Part shown: one piece after another, positions 1-64,000 of the stretch | Position numbering within the stretch: the first letter of the stretch is position 1 | Layout: the number at the start of each line of letters is the position of its first letter | Source of the DNA: Bacteroidota bacterium | GTDB taxonomy: Bacteria > Bacteroidota > Bacteroidia > NS11-12g > UBA955 | Assembly (NCBI GenBank): GCA_030682255.1 | Contig: JAUXOK010000026.1 | Coordinates: 96,567-160,566, forward strand | Direction of reading: 5' to 3' | Length of the DNA stretch: 64,000 nucleotides | Position numbers and translations under genes: made by a program | The notes under the pieces: generated by a model | What the model was told of the DNA's origin: nothing | Databases searched by the model: none | The model's input: only the letters and a program-made list of their open reading frames with translations

Positions 1-753
1 CAACATTCTTAATCTTCCATCTTTAATAGTTTTATCCATAATTCTCTCAAAATAATCCTGATAGACTGTAGTTACATCTTCTAAGCCTTTTACTTCTCCA
101 TAATTAAGCGCTGGTCCATACACCCTTATATTTCTTTGTTGATAGGCTATATTTAAACCAAAACGATTATCTGCATGTCCTCCATATTGACCTGGATGTT
201 TGAAGATTTTTATTCCATAATTTTGACCCCAGCCGTCAATAAAGTATCTTGTAACATTTGAACTAAACATAGCAATTAAAGGATAAGTACCACCTCCTTG
301 GTATGTACCAGTATAACATCCTTGAAATTTTGAACGATACAATGAAGGTCCAAAATAAACACTTAGCCAGCCTGTAATATCACGTTCGAAAGTTGGGCGG
401 TATTCAGTAATAATAAATATGCTTTTGTCCGTTCTAAATGGGAATGAAAAATAAACTCTATTTTTACGAGGAGGTGCTTTTCTGTATATGGTTGAATTAT
501 TGCCTGTGATTCTATTATGTTTGCCATGAAATTGCATTAAAAAAATATGGTAATCAAATTTTTTTACAACTTTAGGTGTATCTTTTTTTTCTTCAATAAT
601 TTGAGGTGATTCTGTTTTAATTTCTTTCGGAAAATACACTTGTTCAATGGAGTCCATTCTATTTAACGAATCTAAATATTGATTAAAATCCGTTTGGGCA
701 ATTGCAATGTTGCCAATAAAAATAAAAAGTAAAAATATGAGTGTTTTTTTCAT
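1..753 (-). CDS. hypothetical secreted protein, 5'-partial in window (continues beyond position 1)
   Basis: Reverse-strand ORF with ATG (cat at 751-753) giving N-terminus MKKTLIFLLFIFIGNIAIAQ, a signal-peptide-like hydrophobic start; open to the window edge; not in the ORF track because no stop lies inside the window. Confidence 0.4.
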   Translation of the reverse strand, partial: MKKTLIFLLFIFIGNIAIAQTDFNQYLDSLNRMDSIEQVYFPKEIKTESPQIIEEKKDTPKVVKKFDYHIFLMQFHGKHNRITGNNSTIYRKAPPRKNRVYFSFPFRTDKSIFIITEYRPTFERDITGWLSVYFGPSLYRSKFQGCYTGTYQGGGTYPLIAMFSSNVTRYFIDGWGQNYGIKIFKHPGQYGGHADNRFGLNIAYQQRNIRVYGPALNYGEVKGLEDVTTVYQDYFERIMDKTIKDGRLRML

Positions 754-948
754 AACCATCCTTGTGCTTTTGCTACTTGTTTTTAGTTTCATTTCGATTT
801 AAAAAATATTAATTATTATACTTCATTCAATCTAATTGTTTAGCAAACATACAAAAACTTTGAGAATTGAACAAACTTTTACCTTTGGTTTGTCTGTAGC
901 CAAGCCATGTGCTTTGGCGACCAACCATCCACTCCCCACCAAAAAAAA

Positions 949-975
949 ACCTTCCGCCACAGCAGAAGGTTTTTT
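949..975. terminator. weak hairpin (CCTTC-N10-GAAGG) flanked by an A-run and a T-run; possible bidirectional terminator
   Basis: Sequence aaaaaaaaaCCTTCcgccacagcaGAAGGtttttt; short stem with a long loop, so weak. Confidence 0.3.
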
Positions 976-1209
976 AAAATATAAACTCGAAGGGAAGCCT
1001 TACTCCACAATCGTCACCTCATAATTCTGAGGCAGAGGGCTGTTGTTTTGCAGGAGTAAGAAATTGGCAGAAGAATCGGGGTTGAAGGTAGAAGACAGGA
1101 ATTTTTGATTAATGGATTTTTTGTTACGATATGCAGCGAAATTAGATTTTGCCTGAGGCATTTGGGGGAGCTTGTTTGGTTGATGCGAATGAGAGCGTGC
1201 TTAAAAAAA

Positions 1210-1626
1210 TTAAGTTGCTACTATATTTTCATTTTCGTTTTGAATTTTCATTAATCGCTCAAGTCTTTCTTTTTCAAATCTTTCCATTGTTTTTTTGAGT
1301 TCCTCAACTTGTGCTAAATCCAAACCTTCAATTCTTGCTGTCCAATTTTCATCCTTTGTTGGTTTGGATAATTTTGTAATACAATCGTGCCAAACTGGCA
1401 AAACAGTTTTTTTAGTGGTGTCCCACCAAAACAAATCATTTGGGGTGCAGTTTAGCTCTTTGCAAATTTTACTCAAATCTTCAAAAGCAATAGACTTTTG
1501 TTTGTGATGGATTAAATTGTAGCACTTGGCTTTGGTAATATTACAATGCTTTTGAAGCCAAGCTTGAGGGTTTTTCTTGCCTTGAGATAGCAACACTTCT
1601 TTGATTTTTAGTTTAAGCATATACAA
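1210..1626 (-). CDS. XRE-family helix-turn-helix transcriptional regulator
   Basis: 138 aa. N-terminal region QAWLQKHCNITKAKCYNLIHHKQKSIAFEDLSKICKELNCTPNDLF reads like a Cro/C1 HTH; acidic, coiled-coil-like C-terminus. Confidence 0.55.
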   Translation of the reverse strand: MYMLKLKIKEVLLSQGKKNPQAWLQKHCNITKAKCYNLIHHKQKSIAFEDLSKICKELNCTPNDLFWWDTTKKTVLPVWHDCITKLSKPTKDENWTARIEGLDLAQVEELKKTMERFEKERLERLMKIQNENENIVAT

Positions 1627-1659
1627 AATTAATTAATAATTTATAATAAATCAAGCATT

Positions 1660-1911
1660 ATTACGATTTATATAACATTAAGAACAATTTATAAAACTTT
1701 AAGTACTATTTATAAAACTTTAAATATGATTTATATAATTTCAGTTATTTATTATAAAATTATTATTACGATTTATAAAATATCATTCACTATTTATAAA
1801 ACTTTAGTTATTGTTTATATAACTTTAATAACAATTTATACAACTGTATTTACGAATTATACAACTTTAATTACGGTTTATAAAACTTTAATTACGATTA
1901 ATAAAATTTAA
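1660..1911. repeat. tandem array, 12 copies of a degenerate 21-bp unit (consensus about ATTACGATTTATAAAACTTTA)
   Basis: Read directly: units start at 1660, 1681, 1702 ... 1891 with exact 21-bp phase, and the core TTTATAAAACTTTA recurs. The array starts 34 bp upstream of the start codon of the minus-strand XRE gene. The 61-aa ORF 1726..1911 is an artefact of translating the repeat. Confidence 0.85.
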
Positions 1912-2310
1912 TAGCAAATGACAACAATTAGATAGATATTAGCTTTATCAAAATACTGAATTAAATAACTTAAATGGTGTACCAATGTAATTAAACAATG
2001 ATTAGTAGTAACAAAACAAATGTTAAGTACTATTAAATAATCATTATTGCTGCCAATTTAAATATTAAGATGAATTAAACCACAAATATTTATAATTAAT
2101 TGCTTGTTCACTTTAATTGAATTATCCATAGCAAGTGTTAAATTGCCGATAACAAGGGTTAGATAAGGTTTCCGAGTAATTAGTAAGCAAGAATGTTTCA
2201 TTTTTTCTAAAATGAAGCTTTATTGTTTTATTTGTGGCGTTGTTAATTAAATCCTCAACTCCCTCAAAACCATGCCCATCCATCAGCTAAATGTTTTTTA
2301 TGAGCAATTG

Positions 2311-2400
2311 GAGGGGGAAGGTGGTTAATGGTTATTTGTGTAATGGTAAATGGTTAAAAGTTATTTGTTGAAACTCAACTTAGTTAAAATTTGGATAATA
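2311..2400. repeat. fragment of a GGTTAATGG-rich dispersed repeat element (same family as 10362-10490 and 18783-19362)
   Basis: gagggggaagGTGGTTAATGGttatttGTGTAATGGtaaATGGTTAAaag shares the GTGTAATGG / GGTTAATGG motifs and the AGGGGGAAG end motif with the other copies. Confidence 0.5.
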
Positions 2401-2535
2401 CAATTTATAAATGTTTTTTTGTGTGGCATATAAAACTAAGCTTATATGAATTACAAAAACATCAAAGAAGAGGAAGTGGAAAACAAAGAGGAGTCTGATT
2501 TTTTTAAGACTTCCGACACCCCCGAAACCACAGAC

Positions 2536-2850
2536 AAGGCTAACAGCCCAGCCCTGAAAGGGCGATATAACATAAGGCTGGGCATAGCTCCTCCGAAAGC
2601 CCTGAAAGGGCGACATAACCTAAGGATGGGCATAGCCCTTCCGAACCTAAGCATAGGCGCAGCCCTTCCGAACATAAGCCTAGGCATAACTCCTCCGAAA
2701 GCCCTGAAAGGGCGACATAACTTAAGGATAGGCGCAGCCCTTCCGAACTTAAGCATGGGCATAGCTCCTCCGAAAGCCCTGAAAGGGCGATATAACTTAA
2801 GGTTGGGCATAGCCCTTCCGAACCTAATTATGGGCATAGCCCTTCCGAAT
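2536..2850. repeat. REP/BIME-like cluster: 4 copies of the palindrome GCCCTGAAAGGGC alternating with GGGCATAGCCCTTCCGAA-type modules
   Basis: Palindromes at about 2551, 2599, 2701 and 2776, separated by recurring modules (CGAYATAACYTAAGGNTGGGCATAGCYCCTCCGAA). Lies immediately 5' of the RAYT gene. The two overlapping 137-aa ORFs here are repeat translations. Confidence 0.75.
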
Positions 2851-2862
2851 AAACTATAAAAC

Positions 2863-3315
2863 ATGGGTCAATCACTAGTTCAAAATTATATACATATCGT
2901 ATTCAGCACAAAGTACAGGCAGCCTCTCATACATCCACCTATAGAGCAAGAACTTCACGCTTATTTGGGCGGAATATGTAATCGTTTAGAATGTCAGTCT
3001 ATTATTGTAGGTGGCTATACAGACCATATTCACATCCTTTGCAAGCTCTCAAAAAAAATTGCTTTGATGAAATTGGTAGAAGAAGTAAAATCTCATTCAT
3101 CTAAATGGATAAAAACAAAAGGCGATGATTACCGCAATTTTTACTGGCAAGATGGTTATGGCGCTTTTTCGGTCAATCCTTCCGAAGTAGATGTCGTAAT
3201 TAATTACATAGCCAATCAACACCAACATCACAGCAAGAAAACCTTTAAAGGCGAATATATAGCATTTTTAGAAAAGTATCAGGTTGAATATGATGAACGC
3301 TATGTTTGGGACTGA
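2863..3315 (+). CDS. IS200/IS605-family Y1 (HUH) transposase of the REP-associated tyrosine transposase (RAYT / TnpA_REP) type
   Basis: 150 aa; HUH motif DHIHIL and a C-terminal tyrosine motif NYIANQ, the size expected for TnpA_REP. Flanked on both sides by REP-like palindromes. Confidence 0.8.
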   Translation: MGQSLVQNYIHIVFSTKYRQPLIHPPIEQELHAYLGGICNRLECQSIIVGGYTDHIHILCKLSKKIALMKLVEEVKSHSSKWIKTKGDDYRNFYWQDGYGAFSVNPSEVDVVINYIANQHQHHSKKTFKGEYIAFLEKYQVEYDERYVWD

Positions 3316-3339
3316 TACATAAAGTGGGTGAAGCCACCC

Positions 3340-3560
3340 CTATGTATCAGGGCGGGCTTCACCCATCCTTAGCATATATCGCCCCTATGGGGCTAATAGG
3401 CAACCAAGCCCTGAAAGGGCGATATATGCTAAGGATGGGCACAGCCCTTCCGATAGCCCTGAAAGGGCGATATAACACAACAACGCCCGTTCCAAAACAT
3501 CACATGAATGCACAAATGGTTCTATGCGCCCCTTGACCGAAGTCTCGGCTAAGCCGAGAC
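3340..3560. repeat. REP/BIME-like cluster 3' of the RAYT gene (2 GCCCTGAAAGGGC palindromes, one GCCCCTATGGGGC palindrome, one GTCTCGG-N5-CCGAGAC hairpin)
   Basis: Palindromes at about 3381, 3408 and 3456 with the same CGATATA...TAAGGATGGGCACAGCCCTTCCGA modules as the left cluster; extra hairpin at 3542-3560. The 76-aa ORF 3306..3536 is a repeat translation. Confidence 0.7.
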
Positions 3561-3701
3561 GGAAGGCATGGACTAGGCGCCCTAATTAATTTTAGATTGA
3601 AGATTTTAGATTGAAGATTTTCCTGATGGGTTATAAAATTATAAACTCAAAATAAGCATTGTTTAAAGCCATTTTTTTAGTTTCTTTTGAATATTGAAAT
3701 C

Positions 3702-5354
3702 ATGGACAATCAAGAATTATCAAAACTGTTAAATATCTATGCTAAATTATATGATTTGCATGGCGGCAATCCTTTTAAATTGAAGTCTATTTCTGCCACT
3801 GCTTTTAACCTGAAAAAAGTTCCTGAACCATTGATGGCAATGAGTGATGAAGCATTGTCTAAGGTGTCGGTAGTTGGCAAAATGGTATTGCCCAAATTGT
3901 TAGAACTTAAACAAACTGGGAGCATTGATGAATTAGAAGAATTGTATGCCAAAACGCCCAAAGGCTTGTTGGAGGTGTTGCAAATTAAAGGTTTAGGCTC
4001 TAAAAAAGTGGAGATTCTTTGGAAAGAAATGGGCATTGAAAGTGTGTCAGACCTATTAGATGCTATCAGAGAAAACAGATTGAAAGACGCCAAAGGTTTT
4101 GGACTTAAAACCCAAGAAGCCATACTGAAGGATATAGAATTTAAATTCAGTCAGGAAGGTAAATTGCATTGGGCAAAAGTGGAAGTCATTGCCTTGGCGT
4201 TAATTGAAAAAATAAAATCTTTGAAAGAGGTGTCGTTTGTTTCAGAAACTGGCGCCTACAGACGTTTGGACGAAGTGATTGACCAATTGGAGTTAGTGGT
4301 GGTTTGCAGTCAGCAAGATATTTTGATTTCTGCCCTACAATCCGACAGTTTAATTTGTCAAGAAACAAAAAACAATGTTTTGATTTTTCAATATTTGGAG
4401 GTTTTTAAAATTGTGATTCATATTGCGACTAGTGAAACAGCTATTCAAACTCTGTTTGAAACCACCGCCACTTCAGAACATTTGTCTTTGATTCAATATT
4501 CAGCAGACAAAACAAAAGACCAAACAAGTGAAACTGTCATTTATCAGCAATTGAATTTGCCCTACATTTTGCCAGAACTGAGAGAAGGATTATACGAACT
4601 GAAACATCTCGACAAACAGGACCAACTTATAACTTACAAAGATTTAAAAGGAGTGATTCACAATCATACAACCTATAGCGATGGGGTGGATACTTTGGCT
4701 GATATGGCAACTTATGCCAAAACCTGTGGCTTTGAATATTTGGTAGTTTGCGACCATTCTCAAACTGCTTTTTATGCCAATGGATTAAAGGAAGAACGCT
4801 GTAGAGAACAGTTTAAAGAAATTGAACAATTGAATTTAAAACACAAGGATTTCAAAATTTTTAAAGGCATAGAAAGTGATGTTTTAAGCGATGGCAGTTT
4901 GGATTATTCGGATGATTTTTTAAAAGAGTTTGATGTGATAGTAGCCAGTGTTCACAGTCAGTTGAGCATGGATATGGACAAAGCCCATTTGCGTTTGATA
5001 AATGCCATCGAAAACCCCTACACCCGAATATTAGGTCACCCAACTGGCAGATTGCTTTTGATGAGAAAAGGCTATGAGATTGATTATGCCTATATTTTGG
5101 ATGCCTGTGTTGCCAACAATGTGTTGGTAGAGCTCAATGCCCATCCCTATCGACTTGACATCGATTGGCGATGGATAGATTATTTGATCAACAAAGGCGG
5201 TATGATTAGCATCAACCCAGATGCCCACCACAAAGCCGGTTATCACGACATGAGATACGGTGTGAATGTGGCTCGCAAAGGCTATTTAACCCCAGAACAT
5301 TGTTTAAATGCAATGGATTTGCCAATGTTTGAAAAATGGCTCGAAAAGAAGTAA
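3702..5354 (+). CDS. PolX-family protein (helix-hairpin-helix plus Pol-beta-like nucleotidyltransferase region plus C-terminal PHP phosphoesterase domain); polymerase motif looks degenerate
   Basis: Track ORF begins at TTG 3687; the ATG at 3702 (MDNQELSKLL...) is the more likely start. PHP motifs are HNHTTYSDG and HPTGRLL. The nucleotidyltransferase signature is ETGAYRRLDEVIDQLELVV rather than the canonical GSxRRG...DxD. Confidence 0.6.
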   Translation: MDNQELSKLLNIYAKLYDLHGGNPFKLKSISATAFNLKKVPEPLMAMSDEALSKVSVVGKMVLPKLLELKQTGSIDELEELYAKTPKGLLEVLQIKGLGSKKVEILWKEMGIESVSDLLDAIRENRLKDAKGFGLKTQEAILKDIEFKFSQEGKLHWAKVEVIALALIEKIKSLKEVSFVSETGAYRRLDEVIDQLELVVVCSQQDILISALQSDSLICQETKNNVLIFQYLEVFKIVIHIATSETAIQTLFETTATSEHLSLIQYSADKTKDQTSETVIYQQLNLPYILPELREGLYELKHLDKQDQLITYKDLKGVIHNHTTYSDGVDTLADMATYAKTCGFEYLVVCDHSQTAFYANGLKEERCREQFKEIEQLNLKHKDFKIFKGIESDVLSDGSLDYSDDFLKEFDVIVASVHSQLSMDMDKAHLRLINAIENPYTRILGHPTGRLLLMRKGYEIDYAYILDACVANNVLVELNAHPYRLDIDWRWIDYLINKGGMISINPDAHHKAGYHDMRYGVNVARKGYLTPEHCLNAMDLPMFEKWLEKK

Positions 5355-5378
5355 GTTTGAAGTGATTTTAAAACCAAT

Positions 5379-6338
5379 TTGAAACCACCTGTAAAAATAT
5401 TAATTGTTAGGTTTAGTTCGATAGGCGATATCGTTTTAACAACGCCTGTATTGAGGTGTTTGAAAAAACAATTGCCAAACTGTGAAGTGCATTACGCCAC
5501 CAAAAAGCGATTTGAATCTCTTTTGATAAACAATCCTTACATTGATAAATTACATTTATTAGAGGGTAATTTAACCGCTTTTGCCAATGATTTAAAACGC
5601 GAAGACTTTGATGTGATGATAGATTTACATCGCAATTTAAGAACTAGGTTTCTAAAATCTGTGTTAAGAATTAAGTCGTTGACATTTGATAAAATCAATT
5701 GGGAAAAATGGCTGATGGTGATGTTTAAAGTCAATATTTTACCCTACCGCCATGTTGTAGATAGATATTTGGAAACATTGGAACCACTTGGCGTGCTGAA
5801 TGATGAAATGGGTTTGGATTATTTTATTTCAGCAAACACAGATGTTTCAAGGTTTAATTTACCAAGTAATTATTCAGTTTATGCCATTGGCGGTCAGCAT
5901 GAAACTAAAAAAATGCCTTTGAATAAACAAATTGAAATGCTTTCAATCATAAAAACACCAGTTGTTTTGATTGGTGGTAAAGAAGATGAAAAACAAGGGC
6001 AACTGATTCAAAAGGAATGTCGTCATGCAATCAATTTGTGTGGACAATTGAGTATAGATGAAAGTGCTTTAGTGATGCAGGGGGCTGAAAAGGTTTTCAC
6101 CCACGACACAGGCATGATGCACATTGCAGCTGCATTAAAAAAGCCAATTGTTTCCATTTGGGGAAACACCATTCCGGATTTTGGCATGTCGCCCTATTAT
6201 CCTAAAGAAATGGCATTGAATACTTCAATTCAAGTGAACGATTTGACATGCAGACCATGCAGTAAAATCGGGTTCAGCGAATGTCCTAAAAAACACTTTA
6301 AGTGTATGCAGGAATTGGATTTTGATATACTTAAATAA
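5379..6338 (+). CDS. glycosyltransferase family 9 (LPS heptosyltransferase-like)
   Basis: N-terminus KILIVRFSSIGDIVLTTPVLRCLK and a C-terminal region typical of GT9. Probable TTG start at 5379 (no ATG nearby). Confidence 0.65.
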   Translation: MKPPVKILIVRFSSIGDIVLTTPVLRCLKKQLPNCEVHYATKKRFESLLINNPYIDKLHLLEGNLTAFANDLKREDFDVMIDLHRNLRTRFLKSVLRIKSLTFDKINWEKWLMVMFKVNILPYRHVVDRYLETLEPLGVLNDEMGLDYFISANTDVSRFNLPSNYSVYAIGGQHETKKMPLNKQIEMLSIIKTPVVLIGGKEDEKQGQLIQKECRHAINLCGQLSIDESALVMQGAEKVFTHDTGMMHIAAALKKPIVSIWGNTIPDFGMSPYYPKEMALNTSIQVNDLTCRPCSKIGFSECPKKHFKCMQELDFDILK

Positions 6339-7338
6339 CTTCCTGAATCAATATCCTTTTTTTAGTGCCATCTTTGAAAATAACATCTGCATATTTAGTA
6401 TTGTTGCTTGCATGCGCCAATTTAAGTATGTTGATTTGAACAATATCGCTTTCCTTATTTATATTCACCAATTTGAAAAGAATGTTAGATTTTTTTTCAA
6501 CTTCAGTTAAGGTGACCGACTTGTTAAATATCATCATTTGACCATTAGTTGATTCAATTTCATCAATTTTTATTTGAAATTTCCCATCTTTAAGCAAAAA
6601 ATAAGTATTGCCATCAAAAGGAGATTTTGGCGTATTTATCACTTGTATAATAGAATCCAATCTTTTGCCTGGCCTTAGGTGTAAGAGACTATTGTTTTCA
6701 CCTACAATAAACAAAATGTTGTTTCTAACATAAAAAGCAGCTTTGCCAGTTAAAACACCGGTGATTAAATTTTCTAATTCTATGTTATCACAAGCCATTT
6801 TTGTAGATATAAGTACTCCAAAATTGATGACACCATTCTCAAATTGAGCATTACCACCAATTTGGTTGCAGCCAGAAAAGCCGCTAATTTTGTTTTCTTT
6901 AATGTCAAAAGAAATAGACGCATTGGCTTTTCTCAGAGGCGTTATAGTGCCATAACTTTCATGATTCAAAATCTTCCAATGATTGTTTGCTAGAACCCTA
7001 ATATCATTAACTAGGCGATTGGTTTTTTTAATCTCACGTATAAATTTATAATTTAATTTTTGGACAGAATCTCCCGGAAAAATCATCTTAGTTTCCAATA
7101 CTTCTATCTCTGTTTCAAATCCTTGTTCAAAGAAAAAACCTTCGATTTGAAATGGGAACTCTCTCCAAATGCTGTCTTGATGTGTTTTTACTTTGTAACA
7201 AGCCATGATAGAATTTTCATGAATACACGCCACTTTTGCATCCGCAACAATGAATGTTTTTTTAACTGGATCTTGACCTAACAAATTGTTTTGTGTTAAG
7301 TAAAAAAGGAGGACAATAATAAATTTAATACTTTTCAT
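6331..7338 (-). CDS. secreted META-domain (HslJ-like) / DUF4377-like protein
   Basis: Signal peptide MKSIKFIIVLLFYLTQNNLLGQ; META-like segment FSGCNQIGGNAQFENGVINFGVLISTKMAC. Confidence 0.45.
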   Translation of the reverse strand: MKSIKFIIVLLFYLTQNNLLGQDPVKKTFIVADAKVACIHENSIMACYKVKTHQDSIWREFPFQIEGFFFEQGFETEIEVLETKMIFPGDSVQKLNYKFIREIKKTNRLVNDIRVLANNHWKILNHESYGTITPLRKANASISFDIKENKISGFSGCNQIGGNAQFENGVINFGVLISTKMACDNIELENLITGVLTGKAAFYVRNNILFIVGENNSLLHLRPGKRLDSIIQVINTPKSPFDGNTYFLLKDGKFQIKIDEIESTNGQMMIFNKSVTLTEVEKKSNILFKLVNINKESDIVQINILKLAHASNNTKYADVIFKDGTKKRILIQEVI

Positions 7339-7601
7339 ATTTTGGTGTAAAATTATATAATTAGATGTAATAGCAAAAACCTTGCAAAAGTATACAAAAA
7401 TAAGTCAAGACTTATTAAAAACAAAAAAGCCACAACATCTAAAAAAGAGTAATGGCTTTCTTGCATCAGCGTATGAAATGGTAATCAGTATTACTAGAAC
7501 TAATTATCGCATTGTATTCTAAAGACGAATCAACTTACTTTTTAGTTGCCAAAACATTTATAAATGACAAAAAAATGACAAATAACAGACGAATGCAGAG
7601 C

Positions 7602-7627
7602 TTGTATCGATAAAAAATGTAGTTTTG
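7602..7627 (+). promoter_or_regulatory. candidate Bacteroidetes-type promoter (TTG ... TAGTTTTG, matching the -7 TAnnTTTG motif) upstream of tRNA-Arg
   Basis: TAGTTTTG at 7620-7627, 48 nt upstream of the tRNA 5' end; the -33-like TTG has suboptimal spacing. Confidence 0.3.
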
Positions 7628-7674
7628 CAATGGTTATTTAGTCAAATATCTAATTACAGATTTTATGATCAACT

Positions 7675-7746
7675 GGCTTTATAGTTCAACGGATAGAACG
7701 AGGGTTTCCGAAGCCCTAAATTCAGGTTCGATTCCTGATAAAGCCA
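7675..7746 (+). tRNA. tRNA-Arg (anticodon CCG)
   Basis: Hand-folded cloverleaf: 7-bp acceptor stem GGCTTTA/TAAAGCC, D-arm GTTC-AACGGATA-GAAC, anticodon arm AGGGT-TTCCGAA-GCCCT (one U-G pair), T-arm TCAGG-TTCGATT-CCTGA, discriminator A. CCA is not encoded. Confidence 0.8.
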
Positions 7747-7809
7747 CAACTAATGAGTAAAACATAAAAGTAATTTTACCATTTCAAGTTGTATTTTTGT
7801 TTTTTAAAA

Positions 7810-9786
7810 ATGCCATCAAATCAATTAATCCATTCTTTAAGCCCATATTTACTTCAACATGCTCAAAACCCCGTTGATTGGTATGAATGGGGCGAAGAGG
7901 CTTTTAACAAAGCTAAGAATGAAAACAAACTTTTATTAATTAGCATAGGCTACAGTGCATGCCATTGGTGTCATGTTATGGCGCATGAAAGTTTTGAAGA
8001 TCAAGCTACAGCCGAACTCATGAATCGTTATTTTGTTTGTGTTAAAGTGGATAGAGAAGAATTGCCAAATGTTGATCAATTTTACATGGATGCTTGTCAA
8101 TTGGTAAACGGAAGTGGTGGATGGCCACTAAATGCTTTTGCTTTGCCAGACCAAAGACCTATTCATGCATTAACCTATTTACCCAAAGATAAATGGCAAA
8201 AATTAATGACTCAAATTAATGATTTATGGCAAAACAAACCTGAAACTGCTTTGGAATATGCAGAGAAATTAGGCAAAGGGCTTAAAAACATGAATATTCC
8301 TCCTGAAATAAGTTTTAAAACTAATTTGAACAAAACCAGCGAATTGGCTTTCGAAAACTTTGTATCTCAATACGACAGTGTTTATGGCGGCATGCAAAGG
8401 GCACCCAAGTTCCCAATGCCAAATAACCTTGCTTTTCTTTTAAATTATGCACAGCTCAATTCATCAGATGCGGCAATAAATATGGCTTTACATACTATGA
8501 AACAAATGTCGCTTGGTGGTATTTATGATATTGTTGAAGGCGGATTCTGTCGCTATTCTGTTGATATTAAATGGTTTGCACCCCATTTCGAGAAAATGTT
8601 GTACGACAACGCGCAACTTATTGGAGTATACAGTTATGCCTATGCAATCAGTCAAAACCCTTTTTTCAAACAAATCGCCTTGCAATGCATTGCTTTTTGC
8701 AACAATGAATGGCGCGATAAAAACGGTGTGTATTGTTCGGCTTTAGACGCTGATAGTGAGGGGGAAGAGGGATTGTATTACGTTTATACATATGATGAAT
8801 TGATTCATGTTTTAGGCTTAGAAAATGATTTATTTATACAATATTTTCAATGCACACAAACTGGCAATTGGGAACATGGCAAAAATATATTATTTGCGCT
8901 CAACACAATCGATGAAGCCGCTATTGAATTAAAATCTGACAAAGCAATTTTAAAACTAAATATAGAAATAGGTATAGAAAAGCTTAAAAAATACCGTTCC
9001 ACAAGAATCAAGCCTGGTTTAGATGATAAAAAAATATGCTCCTGGAATGGTTTAATGTTAAAAGGGTTGGCTGAAGCTGCACGTTTTTTAGAGGATCAAT
9101 CATTGAAACTACAAATTGAAAACTTATCAAATAATATCTTAAAAACATTTTATAAAGATGGGCAATTGTATAGAATCGAGAACAAAGGACAATTAAAAAT
9201 TTCTGCTTTTTTGGAAGATTTTGCCAATGTAATTGATGGACTAATTACTGCCTACCAAGTACTTTTAGATGAAAATTTATTAATAAAAGCCAAAGAATTA
9301 TGTGACCAAACAATTAAATTATTTTTCAACGAGGAAAAGCATTTTTTTAAATTCAGTATTGAAGATGGATTAGCCATAGAAAAATATGATGTAGCAGATG
9401 ATGTAATTAATAGCGGTAACAGTGTTATGGCTCATAATTTATGGCGATTATCTTGGTATTTTGACCATCGTATTTGGCAAGATATAGTTAAGAATATGAT
9501 TTCCGCCATGATTCCATTGGTAGAAAAAAGTGCACCATGGTATGCCAATTGGGCTACTTTGAATTTGCAAATTGAAAAAGGCATGAATCAATACATCGTT
9601 TCAGCTAAAAATAAAAACTTAGCAGAACTAGCATTTAAAAAAATAAATCTAGAACCAAATGCTATTTTGGGATATGTTAACCAAGATTCAAATATCCCAT
9701 TATTTCAGCAGAAATTATTTAAAAACAAAAATTTGATTTATACTTGTAGAGATTTTACTTGTTTGGCCCCCGAAGAAATCCAATAA
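7810..9786 (+). CDS. thioredoxin-domain protein of the DUF255 / YyaL (N-acylglucosamine 2-epimerase-like) family
   Basis: N-terminus [17 protein letters not shown]...[18 protein letters not shown], a thioredoxin-like CxxC region, followed by a long alpha/alpha-toroid-like region. Track start is TTG 7789; the ATG at 7810 is preferred. Confidence 0.8.
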
Positions 9787-9787
9787 A

Positions 9788-10360
9788 ATGTCAATAGATT
9801 TATTATTCCAAAACATTGAAAAACACATTGTATTAACTGACAAAGAAAAATCCATGTTGTCCGATTTCCTGGAAGAAAAAACTTTTAGAAAAAGACATTA
9901 TTTTGTTCAGGAAGGACAATATGCTAATTATTCAGCATTTGTAACAAAAGGGTGCATGCGATCTTATTATGTGGACACCAATGGATTCGAACACATTCTT
10001 CAGTTTGCTATAGAAGACTGGTGGATTGCTGATATGATGAGTTACACCACTGGTAAAGAAGCTAGGCTTAATATTGATGCGTTAGAAAATACCGAAGCGC
10101 TACTTATTTCAAGAGAAAATCAATTAAAATTATTTGAAGTTTGTCCAAAATTTGAGAAGTATTTTAGAATTATAACTGAAAATGGTATTGTAAGTATTCA
10201 AAACCGATTGTTAGAAAACATGAGTCTTTTGGCTCCTGAACGTTATGCCAATTTCGTTAAAAAATATCCAATATTAAATCAACGATTACCACAAACACAG
10301 ATTGCGGCTTTTTTAGGAATCACACCAGAGTTTTTGAGCAAAATCAGGAATAGGGGTTAG
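9788..10360 (+). CDS. Crp/Fnr-family transcriptional regulator (cNMP-binding domain plus C-terminal HTH)
   Basis: 190 aa; a cNMP-binding-like beta-roll region, then a C-terminal HTH around QTQIAAFLGITPEFLSKIR. Confidence 0.8.
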   Translation: MSIDLLFQNIEKHIVLTDKEKSMLSDFLEEKTFRKRHYFVQEGQYANYSAFVTKGCMRSYYVDTNGFEHILQFAIEDWWIADMMSYTTGKEARLNIDALENTEALLISRENQLKLFEVCPKFEKYFRIITENGIVSIQNRLLENMSLLAPERYANFVKKYPILNQRLPQTQIAAFLGITPEFLSKIRNRG

Positions 10361-10361
10361 G

Positions 10362-10490
10362 TTATGGTTAATGGTGTCCCGCATGAAAAATGCGGGAGGG
10401 TTAATAGTGTAAGGGTTAATGGTTTATTGGTTAATGTTGTCCCGCATGAAAACTGCGGGATAGTGATTAGGAAGTAGGGGGAAGAAAATT
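10362..10490. repeat. gene-less copy of the GGTTAATGG-rich repeat element, containing two copies of the hairpin GTCCCGCATGAAAAaTGCGGGA
   Basis: gggttaggttatGGTTAATGGtgtCCCGCATgaaaaATGCGGGagGGTTAATAGTGTAAGGGTTAATGGtttattGGTTAATGttgtCCCGCATgaaaacTGCGGGatagtgattaggAAGTAGGGGGAAG. It abuts the Crp gene stop codon. Confidence 0.55.
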
Positions 10491-10621
10491 TCCTGCCTTA
10501 TGTATTTATAATGCAAAAAAATTAAAACCCTTAATCTAGATTAATGTTTTTTCTTAACTTAGTTCATGTATGTGATGGTGGGGCGCATGTTACCTTCGCA
10601 TCAATCAATAATCTAAAAAAA

Positions 10622-11146
10622 ATGGCAAATTATCAAATCGACAACATGCACTCTGAAGTGAGTTTTAAAGTAAAACACTTAATGATTTCTACCGTTACAG
10701 GACAGTTTTCTGAGTTTAATTCAACAATGGTTTCAGAAGCAGCAGATTTTTCTGATGCTAAAATCAATTTTGAAGCAAGTATCAATAGTATTTCTACAAA
10801 CAACTCTCAAAGAGATGAGCATTTAAAAAGTGCAGATTTTTTTGATGCAGCCAATCATCCTAAAATGACCTTTGTTTCAAATGCTATGACAAGCAAAGGG
10901 GATTCAGAATATGCTTTGTCTGGCATTTTAACTATCAGAGGCCATGCAAAACCAGTGATATTAAACGTCCAATACGAGGGCAAAATGGTGGACCCTTATG
11001 GCAACGAAAAACATGGCTTTGAAATATCAGGCAAAATAAGCAGAAAAGAATTTGGCTTAGAATGGTCGGCAGTTACAGAAGCTGGAGGCATAGTAGTTTC
11101 TGACGAAGTAAAACTAGCCATCAACGCACAGTTTCAAAAATTGTAG
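10622..11146 (+). CDS. YceI-family periplasmic polyisoprenoid-binding protein
   Basis: MANYQIDNMHSEVSFKVKHLMISTVTGQFSEF is the characteristic YceI N-terminus. Track start at 10544 is probably an upstream alternative start. Confidence 0.8.
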   Translation: MANYQIDNMHSEVSFKVKHLMISTVTGQFSEFNSTMVSEAADFSDAKINFEASINSISTNNSQRDEHLKSADFFDAANHPKMTFVSNAMTSKGDSEYALSGILTIRGHAKPVILNVQYEGKMVDPYGNEKHGFEISGKISRKEFGLEWSAVTEAGGIVVSDEVKLAINAQFQKL

Positions 11147-11174
11147 TTTTTTATAAGTATATTAAATGTGTTTA

Positions 11175-11208
11175 AACGCCTTGAATGTTATGTTCAAGGC
11201 GTTTTTGT
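11175..11208 (+). terminator. rho-independent terminator after the YceI gene
   Basis: AACGCCTTGAA-tgttatg-TTCAAGGCGTT followed by TTTTG. Confidence 0.75.
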
Positions 11209-11384
11209 TATGTAACAAAATAATATTTTATATGAGCTTGATTGGAATAAAAAATTACAACAGGTGAAATTGAGAATATTAGAGTATTAATAATAGAACA
11301 ATTATTGAGGGGGGAGATTTTTAACCTTAATTAATTAAAAAATTAAACCCACAATCTATTATTAGTATTATTTTTGTTTCGAAG

Positions 11385-11600
11385 ATGAAAGTCATTTTAA
11401 ATATTTGGGTGGTTATTCCAATGTTGATTCTACCACTTTTATTTATAGGGGCAATTATTTTGGCATATTTGTATGATTACAGTAAAAACAAAAAACTTAT
11501 CATACAAATCACAAGGATATTAGTTAAATTCATTTTAATTATTTTATTGATTATTTTGGTCTATGAATTAGTTACATTGATGATTTCGTTAGTCAGATAA
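11385..11600 (+). CDS. possible small (71 aa) two-TM membrane protein
   Basis: Highly hydrophobic ORF; no other support. Confidence 0.25.
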   Translation: MKVILNIWVVIPMLILPLLFIGAIILAYLYDYSKNKKLIIQITRILVKFILIILLIILVYELVTLMISLVR

Positions 11601-11632
11601 GCAAGATGATTGAAATCGCAACTTCCAAAGCT

Positions 11633-12418
11633 CTACTCCCTTCCGTCCAATAAATTTCCTAATCCTCCTAAAATTGAACCTTCTTCTTTTCTCCTGAATC
11701 CACCATAACTGATGATTCTAGATGCTAAACGACTGATAGGCAAACTTTGTATCCATACTTTGCCCGGTCCTTGAAGTGTTGCAAAAAATAAGCCCTCGCC
11801 ACCAAACATAACGTTTTTGATACCTTTTACAAACTGAATATCATAATCAACCGATTGTTCGAATCCAACAATACAACCTGTGTCAATTTTTATTAATTCA
11901 CCTGCTTTTAATTCTCTTTCAATTACATGACCGCCAGCATGCACAAAAGCCAAGCCATCTCCTTCTAGTTTTTGCATAATAAAACCTTCGCCACCAAACA
12001 AACCTGTGCCTAATTTTCTTTGAAACTCAATGCCTACTGAAACTCCTTTGGCTGCACATAAAAAGGCATCTTTCTGACAAATGACTTTTCCTTTTAATAA
12101 AGATAAATCCATAGGAATAATTTTACCAGGATAAGGTGCAGCGAATGTAACTTTCTTTTTACCGTAGCCAACATTGGTAAAGGCTGTCATAAACAAACTT
12201 TCGCCAGTTAACAATCTTTTGCCAGCAGAAACCAATTTACCAAGAAGTCCACTTTGTTGAGCACTTCCGTCTCCAAAAATGGTTTCCATTTGAATTTCTT
12301 GATCCATCATCATAAAGCTGCCGCTTTCGCCAACAGCGGTTTCTTGTGGGTCGAGCTCAATTTCAACACATTGCATCTCTTCGCCAATAATTTTGTAGTC
12401 AATTTCGTGGTTTTGCAT
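11633..12418 (-). CDS. AIM24 / TIGR00266 (DUF124) family protein
   Basis: 261 aa; the Gly-rich pattern GEGFIMQKLEGDGLAFVHAGG and overall composition match this family. Confidence 0.75.
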   Translation of the reverse strand: MQNHEIDYKIIGEEMQCVEIELDPQETAVGESGSFMMMDQEIQMETIFGDGSAQQSGLLGKLVSAGKRLLTGESLFMTAFTNVGYGKKKVTFAAPYPGKIIPMDLSLLKGKVICQKDAFLCAAKGVSVGIEFQRKLGTGLFGGEGFIMQKLEGDGLAFVHAGGHVIERELKAGELIKIDTGCIVGFEQSVDYDIQFVKGIKNVMFGGEGLFFATLQGPGKVWIQSLPISRLASRIISYGGFRRKEEGSILGGLGNLLDGRE

Positions 12419-12528
12419 GACGCAAATATCAGTAGAAATATTATTAACTTGTATTTCTTTTAATCTAAAAAAAACAAAACCTAAACGACAAAATTGATTG
12501 CGTTATTCAAAACTAAAAACTAAACCAT

Positions 12529-13530
12529 TCAATTAAACTTTTTACTTTTCAATACTTTGCCATTTTTATCTTTAATCAACCAAACACCAATTGGTTCACA
12601 ATAGATAGAATTACCACATGTAAAATGAATCACATCATTTTCATTGCTTGAGTGTTTATGAACTATTGGTTTAAAACAAGCAATCATGACATCTTGGGTT
12701 TGAGGATTGTAATAATTCCATGTATCTTTTGCTAAATAATTGTTATACTCAATTAGCCTTAATAAACTCCCAAAATCGAAACTATCTTTTTGTAAATTAA
12801 TTTCAATAAAAGTCTTTATGAAATAAGGACTAATAAAAGTCTTTAAAAAGTCAAATTCCATTCGACTTGAAAAGCCTTCAATAATCAAAAGGCCAGAACT
12901 ATCAAAAGTTTTTAATCGAAAGGTGCTATCATTAATTTTTTGACAAGTAAATTCAATTGATGGTATTTTTGTTTGATAATATTTCGTGTAAGAATAATAA
13001 CTGCTTTCAAAATAGCCTTTTTTCTCCGACAACAAAAAAGTATCACTATTGACTATTTGATACAATAAAACATTGTTGTTTTTATTAAGTCTCTCAAAAT
13101 TTTCAGATGTTACTGGAATTATTTCAAATTGACTGTTTTGATTTTTAACTTTTAAGACAAAGTCATTTTGATCATTTAATGTTGTAAATCTCATAGGTTC
13201 GGCATAGCGATATTCCCCTAATATTTCATACTTTATACTATCTATTAACAGTTCGGAATATCCATTGGTTCTGGCTAAAACTGAAGTAAATTTTTTCGTT
13301 CTACTTCCCAAAATTTTTTGGGCTAAAATATCCTTTATTTGAGAGTCTTTAACTACCGTTCGGGCATCGTCTATCTTGGCAAGCCAATTGGATGCAAATG
13401 TTGCATCTAGGGTACTATCGTAGGCGGTAAAAGCAGCCAATTCGTCAACAAAAATTGCGTGAAGGGTGTCGGATGTTTCGCACATATAGTCATCGCTGCT
13501 ATTATATGCTCTGATAATTTCTTTTGCCAT
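12529..13530 (-). CDS. hypothetical protein (333 aa, no recognisable domain, no signal peptide)
   Basis: Long clean ORF with an ATG start; the 21-bp repeat array lies upstream of it. Confidence 0.55.
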   Translation of the reverse strand: MAKEIIRAYNSSDDYMCETSDTLHAIFVDELAAFTAYDSTLDATFASNWLAKIDDARTVVKDSQIKDILAQKILGSRTKKFTSVLARTNGYSELLIDSIKYEILGEYRYAEPMRFTTLNDQNDFVLKVKNQNSQFEIIPVTSENFERLNKNNNVLLYQIVNSDTFLLSEKKGYFESSYYSYTKYYQTKIPSIEFTCQKINDSTFRLKTFDSSGLLIIEGFSSRMEFDFLKTFISPYFIKTFIEINLQKDSFDFGSLLRLIEYNNYLAKDTWNYYNPQTQDVMIACFKPIVHKHSSNENDVIHFTCGNSIYCEPIGVWLIKDKNGKVLKSKKFN

Positions 13531-13755
13531 AGTGATTAATATTTAATATGTTTTAATTAATACTATTGACGAGGCAACAATAAAAATATTGTGTTAGATG
13601 TAAAAAAAATTAAAATACATCTACAAACAACTGATTATCAATTAAATATTTTTTACAAGTAATAAATAGGAATTTATTGATTTCTAAAAATAGCGTTGTT
13701 ATAACTTAAAAACACTTAGTTGAACAACAAAATTGTCTAGTTGTAAATAAAAACT

Positions 13756-13944
13756 GTTTAGTTGATGTCCGTCACCGTTTTGTTAATGAACATCAACGTT
13801 TAGTTGATACCCATCACCATTTAGTTAATGCTCATCACCGTTTAGTTGATGCTCATCACCGTTTAGTTGATGCTCATCACTGTTTAGTTGATACTCATCA
13901 CCATTTAGTTGATACCCGTCACCGTTTAGTTGATGCTCGTCACC
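13756..13944. repeat. tandem array, 9 copies of a 21-bp unit GTTTAGTTGATGCTCATCACC, each containing the inverted repeat GTTGATG-N2-CATCAC(C)
   Basis: Units in exact 21-bp phase from 13756 to 13944, with point variants such as GATACCCATCACC and GATGTCCGTCACC. Sits in the 686-bp interval between two minus-strand genes, about 225 bp upstream of the start of the 12529..13530 gene. Confidence 0.85.
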
Positions 13945-14164
13945 AATTTTAAAGATTAACTAAATCCTTTGCTAGCCTTGCTAAATAAGGAATTACATCA
14001 ACTAAGTGATATTAAAAACCAACTATCTCTTAGATGGTTTTAAAACAACATTATAAATCCCTTAAAGATTGAAGATAAGATTTAAGAAATTAAAAAAATT
14101 ACCTGTATTATGATTGATAATTTTAAATAATGGTTGATTGAAAAAGAAAATTCAAAGACTGAAA

Positions 14165-14201
14165 CAAAAAATGCAAGTAAAGGTGTTTACTTGCTTTTTT
14201 A
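14165..14201 (-). terminator. rho-independent (bidirectional) terminator after the 843-aa T9SS cargo gene
   Basis: aaaaaaatGCAAGTAAAggtgtTTTACTTGCtttttt; A-run and T-run on either side. Confidence 0.65.
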
Positions 14202-14216
14202 GGAAATCAAGAGGAA

Positions 14217-16748
14217 TTATCTTAAAAGACTTATTGTGCCATTTTTAAAGTGTTTTTTTTCTTGTAAATCAACAATTGTTAATGAATACATATATACGCC
14301 CTCTTGACAAATTTGATTTTTAAAATTGCCATCCCAAAAAGGTTGTACATTGGTTATTTCAAAAATAAGTTCACCCCAACGATTGAATATTGACATTTTA
14401 ATGGACTTAGCATTACTGATAGTAGGCTGAAATACATCATTTATTCCATCATTATTAGGGCTAAATGAGTTAGGAATATACTCTACCAATTTTAAACAAG
14501 GAGTAAATTCTATTGTATCTGAATTAAAGCAATTATTTTTTTGGATTCTAACAAAATAAACACCAGGTTCAGTCACAATTATGCTGTTTTGGGTACTTCC
14601 ATTACTCCATAAATAACTTTGTGCGAACGGTGCTCTAAGCATTTGATGATTACAAAGAAAAGTATCTTTACCTATAAATATGTCAGGCTTTGGTAATTTA
14701 TTTACACTTATTGTGTCTGAGTTATAACAAAATGGATATTGAGCTTTAACCCAATAAGAACCTTTTGAATAAACATTGGTTATGGCGCCTGTATCATCAT
14801 TACTCCAAAGGTAATGTATTCCAGTAATTGGAGTTATTTTAAGTTGCACTTTATCACAAATAGTGGTATCGGGTATAATTTCAATTTTTGGAGGGGGTAT
14901 TTGATTTAGATTAATTGTATCTGATGCTTCACAATGGTTGCTTCCAGTTACCTTTACATGATACAATCCTTCTTTATCTACCATAATTGAATAGGTAGAT
15001 TCTTCTGTATTCCATTTGTAATTTTTAAACCCGATTCCAGCATCTAGTTTTTTAGTAAAAGCATTGCAGAACGTTTCGTCATCTCCAATAAACACATTTG
15101 GCACATTACCTAAACTTATTTTTATGGTGTCTGCCAAGTTGCAAAATTTGTGTTTATAGGTTAGAATATACTCACCCGGAATATCTGTATATAGCTGCTG
15201 TGTGGTATCAATTGTGTTCCAATAAAATTGAATATTTAAATTGTTGTTTTGGTCTTTAATTAAAACTTTAGTATTAGGGCATATTATTGTATCATTGCCT
15301 AAATTTGGCTTTTGTTTACTAACAATATTAATTGATGAATAAATAATTGTGTCTTTGCCATCTGGCAATGAAACAATGGCTGAAACATTAAATATACGAT
15401 AATAGGCATACAGATGTTTTACATATGGTTCAGTTGTTTGCTTGGTGTTTCCATCTCCAAAATGCCAGACTATTTTTGTAACATCTGTGTTTACAATCTT
15501 AATTAATGCAGAATCCGACAAACAAGTGGTATCAGTTACTATTTTAATGGGATAATAAATTTGAGATTGTACACAATTGGGCAAACCAACTTTTGTTTTT
15601 GTTGAATTAGTGTATGTTTTTAATGCTCTATATTCAAAATCTGTTTTTAAACCATTGCTATCAGGATTATTTATAACGCTCAAAGCTGAGTCAACAAAAC
15701 CCATTGTTGCGTATATTTTTCTATTAGGTGCCAATTGTAAACTATAAAATTGATTATAATTATTAGAATTAATTTTCAAACGGATTTTATTAACATCAAT
15801 GTTATTTTTTATTGAATCTATGGGTATTTGATAAATGCCTTTATCTGAATTTAAGTCACATGTAAAATATAAAAATTTTTCATTTGGAGAAAATTCACAA
15901 CCATAAGCAAATTCTCTTGATTTAAGACCAAGAACAATTCTTCTATAATTGCTAAACGTACCATTGGAATGGTTAAAATCTAAAAAATGTATATAACTAT
16001 AGTCAGTGTCATTCTCATGAGATCTATATTCTGTAAATGCCAAATATTTGCCATTAGATGAAAATTTCATTTGCCCAATTCCATAACTAACATGACGACC
16101 CCAATCTGTGCCATCACCATATCCAATTTTATTAGTATTCATTTTATGAATAATTGGACTAGAGATACCATTTTCTGTAAGCTTATATAAATAAATAGAA
16201 TCAGAAAAATATTTTATGGAGGCAATCCAAACATCTTGTCCATTTTGGTGATTAACAGCTGTTAGTTTTTCACTAGAGTTTTTAAAAAGAAATGTGTTCT
16301 TTTCTATTACTTTTCCTAGTCCACTGTTTAAGTTTATATCAACGATGGAATAAAATACACCATTATTTGAAATTAAAGGATTAAGATTTACATGATCTGA
16401 AGTAAATAAGTAATAAAGATTAGAGTTTCCAGGTTGTTTTACAATCAATGCAGATTGCGTACTTGATACTCCTCCTAATAATCCAAAACCATTTTCCAAC
16501 GTATCGTGATTTTTATTCCAAATAGTAATACCGTCTGTATAAAACAATAAATTTCCATTATTATCTGAAATTGATGAACTACCTTCAAAAGCGTTCATTT
16601 TTGATTTATTATGAATAGTGTCAGATAAATGATTGAAATCTATAGAAGCATTCTGACCAAAACACCAATTGTTATAATATTTTTGAGTATAAATATTATT
16701 TGCAAATATTAATAAGAACAAAGACAATATAATGTATTTTGTTTTCAT
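14217..16748 (-). CDS. large secreted protein with a T9SS type-B sorting domain (gliding motility-associated C-terminal domain, CHU_C)
   Basis: Signal peptide MKTKYIILSLFLLIFANNIYTQ; C-terminus YIPNSFSPNNDGINDVFQP...WDGNFKNQ...GVYMYSL matches the type-B CTD. Confidence 0.7.
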   Translation of the reverse strand: MKTKYIILSLFLLIFANNIYTQKYYNNWCFGQNASIDFNHLSDTIHNKSKMNAFEGSSSISDNNGNLLFYTDGITIWNKNHDTLENGFGLLGGVSSTQSALIVKQPGNSNLYYLFTSDHVNLNPLISNNGVFYSIVDINLNSGLGKVIEKNTFLFKNSSEKLTAVNHQNGQDVWIASIKYFSDSIYLYKLTENGISSPIIHKMNTNKIGYGDGTDWGRHVSYGIGQMKFSSNGKYLAFTEYRSHENDTDYSYIHFLDFNHSNGTFSNYRRIVLGLKSREFAYGCEFSPNEKFLYFTCDLNSDKGIYQIPIDSIKNNIDVNKIRLKINSNNYNQFYSLQLAPNRKIYATMGFVDSALSVINNPDSNGLKTDFEYRALKTYTNSTKTKVGLPNCVQSQIYYPIKIVTDTTCLSDSALIKIVNTDVTKIVWHFGDGNTKQTTEPYVKHLYAYYRIFNVSAIVSLPDGKDTIIYSSINIVSKQKPNLGNDTIICPNTKVLIKDQNNNLNIQFYWNTIDTTQQLYTDIPGEYILTYKHKFCNLADTIKISLGNVPNVFIGDDETFCNAFTKKLDAGIGFKNYKWNTEESTYSIMVDKEGLYHVKVTGSNHCEASDTINLNQIPPPKIEIIPDTTICDKVQLKITPITGIHYLWSNDDTGAITNVYSKGSYWVKAQYPFCYNSDTISVNKLPKPDIFIGKDTFLCNHQMLRAPFAQSYLWSNGSTQNSIIVTEPGVYFVRIQKNNCFNSDTIEFTPCLKLVEYIPNSFSPNNDGINDVFQPTISNAKSIKMSIFNRWGELIFEITNVQPFWDGNFKNQICQEGVYMYSLTIVDLQEKKHFKNGTISLLR

Positions 16749-16824
16749 TTATATGCAAAAGTAATAATTAATTACAAATTAAAAAAATATTGAACTAATT
16801 ATTACTTTTGATTTTTGGGGACAA

Positions 16825-17463
16825 TTATGGGATACAATAAAATTCAAATCGTGCTGTATTTGTACTAGTAACTATTACTTCTATTCTAACACCATTAGTA
16901 CAGCCAGAACAAAAATTTTGTGGTGGATACATCAAATATGTTGAATTACCGTTATTCACCATTGTTTGAAAATCACCCCATGGAAAAAATTCTGGTGTAG
17001 ATGAAGTAAGAATAAAGATTCTATTTGGGCATTCACAATTTGGGTTATCTGGACATTTTGCACATGGTCCATACATTTTACAATTATTATTTGGATTAAT
17101 TGTAGGATTCCCCGGAGTACAACAAGGCAAATTACCTGGTGTACCACAAGTAAGAGGATCATTTGAACAACAACAAGGTGGATTAGTTCCAACTCCACAT
17201 CCAGGTCCACTAGAACAATTTTGAGGTGTACACCCACCACCAGCAAAAATCTTCTTAGCTGGAATTATGTAAGAGCATCCACTATAGCCCCAAAAAAAAT
17301 CCAAATCACAAGGTATATTATTGACTACTTCAATTTCCATACAATTTGGGTCACATGGCGGATCAGGAGGAGTTGTACAAGGTGTCATTTGTGCATTAAT
17401 TTTCAATACTATTAACATTAAAAATGTTAAAGTTAAAACTGGTTTTAGAATTACTTTTTTCAT
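16825..17463 (-). CDS. cysteine/proline/asparagine-rich secreted protein (212 aa, about 36 Cys), unknown function
   Basis: Signal peptide MKKVILKPVLTLTFLMLIVLKINAQ, then dense CxxC/CC/CCC patterns (PPCDPNC, CCCSNDPLTCGTPGNLPCCTPGNP, CAKCPDNPNCECPN). No T9SS CTD. Confidence 0.55.
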   Translation of the reverse strand: MKKVILKPVLTLTFLMLIVLKINAQMTPCTTPPDPPCDPNCMEIEVVNNIPCDLDFFWGYSGCSYIIPAKKIFAGGGCTPQNCSSGPGCGVGTNPPCCCSNDPLTCGTPGNLPCCTPGNPTINPNNNCKMYGPCAKCPDNPNCECPNRIFILTSSTPEFFPWGDFQTMVNNGNSTYLMYPPQNFCSGCTNGVRIEVIVTSTNTARFEFYCIP

Positions 17464-17585
17464 ATTTTTTAAATAATTATTAAATGTTATACAAACATCT
17501 AATCGATTTATTTAGTTTACAAACACAATAAATAGTTTTGAATATTTAAATTATAGCTCAAATTAATTAAATTATACTTTTTATA

Positions 17586-17903
17586 TTATAAATTTAATTT
17601 TTTCAACAATTGCACCATCTCAATCATTAGTTTTGGAGCATTAAGAGAGCAAAAATTTATTGTATTACATTGTGTGCAATTATTTAAAACTTGTTTCCAT
17701 TCAAATGTCAATAAATAATAAGGTGTAACACCTAATTCTTTAGAAATATCATATAAACAACTTAAAGATATATCAATTTCTCCTTTTTCTATCTTCTGAA
17801 GCCAATTTTGACTCTTACCTAGCTTATTAGCTAATCCGTCTTGAGAAAAACCTTTAATGGTTCTTAAAATTCTTACATTTTCTCCTAGTTTAGTATTTAT
17901 CAT
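17586..17903 (-). CDS. XRE-family helix-turn-helix transcriptional regulator
   Basis: 105 aa; HTH region VRILRTIKGFSQDGLANKLGKSQNWLQKIEKGEIDISLSCLYDISKELGV. Lies directly upstream of, and co-oriented with, the Cys-rich protein gene. Confidence 0.6.
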   Translation of the reverse strand: MINTKLGENVRILRTIKGFSQDGLANKLGKSQNWLQKIEKGEIDISLSCLYDISKELGVTPYYLLTFEWKQVLNNCTQCNTINFCSLNAPKLMIEMVQLLKKLNL

Positions 17904-17944
17904 ATTTTAATTTTGTACAATAATATGAAAAAATGTTTAAAAAG

Positions 17945-17978
17945 CAAAAAACAAGTAAATTCCTTTACTTGTTTTTAA
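17945..17978 (-). terminator. rho-independent (bidirectional) terminator downstream of sdhB
   Basis: aaaaaACAAGTAAAttcctTTTACTTGTttttt. Confidence 0.65.
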
Positions 17979-18035
17979 AAATCAAAAATCTTTCCAATAG
18001 CCACAGCTATCGAAACTAAAATCAAAAAACACATT

Positions 18036-18782
18036 CTATTCGCTTACCAAACTCGCAGACAGATATTCTCTGTTTAATCTAGCAATATTGCTTAAGCTGA
18101 TTTCTTTAGGACACTCTGCACTGCAAGCACCTGTATTGGTACATGCGCCAAAACCTTCTGCATCCATTTGATTCACCATGGCAATGGCACGTTTTTTAGC
18201 TTCTGGTTGCCCTTGTGGCAATAATGATAACTGTGATACTTTAGCTGACACAAACAACATGGCACTGGCGTTTTTACAAGCTGCTACACAGGCACCACAA
18301 CCAATACAAGCTGCACTCATAAAGGCTTCGTCTGCGATGTCTTTACCAATTGGCAAAGCATTCGCATCTTGGGCATTACCAGTATTCACACTCACAAATC
18401 CACCCGCTGACATAATTCTATCAAAAGAACTTCTATCAACTGATAAATCTTTCAAAACAGGAAATGCGGCTGCTCTCCATGGTTCTACAACAATGATATC
18501 GCCATCTTTAAAAGAACGCATGTGCAATTGGCAAGTGGTTACTGCATCTTTTGGTCCATGTGGTCGCCCATTGATGTACATACTGCACATACCACAAATG
18601 CCTTCACGACAGTCGTGGTCGAAAACAACAGGTTCTTTACCTTCGTTGATCAATTGCTCATTCAACACATCAAACATTTCTAAGAATGACATGTCTTCAG
18701 ACACATGGTCTAATTTGTAGGTCTCAAACTGACCTTTACTTTTTGTATTTTTTTGTCTCCAAACTTTTAATGTTATTTTCAT
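18036..18782 (-). CDS. sdhB: succinate dehydrogenase / fumarate reductase iron-sulfur subunit
   Basis: 2Fe-2S and 4Fe-4S cysteine clusters ([11 protein letters not shown]; [11 protein letters not shown]; [12 protein letters not shown]). Confidence 0.95.
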
Positions 18783-18857
18783 TTGGTTAAGGGTTAATGG
18801 TTAATAGTTAAGGGTTATTGGTTAAGGGTTATTAGTTAAGAGTTGGGGTTGTTAACG
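18783..18857. repeat. left GGTTAAGGG/GGTTAATGG repeat flank of the four-helix-bundle element; abuts the sdhB start codon
   Basis: ttGGTTAAGGGTTAATGGTTAATAGTTAAGGGTTATTGGTTAAGGGTTATTAGTTAAGagttgggg; overlaps the last 8 codons of the four-helix-bundle gene. Confidence 0.6.
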
Positions 18858-19269
18858 TCTTGATATTATACTCGGGTTCTGGTTCTGATGCGTAATTTGA
18901 GTTAACTTTTGAGGTTAGATAATTGATGTAACCATTCATTAATTTAAGGCAAGTTTCTATTTTTGATTCTATTATGGTTAGTTTTATTGTATCAATGTAT
19001 TGATTTTCTAATGCTATCTGAAGATGGTCTAGTAATTCATATAAGGAACCTCTTGACACTCTGCAAAACTGTATATTTTCTTTGAAATGAAATCTACCAT
19101 ATCCTTCAGCAATATTATTTGTAATGGAACGGGAACATCTGATCATTTGGTCAATTAATCGGTATTGTTCTGAAACAGGAAAAGCTTTTACTAAATCAGC
19201 AACGTCAAGTCTTAGCTCTTTACAAAACTTGAAACATTCTAAATCTTCAAAACTTCTTATTTTACTCAT
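18832..19269 (-). CDS. four-helix-bundle protein (TIGR02436 / 23S rRNA intervening-sequence protein family)
   Basis: 145 aa, all-helical composition with ...SITNNIAEGYGRF...FCRVSRGSLYELLDHLQIA..., characteristic of this family. Inserted between sdhA and sdhB on the same strand. Confidence 0.7.
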   Translation of the reverse strand: MSKIRSFEDLECFKFCKELRLDVADLVKAFPVSEQYRLIDQMIRCSRSITNNIAEGYGRFHFKENIQFCRVSRGSLYELLDHLQIALENQYIDTIKLTIIESKIETCLKLMNGYINYLTSKVNSNYASEPEPEYNIKTLTTPTLN

Positions 19270-19362
19270 TCCCTAATTCTTATTAAACTAATAAACACCA
19301 TTAACTAAAACTATAAACGATTACACAATTAACCATTACACTATTAACCATTACACCATTCC
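19270..19362. repeat. right repeat flank of the four-helix-bundle element (CCATTAACC / CCATTACAC units, ending in CCATTCCCTACTT overlapping the sdhA stop codon)
   Basis: Reverse complement reads AAGTAGGGAATGGTGTAATGGTTAATAGTGTAATGGTTAATTGTGTAATCG..., the same motifs as the copies at 2311 and 10362. Confidence 0.6.
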
Positions 19363-21369
19363 CTACTTATAGCTTCTCGCTGCAATTTTAATATTCTCGT
19401 ATTTTAATTCTTCTTTGTGTAATTGCCATTGGGCATCTTGTGTCATTTCCCAAGCGGATACAAAACTAAAGTTCTCATCGTCTCTGAGGGCTTCGCCTTC
19501 TTCTGTTTGGTATTCTTCTCTGAAGTGGCCACCACAACTTTCATTTCTTTCTAAAGCATCTTTACACATCAATTCACCTAGTTCAAGGAAATCGGCCACT
19601 CTGCCAGCTTTCTCTAATTCATTGTTAAATTCATTAACTTCACCAGGCACACGAACGTTGGTCCAAAATTCGTTTCTCAATGCTTGAATTTCTGCAATGG
19701 CTTTTTTCAAACCAGCTTCGTTTCTTGCCATGCCACATTCATCCCACATGATTTTGCCCAATATTTTATGAAAATAATCTACAGATTTTGTGCCTTTGAT
19801 ATTAATTAATTTGTTCAATCTATCTGAAACTTCTTTTTCTGCTTGCACAAACGCTTCATGGTCGGTAGGAATCGCTTTGGTACGAATATCAGTGCTTAAG
19901 TATGCACCAATGGTGTAAGGAATCACAAAATAGCCATCCGCCAAACCTTGCATTAAGGCAGATGCACCCAATCTGTTGGCACCGTGGTCGCTGAAATTAG
20001 CTTCACCCAAGGCGTACAATCCTGGCACAGTGGTCATTAAGTTGTAATCTACCCATAAACCACCCATGGTGTAATGCACCGCAGGATATATTTGCATTGG
20101 TTCATTGTAAGGATTTACACCTGTAATTTGCTCGTACATATCAAACAAGTTGCCATATTTTTCTTTCACCACCGCTTTTCCAAGTTTGGTTAAAGTAGCT
20201 TTATCAGGATTGACAAGGTTTTGTTTAGTTGCTTCAATTTTTCCATATCTTTCGATAGCGGCAGCATAATCTAAATAGACGGCTTGACCAGTTTTATTTA
20301 CACCATAACCAGCATCACATCTTTCTTTAGCAGCTCTACTTGCTACGTCACGAGGCACTAAGTTTCCGAATGCAGGGTATCTTCTTTCTAAATAATAATC
20401 TCTGTTTTCTTCAGCAATATCGTTAGGTTTAAGTTTTCCTTCTCTAACAGCTTTTGCATCTTCAGCATTTTTAGGCACCCATATTCTGCCGTCATTTCTT
20501 AGAGACTCAGACATCAAAGTTAATTTTGATTGGTGGTCGCCAGAAACAGGAATACAAGTTGGGTGAATTTGTGTATAACAAGGATTACCAAAGAACGCCC
20601 CTTTTTTATGAGCTTTCCAAGCAGCTGTTACATTACTTCCCATGGCATTGGTTGACAAGAAAAACACGTTTCCATATCCTCCTGTGCATAATAAAACAGC
20701 ATGACCAAAATGTCTTTCTAATTCTCCTGTGATTAAATTACGGGCAATGATTCCTCTTGCTTTGCCATCAATGGTAACAACATCCATCATTTCATGACGG
20801 GCATATAAAGTTACATTTCCCATACCAACTTGTCTTTGTAAGGCACTGTATGCACCCAACAACAATTGTTGACCAGTTTGACCTGCTGCATAAAAAGTAC
20901 GTTGAACTTGAGTACCACCGAACGAACGGTTACTCAACAACCCACCGTATTCTCTTGCAAACGGAACCCCTTGAGCCACACATTGGTCGATAATACTAGA
21001 ACTAACTTCCGCCAAACGGTGAACATTGCCTTCTCTTGCTCTATAATCACCACCTTTGATAGTATCATAAAACAAACGGTAAGTGCTATCGCCATCGTTT
21101 TGATAATTTTTTGCAGCATTGATACCACCTTGAGCAGCAATTGAGTGCGCTCTTCTAGGAGAATCTTGAAAGCAAAAGGCTTTCACTTTATATCCCATTT
21201 CGGCCAAAGAAGCAGCCGCAGAAGCACCAGCCAAGCCAGTTCCAACTACGATAATTTCTAAACTTCTTTTATTAGCAGGGTTAACGAGAGGAACAGAAGA
21301 TTTGTATTTGGTCCATTTTTGATCTATTGGACCTTCAGGAATTTTTGAATCTAATTTATTTATTGACAT
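19363..21369 (-). CDS. sdhA: succinate dehydrogenase / fumarate reductase flavoprotein subunit
   Basis: FAD-binding [10 protein letters not shown] motif at the N-terminus; 668 aa, the long Bacteroidetes/frdA-like form. Confidence 0.95.
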
Positions 21370-21384
21370 TTTTTTAGATTGATT

Positions 21385-22161
21385 TTAATGGTTGAAAAAT
21401 AAAAAGAAAATTGGCATGGTAGCAAAAAGCAATGGAATAATGATTCCAAAAACACCGATACCAATGTTCTTAATCAATTGATTATATTTTTTATGGTTTA
21501 GCCCTAAAGTTTGAAAAGCACTTGAAAAACCATGAATTAAATGAAATGACAAAGCTAACATCGCAAGCACATAGATTAAAACTACCCACCATTGTTGAAA
21601 AGCATCTGCTACCACATGGTATAAATCTTTAACAATGGTTACTTCGATGCCATTTTCCGTGTATTGTTCCATTTTGTTCACAATAGAACCATCGAAAGAG
21701 AAATAACTCAAATCATTGTCATTTAAATTTTTTTGATACATGGTATAAGGCACTTCTCCAAATTTGTATCTGGCCCAAAAACCAGCCATGTGTAAAATTA
21801 AAAACACTAAAATAATGGTTCCTAATAAGCCCATATTTCTGCTAGCCCAAGTACTATTGGCTTTGCCATCAACTTGAGCATAAGCCACTGGACGTGCTTT
21901 TTTATTCTCAAAAACCAAATAAAGCCCCCAAATGGCATGAAAAACAAATGTTGCATATAAGCCATAAGAAGTGAATTTAATTAGAGGGTTAGTTGTCATA
22001 AAAACAGCATAAGTGTTAAAAGACAATCCTCCATCATTGTTGAACAATTGAAAATTTCCAATCAGATGCACGACTAGAAATGAGCACAAAAACAATCCTG
22101 TAAGAGCCATCAGGAGCTTTCGGCCTATACTTGATTTTAAAAAGCGGGTTAACCAATTCAT
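21385..22161 (-). CDS. sdhC: succinate dehydrogenase / fumarate reductase cytochrome b subunit (Bacteroidetes type, single membrane anchor)
   Basis: Multi-TM protein with conserved His residues, first gene of the sdh operon. Track ORF starts at TTG 22194; the ATG at 22161 (MNWLTRFLKSSIGRKL) is preferred. Confidence 0.85.
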   Translation of the reverse strand: MNWLTRFLKSSIGRKLLMALTGLFLCSFLVVHLIGNFQLFNNDGGLSFNTYAVFMTTNPLIKFTSYGLYATFVFHAIWGLYLVFENKKARPVAYAQVDGKANSTWASRNMGLLGTIILVFLILHMAGFWARYKFGEVPYTMYQKNLNDNDLSYFSFDGSIVNKMEQYTENGIEVTIVKDLYHVVADAFQQWWVVLIYVLAMLALSFHLIHGFSSAFQTLGLNHKKYNQLIKNIGIGVFGIIIPLLFATMPIFFLFFNH

Positions 22162-22319
22162 ATAATTATTTGAAGTTATTTTTTGATGGCGCAAATTTAT
22201 TCATTTATCTTTTATAAACATTCTAAATAAGCGTATTTTTATTTATTTATATATTAACAAAGGTATTTTTACTTGGTTTTGCAAACATCAACAAAAAACA
22301 ATTAATCACGTATAACTCT

Positions 22320-23501
22320 GTGAAAATTAGTTCAAAAATAAAAAATAATTGTTATATATTCGCAGTCCTTTTGACCAAAAAAACTAAAATTTGTCATCTC
22401 AGTTCCGTACACTATGCCATTGACACACGCATATTTTATAAAATGTGCCAAACTTTGTCGAAAGCATATGACGTAACATTAATTGCCAATCACTCCCAAA
22501 AAGAAATCATAGATGGGATACAAATTATACCATCAAAAGTGTTTTCAAATAGGAAGTACAGAGTGTTTTTTTCTTGGTATTGGATGTTTTTTAAAGCCAT
22601 TAAAGTGAATGCCAAACTCTATCATTTTCACGATCCTGAATTAATTCCCTGCGGTTTATTACTCAAAATTCTAGGCAAAAAAGTGATTTACGATATCCAC
22701 GAAAACATTGCAGAAGATATTTTTGATAAACCTTGGATTAAAAACCCAAAATTGGCTTACCGTATTTTCAATGCATTTGAAAAATTAGCAGTAAAACACT
22801 TTTTCATCATTTTAGCTGAAAACAGTTATCAAAACCGTTACATCCAATTAAATGCTAACTATCAAGTGGTATTAAATTATTGCGATGTTGATTTTTTCAA
22901 AAATTATACTAGTACTCCATCAAAAGAAACTATTAATTTATTCTACATCGGCATATTGCTGGAAAACAGAGGGATTTTACAAATCATTGAAGCAATGATT
23001 CTCTTAATTAATAAAGGGATAAAAATCAAATTTCACATTGTAGGAGAATTATATTCGGATTTAAGAAAAAAAATTTCAGGCTTAGAAGATTATCAGCACA
23101 TTAAAGAACATTTAGTTTTTTATGACAGAAGACCACTAGACCAAGGATATGAATTGGCGTCAAAAATGAATATTGGCATGTGTATTATTTGGCCCATGAA
23201 AAATTCAATGGAAAGCTATCCTACAAAATTATTTGAATATATGGCTGTTGGATTACCTATAATAACCTCCAATTTCCCCTTGTATAAAAAAGTAGTTGAA
23301 CAAAACGGATGTGGAATTTGTGTGAACCCAATGTCTGCAATTGAAATATCAGAAGCCATTGAAGAGCTAATCAATAATGTCTCAAAAAGTGAACAAATGG
23401 CAAAAAATGGTAAAAAAACAGTTTTAGAACAATATAATTGGGAAACTCAAAAACCCATACTGACAAAGGTTTACGCTCAATTATTAAAAAAAGAAAAATA
23501 A
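22320..23501 (+). CDS. glycosyltransferase family 4 (GT-B fold)
   Basis: KICHLSSVH...FHDPELIP and a C-terminal region typical of GT4. Start uncertain: GTG 22320 or TTG 22371. Confidence 0.7.
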   Translation: MKISSKIKNNCYIFAVLLTKKTKICHLSSVHYAIDTRIFYKMCQTLSKAYDVTLIANHSQKEIIDGIQIIPSKVFSNRKYRVFFSWYWMFFKAIKVNAKLYHFHDPELIPCGLLLKILGKKVIYDIHENIAEDIFDKPWIKNPKLAYRIFNAFEKLAVKHFFIILAENSYQNRYIQLNANYQVVLNYCDVDFFKNYTSTPSKETINLFYIGILLENRGILQIIEAMILLINKGIKIKFHIVGELYSDLRKKISGLEDYQHIKEHLVFYDRRPLDQGYELASKMNIGMCIIWPMKNSMESYPTKLFEYMAVGLPIITSNFPLYKKVVEQNGCGICVNPMSAIEISEAIEELINNVSKSEQMAKNGKKTVLEQYNWETQKPILTKVYAQLLKKEK

Positions 23502-23515
23502 TTTTTTAAAGAGGG

Positions 23516-23547
23516 TTTGGTATTCTCGATATGATTATCTAATTTTG
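23516..23547 (+). promoter_or_regulatory. candidate Bacteroidetes-type promoter for the rplM cluster (TTTG - 20 nt - TAATTTTG)
   Basis: -7 box TAATTTTG at 23540-23547 lies 30 nt upstream of the rplM GTG; -33 TTTG at 23516-23519. Confidence 0.35.
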
Positions 23548-23576
23548 CGCTCCCAAAAATTTATCAACATACAGAC

Positions 23577-24023
23577 GTGGATTCAATCAGTTATAAAACC
23601 GTTTACGCAAACAAACAGAACATTAAAAAAGAATGGTATGTAGTGGATGCGAGTGAAAAAACCTTAGGTCGTTTAGCTTCTCAAATAGCATCGGCTTTAA
23701 TTGGCAAAAACAAAACAGATTACACCCCTCATGCGGACAATGGCGATTGCGTTATTGTTTTGAATGCTGGTAAAGTAAAATTATCTGGCACAAAATTGCA
23801 AGATAAAGAATACATAACATACTCTGGTTTTCCAGGTGGACAAAAAAGAATCAACGCATCTGATTTGGTAAACAAAAAACCAATTGCCTTGATAGAAGAA
23901 GCTGTTAAAGGTATGTTACCAAAAAACAGATTAGGCAAAGAAATGTTCCGTCACTTATTTGTGTACGATTCAAATCAACACCCACACGAGGCACAACAAC
24001 CAAAAGAATTAAAAACAAAATAA
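23577..24023 (+). CDS. rplM: 50S ribosomal protein L13
   Basis: MDSISYKTVYANK...EWYVVDA; GTG start at 23577. Confidence 0.95.
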   Translation: MDSISYKTVYANKQNIKKEWYVVDASEKTLGRLASQIASALIGKNKTDYTPHADNGDCVIVLNAGKVKLSGTKLQDKEYITYSGFPGGQKRINASDLVNKKPIALIEEAVKGMLPKNRLGKEMFRHLFVYDSNQHPHEAQQPKELKTK

Positions 24024-24041
24024 ACCTACATTAACATTTAA

Positions 24042-24428
24042 ATGGAAGTTACAAATACATCAGGAAGAAGAAAAACAGCAGTTGCTAGAATCTATGTAAA
24101 AGAAGGCAACGGAGAAATTCTTATCAACAACAAATCGTATGACAATTATTTTACAACAATCGTTAACCAAGCAAAGGTTTTACACCCATTGCAAGTAACG
24201 GATTCAGTTGGGAAATATGCCATTAAAGTCAATGTAGACGGTGGTGGTGTTACTGGTCAGGCAGAAGCCATCAGATTAGCCATCTCAAAATCTTTGTGTG
24301 AAATTGACCCAGAACATAGATTAGCATTAAAACCACTAGGATTTCTAACTAGAGATAACAGAATGGTTGAGAGAAAAAAACCAGGTCAAAAGAAAGCAAG
24401 AAAAAGATTTCAATTCAGCAAACGTTAA
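24042..24428 (+). CDS. rpsI: 30S ribosomal protein S9
   Basis: GRRKTAVARIYVKEGNGEI...KKPGQKKARKRFQFSKR. Confidence 0.95.
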   Translation: MEVTNTSGRRKTAVARIYVKEGNGEILINNKSYDNYFTTIVNQAKVLHPLQVTDSVGKYAIKVNVDGGGVTGQAEAIRLAISKSLCEIDPEHRLALKPLGFLTRDNRMVERKKPGQKKARKRFQFSKR

Positions 24429-24440
24429 TATTTATTATAA

Positions 24441-25190
24441 ATGTCTTCAGTATCAAAAGAACAATTATTGGAAGCAGGGTGTCATTTCGGTCACCTTACT
24501 CGTAAATGGAATCCCAGAATGGCTCCATACATTTTCATGGAACAAGATGGAATTCACATCATAGACTTAAACAAAACATCACAAAAGTTAAATGAAGCTC
24601 AATCAGCTATCAGAAACTTAGTTAAATCTGGTAAAAGGATTTTGTTTGTTGCTACAAAAAAACAAGCTAAAGACTTAATTCAAGAAGCGGCTAAACAAGC
24701 TGGTATGCCTTATGTAACTGAAAGATGGTTAGGTGGTATGTTAACCAACTTCGCTACAGTAAGAAAGTCAATCAAAAAAATGCAAACCATTGATAAAATG
24801 GCAATTGATGGCACTTATGCCAACATCAATAAAAAAGAAAAATTGATGTTAGAGCGTGAAAAAGCTAAATTGTCTAATGTTCTTGGTGGTGTAACTGATA
24901 TGGCCAAAATTCCAGCTGCTATCTTCATCGTTGATGTTAAAAAAGAACACTTAGCAGTTGCGGAAGCAATCAAATTAAATATCCCAACTTTTGCTATGGT
25001 AGATACCAATAGCGATCCTACCAATATTGATTTCCCAATTCCAGCTAACGATGACTCAGCAAAATCAATTAAATTAATTGTTGATGCTATCTTAGGTGCT
25101 ATTGAAGAAGGTCAATTAGATAGAAAAAAAGAAAAAGACTCTGCTGATATTGAAAAATCAAAAGCAGAAAAAGAATCTGCTGAAGCTTAA
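24441..25190 (+). CDS. rpsB: 30S ribosomal protein S2
   Basis: LLEAGCHFGHLTRKWNPRMAPYIF...; acidic C-terminal tail. Confidence 0.95.
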   Translation: MSSVSKEQLLEAGCHFGHLTRKWNPRMAPYIFMEQDGIHIIDLNKTSQKLNEAQSAIRNLVKSGKRILFVATKKQAKDLIQEAAKQAGMPYVTERWLGGMLTNFATVRKSIKKMQTIDKMAIDGTYANINKKEKLMLEREKAKLSNVLGGVTDMAKIPAAIFIVDVKKEHLAVAEAIKLNIPTFAMVDTNSDPTNIDFPIPANDDSAKSIKLIVDAILGAIEEGQLDRKKEKDSADIEKSKAEKESAEA

Positions 25191-25250
25191 TCTTAGTTTT
25201 TCTATTCTAAATTATTTTATTCTAAATTTTAATTAATATACTATTTATAT

Positions 25251-26087
25251 ATGTCAACTATTAGTGCAGCAGATGTAAACAAACTTCGTCAAATGACCGG
25301 TGCAGGGATGATGGATTGTAAAAAAGCACTTTCTGAAAGCAATGGCGATTTTGATGCAGCTGTTGATTTTTTAAGAAAAAAAGGTCAAAAAATATCATTA
25401 AACAGAGCAGACAGAGCAGCTAAAGAAGGCGCAGTAATTGCTTTAACGTCTGATGATAAAAAAACAGGTGTTATCATCGAATTGAATTGCGAAACAGACT
25501 TTGTTGCTAAAAATGAAGATTTTGTTGCCTTTGCAAATTCAATTGCCAAACAAGCTTTAATCAACAAACCATCTGATATTTCTGGTTTAATTGCTTCTAC
25601 ATTAAATGGTTTAACTATCGAACAAGCATTGCTTGACATGATGGGAAAAACAGGCGAGAAAATGGAAGTTTCTAAATATGAGTTAGTAAATGGCGAAAAC
25701 ATAGTTCCTTACATACACGCTGGCAACAGAATGGGTGTTTTAGTTGAACTTAACAACGCTCCATCTGAAGCTAATATCGCTGCTGGAAAAGACACTGCTA
25801 TGCAAATTGCAGCTATGAATCCAATCGCATTGAATGAAGCTGAGGTTCCACAAGAAGTTATTGCAAGAGAAGTTGAAGTAGGTAAAGAACAAGCTATTGC
25901 AGAAGGCAAACCAGCTGAAATGGCTGAAAAAATTGCTCAAGGCAGATTAAATAAATTCTTTAAAGAATACACTTTAGTAAATCAAGAATTTGTTAAAGAT
26001 AGTTCTAAAACCATTGCAAAAATGCTTGCTGATACTGAGGCTGGCTTAGTAGTAAAAAGTTTCAAAAGAGTTGCATTAGGCGCATAA
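25251..26087 (+). CDS. tsf: translation elongation factor Ts
   Basis: ISAADVNKLRQMTGAGMMDCKKAL.... Confidence 0.95.
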   Translation: MSTISAADVNKLRQMTGAGMMDCKKALSESNGDFDAAVDFLRKKGQKISLNRADRAAKEGAVIALTSDDKKTGVIIELNCETDFVAKNEDFVAFANSIAKQALINKPSDISGLIASTLNGLTIEQALLDMMGKTGEKMEVSKYELVNGENIVPYIHAGNRMGVLVELNNAPSEANIAAGKDTAMQIAAMNPIALNEAEVPQEVIAREVEVGKEQAIAEGKPAEMAEKIAQGRLNKFFKEYTLVNQEFVKDSSKTIAKMLADTEAGLVVKSFKRVALGA

Positions 26088-26110
26088 TCAATAAACAATA
26101 TTTAAGAGAA

Positions 26111-26136
26111 GCCCCGAAATTTTCGGGGCTTTTTTA
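26111..26136 (+). terminator. rho-independent terminator after tsf
   Basis: GCCCCGAAAttTTCGGGGC followed by TTTTTT. Confidence 0.8.
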
Positions 26137-26170
26137 ATTTATATCTATTAATACCTATCAAACAAACAAT

Positions 26171-26204
26171 AAAAAAGCCCCGAAAATTCGGGGCTAATTT
26201 TTTA
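26171..26204 (-). terminator. rho-independent terminator for the minus-strand MBL-rhodanese gene
   Basis: aaaaaaGCCCCGAAaaTTCGGGGCtaatttttt; read on the minus strand the T-run follows the hairpin. Confidence 0.75.
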
Positions 26205-26222
26205 TGGTTTGTTTATGTATTT

Positions 26223-27635
26223 TTATAAAAGTGTACTTGGGCAAACATACTCTGTAACAGGTAAGCTTGTTGATTTAATGCCCGAAAATCCTTCTTTAAC
26301 ATCTACAAAGTTTTCCCATCCTCTTTGTTTTAAAATGGCTGAAGCTATCATGCTGCGATATCCGCCAGCACAATGCAATGCAAACTTTTTATCTTTTGGA
26401 AATTCAGATAAATGATTGTTGATTTCGTTCAAAGGAATGTTAATCGCCCCTTGCACATGCTCAGAATCGTATTCGCTCTTTTTTCTTACATCAATGATGC
26501 AACAAAACTCTTCAACTTTTTGCTCAAGTTCTGCAGCACTTATTCTCTCAACGCTATCTATTTCTTTACCTGCTTGTTTCCAAGTCTCAAAACCACCTTT
26601 TAAATAACCTATCGTGTGGTCGTAACCAACTCTAGACAGTCTGATAATAGCTTCTTCTTCTTTGCCCAAATCTGTAACCAAAAGAATTTCTTGCTTGATG
26701 TCTTTAATCATCTCCCCTACCCACATGGCAAAACTACCTTCTAAACCAATGTTGATGCTATTTGGGATAAAACCTTTTGCAAAATCATTAGCATCTCTTG
26801 TATCTAAAACCAAAGCACCAGTTTCGTTGGCCACCAATTCAAATGTATTAGCATCCATTGGCTTATCGCCTCTTTCCATGACCGTATCCAAACTTTCGTA
26901 TCCTTGAATATTCATCAAAACATTTTTTGGGAAATAGCCCGGAGGTGCTGTTAAACCAGTCAATAATTCTTTGATAAACTCCTCTTTACTCATATCAGGT
27001 CTTAAGGCGTAGTTTGTTTTTTTCTGATTGCCAAGCGTGTCTGTGGTTTCTTTGCTCATTTTTTTACCACACGCACTTCCTGCTCCATGGTTCGGATACA
27101 CAATTAAATCATCACTCAATGGCATGATTTTGTTGCGCAACGACTCAAACAAATGAGCAGCTAGCTTTTCTTCAGTCAAATCTGCAATAACGTGTTGCGC
27201 CAAATCTGGTCGACCCACATCACCAATAAACAAAGTATCTCCCGTAATAATGCCATGTTCTTTGCCTTCCTCGTCTATAATTAAATAGCAAGTGCTTTCC
27301 ATGGTATGCCCAGGCGTGTGTATGGTTTTCACTTGGCAGTTGCCAACCTTAAAGATTTGATTATCCTCAGCCACAATGGCATCAAAACCTGGTTTAGCAG
27401 TTGGACCATAAACGATAGAAGCCCCTGTTTTCTTTGCCAAATCCAAATGACCGCTTACAAAATCAGCATGAAAATGGGTTTCAAAAACATACTTAATTTG
27501 AGCCTTATTTTTAAGTGCTTGATCGATGTAAGGTTGAACTTCTCTTAGAGGGTCAAAAATAGCCACTTCACCATTACTTTCTAAGTAGTATGCAGCATGT
27601 GCGATACATCCGGTATAAATTTGTTCTAATTTCAT
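26223..27635 (-). CDS. MBL-fold metallo-hydrolase fused to two rhodanese domains (persulfide dioxygenase-rhodanese-like)
   Basis: N-terminal metallo-beta-lactamase motif ETHFHADFVSGH followed by two rhodanese-like modules; the second has the catalytic loop CAGGYRS. The ATG at 27635 (MKLEQIYTG) is preferred over the track start at 27686. Confidence 0.8.
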   Translation of the reverse strand: MKLEQIYTGCIAHAAYYLESNGEVAIFDPLREVQPYIDQALKNKAQIKYVFETHFHADFVSGHLDLAKKTGASIVYGPTAKPGFDAIVAEDNQIFKVGNCQVKTIHTPGHTMESTCYLIIDEEGKEHGIITGDTLFIGDVGRPDLAQHVIADLTEEKLAAHLFESLRNKIMPLSDDLIVYPNHGAGSACGKKMSKETTDTLGNQKKTNYALRPDMSKEEFIKELLTGLTAPPGYFPKNVLMNIQGYESLDTVMERGDKPMDANTFELVANETGALVLDTRDANDFAKGFIPNSINIGLEGSFAMWVGEMIKDIKQEILLVTDLGKEEEAIIRLSRVGYDHTIGYLKGGFETWKQAGKEIDSVERISAAELEQKVEEFCCIIDVRKKSEYDSEHVQGAINIPLNEINNHLSEFPKDKKFALHCAGGYRSMIASAILKQRGWENFVDVKEGFSGIKSTSLPVTEYVCPSTLL

Positions 27636-27983
27636 AAGATTATAATATTTAAATTTCAATGCAAAATTAGAACTTAAGTTGAGCACAGAATGTGATATTT
27701 GTCACACAAAGTCAAAAACTGATGAAGGTCATGTAAAAGCTAGATTAGGAAAAGGAACTCATCAAATTGGTAAATATGGCCTTTCCCATAGGGCTTAACA
27801 CATCTTGAATATATTTTAATCAAAGTTAATATGGTTATCATTATTTATTCAATCCTTGATATTTTGCAAACTTTTTTAAAAAAACATAAAACAAATTCAA
27901 AAAATTAATTCCCTATTTGCGAATTCTTAAGTAAGTATCTATAAATATTTTCAGTTTTTAAAAAAATGCTTTAATATTGTCTT

Positions 27984-30900
27984 ATGAAAATAATTCTACT
28001 ATATAGCACTTTAATTATTTGTTTGTTTACAAATGCACAAAGCACTCATGTGAATGGCCCTATTGGAAGTGGAGAATTCGGAAGATCCATTACAATTTTA
28101 AGCAACGGTAATTACGTTGTTACTGATCCACTTTTTGACGATGGAACTAAAGCTGATGTAGGAGCTGCTTATCTATATAATGGGTCAACACATGCGTTGA
28201 TAAGTACACTAAAAGGTAGCACAGCAAATGATCAAGTTGGTAGTCATGGTATAATTGTCCTTTCAAATGGCAATTATTTGATTCATAGTTTCAATTGGAA
28301 CAATGGGACTGCATTTTATGCAGGTGCCGTCACTTGGGGCAGTGCAACCACGGGCGTGAGCGGTGTGGTTGGCCCTAGCAACTCTTTGGTGGGTAGCAAG
28401 GCTAATGACAGAATTGGGAATAGCGGCATTTTAGTTCTCTCTAATGGCAATTATTTGGTTTTAAGTACTGTTTGGGATAATGGGGCTGCTATAGATGCAG
28501 GAGCTGTTACTTGGGGCAGTGATGTTTTGGGCGTAACCGGAGTAGTTAGTGAGAGTAATTCCTTGGTGGGTAGCACGTCAAGTGATCAAGTGGGAAGTGG
28601 AGGAGCAACTTTACTATCCAATGGCAATTATATAGTGAATAGTCCAACTTGGGACAATGGTTCTATATCGAATGCTGGTGCCGTTACGTGGGGAAGTGGT
28701 AACTCAGGCATCAGTGGCGCAGTTAGTGCTAGCAATTCTTTGGTGGGCAGCACAGCAGATAACATTGTTGGAAACGGTGGAATAACGATCCTTACTAACA
28801 GTAATTATGTAGTTCGCAGCTCAAGATGGGATAATGGAACTGCAAATGACGTAGGAGCCGTCACTTGGGGCAACGGCACTTCAGGTATCATCGGTGCGGT
28901 TAGTGCAAGTAATTCTCTGGTTGGTAGTACCGTTAATGACCAAGTGGGAAGTGGTTTTATAATCGCTCTTTCCAACGGCAATTATGTAGTAAATAGCCCC
29001 TTTTGGGACAATGGGGCAATAAGCAATGTCGGAGCCGTCACTTGGGGCAATGGAACTACCGGCATTAGTGGTTTAGTTAGTGCTAGCAACTCTCTAGTGG
29101 GAAGTTTGGCAAATGATCAAGTTGGAATTGTGATTTCAACGGCACTCTCCAATGGTAATTATGTGGTTCGCAGCTACAACTGGGATAATGGGGCCGCAAG
29201 CAATGCAGGAGCAGTTACATGGGGCAATGGCACTTCGGGTATTACAGGTGCTGTTAGTGCAAGTAATTCATTAGTGGGAAGCACGGCTAACGATCAAGTG
29301 GGCATAAATGGTATAACTGCCCTTTCAAATGGCAATTATGTAGTTATTAGCCGACAATGGGACAACGGTGCTGCAACAGACGCAGGCGCTGTCACATGGG
29401 GCAATGGCACTTCAGGCATAAGCGGTGTAATTAGCTCAAGCAATTCTTTGGTGGGTAGCTCGGCTAGTGACCAAGTTGGCATTAATGGTGTAGCGGTTCT
29501 CTCCAATAGTAATTATGTAGTTATCAGCCCCAATTGGAACAATGGAGCTGCAACGAACGCAGGTGCCGTCACGTGGGGCAATGGCACTTCAGGTATCAGC
29601 GGTGTGGTTAGTACTAGCAATTCACTAGTAGGTAGCACAACAAATAACCTAGTTGGCAGTAATGGGATAACCGCTCTATCTAATGGCAATTATTTAGTTA
29701 TGAGCCCTTCTTGGGACTATGGAACTTCAACTGACTTAGGAGCTGTTACATGGAGTAATGGCACCACGGGTATCAGCGGTGTAGTTAGTGCCAGCAATTC
29801 TTTGGTGGGTAGCTCTGCTCTTGATCAAGTGGGTGTTAATGGTATTTCATTGCTTTCCAATGGCAATTATGTGGTTCGCAGTAACAATTGGGACAATGGG
29901 GCTGTAACAAATGCAGGAGCCGTCACTTGGGGTAATAGCAATTCGGGAATTAGCGGTGCTGTTAGCGCTAGCAATTCTTTGGTGGGCAGTAAGGTTGGTG
30001 ACCAAGTTGGCAGTTCAGGTATAACAGTCCTCTCCAATGGCAACTATGTGGTAAATAGCTCAAATTGGGACAATGGGACCGCAATTCAGGCAGGAGCTGT
30101 GACATGGGGAAATGGCAACACAGGCATCAGCGGTGTGGTTAGTGTCAGCAACTCATTGGTAGGGGGAACCGCTAATAACTTCGTAGGAAATGGCAGTGTA
30201 ATTGCCCTTGCAAATGGCAATTACGTAGTTCGAAGTTTCAATTGGGACAATGGGGCTGTATCAGACGTAGGTGCTATCACTTGGGGCAGTGGTACTAAGG
30301 GTATTAGTGGGGTAGTTAGTGAGAGCAATTCTCTTATTGGAAGCACCGCTAACAATTTAGTGGGAAGCGCTAGCTTTAACATCTTCCCTAATGGTTATTT
30401 TGTGGTTCGCAATCCCAACTGGGACAATGGTACTGCAACGGACGCAGGAGCATTCAGTTTGGGCAATGAAAGCAAAGCATTGACAGGAGTCGTAAATTCC
30501 TGCAACAGTGTATTAGGAAATGCAGCTAATGGCGGCAGCAAAATGATTTCTGCTTTCAATACTGTTCATTCTTATCTTTTGGTAGGCAGACCTGGCGATA
30601 ATATCTTAACCATTTTCAATCCTATTGGTCAGCCTCTTGCTGTGCATTTGGATAGCACTTCAGCAAATATTGAAGGAAACACTGCTGTGCCCCTAGTAAA
30701 CAATGCTTGTCGTATTATTGCTTCCATACAAGCCAATGGGGTCAATCCTGTAATGGATTTGGTGCCGGCAAAAGTTTGGATAGAAACTAATCAAACAGAT
30801 AGTTTTGTTAAACGTCATTTTGAAATCACGCCTATAGTAAACAATAATAATGCAACAGCAAAAGTGATCTTATATTTCACCCAATCAGAATTTGATGATT

Positions 30901-31406
30901 TTAATGCTGTAAACACTAAAAAACTTCCTACTTCAGGCTCTGATGCTCAAGGAAAATCTAATTTGCGTATTATCAAAAGAGCGGGCAATAGCATTAATAA
31001 CACTGGTTTGCCAGGCTCTTATATTGGAGCTGTGAGCACCATCGATCCTCCTGATAGCAACATAGTTTTTAATTCGCAACTAAGCCGTTGGGAAGTGAGT
31101 TTTGACGTATTAGGATTTAGTGGCTTTTTTGTTAATACAGGAAACAAAGTTACTTCTTTAACAGAGCTCCCCAAAAATTTAAACAATGTAGAACTATTTC
31201 CTAATCCTACCAATGGAATCCTAAATATACTTAGCCATTATAACCAAGATTTTAAACTCAAATTAATGGATATTTCAGGCAAACTTTTAATTGAAAAAAC
31301 CTTTCAAGGAAATGGAACTCATCTATTAGATTTAAGTAATTTTTTGCCAGGCATCTACTTAGTTAAACTAAGTACCGGTGAAACCTTTAAGGTGATTAAA
31401 CAGTAA
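27984..31406 (+). CDS. 1140-aa repetitive cell-surface protein with a T9SS type-A sorting domain (Por_Secre_tail)
   Basis: Signal peptide MKIILLYSTLIICLFTNAQS; about 18-20 tandem copies of a roughly 61-aa unit (SNSLVGS.anDQVGsgGItaLSNGNYVV.Sp.WDNGaa.naGAVTWGNGTSGISGvVSa); C-terminus LFPNPTNGILNI...GIYLVKLSTGETFKVIKQ. Confidence 0.7.
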   Translation: MKIILLYSTLIICLFTNAQSTHVNGPIGSGEFGRSITILSNGNYVVTDPLFDDGTKADVGAAYLYNGSTHALISTLKGSTANDQVGSHGIIVLSNGNYLIHSFNWNNGTAFYAGAVTWGSATTGVSGVVGPSNSLVGSKANDRIGNSGILVLSNGNYLVLSTVWDNGAAIDAGAVTWGSDVLGVTGVVSESNSLVGSTSSDQVGSGGATLLSNGNYIVNSPTWDNGSISNAGAVTWGSGNSGISGAVSASNSLVGSTADNIVGNGGITILTNSNYVVRSSRWDNGTANDVGAVTWGNGTSGIIGAVSASNSLVGSTVNDQVGSGFIIALSNGNYVVNSPFWDNGAISNVGAVTWGNGTTGISGLVSASNSLVGSLANDQVGIVISTALSNGNYVVRSYNWDNGAASNAGAVTWGNGTSGITGAVSASNSLVGSTANDQVGINGITALSNGNYVVISRQWDNGAATDAGAVTWGNGTSGISGVISSSNSLVGSSASDQVGINGVAVLSNSNYVVISPNWNNGAATNAGAVTWGNGTSGISGVVSTSNSLVGSTTNNLVGSNGITALSNGNYLVMSPSWDYGTSTDLGAVTWSNGTTGISGVVSASNSLVGSSALDQVGVNGISLLSNGNYVVRSNNWDNGAVTNAGAVTWGNSNSGISGAVSASNSLVGSKVGDQVGSSGITVLSNGNYVVNSSNWDNGTAIQAGAVTWGNGNTGISGVVSVSNSLVGGTANNFVGNGSVIALANGNYVVRSFNWDNGAVSDVGAITWGSGTKGISGVVSESNSLIGSTANNLVGSASFNIFPNGYFVVRNPNWDNGTATDAGAFSLGNESKALTGVVNSCNSVLGNAANGGSKMISAFNTVHSYLLVGRPGDNILTIFNPIGQPLAVHLDSTSANIEGNTAVPLVNNACRIIASIQANGVNPVMDLVPAKVWIETNQTDSFVKRHFEITPIVNNNNATAKVILYFTQSEFDDFNAVNTKKLPTSGSDAQGKSNLRIIKRAGNSINNTGLPGSYIGAVSTIDPPDSNIVFNSQLSRWEVSFDVLGFSGFFVNTGNKVTSLTELPKNLNNVELFPNPTNGILNILSHYNQDFKLKLMDISGKLLIEKTFQGNGTHLLDLSNFLPGIYLVKLSTGETFKVIKQ
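28230..30480. repeat. intragenic tandem DNA repeat, period about 183 bp (encodes the roughly 61-aa protein repeats)
   Basis: Recurring tcttt(g)gtgggtagcac...ggcaattatgt...tgggacaatgg...gccgtcacttggggcaatggcacttcaggtatcagcggtg blocks across this interval. Confidence 0.7.
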
Positions 31407-31736
31407 GTTTTTTTTGAATCTTTTTTTCTCAATGACAATCATTACTTCATAATTACTTTAGCACAAATTGTTGTTATCACTTGAGGTATTCGGAAGAATT
31501 GTTTTTTGAGTTTTAAACATAAAAAAACAGCATAGAGCATATGAAATTAATTGCATTTTCTACCAGTTTTAAAATCTAATTTGTTACAAGAATTAATCTT
31601 ACAAACACATTTATTTTTATCACTAATGACAAAAAAAGGAATTATGATATTATTTATATAAACAACCTTTTTTTAAAAACTTTACAGTAAGTATTATGTT
31701 TATCTATCTTCACAAAACTAAATTACTTTTGCAATA

Positions 31737-32882
31737 ATGAGAATCCTGTTTCTTTTATATTCCTTTTACTTCGCATTTGTAACATTAAACATAGGTAGCT
31801 TAAATGCCCAAAGTCTTGCCAGAAGATATGTTAATAATCTATTAGACAATAAAAGCCCTACTTCAGAATCTCAACTTTTAATATACCCTTCTTTAGCTTA
31901 CGCACCAGAAACCACATGGGAATTTGGTTTCAATTCTTTATATGTGTATTTTGCTAAAAAAGACACAACTAACAGACTCAGCGAAATTAATGGTTTTACA
32001 TTTTTTACACTTCAGAATCAATATGGTGCTTTTTTTGATCATGCGATATATTCCGATAAAGATCGCTGGTTTTTTTTAGGCAAACTACGTTTTCAAAGTT
32101 TTCCGTTGTATTATCATGGCATTGGTGCAAATACACCCAAAGCTTATATTGCGAGAGTTGATGCTAATCAATTCAGTATAAAAGAACGTGTATTGAGAAA
32201 ATTAAAGAAGAATTTGTTTTTAGGTTTGGAAATGGAATTTCAAAACCTCTCAAACGTTGATTTTAAAAAACCCAAACATAGTCATACACCATTTCAACTA
32301 CCTTTGGGTTACCGTGGTTCAAGTAATTTAGGCTTAGGGTTTGGTTTAGTAAGAGACGATAGGCACAACGTTTTAAATGTTAGAAAGGGCTTTTTTTCAG
32401 AGTTGGCTTTTTTGCATTATAACCCAAAATGGGGCAGTAATTTTAATTTCACAACCTTTACTTCCGATACCAGATTATACAGACCAATTGGCAAAAGAAA
32501 TGTGTTGGCAGCGCAGTTTTTAGGGCAGTTTAATATTGGTTCAGTTCCTTTTAATCAATTAGCGTTATTGGGAGGAGAAAGCATGATGAGAGGTTATTAT
32601 TATGGCAGATACCGTGACAAAAATCAATTAGCGGCTCAGGCTGAATATCGTTTTTTACCTATCCCATTCCGATTTTCCAAAAGAATAGGTGCAGTAGTTT
32701 TTGCAGGAGCAGGAACTGTGTTTGACAAAACCAGTAACATTGCGCTTGACAACATTAAATTAACGGGAGGTGCTGGTCTGCGTTTTTTATTATTCCCTAA
32801 AAAAGATATTTGGACTCGCTTGGATTATGCAGTCACAAGAGAAGGTGGTGGAATCTATTTGCTAATAGGAGAGGCTTTTTAA
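31737..32882 (+). CDS. outer-membrane beta-barrel protein, Omp85/BamA-TamA-like C-terminal domain
   Basis: Signal peptide plus alternating amphipathic strands; C-terminus ...GGAGLRFLLFPKKDIWTRLDYAV resembles the surface-antigen beta-barrel terminus with the terminal aromatic residue. Confidence 0.5.
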   Translation: MRILFLLYSFYFAFVTLNIGSLNAQSLARRYVNNLLDNKSPTSESQLLIYPSLAYAPETTWEFGFNSLYVYFAKKDTTNRLSEINGFTFFTLQNQYGAFFDHAIYSDKDRWFFLGKLRFQSFPLYYHGIGANTPKAYIARVDANQFSIKERVLRKLKKNLFLGLEMEFQNLSNVDFKKPKHSHTPFQLPLGYRGSSNLGLGFGLVRDDRHNVLNVRKGFFSELAFLHYNPKWGSNFNFTTFTSDTRLYRPIGKRNVLAAQFLGQFNIGSVPFNQLALLGGESMMRGYYYGRYRDKNQLAAQAEYRFLPIPFRFSKRIGAVVFAGAGTVFDKTSNIALDNIKLTGGAGLRFLLFPKKDIWTRLDYAVTREGGGIYLLIGEAF

Positions 32883-33498
32883 ACTAGTTTGTTTAACAAG
32901 ATCATTTTTTTAATCATATCTAAAATTGGTGTTTATTTATTATATTACTAAAAGTCAACACGAATAATATAGTAAAGTCAAACAAATCGTAAATTTGAAC
33001 TAATGTTCACAACAATTATGACCTTGAATTAGTCAGAAAGTTATAAAATTCTCCCCCCTTATAAATCCTATCATTTTTTTGTTAGTATTGCATCTGTATG
33101 AAAAGATATCAAACTATTTTAATTTGTGTATTTAGCTTGGTGTTATAGAGCAAAACTAATTCGCCCCTTTACAGTATCGATAAGTTCAGTAAAAGTTGTA
33201 GCGAATCCTTATTCAATTAAGGATAGGCTAAGGAAGACAATGAACTTAGTGAAGCGGTGTCACGATTGAAAGGAGTAAAAGGCGCCAAAATGGTTTTTAA
33301 ACATTTTAGATACTATTAAGATACATTGGAGGATTGAAAACTATTTGGTATATTTAGTTCACCTTAAAATATTTGTATTTGAAATAGGAATGGTGAATTT
33401 GTGAGGAAAAACATAATTAAATAATTGAATCGAATTTTCCTGCAGTTTGCAAAATGCCCATAAATCTATATCTTTGAAATAAGTTTTAAATATTTGTC

Positions 33499-34056
33499 AT
33501 GAAAAAATGTTTGGTTTTCGTTTTGTTTTATGCATTGATGTTAGAAGTGGCATTGGCTCAACATCCAACATTTTATCTTTTTTCGGGTGTTGGCAAATCG
33601 CTTAAAGGCATAAATTATAATCTTTTTAATGTTGGCACTAAAATCAAGTTGTCTAAGCAGAAAAAACTACACTTTAATATAGAATACTATCACACTGAAA
33701 AAAGACTGAATTATACTTACTATTTCCCCAATGATTATGCCTATTATAATAAAAGGTCTGCTATTTTGATGGGAATGCATAATGAATTTACTTTGAGCAA
33801 TGATTTGGCATTAGGTATTGGTGCAGGCATTTCTTATTCAACTTTGAAAAGCAAACTCAACAGCAGCACTCCCTATTTAAATGAAATCTTATTAAATCAA
33901 CACCAACACAATCAGGTTAAATTGTATTTTACCCTGTTTTTAGATTACATGGTAAGCAAGAGAAGTAGTGTCTATTTAAAATACAACAAACAGAGGGCAT
34001 ACAACGGTATTCTTCCTGGCACAATTTTAAGTTTAGGGTTTTGCAAAGGATTTTAA
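33499..34056 (+). CDS. small outer-membrane beta-barrel (porin-family-like) protein
   Basis: Signal peptide MKKCLVFVLFYALMLEVALAQ; alternating hydrophobic pattern; C-terminal aromatic residue. Confidence 0.4.
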   Translation: MKKCLVFVLFYALMLEVALAQHPTFYLFSGVGKSLKGINYNLFNVGTKIKLSKQKKLHFNIEYYHTEKRLNYTYYFPNDYAYYNKRSAILMGMHNEFTLSNDLALGIGAGISYSTLKSKLNSSTPYLNEILLNQHQHNQVKLYFTLFLDYMVSKRSSVYLKYNKQRAYNGILPGTILSLGFCKGF

Positions 34057-34064
34057 TAAATAAT

Positions 34065-34634
34065 ATGAATATAAGAATTTTATACAATACTATGGTTTTG
34101 TTTTTATTAATTGCTTGCGAAAAAAAGGTCGATAATTTTTTGCCTGATGGCAATATTAACGATGGCATTCATGATTTGAAAGTTTATGAAGAACTGAAAG
34201 GAGATCCAAGCAAAATGAATGTTTATACCAGAGATGGTTATCCACCTTACAGATTGTTAGATACCTTGAAAAAATATGACATTCAATATTTTACAGATTC
34301 AGTAACCTGCAATCGATTTATAAAAATAGAAGATACAAGTTTTACTATGACAGGTTTTGATTTTGAAAATTATGTTTTAGTACCAATGTTCATTAGCAGT
34401 GCATATTCAGTGACTAGTTATAATATTTATCCATTATACCAAGTAAAATGTATTTTAAACACAGTTTCAAAAACAGCGACAATTATTGTGAGGTCTAAAT
34501 ATGTTATTAATAAAGATAGAAATAGTAGCACTTCTGGGGTATACTTAAACTATATAAAGTGGTTAAGTGTGCCCAAATTACCAAATGGGTATCAATTGAT
34601 AGTGCCTAAGTATGTAGATTCTTATGATTATTAG
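34065..34634 (+). CDS. hypothetical lipoprotein
   Basis: MNIRILYNTMVLFLLIAC contains a lipobox-like LIAC motif. Track ORF starts at TTG 34041, overlapping the upstream gene. Confidence 0.4.
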   Translation: MNIRILYNTMVLFLLIACEKKVDNFLPDGNINDGIHDLKVYEELKGDPSKMNVYTRDGYPPYRLLDTLKKYDIQYFTDSVTCNRFIKIEDTSFTMTGFDFENYVLVPMFISSAYSVTSYNIYPLYQVKCILNTVSKTATIIVRSKYVINKDRNSSTSGVYLNYIKWLSVPKLPNGYQLIVPKYVDSYDY

Positions 34635-34893
34635 TCAATTTATTTCAAACAAGTCAACCATCCATTTTTTAATGTGTTATTGTTATTGTATTGACTTTGA
34701 TTCATAAAAATTATTAATCAACACTATTATTGCTCGATATTATCAACCTTCAGATAACACCTGAGACTATTAACTAGAAACCTTTAACTAATAAGCATTC
34801 TTAATCGGTATATATTTCTCTAAAATCTATGTTATAGAATTTTAGTATAAAGTATATCTTTGCAAAATTATTAAAAACGCTTCTACAAATAAC

Positions 34894-36009
34894 ATGAAAC
34901 CCATTCAAATGGTTGACTTAGCAAGTCAATACCATCGCTTTAAACCTGAAATAGACAATGCCATTTCTGATGTTTTAAACAGTGCCAGCTATATCAATGG
35001 GCCTGCTGTTAAACAATTTTCTAAAAACTTAGAGGCGTATTTGGATGTGAAACACGTGATTCCATGTGCTAACGGAACGGATGCTCTGCAAATTGCGCTA
35101 ATGGCATTGGATTTACCCGAAGGTAGCGAAGTCATTACACCTGGATTTTCATACATTGCTTTGGCAGAGGTTTGTTGTTTATTAAAACTTAAACCTGTTT
35201 ATGTGGATGTAGATAAAAACACATTCAACATAGATGTGAATCAGATAGAGGCATTAATAACTAAAAACACCAAAGTGATTGCACCTGTGCATTTATATGG
35301 TCAATGTGCTGACATGGAATCTATCATGAAAATTGCCCAGAAATATAGCTTGTTTGTAATAGAAGACAATGCACAATCAATAGGCGCTGACTATGTTTTT
35401 TCGGATGGCAAAGTGATGAAATCTGGCACAATAGGCGATATTGGCACAACTTCGTTTTTTCCATCTAAAAACTTAGGTTGCTATGGTGATGGCGGTGCTA
35501 TTTATACCAACAACGATGCACTTGGCGAGAAACTTAAAATGATTGCCAATCATGGTCAAAGGGTTAAATACATCCACGATGTGGTAGGCGTTAATTCTAG
35601 ATTAGACAGTGTGCAAGCAGCCGTTTTGAATGTTAAATTGAATCATTTAGATACTTTCAATGCTGAAAGACAAGAGGTAGCAAAAGCATATGATTTAGCA
35701 TTTGCAAATCACAAAAACTTAAAACCACCTTTTAAAAGTTCAAACTCTTCTCATGTTTATCATCAATACACGCTTCAAACCTGTGCTGTAGATATTCCAA
35801 AATTTAGAGAAGCCATGCAAGAAAAAGGCATTCCAACGATGATATATTATCCGCTACCACTTTATAAACAAAACGCCTATCAACAAGATATTCAATTACC
35901 CATTGCAGAGATGTTGAGCAATAGCGTGGTGAGTTTACCAATTGGCACCGATATGGAAGAAGAACAAATTAAATACATTATCAATACCATCTTAAATTAC
36001 TTTAATTAA
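34894..36009 (+). CDS. DegT/DnrJ/EryC1/StrS-family PLP-dependent sugar aminotransferase
   Basis: ...[13 protein letters not shown]...; a PLP-lysine region around [22 protein letters not shown]. Confidence 0.85.
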
Positions 36010-36014
36010 TTAAA

Positions 36015-37337
36015 ATGAAAATAGCAGTTATAGGGACCGGATATGTTGGATTAGTAACAGGCACATGTTTTGCCGAAGTAGGCATCAATGTGGTTTGTAT
36101 CGACATAGACCAAAAGAAAATCGAAAATTTAAAAAAAGGCATTTTACCCATTTATGAACCAGGATTAGATGAAATGGTGAAACGCAATTTTGATAAAGGT
36201 AGATTGCAATTTTCTACTGATTTAAAATCAAGTATTGAGGGATGTGAAGCCGCATTTATTGCAGTTGGAACCCCGCCAGATGAAGATGGCAGTGCGGATT
36301 TAAAATACGTGTTAGGTGTTGCCAAAGAAATAGGCACATACATGACCGATTATATCGTGGTGATTACCAAAAGCACGGTCCCTGTTGGAACCGCTAAAAA
36401 GGTAAAACATGCTGTTGCAGAGGCTTTGGCTTCAAGAAATTCTAGTTTAAGTTTTGATGTGGCAAGTAATCCTGAGTTTTTAAAAGAAGGTGCTGCCATT
36501 GATGATTTTATGAAACCAGATAGAATTGTAATTGGTGTTGAAAGTGAGAAAGCCGAAGAGGTTTTACAAAGATTATACAAACCATTTTTACTAAACGGAC
36601 ATCCATGTATCTTTATGGATATTCCAAGTGCAGAAATGACCAAATACGCAGCAAACAGTATGTTGGCTACCAAAATTAGTTTTATGAACGATATTGCCAA
36701 TTTATGCGAACTGATGGGTGCAGATGTTAATGCTGTTAGAAAAGGCATAGGCAGCGACACCAGAATTGGACATAAATTCATTTATCCAGGTATTGGTTAT
36801 GGTGGCAGTTGTTTTCCAAAGGATGTGAAAGCCTTGATTAAAACTGCTGACGAAAATGGTTATGACATGAAGGTTTTAAAAGCTGTTGAGGATGTAAACG
36901 ATGGTCAAAAACATGTGATGTTCTCTAAATTAAAAAAATATTTCAGAGATTTGAATGGCAAAAAAATTGCACTTTGGGGTTTATCTTTCAAACCTAAAAC
37001 AGACGACATGAGAGAGGCACCAAGTTTGGTTTTGATAGATCAATTGCTAGCAGCAGGTGCTAGTGTTTTGGCATACGACCCCGTAGCAATGCACGAAGCA
37101 CAAAGAATCCTAGGCGATTCTATTACATTTTGCAACGAACAATACGACACCTTAGACAAAGCCGATGCTTTGGTAATCGTAACAGAATGGCCAGAGTTCC
37201 GTTCGCCAGATTTCGAGAAAATTGGAAGTTTATTAAATCAAAAAGCAATTTTTGATGGCAGAAACATCTACGAACCACAAGAAATGAAAACATTGGGTTA
37301 TCACTACGAATGTATTGGTAGAGAAATAGTAAATTAA
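36015..37337 (+). CDS. ugd: UDP-glucose 6-dehydrogenase
   Basis: N-terminal Rossmann motif [14 protein letters not shown]; catalytic region [11 protein letters not shown]. Confidence 0.9.
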
Positions 37338-37343
37338 TAAAAA

Positions 37344-38330
37344 ATGACACAAAAACGCGTTTTAATAACAGGTGCAGCAGGATTTTTAGGTTCTCATCTT
37401 TGTGATAGATTTATCAAAGAAGATTTTCATGTCATAGGCATGGACAATTTAATAACAGGTGATTTAAGAAACATTGAACATTTGTTTAAACTCAAAAACT
37501 TTGAGTTTTATCACCACGATGTTTCCAAATTTGTGCATGTACCAGGAGAGTTGGATTACATTTTACATTTTGCTTCACCTGCAAGTCCAATCGATTATTT
37601 AAAAATTCCAATTCAAACCTTAAAAGTGGGTTCTTTGGGCACTCATAATTTGTTGGGTTTGGCATTGGCAAAAAAAGCAAGAATATTAGTAGCCTCAACC
37701 AGCGAAGTGTATGGCGACCCTTTGGTTCATCCACAAAACGAAGACTATTGGGGCAATGTTAATCCTGTTGGACCAAGAGGTGTTTATGACGAAGCCAAAC
37801 GTTTTCAAGAAGCTATTACCATGGCATATCACACCTATCATGGGTTAGAAACCAGAATTGTTAGGATATTTAATACTTATGGTCCACGTATGCGTCTGAA
37901 TGACGGCAGAGTGTTGCCTGCATTTATTGGTCAGGCATTGAGAGGTGAAGATTTAACCGCTTTTGGCGATGGTAGTCAGACGCGTTCATTTTGTTATGTA
38001 GACGATTTAATCGAAGGCATCTACAGATTGTTAATGAGCGATTGTGCTACTCCAGTAAACATTGGTAACCCGAATGAAATCACCATCAATGAGTTTGCCC
38101 AAGAAATCATCAAATTGACAGGCACTTCTCAAAAAGTAATCTACAAACCATTACCACAAGACGACCCCAAACAAAGAAAACCAGACACCACCAAAGCCCA
38201 AGAACTATTGAAATGGGAGCCGAAAGTAAGTCGTGAAGAAGGTTTAAGAATTACCTACGAATACTTTAAATCTCTACCCAAAGAGCGTTGGTACGAAGAG
38301 CCTCATGGCAGGGATTTTGGGAAGAAGTAA
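37344..38330 (+). CDS. UDP-glucuronate decarboxylase (UDP-xylose synthase; SDR/NAD-dependent epimerase family)
   Basis: [14 protein letters not shown]...; overall UXS-like sequence, including the YDEAKR catalytic motif. Confidence 0.85.
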
Positions 38331-38434
38331 ATCATTTTTGATTTTGGGTTTTAGATTTGTGATTTGTGAGCTTGGTTCTTTATTTTTATTTTTTTTGATT
38401 ATTAAAGTTTATTTGTTTTCTTTGTGATTACAAT

Positions 38435-40501
38435 ATGAGACTATACCTTTTATTAATAATTCTTATATCTTCATTTGCTGAAAATACAATTGCTCAAAAA
38501 TTTGAATGGGCGAAGCAACAAGGAGGTCAAAGATATGATAGGGGCCATTCTGTAGCAATAGACAACTATGGAAATGTTTACACAACAGGTGTTTTTTCTT
38601 TTTATGCTGATTTTAATCCTGGAAAAGATACAAACTACCTCTTTTCAAATGGGGAGGCAGATATATTTATCTCTAAGTTAGATGCCATGGGCAATTTTGT
38701 TTGGGTTAAGCAAATAGGAGGAACAGGGTGGGAAGAAGGCAATTCAATTGTAGTAGATATCTTGGGCAGTGTTTATATTACTGGTAGTTTTTCAGGAACC
38801 GTTGATTTTGATCCAAGTGAAGATACTACTTTTCTAACATCACATGGAATGACCGATATTTTTGTATTAAAATTAGATGCATCTGGCAATTATCTTTGGG
38901 CAAAAAGGTTTGGTGGTTTAGAAAATGACATTGGTACTTCTATTACTTTAGATGCCACTGGAAATATTTATACTACTGGAATATTTAGAGGGTCTGTAGA
39001 CTTTGACCCTGGATTAAGTGTTGTCGAATATAATTCAATAGGCGATTATGATATTTTCATATCAAAATTAGATTCCAAAGGCAATTTCATTTGGGCTAAA
39101 CAATTAGGTGGATTAAATGGAGATGCAAGTTATTCTATAGCTATTGATGCACAAGGATATGTTTATACTACTGGGAGTTTTAAAGGAACAGTTGACTTTG
39201 ATCTTGGAATAGACTCATCTTATTTAAGTTCAACAGGTCATAGAGGGGATATGTATATTTCTAAATTAGATTCTAATGGTAATTTTGTTTGGGCAAAACA
39301 AATTATGGGAACAGATTTGGTAATTGGTCGCTCAATCACTACTGATGATTCAGGGAATGTATACACCACTGGATACTTTGAAAGTAGAATAGACTTTGAT
39401 CTCGCAAATGGGAACATTAATTTCACTTCAGATGGATACTCTGATATTTTTATTTCTAAATTAGATTCTAACGGTATTTTTGTTTGGGCTAAACAAATTG
39501 GAGGAAGTGGTGTTGATGAATGTCATTCAATTGCAATTAACAAATCAGGAGATATTTATACTACAGGTAGTTTTTCCGAATCTGTTGATTTTGACCCCGG
39601 TTCAGATTCCTTCAATTTGAAAGCAAAATACGAGGATGTTTTTATTTCCAAATTAGACAATGCTGGTAATTTCATATGGGCAAAACAATTATTAGGTACA
39701 AATTTTGGCAATGGCACGTCTTTAGTTTTAGATGTATCAAACAATATTTATACAACTGGCTATTTTTTTGGCACTGTTGACTTTGACCCAGGTAAAGGCA
39801 CTACTAATTTTATTCAAGCTGTTCCAAATAGCTTCTCTGATATTTTTGTTCTTAAGCTATCATCATGTACTACTGCTGTAGTTACAGACACAAGAACCGC
39901 CTGCAACTCTTACACATGGATTGATGGAAAAATCTATACATCAAGCAACAACAATGCTCAATTTATAATTTCTGAAGGTGCTGCTAATGGTTGTGATAGC
40001 ATAGTAACACTTAATCTAACAATCAATAATATTTCTGATATTACAACATCTACTTCTGGTTCAAATATTACTGCAAACAATAATATAGCTACTTACCAAT
40101 GGCTAGATTGCAACAATAACTTTGCTAAAATTTCAGGCGCTTCCAATCAAATATTTTCACCAACTTTAAACGGAAGTTATGCAGTTGAACTTACTGAAAA
40201 TAGCTGTGTTGATACAAGTTCTTGTGTTGTTTTTTCAAATCTTAATATAGTTGAGAATGATTTAGGATTTGAGCTTGTATTTTATCCTAATCCAACGAAT
40301 GGAAAATTAATAATTGAATTAGGCAAAGAACTAAACAATGTGCAATTAACAGTTCGTAATTTGTTAGGTCAAGAAATTTATTATAAAAACTATGCTTCTG
40401 CAAATCAAATTGAATTGAATTTAGAAAGCCCTTCAGGCATTTACTTAATAGAAATACTTAGTAATGGGAAAAAAGCGGTTTTAAAAATTCTTAAAGAATA
40501 A
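38435..40501 (+). CDS. SBBP-repeat (beta-propeller) protein with a T9SS type-A sorting domain
   Basis: Repeated GN.YTTGxFxGTVDFDPG.... FISKLD..GNFVWAKQ units; C-terminus FYPNPTNGKLIIEL...GIYLIEILSNGKKAVLKILKE. Confidence 0.7.
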   Translation: MRLYLLLIILISSFAENTIAQKFEWAKQQGGQRYDRGHSVAIDNYGNVYTTGVFSFYADFNPGKDTNYLFSNGEADIFISKLDAMGNFVWVKQIGGTGWEEGNSIVVDILGSVYITGSFSGTVDFDPSEDTTFLTSHGMTDIFVLKLDASGNYLWAKRFGGLENDIGTSITLDATGNIYTTGIFRGSVDFDPGLSVVEYNSIGDYDIFISKLDSKGNFIWAKQLGGLNGDASYSIAIDAQGYVYTTGSFKGTVDFDLGIDSSYLSSTGHRGDMYISKLDSNGNFVWAKQIMGTDLVIGRSITTDDSGNVYTTGYFESRIDFDLANGNINFTSDGYSDIFISKLDSNGIFVWAKQIGGSGVDECHSIAINKSGDIYTTGSFSESVDFDPGSDSFNLKAKYEDVFISKLDNAGNFIWAKQLLGTNFGNGTSLVLDVSNNIYTTGYFFGTVDFDPGKGTTNFIQAVPNSFSDIFVLKLSSCTTAVVTDTRTACNSYTWIDGKIYTSSNNNAQFIISEGAANGCDSIVTLNLTINNISDITTSTSGSNITANNNIATYQWLDCNNNFAKISGASNQIFSPTLNGSYAVELTENSCVDTSSCVVFSNLNIVENDLGFELVFYPNPTNGKLIIELGKELNNVQLTVRNLLGQEIYYKNYASANQIELNLESPSGIYLIEILSNGKKAVLKILKE

Positions 40502-40503
40502 AA

Positions 40504-41727
40504 TCAATCACTATTTCTCAATATTGTTTGTTCGATAATATCACAACATTTGTTAACTTCTTGCTCGTTGATAACCAAAGGTGGTGCAAAACGGATGATA
40601 TGGTCGTGGGTCTGTTTGGCTAACAAGCCATTTTCTTTTAGCTCTAAACAAATATGGTAAGCTGTTTTGCCATCACCGAAAGGTTTTATAACAGCGGCAT
40701 TCAACAAGCCTTTTCCTCTCACAGTTTCAATTAAAGGAGATGCAATAGCTGACAATCTATTCCTGAATATTTCTCCCATTTTAAAAGCATTGTCGGCTAA
40801 ATTTTCATCTTTAACAACTTTTAAGGCTGCCATCGCAACTGCACAAGCCAATGGATTCCCACCAAAAGTACTACCATGTTCTCCAGGTTTTATGACATCC
40901 ATGATGGCTTGATGGGTTAACACAGCCGAAACTGGAAAAACACCTCCACCAAGGGCTTTACCTAAAATTAAAATATCAGGTTTTACATTTTCATAATCAC
41001 TAGCTAAAAGCTTACCTGTTCGCGCTATTCCTGTTTGCACCTCGTCTGCAATGAATAAAACATTGTATTTTTTGCAAATCTGATAAGCTTTTGATAAATA
41101 GCCTTCATCTGGCACAACTACACCCGCTTCGCCCTGAATCGGTTCAACCATAAAACCAGCAACATTCCCTTTAGAAAGGATTTCCTCAAGGGCATTTAAA
41201 TCATTGTATGGAATGGTTTCAAAACCGGGTGTGAAGGGTCCAAAATTCGTATAACTATTTGGATCGGTGCTTGAACTAACAGCTGCGATGGTTCTGCCCC
41301 AAAAATTATTTTTAGCAAATACAATTTTAGCTTCATTTGCAGGAATTCCTTTGATTTCGTATGCCCATTTTCTACAAATTTTAATGGCAGTTTCGCCACC
41401 TTCAACGCCTGTGTTCATGGGTAATAATTTTTCGTATCCAAAAAAATCGCATACAAACTCCGCATATTCTCCTAACAAATTATTGTGAAATGCGCGTGAT
41501 GTAAGGGTTAATTTCTTGGCTTGTTCAGTTAAAGCTTCAATAATTTTAGGATGACAATGCCCTTGATTTACCGCAGAGTATGCCGACAAGCAATCATAAT
41601 ATTGTTTACCCTCTACATCCCAAACGTAAATACCCTGTCCTCTTTCAATAACTACTGGTAACGGATGGTAATTATGAGCATTGAATTTGTTTTCGAGCTG
41701 AATGTAATAAGCTGAATTTTTAATCAT
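40504..41727 (-). CDS. rocD: ornithine--oxo-acid aminotransferase (class-III aminotransferase)
   Basis: ...[33 protein letters not shown]...; PLP-lysine region [15 protein letters not shown]. The ATG at 41727 (MIKNSAYY) is preferred over the track start. Confidence 0.85.
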
Positions 41728-41747
41728 GATATTGAATTTTATAAATA

Positions 41748-41775
41748 AAATGCCCCTCAATTTTGAAGGGCATTG
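41748..41775 (-). terminator. probable rho-independent terminator after sucD (imperfect stem)
   Basis: Minus-strand read GCCCTTCAAaaTTGAGGGGC followed by ATTTTATTT. Confidence 0.45.
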
Positions 41776-41801
41776 TAAAAACTATGTTGTTTATTTTTAA
41801 A

Positions 41802-42692
41802 CTATGAATTTGCTTTTGCCCCTAAAACTTCTAACATTTTAGCGCCTATTTCAGCAGGTGATTCAACGACATGGATACCACATTCTCTCATAATAGCCAT
41901 TTTTGCAGCTGCGGTGTCATCTTTTCCTCCAACAATTGCACCAGCGTGTCCCATTCTTCTGCCAGCAGGTGCAGTTTGACCAGCTATGAAACCTACTACT
42001 GGTTTTGTACCATTAGCTTGTATCCATCTTGCAGCTTCTGCTTCCATTCCACCTCCTATTTCACCAATCATGATGATACCATCTGTATCTGGATCGTTCA
42101 TCAACATTTCTACGGCTTCTTTAGTGCTTGTTCCGATGATTGGATCTCCTCCAATGCCAATTGCAGTGCTTTGACCAAGACCCGCTTTGGTAATTTGATC
42201 TACAGCTTCGTATGTTAAAGTTCCTGATTTAGAAACAATACCAATTCTACCTGGTGTGAAAATAAATCCTGGCATGATACCTACTTTAGCACCACCGGGG
42301 GTCATTACACCTGGGCAATTAGGACCAATTAAAGTACAAGTTTTAGTTTTAAGATATTCCTTTACTTTAATCATATCCTTAGTTGGTATACCTTCAGTAA
42401 TACAAACTATCACATTGATACCTGCGTCAGCTGATTCTAAAATAGCATCAGCAGCGAAAGCAGGTGGAACAAAAATAATAGATACATTTGCAGCAGTAGC
42501 TTCAACAGCTTCTTGAACGGTGTTAAAAATTGGTTTATTTAAATCAGGGTGATTAGAACCACCTTTTCCTGGCGTAACACCACCAACAACATTGGTACCA
42601 TATTCCAACATTTGTGTGGCATGAAAAGTACCTTCTTTACCTGTAAAACCTTGTACAATAACTCTTGAATTTTTATCTACTAATACTGACAT
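41802..42692 (-). CDS. sucD: succinate--CoA ligase (ADP-forming) subunit alpha
   Basis: ...[14 protein letters not shown]...; phosphohistidine region GHAGAIV. Confidence 0.95.
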
Positions 42693-42800
42693 TTCTAATG
42701 AATTTTAAGGTGCAAATATAGTGTGAAATATCTAAAAATAAGTCACATTTTTTTTTTAATTTCGCATTTTAAATCAAGCTTATAACAAAATAAAACAGAT

Positions 42801-43268
42801 ATGAATTTAGAAAAATATTCCCAATTAATAGAATCTTCGTTAGCCTCTCTTGGTTTAAATCCAACTGATTCAAGATGCGCAGAAGAAGGTCAGTGGCTAT
42901 TATTTAATGGCGAAACAGAAATATACATTGACTTATGGGAAGAAAAAAACGACAACCCTTGGTTATATTTTGAAAATGATGAACCCATTTTTATCTTTCA
43001 AGTAATTGCTCCAATTTGTCATCTACCAGCTGAAAATATTACTAGCTTTTATGAAAGTTTACTACACAACAACTTAAATCTTATCAATGCGTCTTATACA
43101 ATTAATAAAGAACAAAATATTTTAGCTGTTAAAATACGTAAAACCTCAAAATTTATTACTCAAGAAGAAATCATTGATTTGATAGAAGCTATAGGCTACT
43201 ATTCAGAAATCACCTATGATTCTCTAGCCGAAATATACACTTTAGAAAAAATAGCGAAAGAAAACTAA
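42801..43268 (+). CDS. hypothetical protein, possibly YbjN-like
   Basis: 155-aa acidic protein; weak resemblance to YbjN-type folds only. Confidence 0.35.
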   Translation: MNLEKYSQLIESSLASLGLNPTDSRCAEEGQWLLFNGETEIYIDLWEEKNDNPWLYFENDEPIFIFQVIAPICHLPAENITSFYESLLHNNLNLINASYTINKEQNILAVKIRKTSKFITQEEIIDLIEAIGYYSEITYDSLAEIYTLEKIAKEN

Positions 43269-43347
43269 CTTTTTTTTATCCTTCAGACAACCTTTTAAAT
43301 CAAAATGACTTCTAATGGATATCAACAAAATTGTAAAACCTGTGTAA

Positions 43348-43896
43348 ATGGCTGATTTCAATATTGAAACTCTTAATGAACTACTAGTTCAATGTATTGA
43401 TAAACAACCTAAAGCGCAAAAAAAGTTATTTGACATATTATCTCCCAGAATGTTTGCAATCTGCCTTAGATATTCACAAAATGAAGACGAAGCAAAAGAT
43501 TTACTTCAAGAAGGTTTCATTAAAATATTCAACAACCTCGAACAATTCAGCAATAAAGGTTCGCTTGAAGGATGGATTAAACGTATTTTCATAAACACGT
43601 GTATCGAATTTCATCGAAAAAATCAAAAACATCGTTTTTTAGACAATATTGAAAATGTAACCGAAATTTCAATTGATAGTCAAACTCTATCGTTATTGAA
43701 AAAAGCCGATTTGATGAAACTTGTCCAAAAACTCCCCAAAGGCTATAGAACAGTTTTCAACTTATTTGTAGTTGACGGATATGGACACAGCGAAATTGCT
43801 GAAATGTTAAATGTTTCAGAAAACACAAGTAAAACACAACTATTTAGAGCAAGACAAATACTGCAAGAGATAATATTAAAACAAGATTTAAAGTGA
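43348..43896 (+). CDS. RNA polymerase ECF-type sigma-70 factor
   Basis: Region-2 motif ...EDEAKDLLQEGFIKIF...; region-4 HTH ...GYGHSEIAEMLNVSENTSKTQLFRARQIL. Confidence 0.9.
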   Translation: MADFNIETLNELLVQCIDKQPKAQKKLFDILSPRMFAICLRYSQNEDEAKDLLQEGFIKIFNNLEQFSNKGSLEGWIKRIFINTCIEFHRKNQKHRFLDNIENVTEISIDSQTLSLLKKADLMKLVQKLPKGYRTVFNLFVVDGYGHSEIAEMLNVSENTSKTQLFRARQILQEIILKQDLK

Positions 43897-44807
43897 TAGA
43901 AAAAAATATAAATAACGAATTTGACAGCCTTTTTAAAGAAGGACTAGAAAACAATGCTATAACACCACCAAACGGTGTTTGGGAAAATCTATCTTCTCAA
44001 ATGGGTAGTCAGGCTTCAAATGTAACTATTGCAAAAACTATCGCAACAAAAACAACTAGTCTTTGGATTAAAACAAGTTTATTTATTGCTGTAGCTTCCA
44101 TTTCAGGAGTTATTGCCTATCAAGCTTTCAACTCAAAAACCGAACAACAAACACTAAATTCTGAAATAGCAAACAACGCAAATACTACTAATAATTCTGG
44201 CCAAACAATTATTCAATCGGAAGAAATAGAATCAGAATTGAATGAAAGCGAAAAATCAGATAACAAAAATATAGGGGTCACACCACCTATTTTAAATGAA
44301 AAAAGCAAGAGCAAACCTCAAAATGCAACTCATAACACGAAAGAAACAATTGTAATAGAGAACAAAACTACAGCAAAAGAATCTAAAGATATTAGTGATA
44401 ATATTGATAACACTTCAAAAAACACAAATTCCAAGTTGCCAGAAACTCAACCGAATGAGACTATTCAAAATGATGAAATTTACAAGGATGAAAGTGAACC
44501 AATTACATTGAATCCGATCAAAAAAGATACTATTTTTATAATTATACCAAATGTTGTTACACCCAATAACGATGGCATCAATGATGTGTATCGCATAGAA
44601 ATGAAAGGTGAAATCAAATTTTACATGGCAATTTTTAATGATAAAATGGAACGCATTTTTGAGACAAGCAACAAAAACAATGCATGGGATTGCAAACTCT
44701 CAAATTTAGAGGATGCGCCAGCCGGAAATTACATTGTAATTGTAAAATATCAGTTGAAAAACTCTGATGAAAAAACCGAAACAACAAAGCTTAAATTAAT
44801 TCGATAA
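43893..44807 (+). CDS. putative anti-sigma factor (single-pass membrane protein) with a C-terminal T9SS type-B sorting domain
   Basis: GTG start overlapping the sigma gene stop codon (GTGA); one TM helix (TSLFIAVASISGVIAYQAF) after a roughly 55-aa N-terminal segment; S/N/T/E-rich linker; C-terminus IIPNVVTPNNDGINDVYRI...GNYIVIVKY. Confidence 0.55.
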   Translation: MIEKNINNEFDSLFKEGLENNAITPPNGVWENLSSQMGSQASNVTIAKTIATKTTSLWIKTSLFIAVASISGVIAYQAFNSKTEQQTLNSEIANNANTTNNSGQTIIQSEEIESELNESEKSDNKNIGVTPPILNEKSKSKPQNATHNTKETIVIENKTTAKESKDISDNIDNTSKNTNSKLPETQPNETIQNDEIYKDESEPITLNPIKKDTIFIIIPNVVTPNNDGINDVYRIEMKGEIKFYMAIFNDKMERIFETSNKNNAWDCKLSNLEDAPAGNYIVIVKYQLKNSDEKTETTKLKLIR

Positions 44808-44842
44808 AAAACAATTTGGAAAATTAAAAAAATGAACATAAT

Positions 44843-47800
44843 ATGCAAACTCAAAAGAATATGAATAAAATAAATCAAATACTCAGATTTAGTAAGGCAG
44901 TTGGTCTCTTACTTTTCTTAGCTTTTACGAGCTCAGAATTAAGTGCACAGTGCAGTATTACAACGGGGGCATCACCATGTGTTGGCGAACCAGTACTATT
45001 TAATTGTAACGCAGTTGGTGCTACAAATTTCAATTGGAATTTCAATAGCGAAGGTTCAAATACCTCCGCATGTAATCCTACATTTGTATTTAACACACCT
45101 GGACTAAAAACAATTACATTGTCGTTAAGGCTTGCCAATGGCAATACTTGTAATGCAACAACAACTATTGATGTTAAACCAAAACCAATTGTTAGAATCA
45201 GTAGAATTGTTCAACAAACGCAGTGTTTTGCTGGCAATAGCTTTTGTTTCAGAGATAGTAGTATTTCAGGTGAAACAGGTGGAAATATTTGCAAAACTAC
45301 CATCGTATTTGATGATGGAGTGAGATATACTTTTACCGGCAATGGACCACGCACATTCTGTCATTCATTTGGCGACCCTGCGGGTGGAACATATGGTATG
45401 ACAGTTGAAATTGAAGATTGTAATGGCTGTTTAGTTAAAACAAGACTCGATGCCGTTGCTATTGTTCAGGCATCTTTGGGTTTATCATTTTCATCTCCAA
45501 GACCTCAACGTTGCGATAGTGTTCAATTATGTGTTACCAATAATTCAACTATTCCACTCAGCCAAGTTTCTTCATTTAGATGGAATTGGGGAAATGGCCA
45601 AGTAACCACTGGTAATTCAACAACACCACAATTTTGGGGAAATCCAGGACAAACGCCTAACAATCCTATTTGCCATTGGTTTAAAACTCAAGGACCAAAT
45701 AATGGTAGTTTTAACTCTAGATTAATTGTAACTTCAGTATTTGGTTGTACAGATTCATTTACATTCAACGCTTCTGCAACTAATTTAATTATCAAACCTG
45801 TTATTGTAGCCGACAGAGATTCTGTTTGTATAACTGATCCTCAAATTAACTTTAGATTAAAAAATGGACCTGTTCCATTAGCAGCCAATCCAGTTTGGAA
45901 CTTTGGTAATCCTCCTAGCGGACCACTAAATATCAGTAGACAGTGGACAGGCTCACACGCAGCATGGGGATTAGGACCATACAAAATAAACTTTTCATTC
46001 ACACACCAAATACCAGGATGTAGCAGAACAGTTTATGACACTATCTTAGTTATAGGGCCGCAATCTGTTATTGAAACGGGACCAAGCAATTGGTTAGTTG
46101 ACACTTTAAGATACCAATGTGTCATTAAAGACACCGTTAAATTTAAAAACTTTTCTCAATTTTATCACAATGATAAAAACATGATGGATGATGATTCTCT
46201 TATTATCATCATTAAAGATAGCATCATGGTGAACAAAAACACTGGGGTTATTGTAACAGGACAAACCTATAATCCTTCTATCCACGAATGGGTTTTTCCA
46301 GGATTTAATGCGCCTATGTCACACTCGTTCAACAAATTACCGCCTCCTGCACCTGTTCCTAGCAATGGACAAACATCGCTAGAGCACCATAATCAACAAA
46401 GAGGAAACTCTTGTACAATAAGATTGTGGGATTTTGATGATGACTATTGTGAAAAATGTACTACCGATACCAAAAACGGAGTCAACATAGGAAAAAACTG
46501 TAAATACAGTAAAGACTCATTACCACAGCACTGGTATACGCCATGGGATTCTTTATACATGACTAACTTTGGATTAAGATCAGAAAATGTATTTAGATAT
46601 GACCAAGATTCTGGGTTGTGTTACCAAAGAAGACTTTGGTCTAATGATTCTGTAGCAATTATCAGAGATACTTTCTTGTTTTATGGTGACAATCCTATTG
46701 GCAATTCAGCAAAAGATTCTGCCATTTTTGCAAATATTAAAAACAAAGTGATGGTTCCTTGGGGTGTTCAAGGAAAAGCAAAAATAGACATAACCATAGC
46801 AACAAGAGTTCGTGTTCCGGGTGGAGACACGTTATTTGTTGACCCTAATAATGGTCTTGCTCCTAACAGATGGATAGGACCTAGGTATGTCACCATTCAA
46901 CCAGGTAATTCATTGGTATTAAAATCTACTACAGATAGAGTGTTTTATCACTTTTGGTTACAATACATTGTTGATACCATTCCTTTACATTTAGTAGAAC
47001 CATGGCACAAAGTATTTACAAAAATACCAATGCCAAGTTTCCAAATAGGCGATAGTGTAAATGCGGATGCTCATCGTCAGAAATTTTATTCTGGAGATGT
47101 TGTTAGATGTTTCAATGTTAGACTTAAACACAAAGATACATGCCATGATTTAGAATGTGAAAATGAAGCTGTAGCATCATTAGCGCTGCAACCACCTAGT
47201 GCCAAAAAACTAAGAAAAGAAGGTGTATTATGTTTAGGCGGAGCCCAACAAACTTATGGTATCACATTTATTTTAGAAGATACTAAACCTAGTTGTTCTA
47301 GAACTTGGGCTGAAATCAATTATGATACTGCATTAAACAAAAATGGCTGGTTGAATTTAATAGGACCAAACTTAGGTGGCGGTGCTGTACCAACAGGAGC
47401 ACTTCCTCCAGTAAACCCTCCATATTTAGGCTATATTCCTGCAGGTCCTGCTCCTGGCAGATTCTCTAAACAATTTACGGTAGATGACATTAAAGATACT
47501 GTTACAGGCTATATCAATGTTGGACTAATTGTTGGAACAGGTATATGGACTAATTATCTTAACCAAGGAATCAGAACAAGTACATATGGCTATCCAATGG
47601 ATTGTCACGATACGGTTTATTATGAAAAATTTGCACGATTCCCTATTCTAGACAATCAATTCAGAATCATTAAACCAAAACAAGGTGATGCCTTTACTAA
47701 AATTTGCAGAAAAGATACCATCTGTTTAACTACTATGGCTTGGAACAGATCTTACATTCCAGATGTAGCAGAAACTCAATGGAGTTTAACCGGAGCTAAT

Positions 47801-50326
47801 GTTGGAAAATACTTTAATCAATATTATATTCTAAGTGTAAATGAAACTTATGAAAGATTCAAAACCATTCATCCAGATACGCCATATTTAGAAGACAGAT
47901 TGAGAGTCGTAAAAACATCATTCTTTGATGGTACTACAACAAAACTAGATAGTCAAAATATCAGAGTAGCTAAAGTTACTAAATGGCACACAGAAGCTGA
48001 TATTACGCCTGTATTTGACATCATCAAAGCCATTTTAGAATTCAACAGAATTGATATTTACGAATTAACCCCTGCTCAAATAAATGAAATTATTTGGAAT
48101 GGTGTTGGACAATTCGGAAGACCATATACAGGTTCAAGAGGTTGCTTAGATACTACAGGATTTGGTAGATTCATCAGATTCTACAAAGTAGCCGATGAAA
48201 AAGAAAGCTTACATTATAGAGACTCAAGTTTATTACCTTTAGAAACTGTTAAAGGTTGGGATGGTAACACCTATAATGCTTATTGTTTCATCCCTCAGTT
48301 TTCAGGTTACTATGTTGCCAATTATGGATTAAGAAGTACACCACCTGAAAATTGTAATAAGACCACAGGAACCGCTAAAAAAGTAATTGTTGGCTTCTGG
48401 AATCAAATGAATTACAACGATACAATCATTTGTCATGGAAGTCCTATTACATCTACGCCACAATTTAGATATTTTGAAGTATTCCCTGAAATTACCTTCC
48501 AATTATTAGACCCTACAGATTATTGGAGACAAAGAATAAGCGAAGCAGGAAATACCAATAGAGAAACAGTTACAAGATGGGACTTAAGCAAAGAAGATGA
48601 TGGAACTCATCCTCAATCTATATTTGGTGGTTTCCCATATGGCGCTTCTGGATTAGGAAATCCTACCATTACGCTTGGTGGCATTGCTGGTGGTATTTAT
48701 TACTTCCAAGACAGTGGAAGAACTTATTTAATTAGAACTGCAGTTGGTGATAGCGCAGGCTGTAGAGACACAATATCTCAAGACATTTATGTTTCTGCGG
48801 TAAGAGCTAAGTTTGACATCAGTCAAAAACGACCTCAGTGTAATACGATTATCGACTTTTTCGATGAATCATTTATTCAAGATCCATGTCCAGACAAATT
48901 AGGAGTACCTTGTGATAGAATTATCAAATGGACCATAGATTGGGGTGATAAAGCCAGAAATTCAGTTAACCGTTTCTTTGACAATCTTCCGCCAAATATA
49001 GCCCATGATTATACAAGAAATGGTAAATTCTGGATTAAATTAACTGTTGAATCAGAATTAGGTTGTATTGATGTAGATTCATTGGAAATATATATTCCTG
49101 GTCCTACACCATTCTTTGATACTTTAATTCCAAGAAGATATTGCGTGGGCGAAAAAGTAGACTTCTCTAATTTAAGCACATATGCTAGAGCAGATAGCAG
49201 TGTTTGGATATGGAGTTTTGGTGATAATCAATTTGGCAACCAAACTGATACCATCACACCACAAAATGATACAATTTCTAATAGATATAAAGCTGCTGGC
49301 ACCTATTCAATTTTCTTATACCATTACTTTAAATTAAAAGTTGGTAATACTTGGAAAACCTGTTCTGTTGTATACCCTGATACAAGTAATGGACAACAAG
49401 CTCATTTCACAATTGAAGTATTTGCATTGGATAGCACGAAAGTTTCTGTCAGACCTGCTGAAGTTTGTGTTGGAGACAGTGTATTTTTAGATGGCTATGT
49501 TGTTCCTCACGATCGTTATTCATTGTACAAATGGAATTTAGGCAAAACATTGACAGATACTTTAGTTACTCCTGATACAAGCCTTGTTAGATTCTATAAT
49601 ATACCTGGCCGATATGTAATCAAATTCCAAGGGGATGTCAATAGTGCATCCACATTGAATCAGAAAATATGTCCTGGAATAGATAGTGTTGTACTCTTAG
49701 TTGGGGATGTTAAAGCTAACTTTGAAATTGATTCAACAAGAAAGCCACTATTCTGTTTCAATAACACATCTACCAACAACACAGTGAATAGATGGAGCTT
49801 CTACAACGATCAATCAAACATTGTAGACCCAACTGCTGACCGACCTAAACCTAGAAACTTTATAAACAATGGCAACTCTGCAGATTATGATAAACCTCAA
49901 ATCTGTGAAGATTACAGAGATTCACTTGGTGAATACTGGGTATGTTTAGAAGTAGAAAATGCGATTGGATGTAAAGATACTGTTTGTAAAAAAGTATTCA
50001 ATGATTTCCAAGCAATCATTCGTCCACCAAACGTATTTACTCCTAATTCAGATGGATTTGCTGGAGTGGATAGAGAAGGATTACCAGGTAATAACGTATT
50101 TAACATCGAAATAAAAGGTCATGAAAAATATGATTTAATTATCTACGATCGTTGGGGAGTTAAAGTGTTTGAATCTCAAGATTCTCAAAACGACTGGAAT
50201 GGTAAAGTTAAAAACACTGGTGTAGAATGCCCAGATGGCACATACTACTATATTCTGAAATATAAATTCAAAGGTTCCGAAAAAGATGAAGATATACTAA
50301 ATGGTGTAGTAAGATTGATTCGATAA
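44843..50326 (+). CDS. 1827-aa secreted protein with a T9SS type-B sorting domain (gliding motility-associated CTD)
   Basis: Signal peptide ...LLFLAFTSSELSAQ; Cys-containing, PKD/Ig-like repeated modules; C-terminus PPNVFTPNSDGFAGVDREGLPGNNVFNIEIKG...GTYYYILKY. Confidence 0.7.
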   Translation: MQTQKNMNKINQILRFSKAVGLLLFLAFTSSELSAQCSITTGASPCVGEPVLFNCNAVGATNFNWNFNSEGSNTSACNPTFVFNTPGLKTITLSLRLANGNTCNATTTIDVKPKPIVRISRIVQQTQCFAGNSFCFRDSSISGETGGNICKTTIVFDDGVRYTFTGNGPRTFCHSFGDPAGGTYGMTVEIEDCNGCLVKTRLDAVAIVQASLGLSFSSPRPQRCDSVQLCVTNNSTIPLSQVSSFRWNWGNGQVTTGNSTTPQFWGNPGQTPNNPICHWFKTQGPNNGSFNSRLIVTSVFGCTDSFTFNASATNLIIKPVIVADRDSVCITDPQINFRLKNGPVPLAANPVWNFGNPPSGPLNISRQWTGSHAAWGLGPYKINFSFTHQIPGCSRTVYDTILVIGPQSVIETGPSNWLVDTLRYQCVIKDTVKFKNFSQFYHNDKNMMDDDSLIIIIKDSIMVNKNTGVIVTGQTYNPSIHEWVFPGFNAPMSHSFNKLPPPAPVPSNGQTSLEHHNQQRGNSCTIRLWDFDDDYCEKCTTDTKNGVNIGKNCKYSKDSLPQHWYTPWDSLYMTNFGLRSENVFRYDQDSGLCYQRRLWSNDSVAIIRDTFLFYGDNPIGNSAKDSAIFANIKNKVMVPWGVQGKAKIDITIATRVRVPGGDTLFVDPNNGLAPNRWIGPRYVTIQPGNSLVLKSTTDRVFYHFWLQYIVDTIPLHLVEPWHKVFTKIPMPSFQIGDSVNADAHRQKFYSGDVVRCFNVRLKHKDTCHDLECENEAVASLALQPPSAKKLRKEGVLCLGGAQQTYGITFILEDTKPSCSRTWAEINYDTALNKNGWLNLIGPNLGGGAVPTGALPPVNPPYLGYIPAGPAPGRFSKQFTVDDIKDTVTGYINVGLIVGTGIWTNYLNQGIRTSTYGYPMDCHDTVYYEKFARFPILDNQFRIIKPKQGDAFTKICRKDTICLTTMAWNRSYIPDVAETQWSLTGANVGKYFNQYYILSVNETYERFKTIHPDTPYLEDRLRVVKTSFFDGTTTKLDSQNIRVAKVTKWHTEADITPVFDIIKAILEFNRIDIYELTPAQINEIIWNGVGQFGRPYTGSRGCLDTTGFGRFIRFYKVADEKESLHYRDSSLLPLETVKGWDGNTYNAYCFIPQFSGYYVANYGLRSTPPENCNKTTGTAKKVIVGFWNQMNYNDTIICHGSPITSTPQFRYFEVFPEITFQLLDPTDYWRQRISEAGNTNRETVTRWDLSKEDDGTHPQSIFGGFPYGASGLGNPTITLGGIAGGIYYFQDSGRTYLIRTAVGDSAGCRDTISQDIYVSAVRAKFDISQKRPQCNTIIDFFDESFIQDPCPDKLGVPCDRIIKWTIDWGDKARNSVNRFFDNLPPNIAHDYTRNGKFWIKLTVESELGCIDVDSLEIYIPGPTPFFDTLIPRRYCVGEKVDFSNLSTYARADSSVWIWSFGDNQFGNQTDTITPQNDTISNRYKAAGTYSIFLYHYFKLKVGNTWKTCSVVYPDTSNGQQAHFTIEVFALDSTKVSVRPAEVCVGDSVFLDGYVVPHDRYSLYKWNLGKTLTDTLVTPDTSLVRFYNIPGRYVIKFQGDVNSASTLNQKICPGIDSVVLLVGDVKANFEIDSTRKPLFCFNNTSTNNTVNRWSFYNDQSNIVDPTADRPKPRNFINNGNSADYDKPQICEDYRDSLGEYWVCLEVENAIGCKDTVCKKVFNDFQAIIRPPNVFTPNSDGFAGVDREGLPGNNVFNIEIKGHEKYDLIIYDRWGVKVFESQDSQNDWNGKVKNTGVECPDGTYYYILKYKFKGSEKDEDILNGVVRLIR

Positions 50327-50353
50327 TTTAATCATTAAATAAATATATCAAAT

Positions 50354-50383
50354 AGCCCTGACAAAATCAGGGCTATTTTTTTT
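50354..50383 (+). terminator. rho-independent terminator after the 1827-aa gene
   Basis: AGCCCTGacaaaatCAGGGCT followed by ATTTTTTTTT. Confidence 0.8.
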
Positions 50384-50394
50384 AAATTCGCTGC

Positions 50395-51786
50395 ATGTTT
50401 TCTAAAAACTACCCCTCAGATGATACCATAGTCGCCATTGCTACTGCAAATGGCAAAGGTGCAATTGGCATCATCAGAATATCTGGCAGAAATGCTTTTC
50501 AAATTGCTGAAAAACTCTGTAATAAAAACGTCTCGAAATGGAATAGCCACACCATTCACCTGAGTAGCTTTTATGACAATAAAAGACCAATTGACCAAGG
50601 TTTGGTTCTTAAATTCGATAGCCCAAACACTTATACAGGCGAAGATGTTATTGAACTTAATTGTCACGGTTCGCCTTTGATTCTCAATTTAATTTTAAAC
50701 ACTTGCATACAACTAGGTGCAAGACTTGCTTCTCCTGGAGAATTTACCTTCAGGGCTTTTATTAATGGAAAGCTAGATTTATCGCAAGCGGAAGCTGTTT
50801 CAGATGTTATCAATGCTGAAAACGAAGTTTCTCTTCAAAACTCACTCAAACATCTTAAAGGTGGATTCTCAAAATCTATAGACAAACTAAAAGGTGAATT
50901 AATCCATTTTGCATCGCTCATTGAATTAGAATTAGACTTTGGCGAGGAAGATGTAGAATTTGCAGACCGATCTCAACTGCTATCTAAAATCAACGAACTC
51001 ATCAGCGAAATTAATTACTTGGTGAATTCCTTTAAAACGGGTAATGCCATCACAAAGGGTATTCCTGTGGCGATAGTTGGCAAACCCAATGCTGGCAAAT
51101 CATCTTTACTCAACACCTTACTAAATGATGACAGAGCCATTGTTTCCGATATTGCAGGCACAACCAGAGATACAATCGAAGAACTATTTAATATCAAAGG
51201 AGTAGCATTTAGATTAATAGACACCGCAGGTATCAGAATATCAACCGACCAAATAGAACAAATCGGTATTGAAAAAGCTTTTAGCAAAATAAAAAGTGCT
51301 GACATCATACTTTATTTGATTGATGCAGAAAAATTTGACTTATCAGAAATAGAATACTTTTTTGAGCAAAACCAATCCGCAAGCAATCAAATCATTTTTT
51401 GTATCAACAAAATAGATTTAATGCCAGAAAACAAACTTTCTGAAATTCGTCAAATTTTAAAAATCAAAAAAGATTATAATTCTATTTTAATATCATGCCA
51501 TCTAAGGGAAAGCATTGAGCAATTGAAAATAATGTTAACCGCAGACATCAACCATAAACTAGAAAACAACAACCATGTATTAACCAATAGTCGACATTAT
51601 AATTCCCTCATTCAAACCAACGAACACTTAATAAAATGTCAAGCTGCCATAGAACAATCCAATAGCCATGACATGCTAGCCGAGGATTTAAGAATGGCTT
51701 TGCATCATTTATCCGAGATTACTGGCGATATAAGTAACGATGATTTACTAGAAAATATTTTTCGGAACTTCTGTATCGGAAAGTAG
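50395..51786 (+). CDS. mnmE: tRNA uridine-5-carboxymethylaminomethyl modification GTPase
   Basis: DTIVAIATANGKGAIGIIRISG N-terminus, G-domain GKPNAGKSSLLN, C-terminal CIGK. Confidence 0.95.
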   Translation: MFSKNYPSDDTIVAIATANGKGAIGIIRISGRNAFQIAEKLCNKNVSKWNSHTIHLSSFYDNKRPIDQGLVLKFDSPNTYTGEDVIELNCHGSPLILNLILNTCIQLGARLASPGEFTFRAFINGKLDLSQAEAVSDVINAENEVSLQNSLKHLKGGFSKSIDKLKGELIHFASLIELELDFGEEDVEFADRSQLLSKINELISEINYLVNSFKTGNAITKGIPVAIVGKPNAGKSSLLNTLLNDDRAIVSDIAGTTRDTIEELFNIKGVAFRLIDTAGIRISTDQIEQIGIEKAFSKIKSADIILYLIDAEKFDLSEIEYFFEQNQSASNQIIFCINKIDLMPENKLSEIRQILKIKKDYNSILISCHLRESIEQLKIMLTADINHKLENNNHVLTNSRHYNSLIQTNEHLIKCQAAIEQSNSHDMLAEDLRMALHHLSEITGDISNDDLLENIFRNFCIGK

Positions 51787-54024
51787 CTAAATCCCTAACG
51801 GACCATCGCTTGGTTTTCCGTATTCGTCTATTTCACCCTCTTCAAAATATTGACCACAATTCGTCTCTATAGAAAGTTCTTGTTCTGGTTTATCTATTGG
51901 ATCCAAACTGATTCCGAGAGATTTGTCTGCCTTTGCTTTTTTAATGAAATGAGCAAATATTGGCAATGCAGCATGAGCTCCTTGACCATAAGCTGTGCTT
52001 CTAAATCTAACTTTTCTACTGTCGCATCCTACCCAAGTAGCACAAACTAAATCTTTTGTAACCCCCATAAACCATCCATCGCTATTACTTTGTGTTGTAC
52101 CTGTTTTTCCTCCCACCCAACCTTCAACTTTGTATTTACTATGTAATCTTTGTCCGGTACCTCTTTTACAAACACCTTCTAACAATTGGCACATCACATA
52201 CGCTTTCTCTTCTGTCATTACTTGCCTAATAGTTTGTGGTGAAAATTCGGCTAAAATATTGCCATTTTTATCTTCAATTCTTGTAATATAAGTAGGTTCA
52301 ACCCAATAACCTTTATTTGCAAATGTTGAAAAGGCACCAGCCATATCAAAAGGCGAAATATCTGTAACACCCAAACAAATGGAAGGATAAGGCTCCATTT
52401 TGGCACTATCAATACCCATCTTACGAACAAATTCTATAACATTGTTTGGTGCATTTTCACCCATAGTATACATCAATTGAGCAACAATACAATTGGTTGA
52501 TGTAGCTAAGCCTCTAAACATATTCATGGTACCACCATATTTACCATCACTATTGCTAACTCTCCAATTGGGGTATGGGGGAGGTTGATTATCAAATTGC
52601 ATACAAGGATTCAACTTATTATCAATTGCTAGTGCGTATATAAATGGTTTAAATGTTGACCCTACTTGTCTACCTGAACTTTTATTAACATGATCGTATT
52701 TAAAAAAGGAATGATTGATACCTCCCACCCAAGCCTTCACCTGACCAGTAGTTGGTTGAACAGCTATGAATCCTGTATGCAAAAAACGTTTAAAATATTT
52801 GATAGAATCTAATGGGCTCATCATGGTGTCAATATCACCTTTCCAGCTAAACAAAGTCATTCTAGTTTTGGTTCTACAAACTTTCATTATAGCTGCCGTA
52901 TCTTTACCATATTGTTCTTTTAATAATCTATACCTATCACTTTTCTTTAACTCTTGAATGGGATATTGAGGTAACACATTCCAATCCTCATCTCGCCAAG
53001 GCTCTCTGCTGCCCCATGATTTATCAAACTGAACTTGCAATTCTGATAAATGTTGCCTAACCGATTCCTCAGCATACTGCTGCATCTTTGAATTAATGGT
53101 TGTATAAATTTTCAATCCATCTTTGTATAAATTATAACTTTCCCCATTGGGCTTTTTATTTTCTTTACACCATTTATTTAAATCTCTTTTTAACCATTCT
53201 CGGAAATAAACTGCGGGTCCAGTATTGTGATCTTGTTGTTGATAGTTCAATACGATAGGGTTTACTTTTAGTTTATCAAAATCCTCTTTAGATAATTTCT
53301 TATTTCTTAACATTTGACCTAATACCACATTGCGTCTTTTCATTGAATTATTAGGATTTCTTTTGGGATTAAATATTGTTATGGCTTTTAAAACACCTAC
53401 CAAAACTGCTGATTCTTCTATTTCTAGCTCAGATGGCATTTTGTTAAAAAACTCTTTTGATGCAGATTTTACACCAAATGAATTTCCAGAAAATTGCACA
53501 GTATTTAAATACATGGTAGCAATCTCCTCCTTTGTATACCTTCTTTCCAATTTAATAGCTATAACCCATTCTTTCAACTTCTGAATCAACCGAACAGGCA
53601 AGCTTGGACGAATACCATCGTCATAATGAAATAAATTTTTTGCCAATTGTTGTGTGATTGTACTTGCGCCACCTTTAGCACCAAGACCAATTAATGCCCC
53701 AATTAATCTTTTGGCGTCTATACCTGAATGGGTAAAAAACCTTTCATCTTCAGTAGAGATAAGAGCGTCAAACATAGAGGGAGCTATATCTTTATGAGCA
53801 ATATTAGAACGTTTTTGAATAAAATATTGTCCTAGCATAACGCCATCTTCACTATACAACTCACTGGCTAACGAACTTTTGGGATTTTCCAATTCCTCAA
53901 TATCTGGCATATAACCCAAAATCCCAAAATTTACTAAAACAAAAAATACAGGAATAAAGAGCAAACCAATGAAATAATATTTCCAAAATTTATTGATAAA
54001 AGAAGGTTTTGTGTTTTTTGTCAT
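51787..54024 (-). CDS. mrcA: penicillin-binding protein 1A (bifunctional glycosyltransferase/transpeptidase)
   Basis: N-terminal TM; GT51 motifs (EDERFFTHSGID, GASTITQQLAKN); transpeptidase SxxK (STFK) and KTGT motifs. Confidence 0.9.
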   Translation of the reverse strand: MTKNTKPSFINKFWKYYFIGLLFIPVFFVLVNFGILGYMPDIEELENPKSSLASELYSEDGVMLGQYFIQKRSNIAHKDIAPSMFDALISTEDERFFTHSGIDAKRLIGALIGLGAKGGASTITQQLAKNLFHYDDGIRPSLPVRLIQKLKEWVIAIKLERRYTKEEIATMYLNTVQFSGNSFGVKSASKEFFNKMPSELEIEESAVLVGVLKAITIFNPKRNPNNSMKRRNVVLGQMLRNKKLSKEDFDKLKVNPIVLNYQQQDHNTGPAVYFREWLKRDLNKWCKENKKPNGESYNLYKDGLKIYTTINSKMQQYAEESVRQHLSELQVQFDKSWGSREPWRDEDWNVLPQYPIQELKKSDRYRLLKEQYGKDTAAIMKVCRTKTRMTLFSWKGDIDTMMSPLDSIKYFKRFLHTGFIAVQPTTGQVKAWVGGINHSFFKYDHVNKSSGRQVGSTFKPFIYALAIDNKLNPCMQFDNQPPPYPNWRVSNSDGKYGGTMNMFRGLATSTNCIVAQLMYTMGENAPNNVIEFVRKMGIDSAKMEPYPSICLGVTDISPFDMAGAFSTFANKGYWVEPTYITRIEDKNGNILAEFSPQTIRQVMTEEKAYVMCQLLEGVCKRGTGQRLHSKYKVEGWVGGKTGTTQSNSDGWFMGVTKDLVCATWVGCDSRKVRFRSTAYGQGAHAALPIFAHFIKKAKADKSLGISLDPIDKPEQELSIETNCGQYFEEGEIDEYGKPSDGPLGI

Positions 54025-54034
54025 TGAGGGTTCT

Positions 54035-56593
54035 TTAGAGTTTACTATAATTTTTTGTATAAAAGGCTATATAATCATCTACTACTTTATCTAAAAGTAA
54101 TATCGAAAAATTTTCTTTACTAATGGCAAAATGAATTGGCTTATCATTGAGTTTTAATTCCTCAATAAACTTACCTTCATTTTCTATTTCTTTTAAATAT
54201 GAAATTAATACTTTCAAATCCTTAAAATTGTTTACAATTAAAACTTGGTATTTATCTCCAACCAATGAATTAGTAACCCTTAATTCATCTTTGGAATAAA
54301 AATTTTTATTCCTATTCAAAAATGCAATTTTCACCTTTGTAAAATCTACTGATTTAGGGATAAGCATGGCATAAAAGTGATTAGAGTTTTCATTGAAAGT
54401 ATATTTACTAACTGTAGTTTCTGTATCTACTATCTCACCATTTTTAATTTTAATCTTTTTAATGATATCTTCACTTTGTTTGGCTATAGGAGTTTCTGGG
54501 TAATTAGTAACAATGGCAGAAAGTTTTGATTCAAAGCCTTTCATTTCACCTAATTCGCCAGTACACAAAGCTTCCAAATAATCAAAATTTACTTGAAGAG
54601 GATTACCTGGAAATTTCAAATCTGTTTCTTGTTTTAATTTGATAGCTTGCGCAAAGCTTTTATTTTTGTACAATTGATAAACTTCTTTAAACTTATTATC
54701 AACTTCATCTGATGGCTTTTCTTGATTTGCAATTGTAGAATCATTCTTCTCTGAACGCATCAGTACACTTAAAAAATTGCTATTTGAATCCGATTTTTTA
54801 ATTAAATCAACATAATAATCGAATTTAGGAATATTACCTTGCTCTTTGTTAATTTTAGCTAAAAGATACCAAGAGTTTAGTTCATATTTACTTTTAGGAT
54901 ATAATTGATTCAACTCCTCAAGCATTTTCTTGGCTTTATCAATTTCTTTCAAATTCTGATAATAAACATTAGCTCCCAAAAAATAAGATTCTGAAATATC
55001 TTCTTTCATTTTATCTTTATCAGCTTTAGAGAAAGGTATTGCTTCGTAATACTTTTTTCGTTCATCATCAACGCCTTTCAATAATTTCTCCTTTTCTTCA
55101 CCTCCATAGTCATTTTCTGCTTGAGCATCATTCACTTCTTTCCAAACTGCACTTTTATTACTACTTATAGCCCAATAATCCATTAATTTCCTATTGCCCC
55201 AAATTCTCTGAAAATCTTGCAACCCTTTTGTTTTGGCTGTCATATTATAAAAAGGGAAATTAGTAGTTGTTACTACATTATTGTTTTGAATTTGAAAGTT
55301 TTGTTGGGTTTTTTGTATTTCTATTTGCCGTTGTTCCTCTAATTCTTTTTCTTTGGCTTGTTTAATTAATTTATCAATCGTTTTTTCTCTTAACTTCTCA
55401 TTATTGGACAATCTCAACAAACTGTCCTTTTCTTTAATATTAACCAAATGTTTAATGAGTTCATTTAAAACTAAATTTTTATCTTGAATAAACTTATAAT
55501 TTGGAAAATCTGGGCTCACTGTTCTAGCTGCACTGTCATAATAAACTTGAGCGTTTTCATAATCCTGTCTTTTAAAATACAAATCTGCTAAAGTTAGATA
55601 AACGGAGCTTTTAATCGAACTTATTGATTCCTTAGAACGCAGGGATTTAGAATAAGCTGCTATAGCTTCATTCTCGTTTTTATCAGATAATTCTAAATTA
55701 CCCAATTCGTAATAGATTTGATCAAAATAATCAATATTTTTATCATCACGAAGCATGTCTCTCAATAAATTTTTAGCTATTTTAATTTCATTTCTGTTTT
55801 TATAATTGATAGCTTTTACAATGTTTAATTTTGAATTGAAAGCAAAATCATAAACAGGGTTTAACTTTATAACTTTTCTAAATTTTTCAATTCCTTGTTG
55901 GTTGTTTTTAGTTAGTATATACAACTGAGCTAAAACGAAATTTGTTCTTACTTTTTGGTTTTTATTTTTAAGATGAGGAATTGCTCCTTCCAACAATTTA
56001 ATAGCAACTAAATATTTTTCCTGCAAAATATTGACACTAGCACCAGCAATATCCAATTGTGTTTGCAATTTTTTAGGGAAAGACTTTTTGGTTTTCAACT
56101 TTGTATACAATGCTTCGGCATCCTCAATTTTTCCTTGTTTGATGTATGTAGTAACGAGATTTATCTCCGCTTGATATGCAGCATAAGATTCTTTAAAATT
56201 AGCAGCAACATATTCGTAAACTTCTACAGCTGAATAAAAATCACCTTTAAAAAACCTAGCATCCCCCATCAAAAGATAACTGTCGTCTACCCATTTCGAA
56301 AAACTGTGTTTATCTATGATATGTGAACATTTTTTGATAGCCTCATCCATTTTAGACGCATTTCCTTTTAAGACATTTTCGTCAGGAAAGGGATAAAGTG
56401 ATAAAATATTTTTAAAATTATCTTTGTATCCAATCACCGCTTCCTCTCTTGCATCAGAAACTAATAAATTAGCGTTGTAGTAGTAATTATAATGAGACAC
56501 AGAGTTGTGCCAAGCTTTAGAAAACCAACTCTGAGCATTGGAATTAAAACACATTGAAAACAAAAACATCAATATAATTGATAGTCGAAACAT
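54035..56593 (-). CDS. large tetratricopeptide-repeat protein (852 aa); possibly SprE/PorW-like, not verified
   Basis: N-terminal signal sequence; TPR-like helical repeats throughout. Assignment to the SprE/PorW T9SS component is only by size, composition and genomic setting. Confidence 0.55.
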   Translation of the reverse strand: MFRLSIILMFLFSMCFNSNAQSWFSKAWHNSVSHYNYYYNANLLVSDAREEAVIGYKDNFKNILSLYPFPDENVLKGNASKMDEAIKKCSHIIDKHSFSKWVDDSYLLMGDARFFKGDFYSAVEVYEYVAANFKESYAAYQAEINLVTTYIKQGKIEDAEALYTKLKTKKSFPKKLQTQLDIAGASVNILQEKYLVAIKLLEGAIPHLKNKNQKVRTNFVLAQLYILTKNNQQGIEKFRKVIKLNPVYDFAFNSKLNIVKAINYKNRNEIKIAKNLLRDMLRDDKNIDYFDQIYYELGNLELSDKNENEAIAAYSKSLRSKESISSIKSSVYLTLADLYFKRQDYENAQVYYDSAARTVSPDFPNYKFIQDKNLVLNELIKHLVNIKEKDSLLRLSNNEKLREKTIDKLIKQAKEKELEEQRQIEIQKTQQNFQIQNNNVVTTTNFPFYNMTAKTKGLQDFQRIWGNRKLMDYWAISSNKSAVWKEVNDAQAENDYGGEEKEKLLKGVDDERKKYYEAIPFSKADKDKMKEDISESYFLGANVYYQNLKEIDKAKKMLEELNQLYPKSKYELNSWYLLAKINKEQGNIPKFDYYVDLIKKSDSNSNFLSVLMRSEKNDSTIANQEKPSDEVDNKFKEVYQLYKNKSFAQAIKLKQETDLKFPGNPLQVNFDYLEALCTGELGEMKGFESKLSAIVTNYPETPIAKQSEDIIKKIKIKNGEIVDTETTVSKYTFNENSNHFYAMLIPKSVDFTKVKIAFLNRNKNFYSKDELRVTNSLVGDKYQVLIVNNFKDLKVLISYLKEIENEGKFIEELKLNDKPIHFAISKENFSILLLDKVVDDYIAFYTKNYSKL

Positions 56594-56663
56594 TTTTTTT
56601 TACTTAATTATTTATTACTAACTTTGAAAACGCAAATTTATTGCTTGTTAACTAATTTTTTGC

Positions 56664-57575
56664 ATGGAAGAGAAACAAATTAAACGAAAAATTTTAAAAA
56701 GGCTCAAAAACAGGTATAGATTGTTTGTTATTAACGAAGTTAATTTCCAAGAAAAAGCATCTATTAGTCTCACTCCTTTCAATGTTTTATTAATTGCTTC
56801 TGCTGGTTTATTACTTTTTTCATTAATAAGTTGGGGTATTTTCACATTATTTCCGGGTGTAAAAAATTATTCCCCTGGATATTCAGAAGGATTTGATGGC
56901 AAAATGAAAAATGAAGTTTTTAACAAACTCTCAAAACTTGAATCCGAACTATACATTAACCAAAAAAGAGAATTAGCACTTAAACAAATCATTAATGGCA
57001 ATGAAATTACAGCTTTTGACATTCCATATAAAAGTGAAAAGAGCAGAAAAGTAGAATTAGCGATTAATGAAACTAAAGCAGATGGTTCAAGGGTTCAAGA
57101 TGCTGACCAAAAGATTAAAAAAGCTCAAAAGGAAGAATCAAAAGAAAATATTCAAAAACCAAGTAATGAAAACATTGAATTTGAGCAAATGACCGAAATA
57201 CCAACTAGAAATTATTTGTTCTTTTCGCCCGTAAAGGGACAAATTACCAAAGATTTTAATGCGAGAACATCTACAACCATAGAAATAATGCCTAATTCTG
57301 ACGAATCTGTTAAAGCTGTAATGGATGGCACAATAGTTTTTAAAGGCTGGACACCCCAATTCGGTTATGTTACTTCCATTCAACATTCCAATAATTGGCT
57401 CTCAACATATAAATTTAATATTTCTTTATTTAAAGAAGTAGGCGACTTTGTAAGTTCTGGTGAAACTATTGGCATGATTGGTTACATTTTACAAAAAGGA
57501 GAAACCAAAAAATTGGGATTTGAATTATGGAAAAATGGTATTGCTGTTAATCCTAAGAATTTCATAGTTTTTTAA
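56664..57575 (+). CDS. membrane-anchored M23/LytM-domain protein, catalytic motifs degenerate (EnvC/NlpD-like activator type)
   Basis: One TM helix, a coiled-coil region, and a C-terminal LytM-like domain in which the canonical HxxxD and HLHFE motifs are replaced (TIEIMPNSD; KLGFELWKNGIAVNP). Confidence 0.6.
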   Translation: MEEKQIKRKILKRLKNRYRLFVINEVNFQEKASISLTPFNVLLIASAGLLLFSLISWGIFTLFPGVKNYSPGYSEGFDGKMKNEVFNKLSKLESELYINQKRELALKQIINGNEITAFDIPYKSEKSRKVELAINETKADGSRVQDADQKIKKAQKEESKENIQKPSNENIEFEQMTEIPTRNYLFFSPVKGQITKDFNARTSTTIEIMPNSDESVKAVMDGTIVFKGWTPQFGYVTSIQHSNNWLSTYKFNISLFKEVGDFVSSGETIGMIGYILQKGETKKLGFELWKNGIAVNPKNFIVF

Positions 57576-57588
57576 TAATATTGCACCT

Positions 57589-57981
57589 ATGTTGAATAAG
57601 AATACAAAAAATGATCAAACACAAAACTCTGCTTTGAATATGATAGGTGTTGGAACCGTCATCAATGGTGATATTAGTTCAGAAGGAGATATTAGAATAG
57701 ATGGCATCATTGAAGGCAAAGTTATTTCTAAATCTAAAATCGCTATGGGAATAAGCGCTACTATCAAAGGCGATGTAAATGCCAGGAGTGCTGATATTTC
57801 AGGTAAAATAGTTGGAGACATTGAAATTACAGAAACACTTTATCTTAGAGCTAGTTCAAAAATAACAGGCAATATCAAAACTAATAAATTAGTTATCGAA
57901 AGTGGATCTGAATTTAATGGTACCTGTATGATGAATTTTTCTTCCCAAAAAACATCTACATCCTCCTCTATTGAAAAATAA
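57589..57981 (+). CDS. bactofilin (CcmA-like polymer-forming cytoskeletal protein)
   Basis: Repetitive beta-helix pattern IxGxIxGDI..EGDIRIDGIIEGKV...GDVNARSADISGKIVGDIEI. Confidence 0.85.
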   Translation: MLNKNTKNDQTQNSALNMIGVGTVINGDISSEGDIRIDGIIEGKVISKSKIAMGISATIKGDVNARSADISGKIVGDIEITETLYLRASSKITGNIKTNKLVIESGSEFNGTCMMNFSSQKTSTSSSIEK

Positions 57982-58174
57982 AAGCAAATACAATGATTAT
58001 ATTAAATATTCTAGCATGGGAATACAAATGGTAGGCATTATTATTGGATTAACTTTTTTGGGCAAATTTTTAGATAAAGTATTTAATTTTTCTATTCCAT
58101 TTTTAACTATTGTAGGCATATTAATTGGCTTGATGGGAGCCATGTATTTCATGATTTCAACATTAAAAAAATAA
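57971..58174 (+). CDS. AtpZ/AtpI-family small membrane protein at the head of the ATP synthase operon
   Basis: 67 aa, two TM helices, immediately upstream of the atp genes. Confidence 0.6.
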   Translation: MKNKSKYNDYIKYSSMGIQMVGIIIGLTFLGKFLDKVFNFSIPFLTIVGILIGLMGAMYFMISTLKK

Positions 58175-58175
58175 C

Positions 58176-58601
58176 ATGAGCAACCTTTTAATTATACCAA
58201 AACACATCTCTACTTATATTATTATCTTGTTGAGTTTTTCAATAATAAGTGCATTTTCATTTATCTCAGTCACAACATTCGACTACTTTTCGATAGTTAT
58301 TTTCAATTCTCTTGTCTGTGTTTCTTTTTGCATTGGAACTGATTTTATATTCAGATTTATTAAAAATAAAAGTCAAGCTAAATTTAATGCTGCATTTTTT
58401 GGAGTTACAGGATTAAGAATGATTTTAATCATTTTATTAATAGTTATCTATCTGATTTTCAGAACACCAGTTAACAAACCCGGTATTATTTTTATGATTT
58501 GTTCATATTTTATCTACATGGGTTTTGAAATTCGATTTATCCTTCATAAATTGCGCCCCGATTTACAAAATCAAAAAGCCAACGAAAATGCCCGAAAATA
58601 A
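58176..58601 (+). CDS. hypothetical polytopic membrane protein within the atp operon
   Basis: 141 aa, 3-4 hydrophobic segments; no motif recognised. Confidence 0.4.
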   Translation: MSNLLIIPKHISTYIIILLSFSIISAFSFISVTTFDYFSIVIFNSLVCVSFCIGTDFIFRFIKNKSQAKFNAAFFGVTGLRMILIILLIVIYLIFRTPVNKPGIIFMICSYFIYMGFEIRFILHKLRPDLQNQKANENARK

Positions 58602-59730
58602 AGGAGTTTCTATTTTAACAATTTTTAAGATTATATCTTTTTCTGTCATCTTTTTGATGTTTCAACAGAATAATGCTTTCGCAAACCATGCAGAATCAGC
58701 AGAACAACACAACGAACATGAAACATCATCTGGTAAATTTAAACCAGGTGAAATGATTCTTGATCACGTTAAAGATGCACATGATTGGCATCTTTGGGAT
58801 TGGAAAGGACATGCTGTTAGCATCCCATTACCTATCATACTGTTTGATAACGGGTTACACATTTTTTCATCCTCAAAATTTGAACATGGACATGCCGTTG
58901 TAGAAAAAGCTGGTAATTTTTATGCTTTACATCATGGTCATATCTACAAAACGAATGAACATGGTACCATCGAAATGGGTGAAAAAAATGCAGTTTTGAA
59001 TGCACAACCATTGGATTTTTCTATTACTAAAAATGTATTTGCTTTAATAATTGCATCAATTATTATATTATTTATTTTCCTAAGTATTGCTAAATCATAC
59101 AAAACGAGAGGCAAATCCGCTCCAAAAGGGTTGCAGTCTCTAATAGAGCCAATTATCGTTTTTATTCGAGATGAAGTCGTTAAACCATCAGTTGGTCATC
59201 ACTATGAAAAATTCTTACCTTTATTATTAACCATATTTTTCTTTATATTCATTAATAACTTAATGGGATTGATACCAATTTTCCCATTCGGTGCTAACGT
59301 TACTGGAAATATTGCAGTAACGTTAGTATTGTCAATTGTTGTATTCTTAGTAGTTAGTTTTAATGGCAATAAACATTATTGGAAACATATTTTCATGCCA
59401 GATGTGCCACCAGCATTGTGGGTACTTTTAATCCCTATCGAAATTTTAGGAGTTGTATTAAAACCATTTGTATTGATGCTGCGTTTGTTTGCTAATATCA
59501 CAGCTGGACACATTATCATACTTGGTTTCTTCAGTTTGATTTTCATTTTTGGAGAAAAAAGTCCTATTGCAGGCGGTGGAACTGCTATTTTTTCAGTAGC
59601 ATTTACGTTATTCATGAGTGTATTAGAATTGCTAGTTGCATTTTTACAAGCTTATGTATTTACTTTATTAGCCTCATTGTATATTGGTTCGGCTACAGAA
59701 GAACACCATCATTCAGAAGAACATCATTAA
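58588..59730 (+). CDS. atpB: F0F1 ATP synthase subunit a (with an extended His-rich N-terminal region and a His-rich C-terminal tail)
   Basis: Conserved subunit-a helix motifs (LRLFANITAGH). Track ORF starts at 58525; the ATG at 58588 is preferred. C-terminus ends ...ATEEHHHSEEHH. Confidence 0.85.
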   Translation: MPENKGVSILTIFKIISFSVIFLMFQQNNAFANHAESAEQHNEHETSSGKFKPGEMILDHVKDAHDWHLWDWKGHAVSIPLPIILFDNGLHIFSSSKFEHGHAVVEKAGNFYALHHGHIYKTNEHGTIEMGEKNAVLNAQPLDFSITKNVFALIIASIIILFIFLSIAKSYKTRGKSAPKGLQSLIEPIIVFIRDEVVKPSVGHHYEKFLPLLLTIFFFIFINNLMGLIPIFPFGANVTGNIAVTLVLSIVVFLVVSFNGNKHYWKHIFMPDVPPALWVLLIPIEILGVVLKPFVLMLRLFANITAGHIIILGFFSLIFIFGEKSPIAGGGTAIFSVAFTLFMSVLELLVAFLQAYVFTLLASLYIGSATEEHHHSEEHH

Positions 59731-59741
59731 TTTAAAAATAA

Positions 59742-60020
<279 letters not shown>

Positions 60021-60046
60021 TAATATCAGAACCTTAAATTCACAAA

Positions 60047-60073
60047 CAAGGGGCTTCAAAACCCCTTGTTTTT
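60047..60073 (+). terminator. intra-operon hairpin/attenuator between atpE and atpF
   Basis: CAAGGGGcttcaaaaCCCCTTG followed by TTTTT. Confidence 0.5.
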
Positions 60074-60096
60074 AAAAAAACATTAAAAAAGAAAAA

Positions 60097-60603
60097 ATGG
60101 AACTCGTATTACCCGGTATAGGTCTAACGTTTTGGATGGTTATAGTCTTTGGACTATTAATGATTTTATTGAAAAAATTTGCTTGGAAACCAATTCTAAG
60201 TGCATTAAAAGATAGAGAAAGTTCTATCGAAGAAGCTTTAAAATCAGCTGAATTGGCAAAAGAACAATTGAGTAAATTGAAAAGCGACAACGAAGCTTTG
60301 TATAAACAAGCTAGAGAAGAAAGAGAAGAAATCCTTAAAGAAGCTAAACAGATGAAAGAAAATATCATCGGTGAAGCTAAAAAGTCGGCTGAAGAAGAAG
60401 GTAAAAAAATGATTTTGAAAGCAACTGAAGAAATCAATAAACAAAAAGCTTCTGCCATTGCTGAGTTAAAAGGTCAAGTTGCTTCATTATCTGTAGAAAT
60501 TGCTGAAAAATTAATCGGCAATCAATTATCGGACAATGAACAACAAAAAACGATCATTGCAACTCAAATTAATTTATTAAAAAATCAACAAGCTAACGCT
60601 TAA
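60097..60603 (+). CDS. atpF: F0F1 ATP synthase subunit b
   Basis: N-terminal TM helix followed by a long charged coiled coil. Confidence 0.9.
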   Translation: MELVLPGIGLTFWMVIVFGLLMILLKKFAWKPILSALKDRESSIEEALKSAELAKEQLSKLKSDNEALYKQAREEREEILKEAKQMKENIIGEAKKSAEEEGKKMILKATEEINKQKASAIAELKGQVASLSVEIAEKLIGNQLSDNEQQKTIIATQINLLKNQQANA

Positions 60604-60613
60604 AAATTTATAA

Positions 60614-61153
60614 ATGTCAGATATAAAAATTGCAAATAGATATGCCTCAGCTTTGTTTCAGCAAGCAATTGCAGAAAACACATTAGATGTAATTGTAAAA
60701 GACATGAACACAATTTCAAATACTTGCAGAAATAGCAAAGATTTGTTAAATATTCTATCTAATCCAATTGTTAAAACATCTGAAAAGTTGAATGCATTAA
60801 AACTAATTTTTGCTTCATCCAATCCAATCGTTTTAAATTTCATTGAATTGATTTGTTCAAAAAACAGAGAGAATTTAATATTAGACATTGCTGATAGCTT
60901 CTCAAGCTTATACAGACAACACCTTGGCATCGAAAGAGTCATGGTTACATCTGCTATAGCACTTGATGAAACAACACAAAACAGCATCAAAAATTTTGTG
61001 AAAGAAAAAACAGGTTCTAAAGAAATTGAACTTCATACCCAAATCCAAGCAGACATTATTGGTGGCTTGGTCATTAAATTTGGCGACAATCTGCTCGACA
61101 CGAGTATTGCAGCACAAATTAGAAATTTAAAGAAAGAATTAAACATAGCTTAA
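60614..61153 (+). CDS. atpH: F0F1 ATP synthase subunit delta
   Basis: Position between atpF and atpA; OSCP-like N-terminus [10 protein letters not shown]. Confidence 0.85.
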
Positions 61154-61172
61154 AAATAAAAAAAATATAATC

Positions 61173-62753
61173 ATGGCAGAAATAAGACCTGATGAAGTTT
61201 CAGCAATATTGAAACAACAAATAAAAAACTTCAAAACAGAAGCTGAATTAGAACAAGTAGGAACCGTTCTTCAAGTAGGTGACGGTATCGCTCGTATTCA
61301 TGGATTAATACAAGTTCAATCTGGAGAGTTGATTGAATTTGAAAATGGTATGAAAGCCATTGTTTTGAATTTGGAGGAAGACAATATTGGTGCGGTATTA
61401 TTTGGAAGTAGCACACTTGTAAAAGAAGGTGATACTGTAAGAAGAACTGGTAAAATTGCATCTATCAATGTTGGTGAAAGCATGTTAGGTCGTGTTATCA
61501 ATACATTGGGAGAACCAATTGATGGCAAAGGTGCCTTAACGGGTGATTTATATGAAATGCCATTAGAGCGTAAAGCTCCAGGTGTATTATTTAGAGAACC
61601 GGTAAAAGAACCACTACAAACGGGTATCAAAGCTATTGATGCGATGATTCCAATTGGAAGAGGACAAAGGGAGTTAATTATCGGAGACAGACAAACTGGT
61701 AAAACAGCTGTTGCCATTGATACAATCATCAATCAAAAAGAATTTTACGCAAAAGGCAAACCTGTATATTGTATCTATGTTGCTGTTGGGCAAAAAGAAT
61801 CTACAGTTAAACAAGTTGTAAAAACTTTGGAAGAAAAAGGTGCAATGCCATACACGGTTGTAGTATCTGCTCCATCTTCTGCTCCTGCTCCATTGCAATT
61901 CTTTGCGCCTATGGCTGGTGCTGCAATTGGTGAGTTTTTCAGAGACAGAGGATTGCCAGCATTGATTGTTTATGATGATTTATCTAAACAAGCTGTTGCA
62001 TATCGTGAGGTTTCTTTGTTATTAAGAAGACCACCAGGACGTGAGGCTTATCCAGGAGACGTGTTTTACTTACATAGCCGTTTGTTAGAAAGAGCTTGTA
62101 AATTAAATGCTTCTGACGCTATTACACAAAACATGAACGATTTACCACCATCGTTAAAAGGTTTGGTAAAAGGTGGCGGTTCTTTAACAGCACTACCAAT
62201 TATCGAAACTCAAGCTGGTGACGTTTCTGCCTATATTCCAACTAACGTAATTTCGATTACAGATGGTCAGATTTTCTTGGAATCTAATTTATTCAACAGT
62301 GGTATCAGACCAGCTATCAACGTAGGTATTTCTGTATCACGTGTGGGTGGTAATGCGCAAATCAAATCAATGAAAAAAGTGTCTGGTACATTGAAACTTG
62401 ACCAAGCACAATACAGAGAATTGGAAGCATTTGCTAAATTTGGTTCTGACTTAGATTCTGCTACTAAATCGGTATTGGAAAAAGGTTCTAGAAACGTGGA
62501 AATATTGAAACAAGGTCAATACTCTCCACAAAGAGTAGATCAACAAACAGCTATCATTTATTTAGGTACTAAAGGTGCATTAAACAGTATTCCAGTTAAT
62601 AAAGTAAAAGCATTTGAAGTTGAATTTTTAGAAGTATTAGAAAGTAAACACAAAGATTTGTTAAATAGTTTAGCAGCTGGTAAAATTGATGATGCTATCA
62701 CTTCTGAATTAGAGGCTGTTGGAAAATCAGTAGCGGCTAACTACCAAGCATAA
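61173..62753 (+). CDS. atpA: F0F1 ATP synthase subunit alpha
   Basis: Walker [10 protein letters not shown] and a highly conserved alpha-subunit sequence. Confidence 0.97.
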
Positions 62754-62762
62754 TTATAAAAA

Positions 62763-63641
62763 ATGGCAAACTTAAAAGAAATAAGAAGTAGAATCTCCTC
62801 AACTGTTTCGACACAGCAAATCACAAAAGCCATGAAATTGGTTTCTGCGACTAAATTGAGGAAAGCTCAAGCTGCCATTACTCAAATGCGCCCTTATGCT
62901 GATAAGTTAAATGGCGTTTTAAAGAATTTAGCTGATAGTGCCAATGACGAGCGTTTGTCTAAATATTTCACTGAACAAAAGTTAGAAAAAGTACTTTTAA
63001 TTGTTGTTACAAGTGATAGAGGTTTGTGTGGTGGTTTTAACGCGAATATTATCAAACGTGTGAATCATCTCTTGAAAAATGATTATGCTGAATTAGCTGC
63101 AAAAAATCAAGTTGACCTATTATTTGTTGGGAAAAAAGCCTACGAAAATTTTAAAAAGACATCTAACAACTGTTTAACAGATTATATCACTTTGTTTTCT
63201 AACTTAAATTCTGAAACAGGATTTTCATTAGGCGAACATGCTTTGGAAGTGTTTTTATCTGGCAAATACAACAGAATTGAAGTGGTTTACAATAAATTTA
63301 AAAATGCTGCTACTCAAATTATCAGCAACGATATTTTATTACCTGTAACACTTAAAAAAACTGGTACAAAAACAGTAAATAACGATTATATATTCGAGCC
63401 AGGCAAAATTGAAATCTTAGAAGAGCTAATTCCAAGAACCATCAAAACCGAACTTTACAGATGTTTATTAGATTCTTTTGCAAGTGAACATGGAGCTAGG
63501 ATGATTGCGATGGATAAGGCTACAGACAATGCTGGTGAAATATTGAAACAATTGAAACTCGTTTATAACAGAGGTCGTCAAGCGGCTATTACAAACGAAA
63601 TTTCCGAGATTGTTGGTGGTGCTGCTGCGCTAAATGGCTAG
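62763..63641 (+). CDS. atpG: F0F1 ATP synthase subunit gamma
   Basis: MANLKEIRSRI...; C-terminus ITNEISEIVGGAAALNG. Confidence 0.95.
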   Translation: MANLKEIRSRISSTVSTQQITKAMKLVSATKLRKAQAAITQMRPYADKLNGVLKNLADSANDERLSKYFTEQKLEKVLLIVVTSDRGLCGGFNANIIKRVNHLLKNDYAELAAKNQVDLLFVGKKAYENFKKTSNNCLTDYITLFSNLNSETGFSLGEHALEVFLSGKYNRIEVVYNKFKNAATQIISNDILLPVTLKKTGTKTVNNDYIFEPGKIEILEELIPRTIKTELYRCLLDSFASEHGARMIAMDKATDNAGEILKQLKLVYNRGRQAAITNEISEIVGGAAALNG

Positions 63642-63698
63642 TCACTTTCTATTTAGTTTTACTAATTTATTTTCTACACTTTTATATAAATTCGCCTG

Positions 63699-64000
63699 AT
63701 GAAAATTAAGCAGATTGGTGACTCATTTCACTTAGAAGCCATAAACAATACCGGTAATGTGATCCAAATGGATGCATCGCCAGAAATTGGAGGTGAAAAC
63801 AAAGGTATGAGACCCATGGAAATGCTTTTGGCTGCTATTGGCGGTTGCAGTTCTATCGATGTGATATTAATCTTAAAAAAACAAAAACAAATCATTGAGT
63901 CTTTTGAGGTAAATGTTGAGGGAGATAAAGAAAAAGTAGCCGATTACAGTTTATTTAGAAACATTTGTCTTCATTTTCAGTTTCAGGGCAATATTGACCC
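63699..64000 (+). CDS. OsmC-family protein (peroxiredoxin-like), 3'-partial at the window edge
   Basis: MKIKQIGDSFHLEAINNTGNVIQMDASPEIGGENKGMRPMEMLLAAIGGCSSIDV, an OsmC-like Cys-containing motif; the ORF runs to the end of the window. Confidence 0.65.
   Translation, partial: MKIKQIGDSFHLEAINNTGNVIQMDASPEIGGENKGMRPMEMLLAAIGGCSSIDVILILKKQKQIIESFEVNVEGDKEKVADYSLFRNICLHFQFQGNID

Follow-up and report, generated by a model that had tools for sequence, protein, structure and literature searches.

The locus analysed here resembles several described systems built around a Y1 transposase. In IS608 and ISDra2, which belong to the IS200/IS605 family of insertion sequences (IS), the hairpins of both ends lie on the same strand. 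In the RAYT/TnpA_REP systems (REPtrons), such as those of E. coli YafM (4ER8) and the Pseudomonas fluorescens RAYTs, a single-copy Y1 gene is accompanied by its own inverted hairpin repeats, the flanks are mosaic arrays, and extragenic, gene-less inverted doublets fold into one hairpin; these features recur in the locus and its relatives. TnpA_Y1 subclass 1.2 comprises proteins of ~148 aa with the motifs DH[IV]H, WQ, and Y---Q--HH as well as a conserved C-terminal domain of ~30 aa; it is low-copy and non-IS-like, and its entry in the classification reads 'REP: no' (PMC6006769). Bertels et al. (2017) described an IS200 Group 3 with no duplicates and no plasmid copies, whose flanking 16-mers recur ~21 times, and suggested that RAYT domestication might have its root in an IS200 group that does not behave as an IS (PMC5581495). 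This Group 3 is likened to subclass 1.2 by its description, and its low-copy evidence counts here only if both are the same family. A further relative of the repeats is RF01687 (Acido-Lenti-1), an Rfam sRNA of unknown function from two phyla (Weinberg et al. 2010, PMC2864571), about which little is known according to a 2026 preprint.

The window (the whole stretch of 64,000 nucleotides that was analysed) contains one copy of the transposase gene, located at 2863-3315 on the + strand and identified by its ORF, Pfam match, homologues, and fold as a Y1/HUH gene of the subclass 1.2 type. Its 150-aa product, in which the earlier note had read HUH and Tyr motifs, indeed matched Pfam Y1_Tnp (PF01797) in a profile search (E 1.3e-27), with the HUH motif at D54-H55-I56-H57 (codons 3025-3033) and the catalytic Tyr115 (NYIANQ) at codon 3205-3207. 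The protein carries the signature Y115-x3-Q119-x2-H122-H123 (YIANQHQHH) and also W95-Q96. Residues H55, H57, Y115, Q119, H122, and H123 are invariant in 13 loci from at least five phyla and in 39 close homologues, and the C-terminal EYDERYVWD is kept across phyla. Homology and these invariant residues show the transposase to be a catalytically intact Y1 enzyme.

The closest folds to an AF2 model of the transposase (pLDDT 83.5) are IS200-type transposases, and the closest solved structures are the IS200 and IS608 TnpA proteins. The window protein also passed the NCBIfam IS200/IS605 equivalog NF033573 (71.6 bits, cutoff 55). The RAYT signature was not found in it: the Tyr motif Y---NP is absent, and the level of at least 80 bits for NCBIfam NF047646 was not reached. 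Based on the Y---Q--HH signature, the NCBIfam scores, and the fold comparison, the transposase is placed on the IS200 side of the family. The earlier designation of the gene as a RAYT thus holds in part: the Y1/HUH gene, the inverted hairpin repeats, and the extragenic orphans of relatives agree with it, but the IS200-side signature and the NF047646 result do not. The protein fits subclass 1.2 of Quentin et al. 2018 (PMC6006769), to which it is similar in length (150 aa vs a median of 148), in the DH[IV]H, WQ, and Y---Q--HH motifs, in the C-terminal extension, and in low copy number, Bacteroidetes hosts, and lack of IS-like behaviour. Unlike the published subclass, however, a defined cognate hairpin module accompanies the gene in most loci and also occurs as orphans, and the hosts extend far beyond Cyanobacteria and Bacteroidetes.

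The repeated module consists of H1 (a hairpin with a 5-bp stem and a GAA loop), a linker of 12 nt, and H2 (a covarying hairpin of 8 bp). H1, which had been taken for a perfect palindrome, is instead a GCCCT/AGGGC inverted repeat around GAA, with an A before it and G-N-N-A-T-A after it; H2 is conserved in shape but not in sequence. The motif GCCCTGAAAGGGC occurs six times in the window, always on the + strand (left, 2551, 2599, 2701, and 2776; right, 3408 and 3456), compared with 0.04 occurrences expected by chance, and none of 100 shuffles reached six. A seventh H1 is an inverted variant, GCCCCtatGGGGC, at 3381-3393. The gene therefore has four forward H1s upstream and one inverted H1 downstream, and the repeats that the earlier note had counted on both sides (four on the left, two to three on the right) were recovered as four plus two exact copies and the inverted variant.

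The left array is composed of 48-nt full modules (A) and 27-nt H2-only units (B), all on the + strand, which follow one another as A A B B A B A B. The two kinds of unit are mixed, as the term mosaic used for them implied, but the pattern is regular. Scored with the covariance model R1, module 1 (2546-2593; 32.6 bits, E 2e-6) has its H1, GCCCTgaaAGGGC, at 2551-2563, followed by the 12-nt linker and a degenerate H2. Module 2 (2594-2645; 59.6 bits, E 8e-13) contains H1 at 2599-2611, the linker GACATAACCTAA, and the H2 GGATGGGC-ATA-GCCCTTCC, which has 8 bp with one T.T mismatch. Two H2-only units without H1 follow at 2646-2699 (TRF period 27, with GGCATAGCCCTTCCGAA-like matches at 2656 and 2683), and then module 3 (2696-2747; H1 2701-2713; 52.2 bits), a further 27-nt H2-only unit (2748-2774; TRF period 27, motif match), module 4 (2771-2822; H1 2776-2788; 54.7 bits), and the final 27-nt H2-only unit before the gene (2823-2849; TRF period 27, motif match). 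The H1 of module 4 is the upstream copy closest to the gene, 87 nt before the ATG.

On the right side, a short hairpin on the + strand (3316-3346), consisting of TACATA...TATGTA around GGGTGaagcCACCC, directly follows the stop codon, as seen from the single-stranded DNA fold and the inverted repeat. The inverted module that carries the variant H1 lies on the - strand at 3347-3398 (R1 34.4 bits). Together with the next module, at 3403-3454 on the + strand (H1 3408-3420; H2 GGATGGGC-ACA-GCCCTTCC; R1 58.7 bits, fold), it forms an inverted doublet whose 41-nt arms (3354-3394 and 3407-3447) are 83% complementary. A partial module on the + strand at 3455-3495 has H1 (3456-3468) and the linker with no clear H2 (R1 24 bits, E 2.6e-4). 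As single-stranded DNA, the right flank folds into one long hairpin (-69.9 kcal/mol, z = -9). The further hairpins noted earlier at this locus include a real one at 3525-3565, which was found once in the window.

The window's own modules fold as modelled, and for module 2 the minimum free energy fold of the single strand is the model structure itself. Double changes were seen at all eight H2 pairs, and the covariation score was 0.475, versus 0.125 in shuffles; because the sequences of alignment A1 were chosen for pairing, the percentage paired follows from that choice, and the informative part is the diversity of pair types. The H1 stems likewise showed compensatory changes, with the GAA loop retained. 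In the modules, G.T pairs exceed A.C pairs by 25:3, or by 10:3 without the loop-closing pair. This bias, most of whose signal comes from the loop-closing pair, is suggestive of the GAA-loop strand as the acting strand. Unlike the repeats of RAYT systems, H1 has no GTAG or GTGG foot: a 5' GT[AG]G was absent before H1, and the preceding bases end in A (CGAAA-, CCCA-, ACCAA-, and CGATA-).

The association of gene and module was examined in an independent test set of 80 metagenome loci picked by the protein alone (53-87% identity), in which R1 gave 305 matches. Of these 80 loci, 61 had a strict, oriented H1 no more than 400 nt from the gene. The density of H1 fell from 2.4 per kb beside the gene to 0.077 per kb at distances above 700 nt, a difference of about 32-fold. 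The orientation of H1 was also biased, with 54 forward and 18 reverse copies upstream and, downstream, 51 reverse and 24 forward copies; the closest copies lay 23-29 nt upstream of the ATG and 7-10 nt past the stop. Loci selected by the motif showed a similar pattern of H1 orientation and position. The linker variant of the window (…GAYATAACNTAAGG) had no match in the JGI metagenomes.

The module also occurs without the gene. About 100 of the 120 genome motif loci listed had no transposase gene, and only 14% of H1 sites fell in open frames that span 150 aa or more, compared with 81% of background bases, indicating an extragenic location. These gene-less copies are often inverted doublets and come from many phyla; among the matches listed, module copies were found on different contigs in several genomes, and in one MAG the copies stop exactly at the outer H1s. 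In Persicobacter, the orphans consist of the gene's left flank, ~60 nt, and the gene's right flank, and they occupy 9, 4, and 1 places in three replicons. In the window, the unfiltered R1 search yielded seven significant matches, all inside 2546-3495 (next best E = 0.52), and exact, mismatch, and unfiltered covariance searches detected no dispersed copies outside this interval. The genome-wide REP population proposed for this genome is a conjecture, with no copies in the other 62 kb of the window and a low count (~14 places) in Persicobacter; the source genome, having modules only beside the gene in these 64 kb, may have no dispersed population.

The identical hairpin was found, among the matches listed, in Bacteroidota, Acidobacteriota, Planctomycetota, Verrucomicrobiota, Chlamydiae, Ignavibacteria, and others. 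In contrast to classical REPs, H1 and its A...GNNATA flanks are almost unchanged over at least eight phyla, while the protein has diverged to ~50% identity. The repeat is thus not a new lineage-specific REP sequence, as it is present in many phyla and overlaps RF01687. Nor is its occurrence in Bacteroidota a novelty in itself, since TnpA_REP subclasses of Bacteroidetes are already catalogued (PMC6006769).

Taken together, the explanation we consider probable is that the locus is REPtron-like, combining a gene for an enzyme of the IS200 lineage (TnpA_Y1 subclass 1.2) with arrays of the cognate DNA on which this enzyme would act. The flanking inverted modules and the gene-less extragenic copies point to a low-copy REPtron/REPIN-like system that lies outside the RAYT clade. 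A single-copy gene for a Y1/HUH endonuclease/ligase of single-stranded DNA would be paired with the bipartite module as its putative substrate. As in IS608 TnpA and E. coli TnpA_REP, the protein would bind H1 and its flank in single-stranded DNA, for example on the lagging-strand template, and, once bound, would cut and rejoin the DNA near H1. We infer the binding, cleavage site, and active strand of the subclass 1.2 enzyme by analogy. Gene-less elements that combine both flanks of the gene, typically in the form of inverted doublets folding into a single hairpin, could be mobilised in trans and would survive outside genes in small populations; in relatives, such elements were observed, together with their extragenic location and the structure of their ends. 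The arrays beside the gene may expand and contract through local insertion and unequal recombination, and a tandem duplication was seen in a relative. If this explanation is true, the 'REP: no' cell of subclass 1.2 in the Y1 classification would be filled, and H1 with its flanks, with or without H2, would provide a defined oligonucleotide substrate for the subclass. The root of RAYT domestication would also become approachable through the co-phylogeny of gene and module and the dynamics of small REPIN populations.

A different, unlikely but still weighty, explanation is that of an ordinary autonomous IS of the IS200 family, in which the gene has two subterminal hairpin ends, the gene-less copies are MITEs, and no domestication has taken place. 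The passed NCBIfam equivalog and the closest solved structures agree with this, and the window protein resembles the IS200/IS605 TnpA proteins (IS608, ISDra2, and IS200) in fold, catalytic motifs, and the class 1 Y---Q; a hairpin-guided chemistry on single strands is presumably common to both. The orphans, built from both gene flanks, are MITE-like, and some (L004 and L011) retain remnants of the gene's ends. The short elements are few in number, and module counts in the tens, not hundreds, would also fit an IS with a few MITEs. In addition, the gene neighbourhoods differ between lineages, with PolX/PHP in the window, type I R-M in L002 and L014, DndB/PIN in L133, and AraC/TonB in L129 and L134, and tandem duplicates of the gene occur in relatives; these data suggest that the gene-carrying unit is not immobile over long times.

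On the contrary, the hairpins on the two sides of the gene are oppositely oriented, unlike those of IS608 and ISDra2, the flanks are multi-copy arrays instead of single ends, and the protein has an extra conserved C-terminal domain. Multi-copy identical elements were not seen: each protein-selected locus has one gene apart from local tandem duplicates, and in the published survey genomes averaged 1.7 copies, which shared only 36% identity (PMC6006769). In two loci that are 96% identical, the gene is syntenic and has diverged as much as its neighbours, and the protein is 80-90% identical between Bacteroidota classes. The gene is essentially absent from plasmids and viral contigs. Only 2 of 72,556 plasmids had a full-length match of at least 39% identity to the window protein, both on replicons of ~0.6 Mb, and 2.9 M viral contigs yielded six motif matches and no transposase gene. 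The earlier note had regarded a TnpB partner as the mark of a plain IS, and none (OrfB_IS605 domain) was seen among the neighbours examined in the window and its relatives.

It is less probable still, and in our view quite improbable, that the modules are structured RNA (the Acido-Lenti-1 sRNA, UTR hairpins, or terminators) and not a DNA substrate, their adjacency to the Y1 gene being regulatory or coincidental. Rfam does list RF01687 as a likely sRNA (PMC2864571), and, read on the opposite strand, it shares with the module hairpins of 8 bp and 5 bp and a conserved ~12-nt linker (…CUA…UAU…). Copies from Acidobacteriota, Planctomycetota, Victivallales, Kiritimatiellae, and Bacteroidaceae scored 37.1-46.4 bits, reaching the gathering score of 37, and those of the window scored 16.5-21.8 bits, below it. 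The covariation fits RNA equally well, and the elements are extragenic. However, the modules occur in both orientations, typically as inverted doublets, and flank one specific enzyme gene with tandem arrays on either side; the relatives of this enzyme work on hairpins in DNA. The ~32-fold enrichment beside the gene and the copying of both gene flanks by the orphans also argue against RNA, and the excess of G.T over A.C pairs favours the complement of the strand given by Rfam. Unlike RF01687 as described, the module behaves as repetitive DNA that accompanies a transposase gene in many phyla.

The REPtron-like explanation can be extended to Acido-Lenti-1 itself, which we put forward tentatively, at slightly less than even chances: the 'sRNA' would primarily be the single-stranded DNA recognition module of subclass 1.2, with a near-constant H1, and would represent a second REPIN/RAYT-like partnership that arose on the IS200 side, either independently of the classical RAYTs or as a surviving intermediate. 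The constancy of H1 despite the divergence of the protein would then indicate that the contact between protein and DNA is under unusual constraint and that the system probably has a role at the host level. If true, Acido-Lenti-1, whose function has been open since 2010, would be explained as a transposase substrate, and RF01687 matches near genes would not be annotated as regulatory sRNAs by default. In the literature searched, whose coverage is incomplete and gives no proof of novelty, neither the hairpin sequence nor a link between Acido-Lenti-1 and a Y1 transposase was found.

That the left array encodes a repeat protein (ORF 2446-2859, +, 137 aa, with units like LGIALPNLS) has next to no probability and was ruled out: although this ORF is open throughout in the frame of the transposase gene and the repeat periods of 27, 48, 75, and 102 are all multiples of 3, the other strand is just as open (2451-2864, 137 aa), as expected when repeats lack stops and their period is a multiple of 3, neither 137-aa ORF has a Pfam match, the modules of other genomes are spaced 71, 76, or ~67 nt apart, and base pairs, not codons, are conserved. 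Among other Rfam families, miRNA and rRNA models gave matches below threshold in the flank, which reflect the long hairpin. The sole RNA gene of the Rfam type in the whole window is one tRNA-Arg.

The open reading frame at 2863-3315 (+ strand) encodes a 150-aa Y1/HUH single-strand-DNA transposase (Pfam Y1_Tnp, PF01797; E-value 1.3e-27), with the HUH motif at D54-H55-I56-H57 and the catalytic tyrosine at Y115 (NYIANQ). Six exact copies of the 13-mer GCCCTGAAAGGGC are present in the window, always on the + strand, at 2551, 2599, 2701 and 2776 upstream of this gene and at 3408 and 3456 downstream; an exact search found it nowhere else in the 64 kb, for which chance predicts 0.04 copies. The left array, with repeat periods of 27, 48, 75 and 102 nt, is built from full units of 48 nt and partial units of 27 nt, which follow one another as A A B B A B A B. 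On the right side, an inverted-repeat search located a short hairpin directly 3' of the stop codon. A covariance model of the whole module (two hairpins, H1 and H2, joined by a linker), which we built and named R1, placed an inverted variant module at 3347-3398 (- strand), a forward module at 3403-3454 (+ strand) and an H1-only unit 3' of the latter, with no module copies in the other 62 kb. When folded as single-stranded DNA, the right flank reached -69.9 kcal/mol (z = -9), and the window's own module copies gave exactly the H1-linker-H2 structure. The reading frame, the 13-mer copies, the array units and the right-flank fold therefore confirm the observation in the earlier note of a Y1 transposase gene flanked by repeat arrays; its description of the locus anatomy was correct, except that the "perfect palindrome" is instead a 5-bp inverted repeat around a GAA centre.

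The sole other record of the exact window protein was a 5.9-kb Logan contig (L001, SRR13727520), which corresponds to the window from 2761 onward and thus begins 102 nt 5' of the gene. This contig is broken within the left array, and many close homologues lie on contigs about 0.9-1.3 kb long; short-read assembly is evidently interrupted by the arrays. Further downstream, a GC-rich hairpin unique in the window (3525-3565; GTCTCGGCT-A-AGCCGAGAC inside a longer imperfect stem) is followed by 2.4 copies of the 14-nt direct repeat ATTTTAGATTGAAG (3589-3621); neither belongs to the module family.

The protein was then compared with known Y1 families. It scored 71.6 bits against the NCBIfam IS200/IS605 equivalog (cutoff 55), and its top match among PDB sequences was IS608 TnpA (3e-8), while the E. 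coli TnpA_REP structure 4ER8 was not recovered there at E<=1. Of the HMM searches proposed in the earlier note, the Y1_Tnp match held, but the REP-associated tyrosine transposase model gave only 22 bits (cutoff 80). Quentin et al. 2018 (PMC6006769) distinguish class 1 (Y---Q), class 2 (TnpA_REP/RAYT, Y---NP) and class 3. Proteins of their subclass 1.2 have a median length of 148 aa, DH[IV]H, WQ and Y---Q--HH motifs and a specific C-terminal domain; the subclass occurs at 1.7 copies per genome in Cyanobacteria and Bacteroidetes, is marked "REP: no" and is described as lacking IS properties. The window protein carries DHIH, W95-Q96 and Y115-IAN-Q119-HQ-H122-H123, and its EYDERYVWD C-terminus is kept in aligned relatives from Bacteroidota through Verrucomicrobiota to Desulfobacterales. 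Judged by these sequence features, it lies on the IS200 side of the Y1 family and fits subclass 1.2. [quoted passage not shown] 2017 (PMC5581495), which lacks duplicates and plasmid copies and has flanking 16-mers that recur about 21 times, is by its description probably the same group.

The family is large: clustering at 90% identity gave over 8000 clusters among the scored candidates, the best 120 of which were 78-98% identical and spread over several Bacteroidota classes; at 50% identity, 280 clusters matched the window protein with E<1e-30. Y1 enzymes normally act as dimers with active sites in trans. Several 50%-identity representatives (P0123, P0125, P0127, P0128, P0130 and others) are about 290 aa long with two tandem matches to the 150-aa protein, and may be covalently fused dimers.

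A Spirosoma orthologue (86% identity) has the hairpin AGCCCTGAAAGGGC on either side in both orientations. A scan for AGCCCTGAAAGGGCRNNATA across GTDB, with a single genome for each species, yielded at least 120 loci, and the matches listed included Bacteroidota, Acidobacteriota, Planctomycetota, Verrucomicrobiota, Chlamydiae, Omnitrophota, Ignavibacteria, Chlorobiaceae, Thiotrichales, Hydrogenedentota and others. In the aligned copies the geometry is fixed: an A, H1 (5 bp, GAA loop), a 12-nt linker starting G-N-N-A-T-A and ending A-G, and H2 (8 bp, 3-nt loop). The window's linker variant had no match in JGI metagenomes. The 48 aligned sequences had been picked for pairing, and therefore the evidence lies solely in the diversity of pair types: both-sided changes occurred at all eight H2 pairs (104 such cells), and the H2 covariation score was 0.475 versus 0.125 in shuffles, was equalled by 0 of 500 shuffles and collapsed in slid registers. 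In an unbiased census around protein-selected genes, GCCCTgaaAGGGC accounted for 85 of the roughly 150 H1s; the others mainly differed by compensatory changes in the stem (GCCCC/GGGGC, GCTCT/AGAGC, ACCCT/AGGGT, GTCCT/AGGAC), and most of these variants retain the GAA loop. The ratio of G.T to A.C pairs (25:3, or 10:3 without the loop-closing pair) only hints that the GAA-loop strand is favoured; binding of the module by the subclass 1.2 enzyme, the cleavage site and the active strand are all putative.

The association between gene and module was examined in 80 metagenome loci chosen by protein only (relatives at 53-87% identity), in which R1 had 305 matches. In 61 of these loci, many of whose contigs are short, a strict, oriented H1 lay no more than 400 nt from the gene, and H1 density was 2.4 per kb beside the gene versus 0.077 per kb at distances beyond 700 nt. 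Upstream copies mostly pointed in the same direction as the gene (54, versus 18 opposite) and downstream copies mostly opposed it (51, versus 24 in the same direction), the closest lying 23-29 nt ahead of the ATG and 7-10 nt past the stop; motif-selected loci had the same layout. These results show that gene and module belong together. The inverted bracketing is that of a REPtron, whereas the left and right hairpins at IS608 and ISDra2 ends are on the same strand. There was no sign of a TnpB partner: no OrfB/TnpB domain was seen among the gene neighbours examined.

About 100 of the 120 motif loci listed lack a homologue of the Y1 gene, and R1 had 244 matches in 100 of these loci. Gene-less (orphan) copies usually take the form of a composite palindrome some 200 nt long, H1-H2-H1...H1'-H2'-H1', and within one MAG they terminate exactly at the outer H1s. 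Only 14% of 211 H1 sites fell within open frames 150 aa or longer, versus 81% of all bases, and several assemblies had copies on different contigs (e.g., Blastocatellia MAG contigs of 0.18, 3.2 and 5.7 Mb). The orphans are thus extragenic and resemble REPINs. In Persicobacter sp. JZB09, which carries the Y1 gene (58% identity) on a 632-kb replicon, they consist of the gene's left flank, about 60 nt and its right flank; five are no further than 11 kb from the gene. Because blastn placed them at 9, 4 and 1 sites on three replicons, orphan populations look small, in the tens, which agrees with Bertels' IS200 Group 3 but differs from classical REPs, typically numbering hundreds. Three gene-less copies in L011 (231, 5386, 7542) keep the last transposase codons beside H1, and those in L004 (6306, 6991) keep the first ~50 nt of the gene, as if derived from gene-carrying units through internal deletion. 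Overall, our analysis suggests that the locus works like a RAYT/REP (REPtron/REPIN) system, but it does not belong to the RAYT clade; the earlier note's reading survives as to the manner of working but not as to the enzyme, which is an IS200-lineage subclass 1.2 protein.

On its opposite strand, the module is Rfam RF01687 (Acido-Lenti-1), which Weinberg et al. 2010 (PMC2864571) listed as a likely sRNA in Acidobacteria and Lentisphaerae and whose function a 2026 Tannerella preprint still calls unknown. Twenty module copies from Acidobacteriota, Planctomycetota, Victivallales, Kiritimatiellae and Bacteroidaceae loci scored 37-46 bits, reaching the gathering score of 37; the window copies, at only 16-22 bits, fell below it. 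The hairpin, conserved across many phyla, coincides with this "sRNA". In the library searched, we found no paper linking Acido-Lenti-1 to Y1 transposases or containing the hairpin sequence; a hairpin partner was not reported for subclass 1.2.

As for mobility, two loci with 96% nucleotide identity (L129 and L134) have the Y1 gene at the same site, and the gene has diverged (96.4% identity) about as much as its neighbours. L129 contains a tandem duplication of gene and arrays (4001-5430, 721-nt period) that is single in L134, and module matches in L186 recur at a 955-nt period, which suggests unequal recombination between flanking arrays. Ordinary IS200 TnpA (at most 31% identity) was carried by 1,484 of 72,556 plasmids, and a full-length match of at least 39% identity to the window protein by only two, both large Bacteroidota replicons; the viral contigs searched contained no Y1 gene of the window type. 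The gene looks vertically kept with occasional relocation, not like an actively multiplying IS. Its neighbourhood in the window is PolX/PHP but differs in more distant loci, where gene and arrays lie between hsdS and hsdM of type I R-M systems (Spirosoma L002, CP041360, 3001-3453; L014, 1854-2306) or the gene adjoins DndB, PIN and HipA genes (L133, 3160-3783), which may reflect a preference for defence or toxin-antitoxin islands, or chance.

Some 600 nt 5' of the hairpin array, 12 tandem copies of an iteron-like, AT-rich 21-nt unit (1660-1912) adjoin a Cro/C1-type HTH (HTH_26) gene (1210-1626, - strand). At 27984-31406, a gene with strong positive GC skew and a GC content of 0.43-0.48 (window background ~0.33) encodes a 1140-aa protein with 14 DUF5650 repeats and a T9SS C-terminal sorting domain, which confirms that the host is a member of the Bacteroidota.

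Follow-up and report, generated by a model that had tools for sequence, protein, structure and literature searches.

A 21-bp-period repeat array upstream of an unnamed bacterial protein family, and a chimeric gene behind one of its copies

A tandem array of 21-bp units in a 64,000-nucleotide stretch of Bacteroidota DNA (referred to here as the window) is conserved as the 5' cis-element of a gene module, unnamed so far, that is widespread in Bacteroidota and Ignavibacteriota. The element is non-coding, defined by its exact 21-bp period and not by its sequence, and tied to one protein family down to 29% identity in two phyla. Its standing as a gene-linked element, proposed in a first-pass annotation of the window, was confirmed by the comparison of loci. 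Text searches of the literature on 21-bp repeats in Bacteroidetes or Flavobacterium returned no description of such an array. Judged by its sequence, the 333-aa open reading frame downstream of the array in the window is an in-frame hybrid of two unrelated proteins and a product of recombination. The array and its surroundings comprise the following features.

13756 to 13944, minus strand: core array, nine 21-bp units (Tandem Repeats Finder, register table, motif count, homology to the array of locus L035)
13693 to 13755, minus strand: two to three decayed units in the same 21-bp phase on the gene side (10-12 of 21 consensus matches)
13531 to 13692, minus strand: AT-rich spacer from the array to the ATG, without recognisable promoter or terminator
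13997 to 14011, plus strand: partial unit in inverted orientation, ATCAACTAAGTGATA, 53 bp from the core array on its distal side (inverted repeats I1 and I5)
14173 to 14194, minus strand: intrinsic terminator of the upstream CHU_C gene (terminator scan, inverted repeat I9)

The minus-strand reading frames 12529-13530 and 14217-16748 are separated by 686 bp. Within this interval, Tandem Repeats Finder reported a period of 21, 9.0 copies, 83% matches and 0% indels, with the consensus GTTTAGTTGATGCTCATCACC; read on the strand of the gene, the unit is GGTGATGAGCATCAACTAAAC. In the register layout all nine units abut head to tail in exact 21-bp phase, as the first-pass annotation had described, and the consensus is matched exactly by one unit only (13840-13860), the remaining units showing 1-5 differences. 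With up to 3 mismatches allowed, 8 copies of the 18-nt core were counted in the window, each within the array, against 0.13 expected from shuffles. The length of the intergenic gap and the distance of about 225 bp between array and gene also proved correct: 225 bp separate the core array from the ATG of the 333-aa frame, or 163 bp when the decayed units are included, and a repeat search followed the direct-repeat family of the core array to 13695. The inverted partial unit is probably a vestige of the inverted 'left arm' seen at other loci. Frame 14217-16748 was assigned by Pfam to CHU_C (type IX secretion), and its terminator delimits the regulatory interval on the distal side. The genome overall has 34% G+C, against which the AT-richness of the spacer has to be weighed. 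The XRE-like frame closest to the core array lies at 17586-17903. A CRISPR array was rejected as an assignment, the units abutting without unique spacers.

Across the 64-kb window, lag-21 self-identity exceeds 0.55 at two places only, the core array and a second array at 1662-1911, whose existence and unrelated sequence the first-pass annotation had reported correctly. The second array is the same kind of element, and it lies beside two further features.

1662 to 1911, minus strand: second array, 12 units of 21 bp (Tandem Repeats Finder, lag-21 peak)
1210 to 1626, minus strand: gene for a Cro/C1-type HTH_26 regulator of 138 aa (Pfam HTH_26, E 7e-12)
1009 to 1098, minus strand: probable remnant of a family protein, the last ~30 residues, downstream of the HTH_26 gene (tblastn, blastp)

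The second array ends 36 bp before the HTH_26 gene, and all HTH_26 homologues fetched (L039/40, L041, L042/43) likewise have a 21-bp array, which ends 18-42 nt before the start codon. At L039 a distant relative of the array-linked family comes after the HTH_26 gene, and at L025-type loci an 82-aa HTH gene flanks the array. The tail of the regulator in the window reads as charged and is probably a coiled coil, and the protein is a candidate for binding the array. Since the sequences of the two arrays in the window are unrelated, one regulator cannot serve both. The remnant at 1009-1098 aligns with residues 289-318 of P0029 at 50% identity (tblastn, E 4e-4); blastp gave an E value of 9e-5, with 8 of the 18 matches listed aligning C-end to C-end, and the family HMM gave a weak match (E 1.1). 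Of the common mechanism suggested earlier for the two arrays, a shared cause has stood up, both being of the kind that lies upstream of the array-linked family and of an HTH_26 regulator subfamily, whereas a recombinational switch has found no support.

The 333-aa frame (12529-13530) is composed of two parts, which overlap slightly in their assignment.

13312 to 13530, minus strand: codons 1-73, N-terminal fragment of the array-linked family (BLAST, profile, family HMM)
12529 to 13317, minus strand: codons ~72-333, P0002-like C-terminal body (BLASTP)

Codons 1-73 share 68-74% identity with the N-termini of the family proteins P0003 and P0004, and the family HMM aligns with positions 1-73 at an E value of 1.6e-27. 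Only positions 1-73 of profiles A2/A3 are covered and the full N-terminal domain of ~216 residues is absent, whereas the other profile matches listed cover the body of this domain, nearly all of them from ~1 to 216. Codons ~72-333 match residues ~170-417 of P0002 at 63% identity (BLASTP). The P0002-like source is a nearly unique protein, unrelated to the array-linked family, of which the C-terminal 260 residues are retained in the hybrid; its signal peptide and its GldM-like domain (residues 32-119 of P0002) are missing. P0002 is followed by AIM24, and the same neighbour order is found in the window. The same 333-aa frame is present in a second assembly. The frame has no match in Pfam, NCBIfam, PHROG or PADLOC, which agrees with its earlier description as an orphan, but it would be better annotated as a recombinant hybrid than as a new protein type, and the alternative raised at first, that it is a decayed gene fragment, thus holds in part. 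An AF2 model of the frame was uninformative owing to a shallow alignment (pLDDT 40.7). The hybrid is probably non-functional.

The family that follows the array is uncharacterised and comprises at least 904 protein clusters in Bacteroidota and Ignavibacteriota, without a Pfam entry. Its proteins are cytoplasmic and acidic (median pI 5.1) and have two domains, an N-terminal bundle of long helices and a C-terminal jelly-roll, a fold that is predicted with confidence and has no match. Searches of the family proteins for a DNA-binding fold, for a winged-helix, RHH or Rep signature or fold and for a ToxN/AbiQ signature or fold were all negative. The loci are chromosomal and of varied context, with at least two copies in one genome (L011 and L012); neither a conserved neighbour gene nor a linked recombinase was found, and no viral contigs were found. 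Defence genes adjoin some of the loci, namely Mrr and AbiC in L003, HsdR and PDDEXK in L008, HNH in L017 and MvaI_BcnI in L035.

For the search for related loci, a closer subset of the family was used in place of the broad alignment, which was too diverse for this purpose. In 21 of 22 distinct loci, lag-21 self-identity peaks, over the locus as a whole, at an array of 21-bp period located 20-550 bp upstream of the family gene. The array is present at all genome loci that include upstream DNA (L012, which includes none, was left out of this count) and, by Tandem Repeats Finder, at 10 of 11 metagenome loci. An Ignavibacteriae locus with a family protein of 29% identity also bears an array. One cultured carrier was found, Epilithonimonas hungarica DSM 19684 (NZ_FNBH01000001, ~537185-544075), whose array lies 30 nt upstream of the gene. 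In L009 and L038 the array stops 30-60 nt short of the ATG and may therefore be at least partly transcribed.

We tentatively favour a model, quite possible rather than probable, in which the array is a helically phased, fast-evolving series of DNA sites onto which a cooperative regulator loads, controlling the downstream gene. The sites would be asymmetric and two helical turns apart, which would place all of them on one face of the helix, and loading of the regulator would control transcription of the adjacent gene. The best candidate binder would be an HTH protein of Cro/C1 type whose tail oligomerises, such as the HTH_26 protein behind the second array. Gain, loss, conversion and inversion of units may tune or switch this control. 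In the window the module is damaged: recombination has exchanged the family gene past ~codon 73 for 260 C-terminal P0002-like codons, and the core array and leader would now drive the in-frame hybrid. Binding of a protein to the array and a regulatory effect of this binding are both what we infer from this arrangement. A role at the level of DNA is favoured by the flips in orientation and the head-to-head arms, the lack of a frame common to the arrays, the stops in the sense frames, the lack of an Rfam match and the absence of a terminator between array and gene in 17 of 18 loci.

A regulator-binding array, as initially proposed, is still the best reading, the second array preceding a Cro/C1-type HTH gene, but the argument from a dimeric operator in each unit had to be abandoned. 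The palindrome actually present in the core-array unit is TGATG-N2-CATCA (5+5), perfect in two of the nine units and not better than in shuffled units (p=0.09). Over 22 arrays the combined p for dyad symmetry of the unit is 0.96, the units being asymmetric and the palindrome absent from homologous arrays. Several observations speak against the DNA-site model. Within 2.5-3 kb of most family loci there is no gene for an HTH protein, and the binder is only putative; units without a dyad are unusual for Cro/C1 dimers; the family protein is acidic and has no DNA-binding fold; and no promoter was located. Sigma-70-type matches in the spacer 13531-13692 stayed at chance level, the strict Bacteroidetes TAnnTTTG box is absent between array and ATG in all loci scanned, and inspection by eye of the last 130 nt before the ATG gave a loose TTAAC...TATAAATA pattern only.

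The arrays evolve rapidly. The core array and the array of L035 align at 62% identity over 181 nt (E 6.5e-15) in equal orientation relative to the gene, and arrays that can be linked by sequence mostly carry the same purine-rich strand in sense orientation. Beyond the reach of sequence alignment the period is still fixed at 21, while the unit sequences diverge until they are unrecognisable; the arrays of one clade defy alignment despite 74-78% identity in both flanks. Copy number, proposed at the outset for comparison among relatives, does vary, with 19 and 15 units in near-identical strains whose flanks are 98.6% identical, and one identical family protein is preceded by three mosaic array haplotypes. 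The constant period could stem from inheritance and unit-wise turnover, without selection for helical phase. Relative to the gene, the array is inverted in L008/L013 and L014 and, less securely, in L024, where the inversion rests on one weak 62-nt link to L014; head-to-head arms occur in L011, L015, L025-L034 and L038. An active recombinational expression switch, as considered in the first-pass annotation, has no support in these data: there is no recombinase nearby and no alternative orientation within one locus (L025-L034 and L008/L013 assemblies). Contigs often end at the arrays, and the array may account for the frequent occurrence of these loci on short contigs, several of them breaking off at the array or close to it.

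An unlikely alternative is that the array has no regulatory role and is a recombination substrate or selfish satellite, maintained by unit-wise slippage and conversion and providing portable homology by which the adjacent gene is moved or swapped between loci. Two different left-hand contexts do exist for identical proteins, the breakpoint falling within the array, the junction of the recombinant L030 is at the centre of dyad symmetry, and the variable copy number and the contigs ending at arrays point in the same direction; both family copies in the window are rearranged, and chimera and remnant would then be by-products. However, the fusion junction in the window (~codon 73) lies in coding sequence, outside the array. 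From 100% down to 29% protein identity and in two phyla, the arrays retain their place just 5' of the gene and their period of 21 bp, whereas a neutral satellite would be expected to vanish or to drift in period. Moreover, the equal arrangement precedes an unrelated HTH gene family, and there is no linked recombinase.

It appears rather unlikely that array and family protein form an undescribed, self-contained two-component system, in which the repeat DNA or its transcript is the direct partner of the protein. The repeat could then be an assembly scaffold for the family protein or an antitoxin-like RNA. Such a system would span hundreds of lineages of Bacteroidota and Ignavibacteriota, sometimes under an HTH_26 regulator, and the strict 21-nt period would mirror the geometry of a protein-nucleic acid complex.

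That the array is co-transcribed with the gene, its repeats acting as an inhibitor like the antitoxin of a type III toxin-antitoxin system, as a sponge or as a leader controlling translation or stability of the family protein, we consider improbable. In ToxIN-type systems, as reportedly described by Blower et al. (2012), a tandem array immediately precedes a solitary accessory gene, an order shared by the loci described here, and restriction or abortive-infection genes adjoin some of them (L003, L008, L017, L035). The array is probably part of the transcript in L009 and L038, 30-60 nt from the ATG, and the shared purine-rich sense strand of most linkable arrays would also suit an RNA. Head-to-head arms would give long hairpins, and the core array folds better than shuffles, yet it does so on both strands (z -3.7 and -2.6), as expected of any repeat, which renders folding uninformative. 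The genes are intact behind the inverted arrays of L008/L013, L014 and probably L024. No terminator was found between array and gene in the window spacer or in 17 of 18 loci, one locus having a terminator-like hairpin. Furthermore, a unit of 21 nt in up to 19 copies contrasts with 34-45 nt in 2-6 copies in known systems, and the family protein has neither the signature nor the fold of ToxN/AbiQ. Rfam yielded no family, be it at the gathering threshold (window and six loci) or in a permissive scan of the interval; sub-threshold C/D-box look-alikes are due to GTGATGA in the core-array unit. The equal array type before HTH genes also disfavours an RNA partner and points to operators.

Plasmid iterons and parC-type centromeres are built of direct repeats, 17-22 bp long and spaced by about two turns, with inverted copies and an AT-rich flank. 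The array could accordingly be read as the iteron-type origin, or as the partition site, of an integrated element whose initiator or centromere-binding protein is encoded downstream; the indel-free 21-bp tandem period, the inverted copies nearby and the adjoining AT-rich stretch would match. This interpretation is nevertheless very improbable, as the acidic protein lacks any signature or fold of the winged-helix, RHH or Rep type, an NTPase or other conserved partner gene is missing, the loci are chromosomal, lie in varied surroundings and number at least two in a genome (L011, L012), the DnaA box TTATCCACA (up to 1 mismatch) was not found in 13531-14216, and there are no viral contigs. Lastly, the array can hardly encode a peptide or protein of 7-residue heptad repeats. 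In favour of this reading, 21 bp equal seven codons, one or more frames without a stop are present in each array (by our estimate, chance alone would give a repeat of 21 nt such a frame), the L004 array can be translated as a coiled-coil-like AENIKET repeat, and an ATG-initiated frame spans the L008/L013 array. However, translation in six frames (window, L003, L004) showed that the sole open frame of the core array is antisense to the gene without an ATG, GTG or TTG start, that the sense frame has two stops and that the L004 frame has a stop, as does the related L035 unit in the same register, while homologous arrays share no frame, orientation flips, and stops and per-phase entropy in 15 arrays revealed no third-position pattern in the variation between units.

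Under the DNA-site model that we favour, the array is a tractable case for the function and evolution of helically phased sites in Bacteroidota, a group whose promoter and regulatory logic is poorly charted. It also gives a testable partner or context to a large family with a confident, unmatched fold.

Among known systems, the arrays resemble the operator arrays of Cro/C1 (XRE) regulators in that sites lie immediately 5' of the gene at integral helical-turn spacing; the second array precedes its Cro/C1-type HTH_26 gene in this way, as do the arrays of all fetched homologues of that gene. They differ in having 9-19 asymmetric sites without a conserved dyad, compared to 2-6, in diverging fast at a fixed period, and in their variable orientation and head-to-head arms; an adjacent regulator gene is found at the second array, the HTH_26 homologue loci and L025-type loci, but not at the core array and most family loci. 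With type III toxin-antitoxin systems (ToxIN, CptIN, TenpIN, AbiQ) they share repeats of varying number upstream of a solitary accessory gene in varied contexts, sometimes defence islands, whereas the short unit, the high copy number, the missing terminator, the unfixed orientation and a helical bundle with jelly-roll in place of a ToxN/AbiQ endoribonuclease set them apart. Phased direct repeats of ~20 bp with inverted copies and an AT-rich flank upstream of a gene are also typical of plasmid iterons and parC/tubC centromeres; here, however, a protein resembling Rep, ParR or TubR, an NTPase partner and DnaA boxes are all missing, and the loci are chromosomal and multi-copy. With the promoter-proximal VNTRs and contingency loci of pathogens they share an upstream repeat that varies in copy number among near-identical strains. 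In contrast to these, the unit is long (21 bp), changes in copy number keep the helical phase and do not alter promoter spacing, and the link of the arrays to a single gene family is preserved across phyla.

The 686-bp gap separating two minus-strand ORFs holds nine 21-bp units in exact phase, as the first-pass annotation had claimed; Tandem Repeats Finder and a register layout of the units both bear this out. Tandem Repeats Finder reports a period of 21, 9.0 copies, 83% matches and no indels, with the consensus GTTTAGTTGATGCTCATCACC. One of the nine units equals this consensus, the others being mismatched at 1-5 positions. The 18-nt core of the unit (up to 3 mismatches) occurs eight times in the 64 kb versus 0.13 expected, always within the array. 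Lag-21 self-identity in the window exceeds 0.55 only here (array 1) and at a second array (array 2).

1210-1626, minus strand: Cro/C1-type HTH_26 gene, downstream of array 2
1662-1911: array 2, 12 units, ending 36 bp before the HTH_26 gene start
12529-13530, minus strand: 333-aa ORF, downstream of array 1
13693-13755: about three decayed units, maintaining the phase of array 1
13756-13944, minus strand: array 1
13997-14011: inverted partial unit, 53 bp past the distal end of array 1
14173-14194: intrinsic terminator belonging to CHU_C (type IX secretion), the next gene upstream, on the distal edge of the 686-bp interval

The inverted partial unit, the only one in the window, looks like a vestigial distal arm, as in loci with head-to-head arrays. 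An operator-like palindrome had also been proposed for every unit of array 1. This did not hold: TGATG-N2-CATCA is perfect in two of nine units, not above shuffled units (p=0.09), and no dyad symmetry of the units was found. A second XRE-like HTH ORF, of 105 aa (17586-17903, minus strand), is found 3.6 kb away on the upstream side of array 1, with CHU_C and a Cys-rich 212-aa ORF in between, and is weakly similar (E 0.0025) to the HTH protein of L025.

Other repeats occur in the window. GC-rich REP-like palindromic arrays with periods of 27, 48, 75 and 102 (2550-2849, region 2446-3315) lie directly 5' of an IS200-like/RAYT-type Y1 transposase ORF (2863-3315, plus strand), after which the same repeat resumes (3306-3536); a Y1_Tnp gene is also present at the start of contig L002. 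A GGTTAA(T/G)GG-type heptamer forms short intergenic runs at 2322-2357, 10397-10440, 18785-18844 and 19316-19360, the last being the reverse complement of the other three, and copies of the hairpin-like motif CCCGCATGAAAA.TGCGGGA flank the run at 10397. The 177/354-bp tandem repeats of 28801-30160 fall within a single 1143-codon open frame (27975-31403, plus strand) and represent a repeat-domain protein rather than a non-coding array.

The 333-aa ORF, from a Bacteroidota MAG of 33.7% G+C, recurs in an independent Logan assembly, where the contig terminates within the array. A search of 5.8 billion proteins returned three relatives besides itself, P0002 (417 aa), P0003 and P0004 (314 and 319 aa). 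Residues 1-73 are 68-74% identical to P0003 and P0004, and residues ~72-333 are 63% identical to P0002, aligned on its residues ~170-417. Judged by this split in sequence matches, the ORF is an in-frame fusion of a P0003/P0004-type first 73 codons with a P0002-type body. P0002 carries a GldM-like Ig domain and, from reading of its sequence, a signal-peptide-like N-terminus, both lacking in the window ORF. An AIM24 gene follows both, and no array lies upstream at the P0002 locus. AF2 prediction of the hybrid was uninformative (pLDDT 40.7).

The first 73 codons match a large unnamed protein family consisting of a helical bundle and a jelly-roll. A profile of its 216-residue N-terminal domain retrieved 904 clusters (50% identity) at E ≤ 1e-3 and 165 at E ≤ 1e-30, with proteins typically of 215-245 or 305-330 aa. 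Of the 150 top-ranked matches, only the window ORF covers no more than positions 1-73, the domain's first third. The family has no sequence match in Pfam, NCBIfam, PHROG, PADLOC or PDB and no name in any source searched, and no viral contigs carrying it were found.

A 21-bp array precedes the family gene in all genome loci with upstream DNA (L008-L011, including Epilithonimonas hungarica DSM 19684), in 10 of 11 such metagenome loci, upstream of both P0003 and P0004, at an Ignavibacteriae locus (protein 29% identical) and at L038. In 21 of 22 distinct loci lag-21 self-identity peaks, locus-wide, at 20-550 bp 5' of the gene (maximum 0.52-0.90, background 0.30 ± 0.06), the exception being the short-form member L037. 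No conserved protein-coding neighbor was found, and contexts are mixed (type IX secretion cargo, restriction or Abi, housekeeping genes). Short contigs are common among those with a family or HTH_26 gene (L001, L003, L004-L006, L042, L043), and several stop at the array or close to it, L001, L042 and L043 inside it. Short-read assembly probably breaks at these arrays, so MAGs are likely to under-represent the family.

Comparison of HTH_26 homologues covered three further distinct loci on five contigs, and in each the start codon lies 18-42 nt beyond the end of a 21-bp array. Behind the HTH gene of L039 comes a 316-aa protein distantly related to the family (hhalign probability 75%, E 2.5e-5). 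Within 200 bp downstream of the window HTH gene lies a probable family C-terminal remnant: tblastn gives 50% over 30 residues to the family protein P0029 (E 4e-4), 8 of the 18 listed blastp matches align C-end to C-end, and the family HMM is weak (E 1.1). A common cause of the two window arrays, which had been suspected, is borne out: both belong to one element class, associated with one pair of gene families. The module in the window is damaged, array 1 fronting a hybrid ORF and array 2 the HTH gene with its probable remnant.

Across loci, units run from plainly related in sequence to unrecognizable; the period is 21 throughout, often with a 42-bp super-period. Array 1 matches that of L035 at 62% over 181 nt (E 6.5e-15), and the arrays of L004, L018, L020 and L021 are mutually related. 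Copy number, proposed earlier for comparison, varies between near-identical loci (19 vs 15 units, flanks 98.6% identical). Two head-to-head arms are present in L011, L015, L025-L034 and L038. The ten contigs L025-L034 encode one identical protein, P0164, behind three mosaic array haplotypes in two different left-hand contexts, and breakpoints fall within the array, one at the dyad centre. One haplotype group has an 82-aa HTH_3/HTH_31 gene just 5' of the array; another lacks it, a type IX secretion cargo gene abutting the array, and L030 is a recombinant between the two array types. In the Epilithonimonas-type clade, an unalignable array sits between the gene and a ~500-nt upstream non-coding block, both of which are 74-78% identical. 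This AT-rich block of 450-570 nt (L009 2175-2740, L010 2161-2732, L023 1853-2314) has no conserved ORF and may hold a promoter or leader, or an unrecognized RNA.

The best-supported reading, put forward tentatively, is a DNA-level run of asymmetric sites, two helical turns apart, to which a cooperative regulator would bind and so control the gene immediately downstream; we infer binding, binder and regulatory effect alike. HTH_26-type proteins would be the leading candidates because such arrays precede their own genes at all loci compared and a family member can lie in the same operon. A promoter could not be located. Action at the RNA level, with which the L009 and L038 arrays agree in ending 30-60 nt from the ATG and being probably transcribed, is weakened by flips in array orientation relative to the gene (opposite to most loci in L008/L013 and L014, probably also in L024, judged from one weak link to L014), by the rarity of a terminator between array and gene (1 of 18 loci) and by the absence of any Rfam match. 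A recombination substrate or selfish satellite would account for the mosaicism, but leaves unexplained the conserved position and period and the recurrence 5' of an unrelated gene family, and we consider it unlikely. That array and family protein form a new two-component system has a minority chance. A coding array is rejected: homologous arrays share no common frame, and in array 1 the sole open frame is antisense without a start codon, the sense frames carrying stops. Iterons or a centromere are very unlikely, there being no Rep- or ParR-type protein, partner NTPase or plasmid context, and no DnaA box in the 686-bp interval.

The layout of array and gene is similar to that of type III toxin-antitoxin loci, and by analogy operator/UAS arrays or iterons would be closest in working. 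Defining features that were tested for type III toxin-antitoxin systems, iteron origins and CRISPR are absent from the element, and literature searches found no description of it. We place the 21-bp arrays, tentatively, among phased repeat arrays acting in cis.

Follow-up and report, generated by a model that had tools for sequence, protein, structure and literature searches.

A probable intervening-sequence-type cassette with a four-helix-bundle gene between inverted repeat arrays in the sdhA–sdhB spacer of a Bacteroidota genome

The 580-bp spacer between sdhA and sdhB in the 64-kb stretch of Bacteroidota DNA that we analyzed (the window) is probably a hairpin cassette of the intervening-sequence (IVS) type, in which a PF05635/TIGR02436 gene lies between inverted arrays of TTAA-centred repeats and which is old and vertically inherited, a reading to which we assign a probability of roughly 0.6. 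The cassette itself is real, ancient at this site rather than newly settled and apparently undescribed in this setting, and it is at most putatively mobile. It appears to belong to a large class of Bacteroidota cassettes that has apparently never been named.

Results

Anatomy of the sdhA–sdhB spacer

The succinate dehydrogenase operon lies on the minus strand of the window and comprises sdhC as its first gene (cytochrome b558 subunit; 21385–22194; TIGR02046, 164 bits; from the list of open reading frames), sdhA (flavoprotein subunit; 19363–21369; NF005749, 1180 bits) and sdhB (iron-sulfur subunit; 18036–18782; NF005746, 435 bits). The gap from the sdhA stop codon to the sdhB ATG spans exactly 18783–19362, the 580-bp insert that an earlier note on this DNA had placed there, and carries on the same minus strand the gene for a 145-aa four-helix-bundle protein of the S23p/Avd family (18832–19269; PF05635, TIGR02436, AlphaFold).

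In the sense of the mRNA, this gene is preceded by a G+T-rich upstream arm (19270–19362, minus strand; Tandem Repeats Finder, repeat families D2/D3) of degenerate 15-nt units GTGTAATGGTTAAT(A/T), after which an A/T-rich leader extends to the ATG of the four-helix-bundle gene. Within this arm, Tandem Repeats Finder detected a repeat of period 15 at 19316–19360 with 3 copies and 90% match. The sdhA stop codon TAG (19365–19363, minus strand) forms the first bases of the arm and is taken in by the last degenerate unit of the array. On the other side of the gene lies a G-free, A+C-rich downstream arm (18783–18844, minus strand) consisting of 7/14-nt units (TAACCCTTAACCAA), for which periods of 7, 14 and 21 were obtained at 18785–18844. 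The downstream arm covers the last 13 nt of the open reading frame including its stop codon and directly adjoins the sdhB ATG (0 nt apart), thus constituting the whole sdhB leader. Unit length differs between the arms, with 15 nt on the 5' side of the gene and 7/14 nt on its 3' side.

The two arms are mutually inverted and share a perfect 14-nt inverted match (18795–18808/19340–19353) as well as extended matches. This match and the detected arrays bear out the earlier description of the insert as bounded by inverted mini-repeat blocks, and the sequence likewise agrees with the claim that the right block overlaps the sdhA stop codon, that the left block abuts the sdhB ATG and that the repeat supplies the entire leader of sdhB. 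The arm units are mini-repeats of about 7 nt centred on TTAA. Allowing at most 1 mismatch, GGTTAAKGGTTA occurs 9 times in the 64-kb window compared to 0.82 expected occurrences, a count that 0 of 100 shuffles reached. Owing to the TTAA core of the units, the arms contain stop codons in all three frames, which are present on both strands of both arms and explain why the stop codons of the host gene and of the cassette gene lie inside the arrays.

Transcription of the cassette

Promoters of the Bacteroidota type follow the consensus TAnnTTTG in combination with TTTG. Scanning for TAnnTTTG yielded TACCTTTG ahead of sdhC (22258–22265, minus strand; a -7 motif with TTTG 16 nt upstream) as the candidate promoter of the operon and as the only motif with a correctly spaced TTTG in 17900–22600, and the scan gave no Bacteroidota-type promoter motif in the insert. 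The counts of a sigma-70 scan equalled chance, the sigma-70 model being uninformative for Bacteroidota. Terminator-like hairpins were absent from the coding strand of the insert as well, and past sdhA this strand has a single one, which follows sdhB (17992–18015, minus strand). As the insert holds neither a terminator nor a Bacteroidota-type promoter motif, we infer that co-transcription of the cassette with the sdh operon is plausible.

The four-helix-bundle protein

The 145-aa open reading frame reached 92.1 bits against TIGR02436 (cutoff 24; E=2.4e-26) and 96.3 bits against PF05635 (cutoff 33.8; E=1.6e-27), in agreement with the TIGR02436-type assignment made from the translation. The AlphaFold monomer model, with a pLDDT of 87.8, comprises helices formed by residues 11–27, 32–57, 62–88 and 94–124, and the carboxy-terminal tail of about 22 residues (125–145) is predicted to be disordered. 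The best Foldseek match was XCC0516 (2gsc, pentameric) with an rmsd of 0.9 Å, followed by BT_0352 (2rld, rmsd 2.0 Å) and then by the DGR accessory protein Avd (4dwl, 8ub7). Consistently, PHROGs returned a match to 'Avd protein of DGR' (PHROG 3206, E=6.5e-5). The protein is near-neutral with a pI of 6.1, and 8148 clusters at 50% identity match it. Relative to its closest orthologues the gene exhibited a dN/dS of 0.14, which indicates that it is under purifying selection. A second four-helix-bundle gene was not found in the 64-kb window, where tblastn gave one weak match (33182–33478, E=0.04), and PADLOC did not yield any defence-system match.

History of the junction

Relatives of the window carry the cassette at the same junction (loci L001–L003, L164, L165–L172, L173 and L177–L179). 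The encoded proteins are 85–89% identical to that of the window in L001–L003, and further homologues at sdhA|sdhB show 72%, 65%, 62% and 58% identity, the last belonging to the cultured flavobacterium Zunongwangia pacifica; another relative (L083) holds a pseudogene at the junction. In the closest species representative (L004; sdhB 93% and sdhA 90.5% identical), sdhA and sdhB are 12 nt apart, with no four-helix-bundle gene between them. The closest MAG derives from Lake Mendota. The junction comparison proposed in the earlier note thus delivered the empty site and, in addition, several relatives in which the same junction is occupied.

Across 79 sdhA–sdhB junctions of Bacteroidota, the spacer measured at most 184 nt in 70. 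A PF05635 gene was present in six, representing at least three divergent types with one of the genes frameshifted, and unrelated genes occupied a further three. Moreover, a gene-less hairpin, mostly made of inverted short tandem repeats, was found in at least 16 of the 79 (z from −2.9 to −10). The junction therefore occurs in three states, i.e. empty, with a solo gene-less hairpin, and with hairpin plus gene; the spread of the cassette is patchy, most Bacteroidota being devoid of it. Together with the empty L004 site, these spacer lengths support the earlier view of a discrete cassette that is not part of the sdh operon proper.

The SdhA proteins of the window, the occupied locus L165 and the empty locus L004 are about 90% identical in each pair, and as these three lineages are equidistant to this extent, the insertion predates their split. 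Most simply, L004 lost the cassette, and did so cleanly. The identity of the four-helix-bundle protein declines in parallel with that of sdhA and sdhB, and the dS of its gene (0.55–0.64) is comparable to that of the flanking genes (0.59–0.74 for sdhA). Taken together with the SdhA trio, these parallels point to co-descent of the cassette with the operon. The best-supported history from these comparisons is that of an old, vertically inherited resident of sdhA|sdhB in this lineage, which was lost in some relatives.

Comparison with the empty L004 site did not reveal any target-site duplication. Among the loci compared, an identical protein was never seen in two different contexts, as identical proteins occurred only at the same junction, and in the tree the proteins group by insertion site. 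The same-junction homologues, the matching dS, this clustering by site and the lack of identical proteins across contexts indicate that mobility is ancient or rare, and by these measures the cassettes are long-term residents, not recently hopping copies. With no target-site duplication and with arms that are variable tandem arrays, no mobility mechanism is evident. Of the earlier picture of a possibly mobile cassette that had settled in the operon, the cassette stands, while a recent settling does not agree with same-junction homologues at 58–89% identity and the matching dS.

Related cassettes across Bacteroidota

A metagenome scan with an alignment of the family retrieved 80 diverse loci encoding proteins 45–60% identical to the window protein. 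By eye, tandem repeats of 7–8 nt flank the gene on both sides in most of these 80 loci, with upstream units such as GTTAATG, GTTATCC, GTTGAGT and GTTATAC and their complements downstream. Tandem-periodic spacers made up 61% of those adjoining the gene compared to 11% of the other 40–300-nt intergenic spacers in the same loci (odds ratio 12, Fisher p=2e-8), and an ungapped inverted match between the arms scoring at least 10 was present in 64 of 79 loci. The expectation that four-helix-bundle genes elsewhere would be flanked alike is thereby confirmed.

The arms show a consistent polarity. Upstream of the gene, 47 loci have a G+T-rich arm and 4 an A+C-rich one, and the downstream arm is A+C-rich and G-poor, with C accounting for 11% of the 60 nt upstream and G for 12% of the 60 nt downstream. 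Of 53 loci, 51 have an upstream neighbour that runs in the same direction as the gene, and in 29 of 37 both neighbours share that direction. Host junctions that recur are sdhA|sdhB and those with a nuoG-like or glmM-like downstream gene, and further host operons include deoC/aldehyde dehydrogenase and many more. The arms keep the same positions relative to the host genes, the upstream arm extending from the host stop codon and the downstream arm reaching to the start codon of the next host gene. In the full-text literature, the coverage of which is incomplete so that the result is not proof of novelty, we found no published description of PF05635 cassettes inside protein-coding operons, in keeping with the earlier impression that the element had gone undescribed.

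Variation and pairing of the arms

Arm length varies between close relatives, as L171 is short of one 14-nt unit relative to L165, whose protein is identical, and the window holds extra upstream units relative to L001; the contigs L002 and L003 break off inside an arm. In Terrimonas rubra, two cassettes with proteins only 32% identical reside in one deoC-aldH operon, and their arm units differ (GTTATTG/GTTAAC versus GTTTAAA), each being complementary to its own partner. This difference between self-complementary arms of one genome indicates that arms belong to the cassette and not to the host genome. For the 16 loci with GTTGAGT-type arms, the protein distance amounted to 0.324 compared to 0.407 ± 0.021 for random sets of 16 (0 of 5000 permutations), and in this set the arm unit type tracks the protein clade. 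Average-linkage clustering, and a permutation of same- versus different-type pairs relating arm unit to protein distance, were uninformative or negative.

The minimum free energy fold of the whole insert closes on the arms, and this fold was no more stable than those of shuffles (z = −0.85). As this z-score was not significant, the arms were tested separately. The window arms gave a duplex of −31.5 kcal/mol compared to −19.7 ± 3.2 for shuffles of the same composition (z = −3.7), and across loci the median arm duplex was −32 kcal/mol with z ≤ −2 in 41 of 81. The arms of the sdh-junction orthologues L001, L164, L173, L177 and L009 paired no better than shuffles. Arm mismatches did not exhibit an excess of G·U over A·C (45 versus 63), a negative outcome for this test of RNA-level selection. 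By these measures the RNA stem is not clearly the selected property, and polarity and periodicity appear better conserved than exact complementarity.

Gene-less arrays and neighbouring genes

Two gene-less G+T-rich arrays of the same unit family lie on the plus strand of the window, at 10355–10470 and at 2311–2400 (Tandem Repeats Finder, motif counts, Pfam of neighbours). The former begins at the stop codon of a cNMP-binding gene (9788–10360), and a small hairpin (CCCGCATGAAAAATGCGGG) is interspersed in it twice; the latter lies upstream of a Y1 transposase gene (2863–3315) and of a REP-like array. With 2–3 mismatches, the 15-nt upstream-arm unit (GTGTAATGGTTAATA) recurs at 2338, 10407 and 10422, and its 12 matches in total compare to 4.8 expected, with no shuffle reaching 12. 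Gene-less relatives of the flanks had been proposed at both places, and they are present there as direct, G+T-rich arrays only, not as inverted pairs. Besides sdhC, sdhA and sdhB, the annotated neighbours of the cassette encode an HTH protein, a T9SS protein, a glycosyltransferase and a further protein devoid of a Pfam match. Rfam analysis of the window and 20 related loci returned tRNAs only, with no known RNA family and no rRNA.

Discussion

Comparison with known systems

By analogy, the cassette may be regarded as an IVS-type element in an mRNA operon, with the 23S rRNA IVS of Coxiella burnetii as the closest known system. The latter was described as a selfish element in which the S23p open reading frame occupies the loop of an RNase III-cut stem, with 2–3 tandem heptamers just upstream of the ATG, the number of which is strain-dependent (PMC4990558). 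Older proposals considered the S23p product a mobility factor, and the Coxiella authors doubt that S23p is made at all, regarding the reading frame as decaying and untranslated (PMC4990558). The cassette shares with the IVSs of Coxiella and Leptospira a PF05635 reading frame in a loop between inverted terminal sequences, and its variable arm arrays resemble the variable-number tandem heptamers near the Coxiella ATG. Both types sit within a host transcript that is highly expressed and run in its direction, occur sporadically among relatives and have degenerate copies. In contrast to the IVSs, the host site here is the intercistronic spacer of a protein-coding operon and not a helix of 23S rRNA, the tandem arms are long and of fixed GT/AC polarity, and the reading frame is clearly under purifying selection rather than decaying as in Coxiella, which indicates that the window protein, unlike the doubted S23p of Coxiella, is made. 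RNase III cleavage is a feature of Coxiella, whereas for the cassette it is a proposal.

The second point of comparison is Avd, which in DGRs binds an RNA stem-loop, with a long-range duplex bracketing the template (preprint 10.1101/2023.10.23.563531). The window protein has a four-helix bundle homologous to that of Avd (4dwl, 8ub7; Foldseek TM 0.88 normalised by target length), but it is near-neutral whereas Avd is basic, and the identity amounts to only ~6–10%. Unlike a DGR, the locus has no reverse transcriptase among its annotated neighbours.

The downstream arm also resembles the intergenic TAACTGA heptamer arrays reported for Beggiatoaceae, Cyanobacteria and five Bacteroidetes (MacGregor 2015, PMC4679880), which mostly end at start codons in 'forward' orientation, contain stops in every frame and lack a known binding protein, and for which the four-helix-bundle family goes unmentioned in that paper (PMC4679880). 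In common with these, the downstream arm consists of intergenic tandem heptamers with an A/C-rich strand ending at a start codon and with stops in all frames. The unit of the window is TAACCNN and not TAACTGA, although TAACTGA itself is found in the arms of some other cassettes; furthermore, MacGregor's arrays are direct and lack an associated gene, whereas here inverted pairs surround a PF05635 gene, with units that differ in sequence among cassettes.

A further likeness exists to REP/BIME elements with their RAYT (Y1) proteins, as both involve short, hairpin-capable intergenic repeats inside operons with gene-less copies scattered in the genome, and as the window holds a Y1 transposase with its own REP-like array. 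The arms differ from REP/BIME elements in being tandem heptamers instead of single imperfect palindromes, and the cargo gene is not a transposase. A link between the Y1 gene of the window and the heptamer arrays could not be shown. Open reading frame fragments beside the L098 and L132 cassettes, considered as Y1 candidates, were rejected, having no Pfam match and no similarity to the window Y1_Tnp.

Proposed mode of action and alternative explanations

In the IVS-type reading, read-through from the sdhC promoter would transcribe the cassette, the arms would insulate translation through their stops in every frame, and the downstream arm would supply an unstructured, G-free leader for sdhB. By pairing in the transcript, the arms may loop the cassette out of the sdhCAB message, and the folded arms would then offer a substrate for RNase III, by analogy with 23S rRNA intervening sequences, which could be why the operon tolerates the insert. 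The protein may be an oligomeric nucleic-acid-binding factor like Avd, possibly acting on its own arms; both the RNase III processing and the nucleic-acid binding are here inferred by analogy. Against the IVS-type model stand the arm mismatches without an excess of G·U, the roughly one half of loci whose arms pair no better than shuffles and the unremarkable stability of the whole-insert fold. The fixed polarity of the arms is not accounted for by a simple hairpin. The near-neutral charge of the protein also sits against the model, Avd being basic.

The main rival to the IVS-type reading takes the heptamer arrays as the primary sites of post-transcriptional or translational control and the protein as their cognate multivalent binder, such that the module would regulate translation or stability of sdhB. 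We consider this rather unlikely, even though several observations fit it. TAACTGA-type arrays end a few nucleotides from start codons, contain stops in all frames and lack an assigned binding protein (PMC4679880); in the window, the A+C-rich arm reaches to the sdhB ATG, and TAACTGA/TAACCAA-like units recur in cassettes. Crystallised members of the family (2gsc, 2rld) form homo-pentamers, and Avd binds RNA stem-loops. In addition, the type of arm unit follows the protein clade, a single genome can hold two cassettes with different arms, conservation is stronger for polarity than for pairing, and gene-less arrays are located at other spacers. Against this, the putative binder is not basic, descent of the whole cassette equally explains the covariation of arms and protein, and the closest relative (L004) manages without the module. 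A role of the protein as a dedicated accessory or regulatory factor of succinate dehydrogenase that is a PF05635 member by coincidence, with the repeats as ordinary intercistronic sequence, is very improbable. Such a role would be in line with retention at sdhA|sdhB across several Bacteroidota classes, with purifying selection and with the putative co-transcription, but the same family and arms in many unrelated operons (nuoG-like, deoC/aldehyde dehydrogenase, glmM-like and others) make it unlikely; most Bacteroidota including the closest relative do without the gene, three divergent PF05635 types share the junction, and the repeat association is highly non-random.

It is likewise improbable, if less so than the accessory role, that the insert is a DNA transposable element or a non-autonomous derivative with the arms as terminal inverted repeats, mobilised in trans by, for example, the Y1 (IS200/RAYT-type) protein. 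The inverted arms devoid of an RNA-specific wobble signature, the patchy spread over many different host junctions and the resemblance of gene-less arm pairs to MITEs would be expected of such an element, as would the L002 and L003 contig breaks inside an arm, which fit a multi-copy repeat, and the position of the Y1_Tnp gene (2863–3315) just 3' of one gene-less array. That gene has its own, different REP-like array, however, and the cassette has neither a target-site duplication nor fixed ends; near-identical loci differ in the number of arm units, identical proteins were not shared between contexts, dS is the same as for the flanking genes and the proteins cluster by site. That the cassette gene and its upstream neighbour share their orientation in 51 of 53 loci further disfavours transposition, as it points to a constraint at the level of expression. 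A transposon-like origin in the distant past is possible, and recent DNA transposition is not supported. As to chance, i.e. repeats that are merely low complexity of an A+T-rich genome together with a spurious reading frame, the A+T richness of the region is the only point in its favour, and it is ruled out for practical purposes by motif counts far above those of shuffles, the strong HMM scores, the dN/dS of 0.14 and the confident predicted fold.

A wider proposal, which is tentative and to us doubtful, is that PF05635 proteins and polarised arrays form one self-contained 'hairpin-loop cassette' system in which the protein recognises its own arms. This system would have spread into the intercistronic spacers of housekeeping operons across Bacteroidota, and probably also in Cyanobacteria and Beggiatoaceae, with 23S IVSs and TAACTGA-type repeats as special cases or remnants, and it might cut or remodel polycistronic mRNAs or spread by a hairpin-targeted or RNA-mediated route.

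Implications

Annotation pipelines label the gene merely as 'four helix bundle protein', and its arrays break assemblies. As one recurring unit, the cassette links three puzzles, namely the role of S23p, the numerous stand-alone Avd-like genes and the function of intergenic heptamer arrays. Units of this kind sit inside essential operons, including sdh, the nuoG-like junction and others, and the questions that they raise are testable in cultured carriers such as Zunongwangia pacifica and Terrimonas rubra.

Cassettes in other operons and between ORF fragments

In Terrimonas rubra (JBHUOZ010000003.1; L174 2455–4855), a single deoC-aldH-aldH operon holds two cassettes, each a four-helix-bundle gene between inverted mini-repeat arms. 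The two encoded proteins share 32% identity and the arm units are unlike between the two cassettes, every arm pair being complementary to its own partner. In two further comparison loci, an ORF fragment lies on each side of one cassette (L098 126–1437) or of two tandem cassettes (L132 1326–2517). These fragments look like the two halves of a single gene, the amino-terminal one beginning MPRxARLDxPGLLQHVMARGIE and the carboxy-terminal one TGYAVTFNKRHKRSGHLFQNRYKS. A Pfam search with the flanking fragments returned no match, and they show no similarity to the Y1 transposase of the window.

Other occupants of the sdhA–sdhB junction

In some Chitinophagaceae and in one Flavipsychrobacter MAG, the sdhA–sdhB spacer is filled by other genes, located 1 nt from the sdhA stop in all three loci concerned. 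Two of these genes (L024 1977–2882 and L066 2592–3500) code for a protein of ~294 aa that matches Glyco_tranf_2_4 weakly, and the third encodes a 226-aa protein with a signal-peptide-like amino terminus (L026 2790–3500), for which a Pfam search gave no match. At the same junction of a Flavipsychrobacter MAG, we observed a frameshifted copy of an L048-type four-helix-bundle gene (L083 1003–1472), a pseudogene that keeps CAATTGNC-type inverted arrays on its flanks.

Repeat arrays of the window and possible recurrence of the arms

The window carries a Y1 (IS200-like) transposase gene (2863–3315, +; PF01797, E=1.3e-27), directly preceded by ~300 bp of 27/48/75-nt repeats with GCCCTGAAAGGGC hairpins; this unit (2550–3315, +) resembles a RAYT gene accompanied by a REP array of its own. 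Two ORFs overlapping the REP-like array, 2446–2859 (+) and 2451–2864 (−), are probably spurious.

Twelve tandem copies of the A/T-rich 21-nt unit ATTACGATTTATAAAACTTTA, with higher-order periods of 42, 63 and 105, occupy 1657–1912 and adjoin a Cro/C1-type HTH gene (1210–1626, −), an arrangement that looks iteron- or operator-like. Nine tandem copies of another 21-nt unit, GTTTAGTTGATGCTCATCACC, each containing a small imperfect palindrome (TGATG..CATCA), are found at 13756–13944, in the spacer between an ORF (12529–13530, −) and a T9SS protein gene (14217–16748, −). The long tandem repeat at 28801–30160 (period 177/354 nt, ~7.6 or 3.8 copies, 70–73% match) presumably encodes repeat domains.

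Just behind the stop codon of a cNMP-binding gene, a small G+C-rich hairpin, CCCGCATGAAAA(A/C)TGCGGG, occurs twice (10377–10397 and 10440–10460), its copies alternating with gene-less GGTTAATGG arrays. In L002 and L003, two independent Logan assemblies with the cassette at the sdhA–sdhB junction, the contig ends at 6476, within the downstream arm; this suggests that the arm arrays recur elsewhere in these genomes and break short-read assemblies.

Follow-up and report, generated by a model that had tools for sequence, protein, structure and literature searches.

[quoted passage not shown] The locus lies within a 64,000-nucleotide stretch of DNA of a Bacteroidota bacterium, referred to below as the window. 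All elements given in a preliminary description of this locus (the three ORFs, the GTGA overlap, the transmembrane (TM) segment and the CHU_C/type-B CTD) were confirmed at their positions (Table 1). The best explanation of the locus, to which we assign a probability of roughly 0.6, is that the partner is a Dma-like anti-sigma factor which docks on an outer-membrane T9SS component through a type-B CTD devoid of the RWG motif, and which controls the operon.

Table 1. Position of the genes, partner segments and control elements of the locus in the window.
Feature	Position	Strand	Remarks
Candidate ECF-type autoregulatory promoter	43288..43314	+	CAACCTTTTAAATCAAAATGACTTCTA; -35-like CAACCT, -10-like TCTA
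ECF sigma gene, 182 aa	43348..43896	+	sigma-2 and sigma-4 regions only
Partner gene, 304 aa	43893..44807	+	GTG start
Partner residues 1-40, N-module, proposed sigma-binding, predicted cytoplasmic	43893..44012	+	conservation, HMM, AlphaFold
Partner residues 56-79, single TM helix	44058..44129	+	hydropathy, AlphaFold
Partner residues 80-211, low-complexity disordered linker, proposed periplasm-spanning tether	44130..44525	+	AlphaFold, composition
Partner residues 212-304 and stop, CHU_C/type-B-like CTD, RWG-less	44526..44807	+	Pfam, AlphaFold, Foldseek
Giant cargo gene, 1827 aa	44843..50326	+	N-terminus resembling a signal peptide; PKD domains; canonical type-B CTD
Intrinsic terminator	50350..50378	+	strong; 12-13 bp stem, then T-run; ends the sigma-partner-giant unit

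Organization of the locus

The TGA stop codon of the sigma gene (43894-43896) overlaps the GTG start codon of the partner gene (43893-43895), and the gap between the partner and giant genes amounts to 35 bp in the window and to 7, 7 and 3 bp in the loci L001-L003. No terminator-like site was found in the intergenic positions between the three genes, three weak hairpins (5-7 bp stems) being located within the giant coding sequence, and the housekeeping-type motif TAnnTTTG (one mismatch allowed) is absent from the 150 nt 5' of the partner and giant starts. The gene 3' of the giant cargo gene is mnmE. The candidate promoter lies ∼35 nt 5' of the sigma ATG with the spacing CAACCT-N17-TCTA. Of 84 loci, 31 have the corresponding two-block motif, CAAC[CT]N-N14-19-NTCT[AT], 5' of the sigma gene, compared with a mean of 1.5 and a maximum of 6 in shuffled sequences and none on the opposite strand. 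Throughout the window the motif is matched three times (0.94 expected by chance), and the site listed in Table 1 is the sole one of these ahead of a gene. The sigma factor, the membrane-anchored anti-sigma factor and the giant T9SS surface protein are thus likely to form a three-gene operon, whose make-up suggests that gene control and the secretion machinery are connected in a way not described before.

The organism harbours a T9SS, as PorW/SprE is encoded at 54035-56593 and further CTD cargo genes are located within the window. A PorP/SprF-like gene neither adjoins the operon nor was detected among the window ORFs tested; since orphan type-B substrates are known (PMC12618676), the missing adjacent shuttle gene is weak evidence.

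The 1827-aa product contains PKD_4 and PKD domains and a CHU_C domain (60 bits, residues 1728-1814) with RWG present, and its N-terminus resembles a signal peptide ending in LSA|QC. Homologues are encoded directly 3' of the partner in the loci L027 (39% identity, full length), L019 (23%, ∼1700 aa) and L048. The suggestion that the giant cargo is linked to the sigma factor therefore holds as far as the operon structure and the recurrence of such homologues after the pair in several distant lineages are concerned, but not in general: the neighbourhood of most CHU_C-type pairs is devoid of a cargo gene, and hence cargo control would be a feature of a subtype rather than of the whole family.

The sigma factor and the family of its partners

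The window sigma matches the Pfam families Sigma70_r2 (55 bits) and Sigma70_r4_2 (60 bits) as well as TIGR02937 (88.7 bits, cutoff 42.9) and, having the sigma-2 and sigma-4 regions only, belongs to the ECF (group IV) sigma-70 factors. It shares 43-48% amino acid identity with sigmas paired with distant CHU_C partners and 39-52% with 80 reference-genome sigmas, including those preceding partners with an OMP_b-brl_2 domain, some of them at loci with a NigD-like neighbour. In 79 of these 80 loci a gene is found directly 3' of the sigma gene (median gap -4 nt, 49 overlapping), and 69 of the 79 gene products contain the N-module of the partner. A survey of whether sigma factors and CTD-bearing partners recur as pairs had been proposed in the preliminary description; they do, as 16 genes at the 79 loci end in CHU_C, while at least 20 of the other 61 downstream genes end in an OMP_b-brl_2 outer-membrane β-barrel.

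The architecture, which had been regarded as an isolated oddity, turns out to represent a recurrent family and, probably, a variant of the known Dma/ECF21 kind. The profile built from the partner N-terminal alignment (N-module and TM segment) matched 828 protein clusters, and 110 of 155 proteins sampled from these matches carry CHU_C at the C-terminus. The N-module/CHU_C fusion itself was seen in roughly 100 protein clusters, whose lineages include Crocinitomicaceae, Flavobacteriales and Bacteroidales, among others. In every neighbourhood examined, namely the syntenic group of the window and three unrelated contexts (P0008, P0007 and P0017), an ECF sigma of one clade is encoded directly 5' of the partner.

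N-terminal module and membrane anchor

AlphaFold predicts two helices in the N-module, at residues 6-20 and 29-38 (pLDDT 76-79). The protein sequence of residues 1-36 is conserved in all homologues (W30 in 99%, F14 in 93% and L18 in 92%). An in-frame ATG at residue 37, 5' of the hydrophobic segment, was considered as an alternative start, which would make the TM segment a signal peptide; it was rejected because M37, unlike residues 1-36, lacks conservation, and the long N-terminus is accordingly real. The hydropathy maximum of the partner (1.78) falls at residues 57-75 of a single hydrophobic segment, approximately residues 56-79, with an AlphaFold helix at residues 63-79. Across the family the segment starts at a median position of residue 53, with a Lys conserved at its N-terminal edge in 92% of proteins. 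The positive-inside rule yielded no clear orientation signal over the family. A hydrophobic segment starting this late argues for a membrane anchor, as had been proposed, and not for a cleavable signal peptide; indeed, no N-terminal Sec signal peptide of the cleavable kind was recognized in the partner, its sole hydrophobic segment following the conserved module.

The expected similarity to anti-sigma domains, on the other hand, was not found. The N-terminal region has no match in Pfam, NCBIfam or PDB sequence comparisons, and no curated anti-sigma domain (zf-HC2/RskA-type class I, RsgI_N) was detected in the cytoplasmic region of the partner; the RsgI_N matches in three sister proteins fall outside the first 90 residues. 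The reading of the partner as an anti-sigma factor is instead supported by the conserved N-module, its constant adjacency to an ECF sigma of one clade, and its homology to the N-termini of proteins of the Dma architecture, described below.

Relationship to Dma proteins

In Dma proteins, which are encoded beside ECF21 sigmas (PMC13088901), an N-terminal domain is joined through a TM helix and a disordered tether to a barrel (PMC10927553, PMC13088901). A Dma1(1:40)-GST fusion pulls down Das1, and it is through residues 1-40 that Dma1 binds its ECF21 sigma (PMC10927553, PMC13088901). A 39-position HMM of the cytoplasmic part only, built solely from CHU_C-type proteins, matched in register the first ∼37 residues of barrel-type (Dma-like) partners, scoring 21-33 bits in 8 of the 11 tested and less in L036, L051 and L029. 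One of the barrel-type proteins matched, L047, has a NigD-like gene at its locus, as in the NigD2-Das1-Dma1 neighbourhood BT_4719-4721 (PMC10927553). The link to Dma is thus made via barrel-type partners of other genomes, not via Dma1 (BT_4721) or Reo themselves.

The window system shares with Dma/ECF21 a partner encoded directly after, and translationally coupled to, a Bacteroidota-specific ECF sigma, a ∼40-aa N-module with homology to its counterpart in the barrel-type partners of this sigma clade, a single TM helix and, in the periplasm, a long disordered linker. It differs in that the partner ends in a CHU_C β-sandwich of ∼90 aa, and Dma in an eight-stranded barrel (OMP_b-brl_2). No OMP_b-brl_2 match was obtained for the partner, and with a β-sandwich in place of the barrel it cannot span the outer membrane alone. 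The linked genes differ as well, with a giant PKD/type-B cargo here and NigD-like lipoproteins there, and the Dma phenotype of outer-membrane vesicle production is not implied for the window system. As judged by sequence, the partner is probably a Dma-like anti-sigma factor in which the barrel is replaced by a type-B CTD and the N-module presumably binds the sigma factor. No description of such a variant was found in the literature searched.

Linker and C-terminal domain

The linker is predicted without secondary structure (pLDDT ∼50), and its abundant residues are N, T, E, K, I and S (21, 17, 17, 15, 15 and 14 of the 136 residues counted). Compared with the closest relative, it is 21% identical, the N-module 77% and the CTD 73%, while its length in the family ranges from 110 to 213 aa (median 143), with none shorter. 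Hence, it behaves as a tether: the ends are conserved, the middle evolves fast and the length is kept.

The partner CTD is predicted as a β-sandwich (pLDDT 96-98) and matches CHU_C (PF13585) at residues 216-294 with 51.4 bits (cutoff 27, E = 1.2e-13). With TIGR04131 of NCBIfam, both the partner (31.8) and the giant cargo (33.4) score under the cutoff of 35. The Foldseek matches of the CTD were Ig-like folds of a generic kind, among them PorZ, PorU and one chain from the SprA translocon complex. The partner CTDs retain PNvFTPNGDGxND, WDG, PxGxY and LxLxR, yet RWG was found in none of 97 and none of 23 (0/120 in total), as opposed to 7 of 7 neighbouring cargo CTDs and 110 of 120 other CHU_C proteins. 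The domain is consequently not the standard type-B CTD it had been taken for: it systematically lacks RWG, and its set of conserved type-B motifs is thereby incomplete. On their motif content, partner CTDs form a distinct type-B subclass without RWG, and this absence offers an easy means of telling regulatory and cargo type-B CTDs apart by sequence.

Proposed mechanism and alternative explanations

We infer the following sequence of events, in which sigma binding, CTD contact, signal and proteolytic release are all proposed steps. The two-helix cytoplasmic module of ∼40 residues would hold the sigma factor at the inner membrane and the long disordered linker would cross the periplasm. The CTD-like domain would not be exported but would dock on a T9SS component of the outer membrane, for which a PorP/SprF-like shuttle barrel is the most plausible candidate; type-B CTDs bind to barrels of this kind, remaining uncleaved (PMC9143113). 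Such docking would recreate in trans the bridge between inner and outer membranes that Dma1 makes with its fused barrel. If the contact were lost or disturbed, possibly through the state of the T9SS or the outer membrane or through competing cargo CTDs, the tether would become open to proteolysis, and subsequent intramembrane cleavage would free the sigma factor. The latter could then transcribe from the CAACCT-N17-TCTA promoter of its own gene, increasing expression of the operon together with the 1827-aa cargo. The broader generalization, that a widespread unrecognized class of Bacteroidota anti-sigma factors plugs into the T9SS via a non-secreted RWG-less type-B CTD, its tether, running from the cytoplasm to the outer membrane, informing an ECF21-type sigma of the state of the T9SS or the outer membrane and one subtype controlling giant adhesins, is tentative and should be held with less than even confidence.

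The strongest competitor, which we nevertheless consider unlikely, retains the anti-sigma factor but treats its CTD as unrelated to the T9SS, the CHU_C fold serving in the periplasm as an ordinary sensing or interaction domain that recognizes a ligand, peptidoglycan or another envelope protein, and the loss of RWG reflecting release from a secretion role. It would account for the absence of RWG from every subclass member. In its favour are also the need for each of five conserved type-B motifs in secretion of the SprB CTD (PMC12618676), the generic fold, the lack of a PorP/SprF-like gene nearby and the lack of a T9SS cargo neighbour in most pairs. However, PNxFTPNGDGxND, WDG, PxGxY and LxLxR are strongly kept in proteins that are only ∼20% identical overall, which argues for a retained type-B-specific interaction beyond the fold alone. 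Moreover, the sister architecture bears an outer-membrane-directed domain, the linker is at least 110 aa long throughout, which fits a far end that has to reach the outer membrane, and several lineages have a giant type-B cargo gene in the operon.

The main idea of the preliminary description, sigma release coupled to T9SS engagement or CTD processing, would mean that the CTD is a working secretion signal and that the T9SS pulls or processes the C-terminus of the anchored protein as a site-1 event leading to intramembrane proteolysis and sigma release. This appears improbable; release by transport or CTD processing is no better supported than docking or a T9SS-independent sensor. The CHU_C score above the Pfam threshold and a linker long enough to reach the outer membrane speak for it, Dma1 is processed to C-terminal fragments found in outer-membrane vesicles (PMC10927553), and signal peptidase is described as performing the site-1 cleavage of some anti-sigma factors (RsiP; PMC8844934). 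Known T9SS substrates, however, all carry cleavable signal peptides (PMC12618676), type-B CTDs are not cleaved, and RWG, missing in the subclass, is kept in every true cargo CTD sampled in the vicinity, an indication against normal transport. Finally, the view that the partner is merely a small cargo of the T9SS, its start being miscalled or its signal anchor unusually long and uncleaved, and that its sigma adjacency has no regulatory meaning, is largely refuted and very improbable: the ATG at residue 37 and the public annotation would suit it, but the conservation of residues 1-36 and not of M37, the late hydrophobic segment throughout the family, the ability of the N-module alone to predict sigma adjacency and architecture, and the same module heading barrel-type anti-sigma-like proteins all contradict it.

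Comparison with other systems

In the 2024 description of the Dma family, which covered β-barrel ends only and gut Bacteroides only, this way of wiring the outer membrane to transcription was called unprecedented. Here, the same putative sigma-binding module and tether are found fused also to a specialized T9SS type-B domain. Should the CTD of the Dma-like partner dock on the T9SS, the protein would provide the first direct link within a single polypeptide from the secretion/gliding machinery to an ECF sigma, and a route to how giant type-B adhesins are controlled. The current annotation of these proteins, which is only [quoted passage not shown], hides this proposed regulatory role.

As in FecA-FecR-FecI cell-surface signalling, an outer-membrane event would be relayed to an ECF sigma by a single-pass inner-membrane anti-sigma factor. 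In Fec-type systems, however, two distinct proteins act as outer-membrane receptor and anti-sigma factor, and their domains (TonB-dependent transducer and FecR) are unrelated; the partner matched neither of these in Pfam or NCBIfam. The PorA-PorXY-SigP pathway of Porphyromonas gingivalis (PMC7712824, PMC12152298) likewise feeds cell-surface/T9SS information from a T9SS-CTD protein to an ECF sigma; PorA, though, is a separate exported surface protein with a type-A CTD acting through a two-component system, whereas the CTD in the window is fused to the proposed anti-sigma factor itself, no kinase being involved.

With type-B cargo proteins and their PorP/SprF-like shuttles (SprB-SprF, PG1035-PorP; PMC9143113, PMC12618676) the partner has in common a CTD above the CHU_C threshold and most type-B positions. 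It differs from them in having an inner-membrane helix after a cytoplasmic module instead of a cleavable signal peptide, no adjacent shuttle gene, and no RWG, which essentially all ordinary type-B CTDs possess. The adjacent 1827-aa protein, by comparison, is a standard member of the type-B CTD cargo class.

Gene organisation and architecture of the anti-sigma-like partner

The preliminary description of the locus placed an ECF sigma gene, the gene for an anti-sigma-like protein (hereafter the partner) and the gene for a giant type-B T9SS cargo in a row; all three ORF positions proved exact, and the GTGA common to the sigma stop codon and the partner start was confirmed in the sequence. The type-B CTD assigned to the partner was likewise borne out by a CHU_C score of 51.4 bits against the Pfam cutoff of 27, while with the NCBIfam model TIGR04131 (cutoff 35) both the partner (31.8) and the giant protein (33.4) fall slightly below the threshold.

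Features of the sigma locus and T9SS-related genes in the window
Feature	Position	Strand	Description
Candidate ECF-type promoter motif	43288-43314	+	Ahead of sigma gene; no other well-placed copy in the window
ECF sigma gene	43348-43896	+	182 aa; Sigma70_r2 and Sigma70_r4_2; passes ECF superfamily model TIGR02937
Partner gene	43893-44807	+	304 aa, GTG start; CHU_C at residues 216-294
Giant gene	44843-50326	+	1827 aa; signal peptide-like N-terminus, PKD domains, CHU_C at residues 1728-1814
Strong terminator	50350-50378	+	Directly after giant gene; sole strong one
PorW/SprE, T9SS periplasmic lipoprotein	54035-56593	-	852-aa TPR protein; NF052312 511 bits (cutoff 250)
Second type-B cargo	14217-16748	-	843 aa; PKD and CHU_C, with RWG
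Type-A T9SS cargo	27984-31406	+	1140 aa; 14 DUF5650 repeats, type-A T9SS tail
Type-A T9SS cargo	38435-40501	+	688 aa; SBBP beta-propeller repeats, type-A T9SS tail

The partner contains a single hydrophobic segment (approximately residues 56-79) and a linker of ~130 residues rich in N, T, E, K, I and S; the low-complexity linker and the single TM helix described earlier are seen both in the sequence and in an AlphaFold model built with a 97-sequence alignment. According to this model, residues 1-40 (the N-module) form two helices (6-20 and 29-38, pLDDT 76-79), the TM helix spans residues 63-79, residues ~80-210 are unstructured (pLDDT ~50) and residues 212-304 adopt a beta-sandwich (pLDDT 96-98). 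Foldseek comparison with the PDB returned generic Ig-like folds, among them PorZ and PorU, as well as one chain (75 residues) of the SprA extended translocon complex. The partner and its closest relative share 77% identity in the N-module, 73% in the CTD and 21% in the linker, whose length in the family ranges from 110 to 213 aa (median 143), a typical member being 280-430 aa long. A tether would be expected to look like this, with conserved ends and, between them, a linker that evolves fast but keeps its length.

An in-frame ATG at partner residue 37 lies upstream of the hydrophobic segment, and initiation at this codon would turn the TM segment into a signal peptide. Such a start was ruled out because residues 1-36 are kept at the protein level in seven homologues, with W30 invariant and M37 not conserved. 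Among 86 family members, conservation is 93% for F14, 92% for L18 and 99% for W30, and a Lys borders the TM segment in 92%. The hydrophobic segment, which across the family starts at a median of residue 53, is not a cleavable signal peptide but anchors the protein in the membrane behind a conserved cytoplasmic module, in line with the uncleaved segment that had been considered as an alternative. When the positive-inside rule was applied to the CHU_C-type family (partners ending in a type-B CTD), the N-in orientation was favoured by net charge, not by K+R counts. Comparison of the N-module with curated families and solved structures gave no match; RsgI_N matches in three sister proteins, considered as support for an anti-sigma domain, were dropped as lying outside the first 90 residues.

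Recurrence of the family and linkage to the sigma gene

An N-terminal profile of 76 positions, devoid of CHU_C columns, gave 828 clusters at E<=1e-3 among 1.84 billion representative proteins. A CHU_C-like C-terminus is present in 110 of the 155 N-module proteins retrieved, and most of the remainder are either short fragments or long proteins in which several N-modules stand in tandem. Together with the 16 reference-genome sigma loci whose downstream gene ends in CHU_C, this count shows the architecture to be recurrent, a point that the preliminary description had proposed to survey. The only public annotation of the family is [quoted passage not shown], and no natural sigma-partner fusion was found among the retrieved proteins. 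Proteins P0009, P0010, P0012, P0020, P0027 and P0070 (600-700 aa) carry four to six tandem N-modules, a sign that several sigma molecules could be held by certain anti-sigma factors of this type; in P0009 a TM helix comes after the tandem N-modules, then a long linker and finally a barrel-looking C-terminus (...NYRF).

Close relatives share the gene order of the window (sucD, a 155-aa ORF, sigma, partner, giant, mnmE). The distant members P0008, P0007 and P0017 reside in unrelated neighbourhoods, each directly after and overlapping an ECF sigma gene, and the sigmas of these loci are 43-48% identical to that of the window. The linkage was also followed from the sigma side by scanning one genome per GTDB species with a sigma alignment, the best 80 of more than 594 relatives being kept; no match was obtained when the partner protein alone served as the query of a genome scan. 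Directly downstream of the sigma gene, 79 of these best 80 loci contain a gene of at least 100 aa (median gap -4 nt, 49 overlapping). The N-module was detected in 69 of the 79 downstream genes and a CHU_C end in 16; in the other 61 downstream genes OMP_b-brl_2 was found in 20 and OMP_b-brl in 10, the rest having no match. The sigmas of this clade are thus constantly paired with the N-module and TM helix, and it is the extracytoplasmic end that can be exchanged. Besides the partner, no gene common to all loci of the clade was found. The CHU_C-type pairs occupy at least four positions in the sigma NJ tree, and a single origin and multiple origins of the domain swap are both possible.

At L068 (7501-8376) the sigma groups with the clade of the window and L027, and the 292-aa partner, whose TM segment lies at ~53, gave no match with the N-module HMM or with the CTD HMM. 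In the close relative L002 the sigma is split into ORFs of 122 and 60 aa (7457-8004) and the giant (8923-10809) ends after 628 aa, which could reflect operon decay or assembly errors. Within the 64-kb window no second sigma/partner pair was found; the overlapping ORFs 33499-34056 (+) and 34041-34634 (+), encoding 185 and 197 aa without Pfam or NCBIfam match, were checked as a candidate and rejected.

A subclass of type-B CTD without RWG

The partner CTDs were aligned with seven true cargo CTDs, two from the window and five from fetched loci. They keep PNvFTPNGDGxND, WDG, PxGxY and the terminal LxLxR of the latter, whereas the NRWG block is absent; in the model it corresponds to the turn between strands 240-248 and 254-258. 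RWG occurs in 0/97 family members and 0/23 locus partners as against 7/7 cargo CTDs. A CHU_C search with a profile balanced between 6 cargo and 7 partner CTDs yielded 120 further CHU_C proteins, 110 of which contain RWG, and seven of the ten exceptions look by eye like partner-family fragments because their CTDs are close to those of P0005 and P0007. Secretion of the SprB CTD has been reported to depend on every one of five conserved type-B motifs (Paillat et al. 2025, PMC12618676). The partner CTD is a distinct subclass of type-B CTD, and the window partner is devoid of the T9SS-substrate features signal peptide, full motif set and adjacent shuttle gene. A very common class of ~145-aa proteins (P0285-P0390) combines a signal peptide with a short conserved segment (...RKYRVIAYK...) and an RWG-containing canonical CHU_C domain.

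Relationship to the Dma family

The Dma family was described in Bacteroides thetaiotaomicron by Pardue et al. 2024 (PMC10927553), and a follow-up on Dma2 gives the same four-part definition (PMC13088901), whose elements are an N-terminal domain, a TM helix, a disordered tether and a barrel. [quoted passage not shown] The T9SS is mentioned in neither paper (PMC10927553, PMC13088901).

The barrel-type partners of the sigma-clade loci, i.e. those ending in an outer-membrane beta-barrel, fit this published definition. In two Tannerellaceae loci (L047 and L051) the next gene encodes a NigD_N-like lipoprotein, which matches the NigD2-Das1-Dma1 neighbourhood BT_4719-4721. An N-module HMM of 39 positions, derived from the cytoplasmic part of CHU_C-type proteins only, aligned in register with residues 1 to ~37 of barrel-type partners, with 8 of the 11 tested, including L047, scoring 21-33 bits and weaker scores for L036, L051 and L029. 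The tie of the window partner to Dma1 (BT_4721) and B. fragilis Reo is one step removed, running via the barrel-type partners with NigD synteny as a proxy. The window partner lacks the defining Dma barrel; since several T9SS-substrate features are missing as well, we class the pair with neither the Dma family nor the T9SS substrates and treat it as a variant of the Dma kind.

Proposed mode of action

What is established here is the layout of the locus, its domains, its recurrence, the sigma adjacency, the N-module homology to barrel-type partners, the RWG-less CTD and the arrangement of promoter and terminator. It is known from the literature that the first 40 residues of Dma1 bind its sigma and that Dma1 is present in both membranes (PMC10927553), and that type-B CTDs are uncleaved and bind PorP/SprF-like outer-membrane barrels (Gorasia et al. 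2022, PMC9143113). We propose that the N-module sequesters the window sigma and that the CTD, rather than being exported, docks on a PorP/SprF-like shuttle or another outer-membrane part of the T9SS. The docked CTD would reproduce the Dma bridge in trans, and loss of the CTD contact would lead to proteolysis and hence to release of the sigma.

The main rival explanation, which we regard as rather unlikely, retains the anti-sigma role and treats the CTD as a periplasmic sensor independent of the T9SS. Considerably less probable is sigma release triggered by T9SS transport or CTD processing, as put forward in the preliminary description; against it speak the missing RWG, the lack of a signal peptide in the partner and the uncleaved nature of type-B CTDs. 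That the partner is an ordinary cargo is essentially excluded. A literature search for anti-sigma factors with a T9SS, type-B CTD or CHU_C connection retrieved only the work on PorA-PorXY-SigP, in which a type-A CTD protein, PorA, is exported as a separate polypeptide and acts through a kinase.

Operon structure and the link to the giant cargo

The partner and giant genes are separated by 35 bp in the window and by 3-7 bp in relatives. Neither is preceded by a housekeeping-type TAnnTTTG motif, and no second promoter was found ahead of the giant gene. The ECF-type motif CAAC[CT]N-14-19 nt-NTCT[AT] was found ahead of the sigma gene at 31 of 84 loci, compared with 1.5 in shuffles and 0 on the opposite strand. 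The pattern also matches exactly at 567-593 (+), with no convincing gene downstream, and at 48118-48144 (-), antisense inside the giant gene; these two matches are probably due to chance (0.94 expected). In view of the short gap, the terminator after the giant gene, the lack of an internal promoter and the motif ahead of the sigma gene, the simplest explanation is an autoregulated operon in which the giant is co-transcribed.

Immediately after the partner, L027 (39% identity, full length), L019 (23% over ~1700 aa) and L048 each have a homologue of the giant, so that the sigma-partner-giant trio is conserved across distant lineages. The earlier suggestion that the giant is a target of this sigma thus holds as far as operon layout and the distant trios link the two, but the arrangement is not universal, as a giant-type gene is missing directly downstream of the partner in a clade comprising 12 CHU_C-type pairs and in several further pairs. 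The third gene varies across the sigma clade, its products including a thioesterase (16 loci), PKD proteins (7), barrels (5), proteins with type-A T9SS tails (4) and NigD-like proteins (2). At L039 a type-A cargo (8963-10534; PKD, CarboxypepD_reg and Por_Secre_tail) lies directly after a barrel-type (Dma-like) partner, hence a T9SS cargo neighbour is not limited to CHU_C-type pairs; similar-sized ORFs occupy this place in L053, L057 and L072. Just upstream of the candidate sigma promoter, the 155-aa ORF (42801-43268, +), syntenic in L001-L003, has a single weak, sub-threshold match to the secretion-chaperone-like family CesT_Tir_1 (E=0.002).

T9SS genes in the window

The source organism clearly has a T9SS, since the window contains the gene for PorW/SprE and several cargo genes of types A and B. 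PorW/SprE is located only ~3.7 kb downstream of the giant gene. The next gene after the second type-B cargo on that strand, an ORF of 333 aa (12529-13530, -), stands in the usual place of a PorP/SprF-like shuttle gene and has no Pfam or NCBIfam match. The type-A cargo gene with DUF5650 repeats lies in a block with a GC content of 0.45, compared with ~0.33 elsewhere in the window, and the SBBP gene is also found upstream in the syntenic locus L002.
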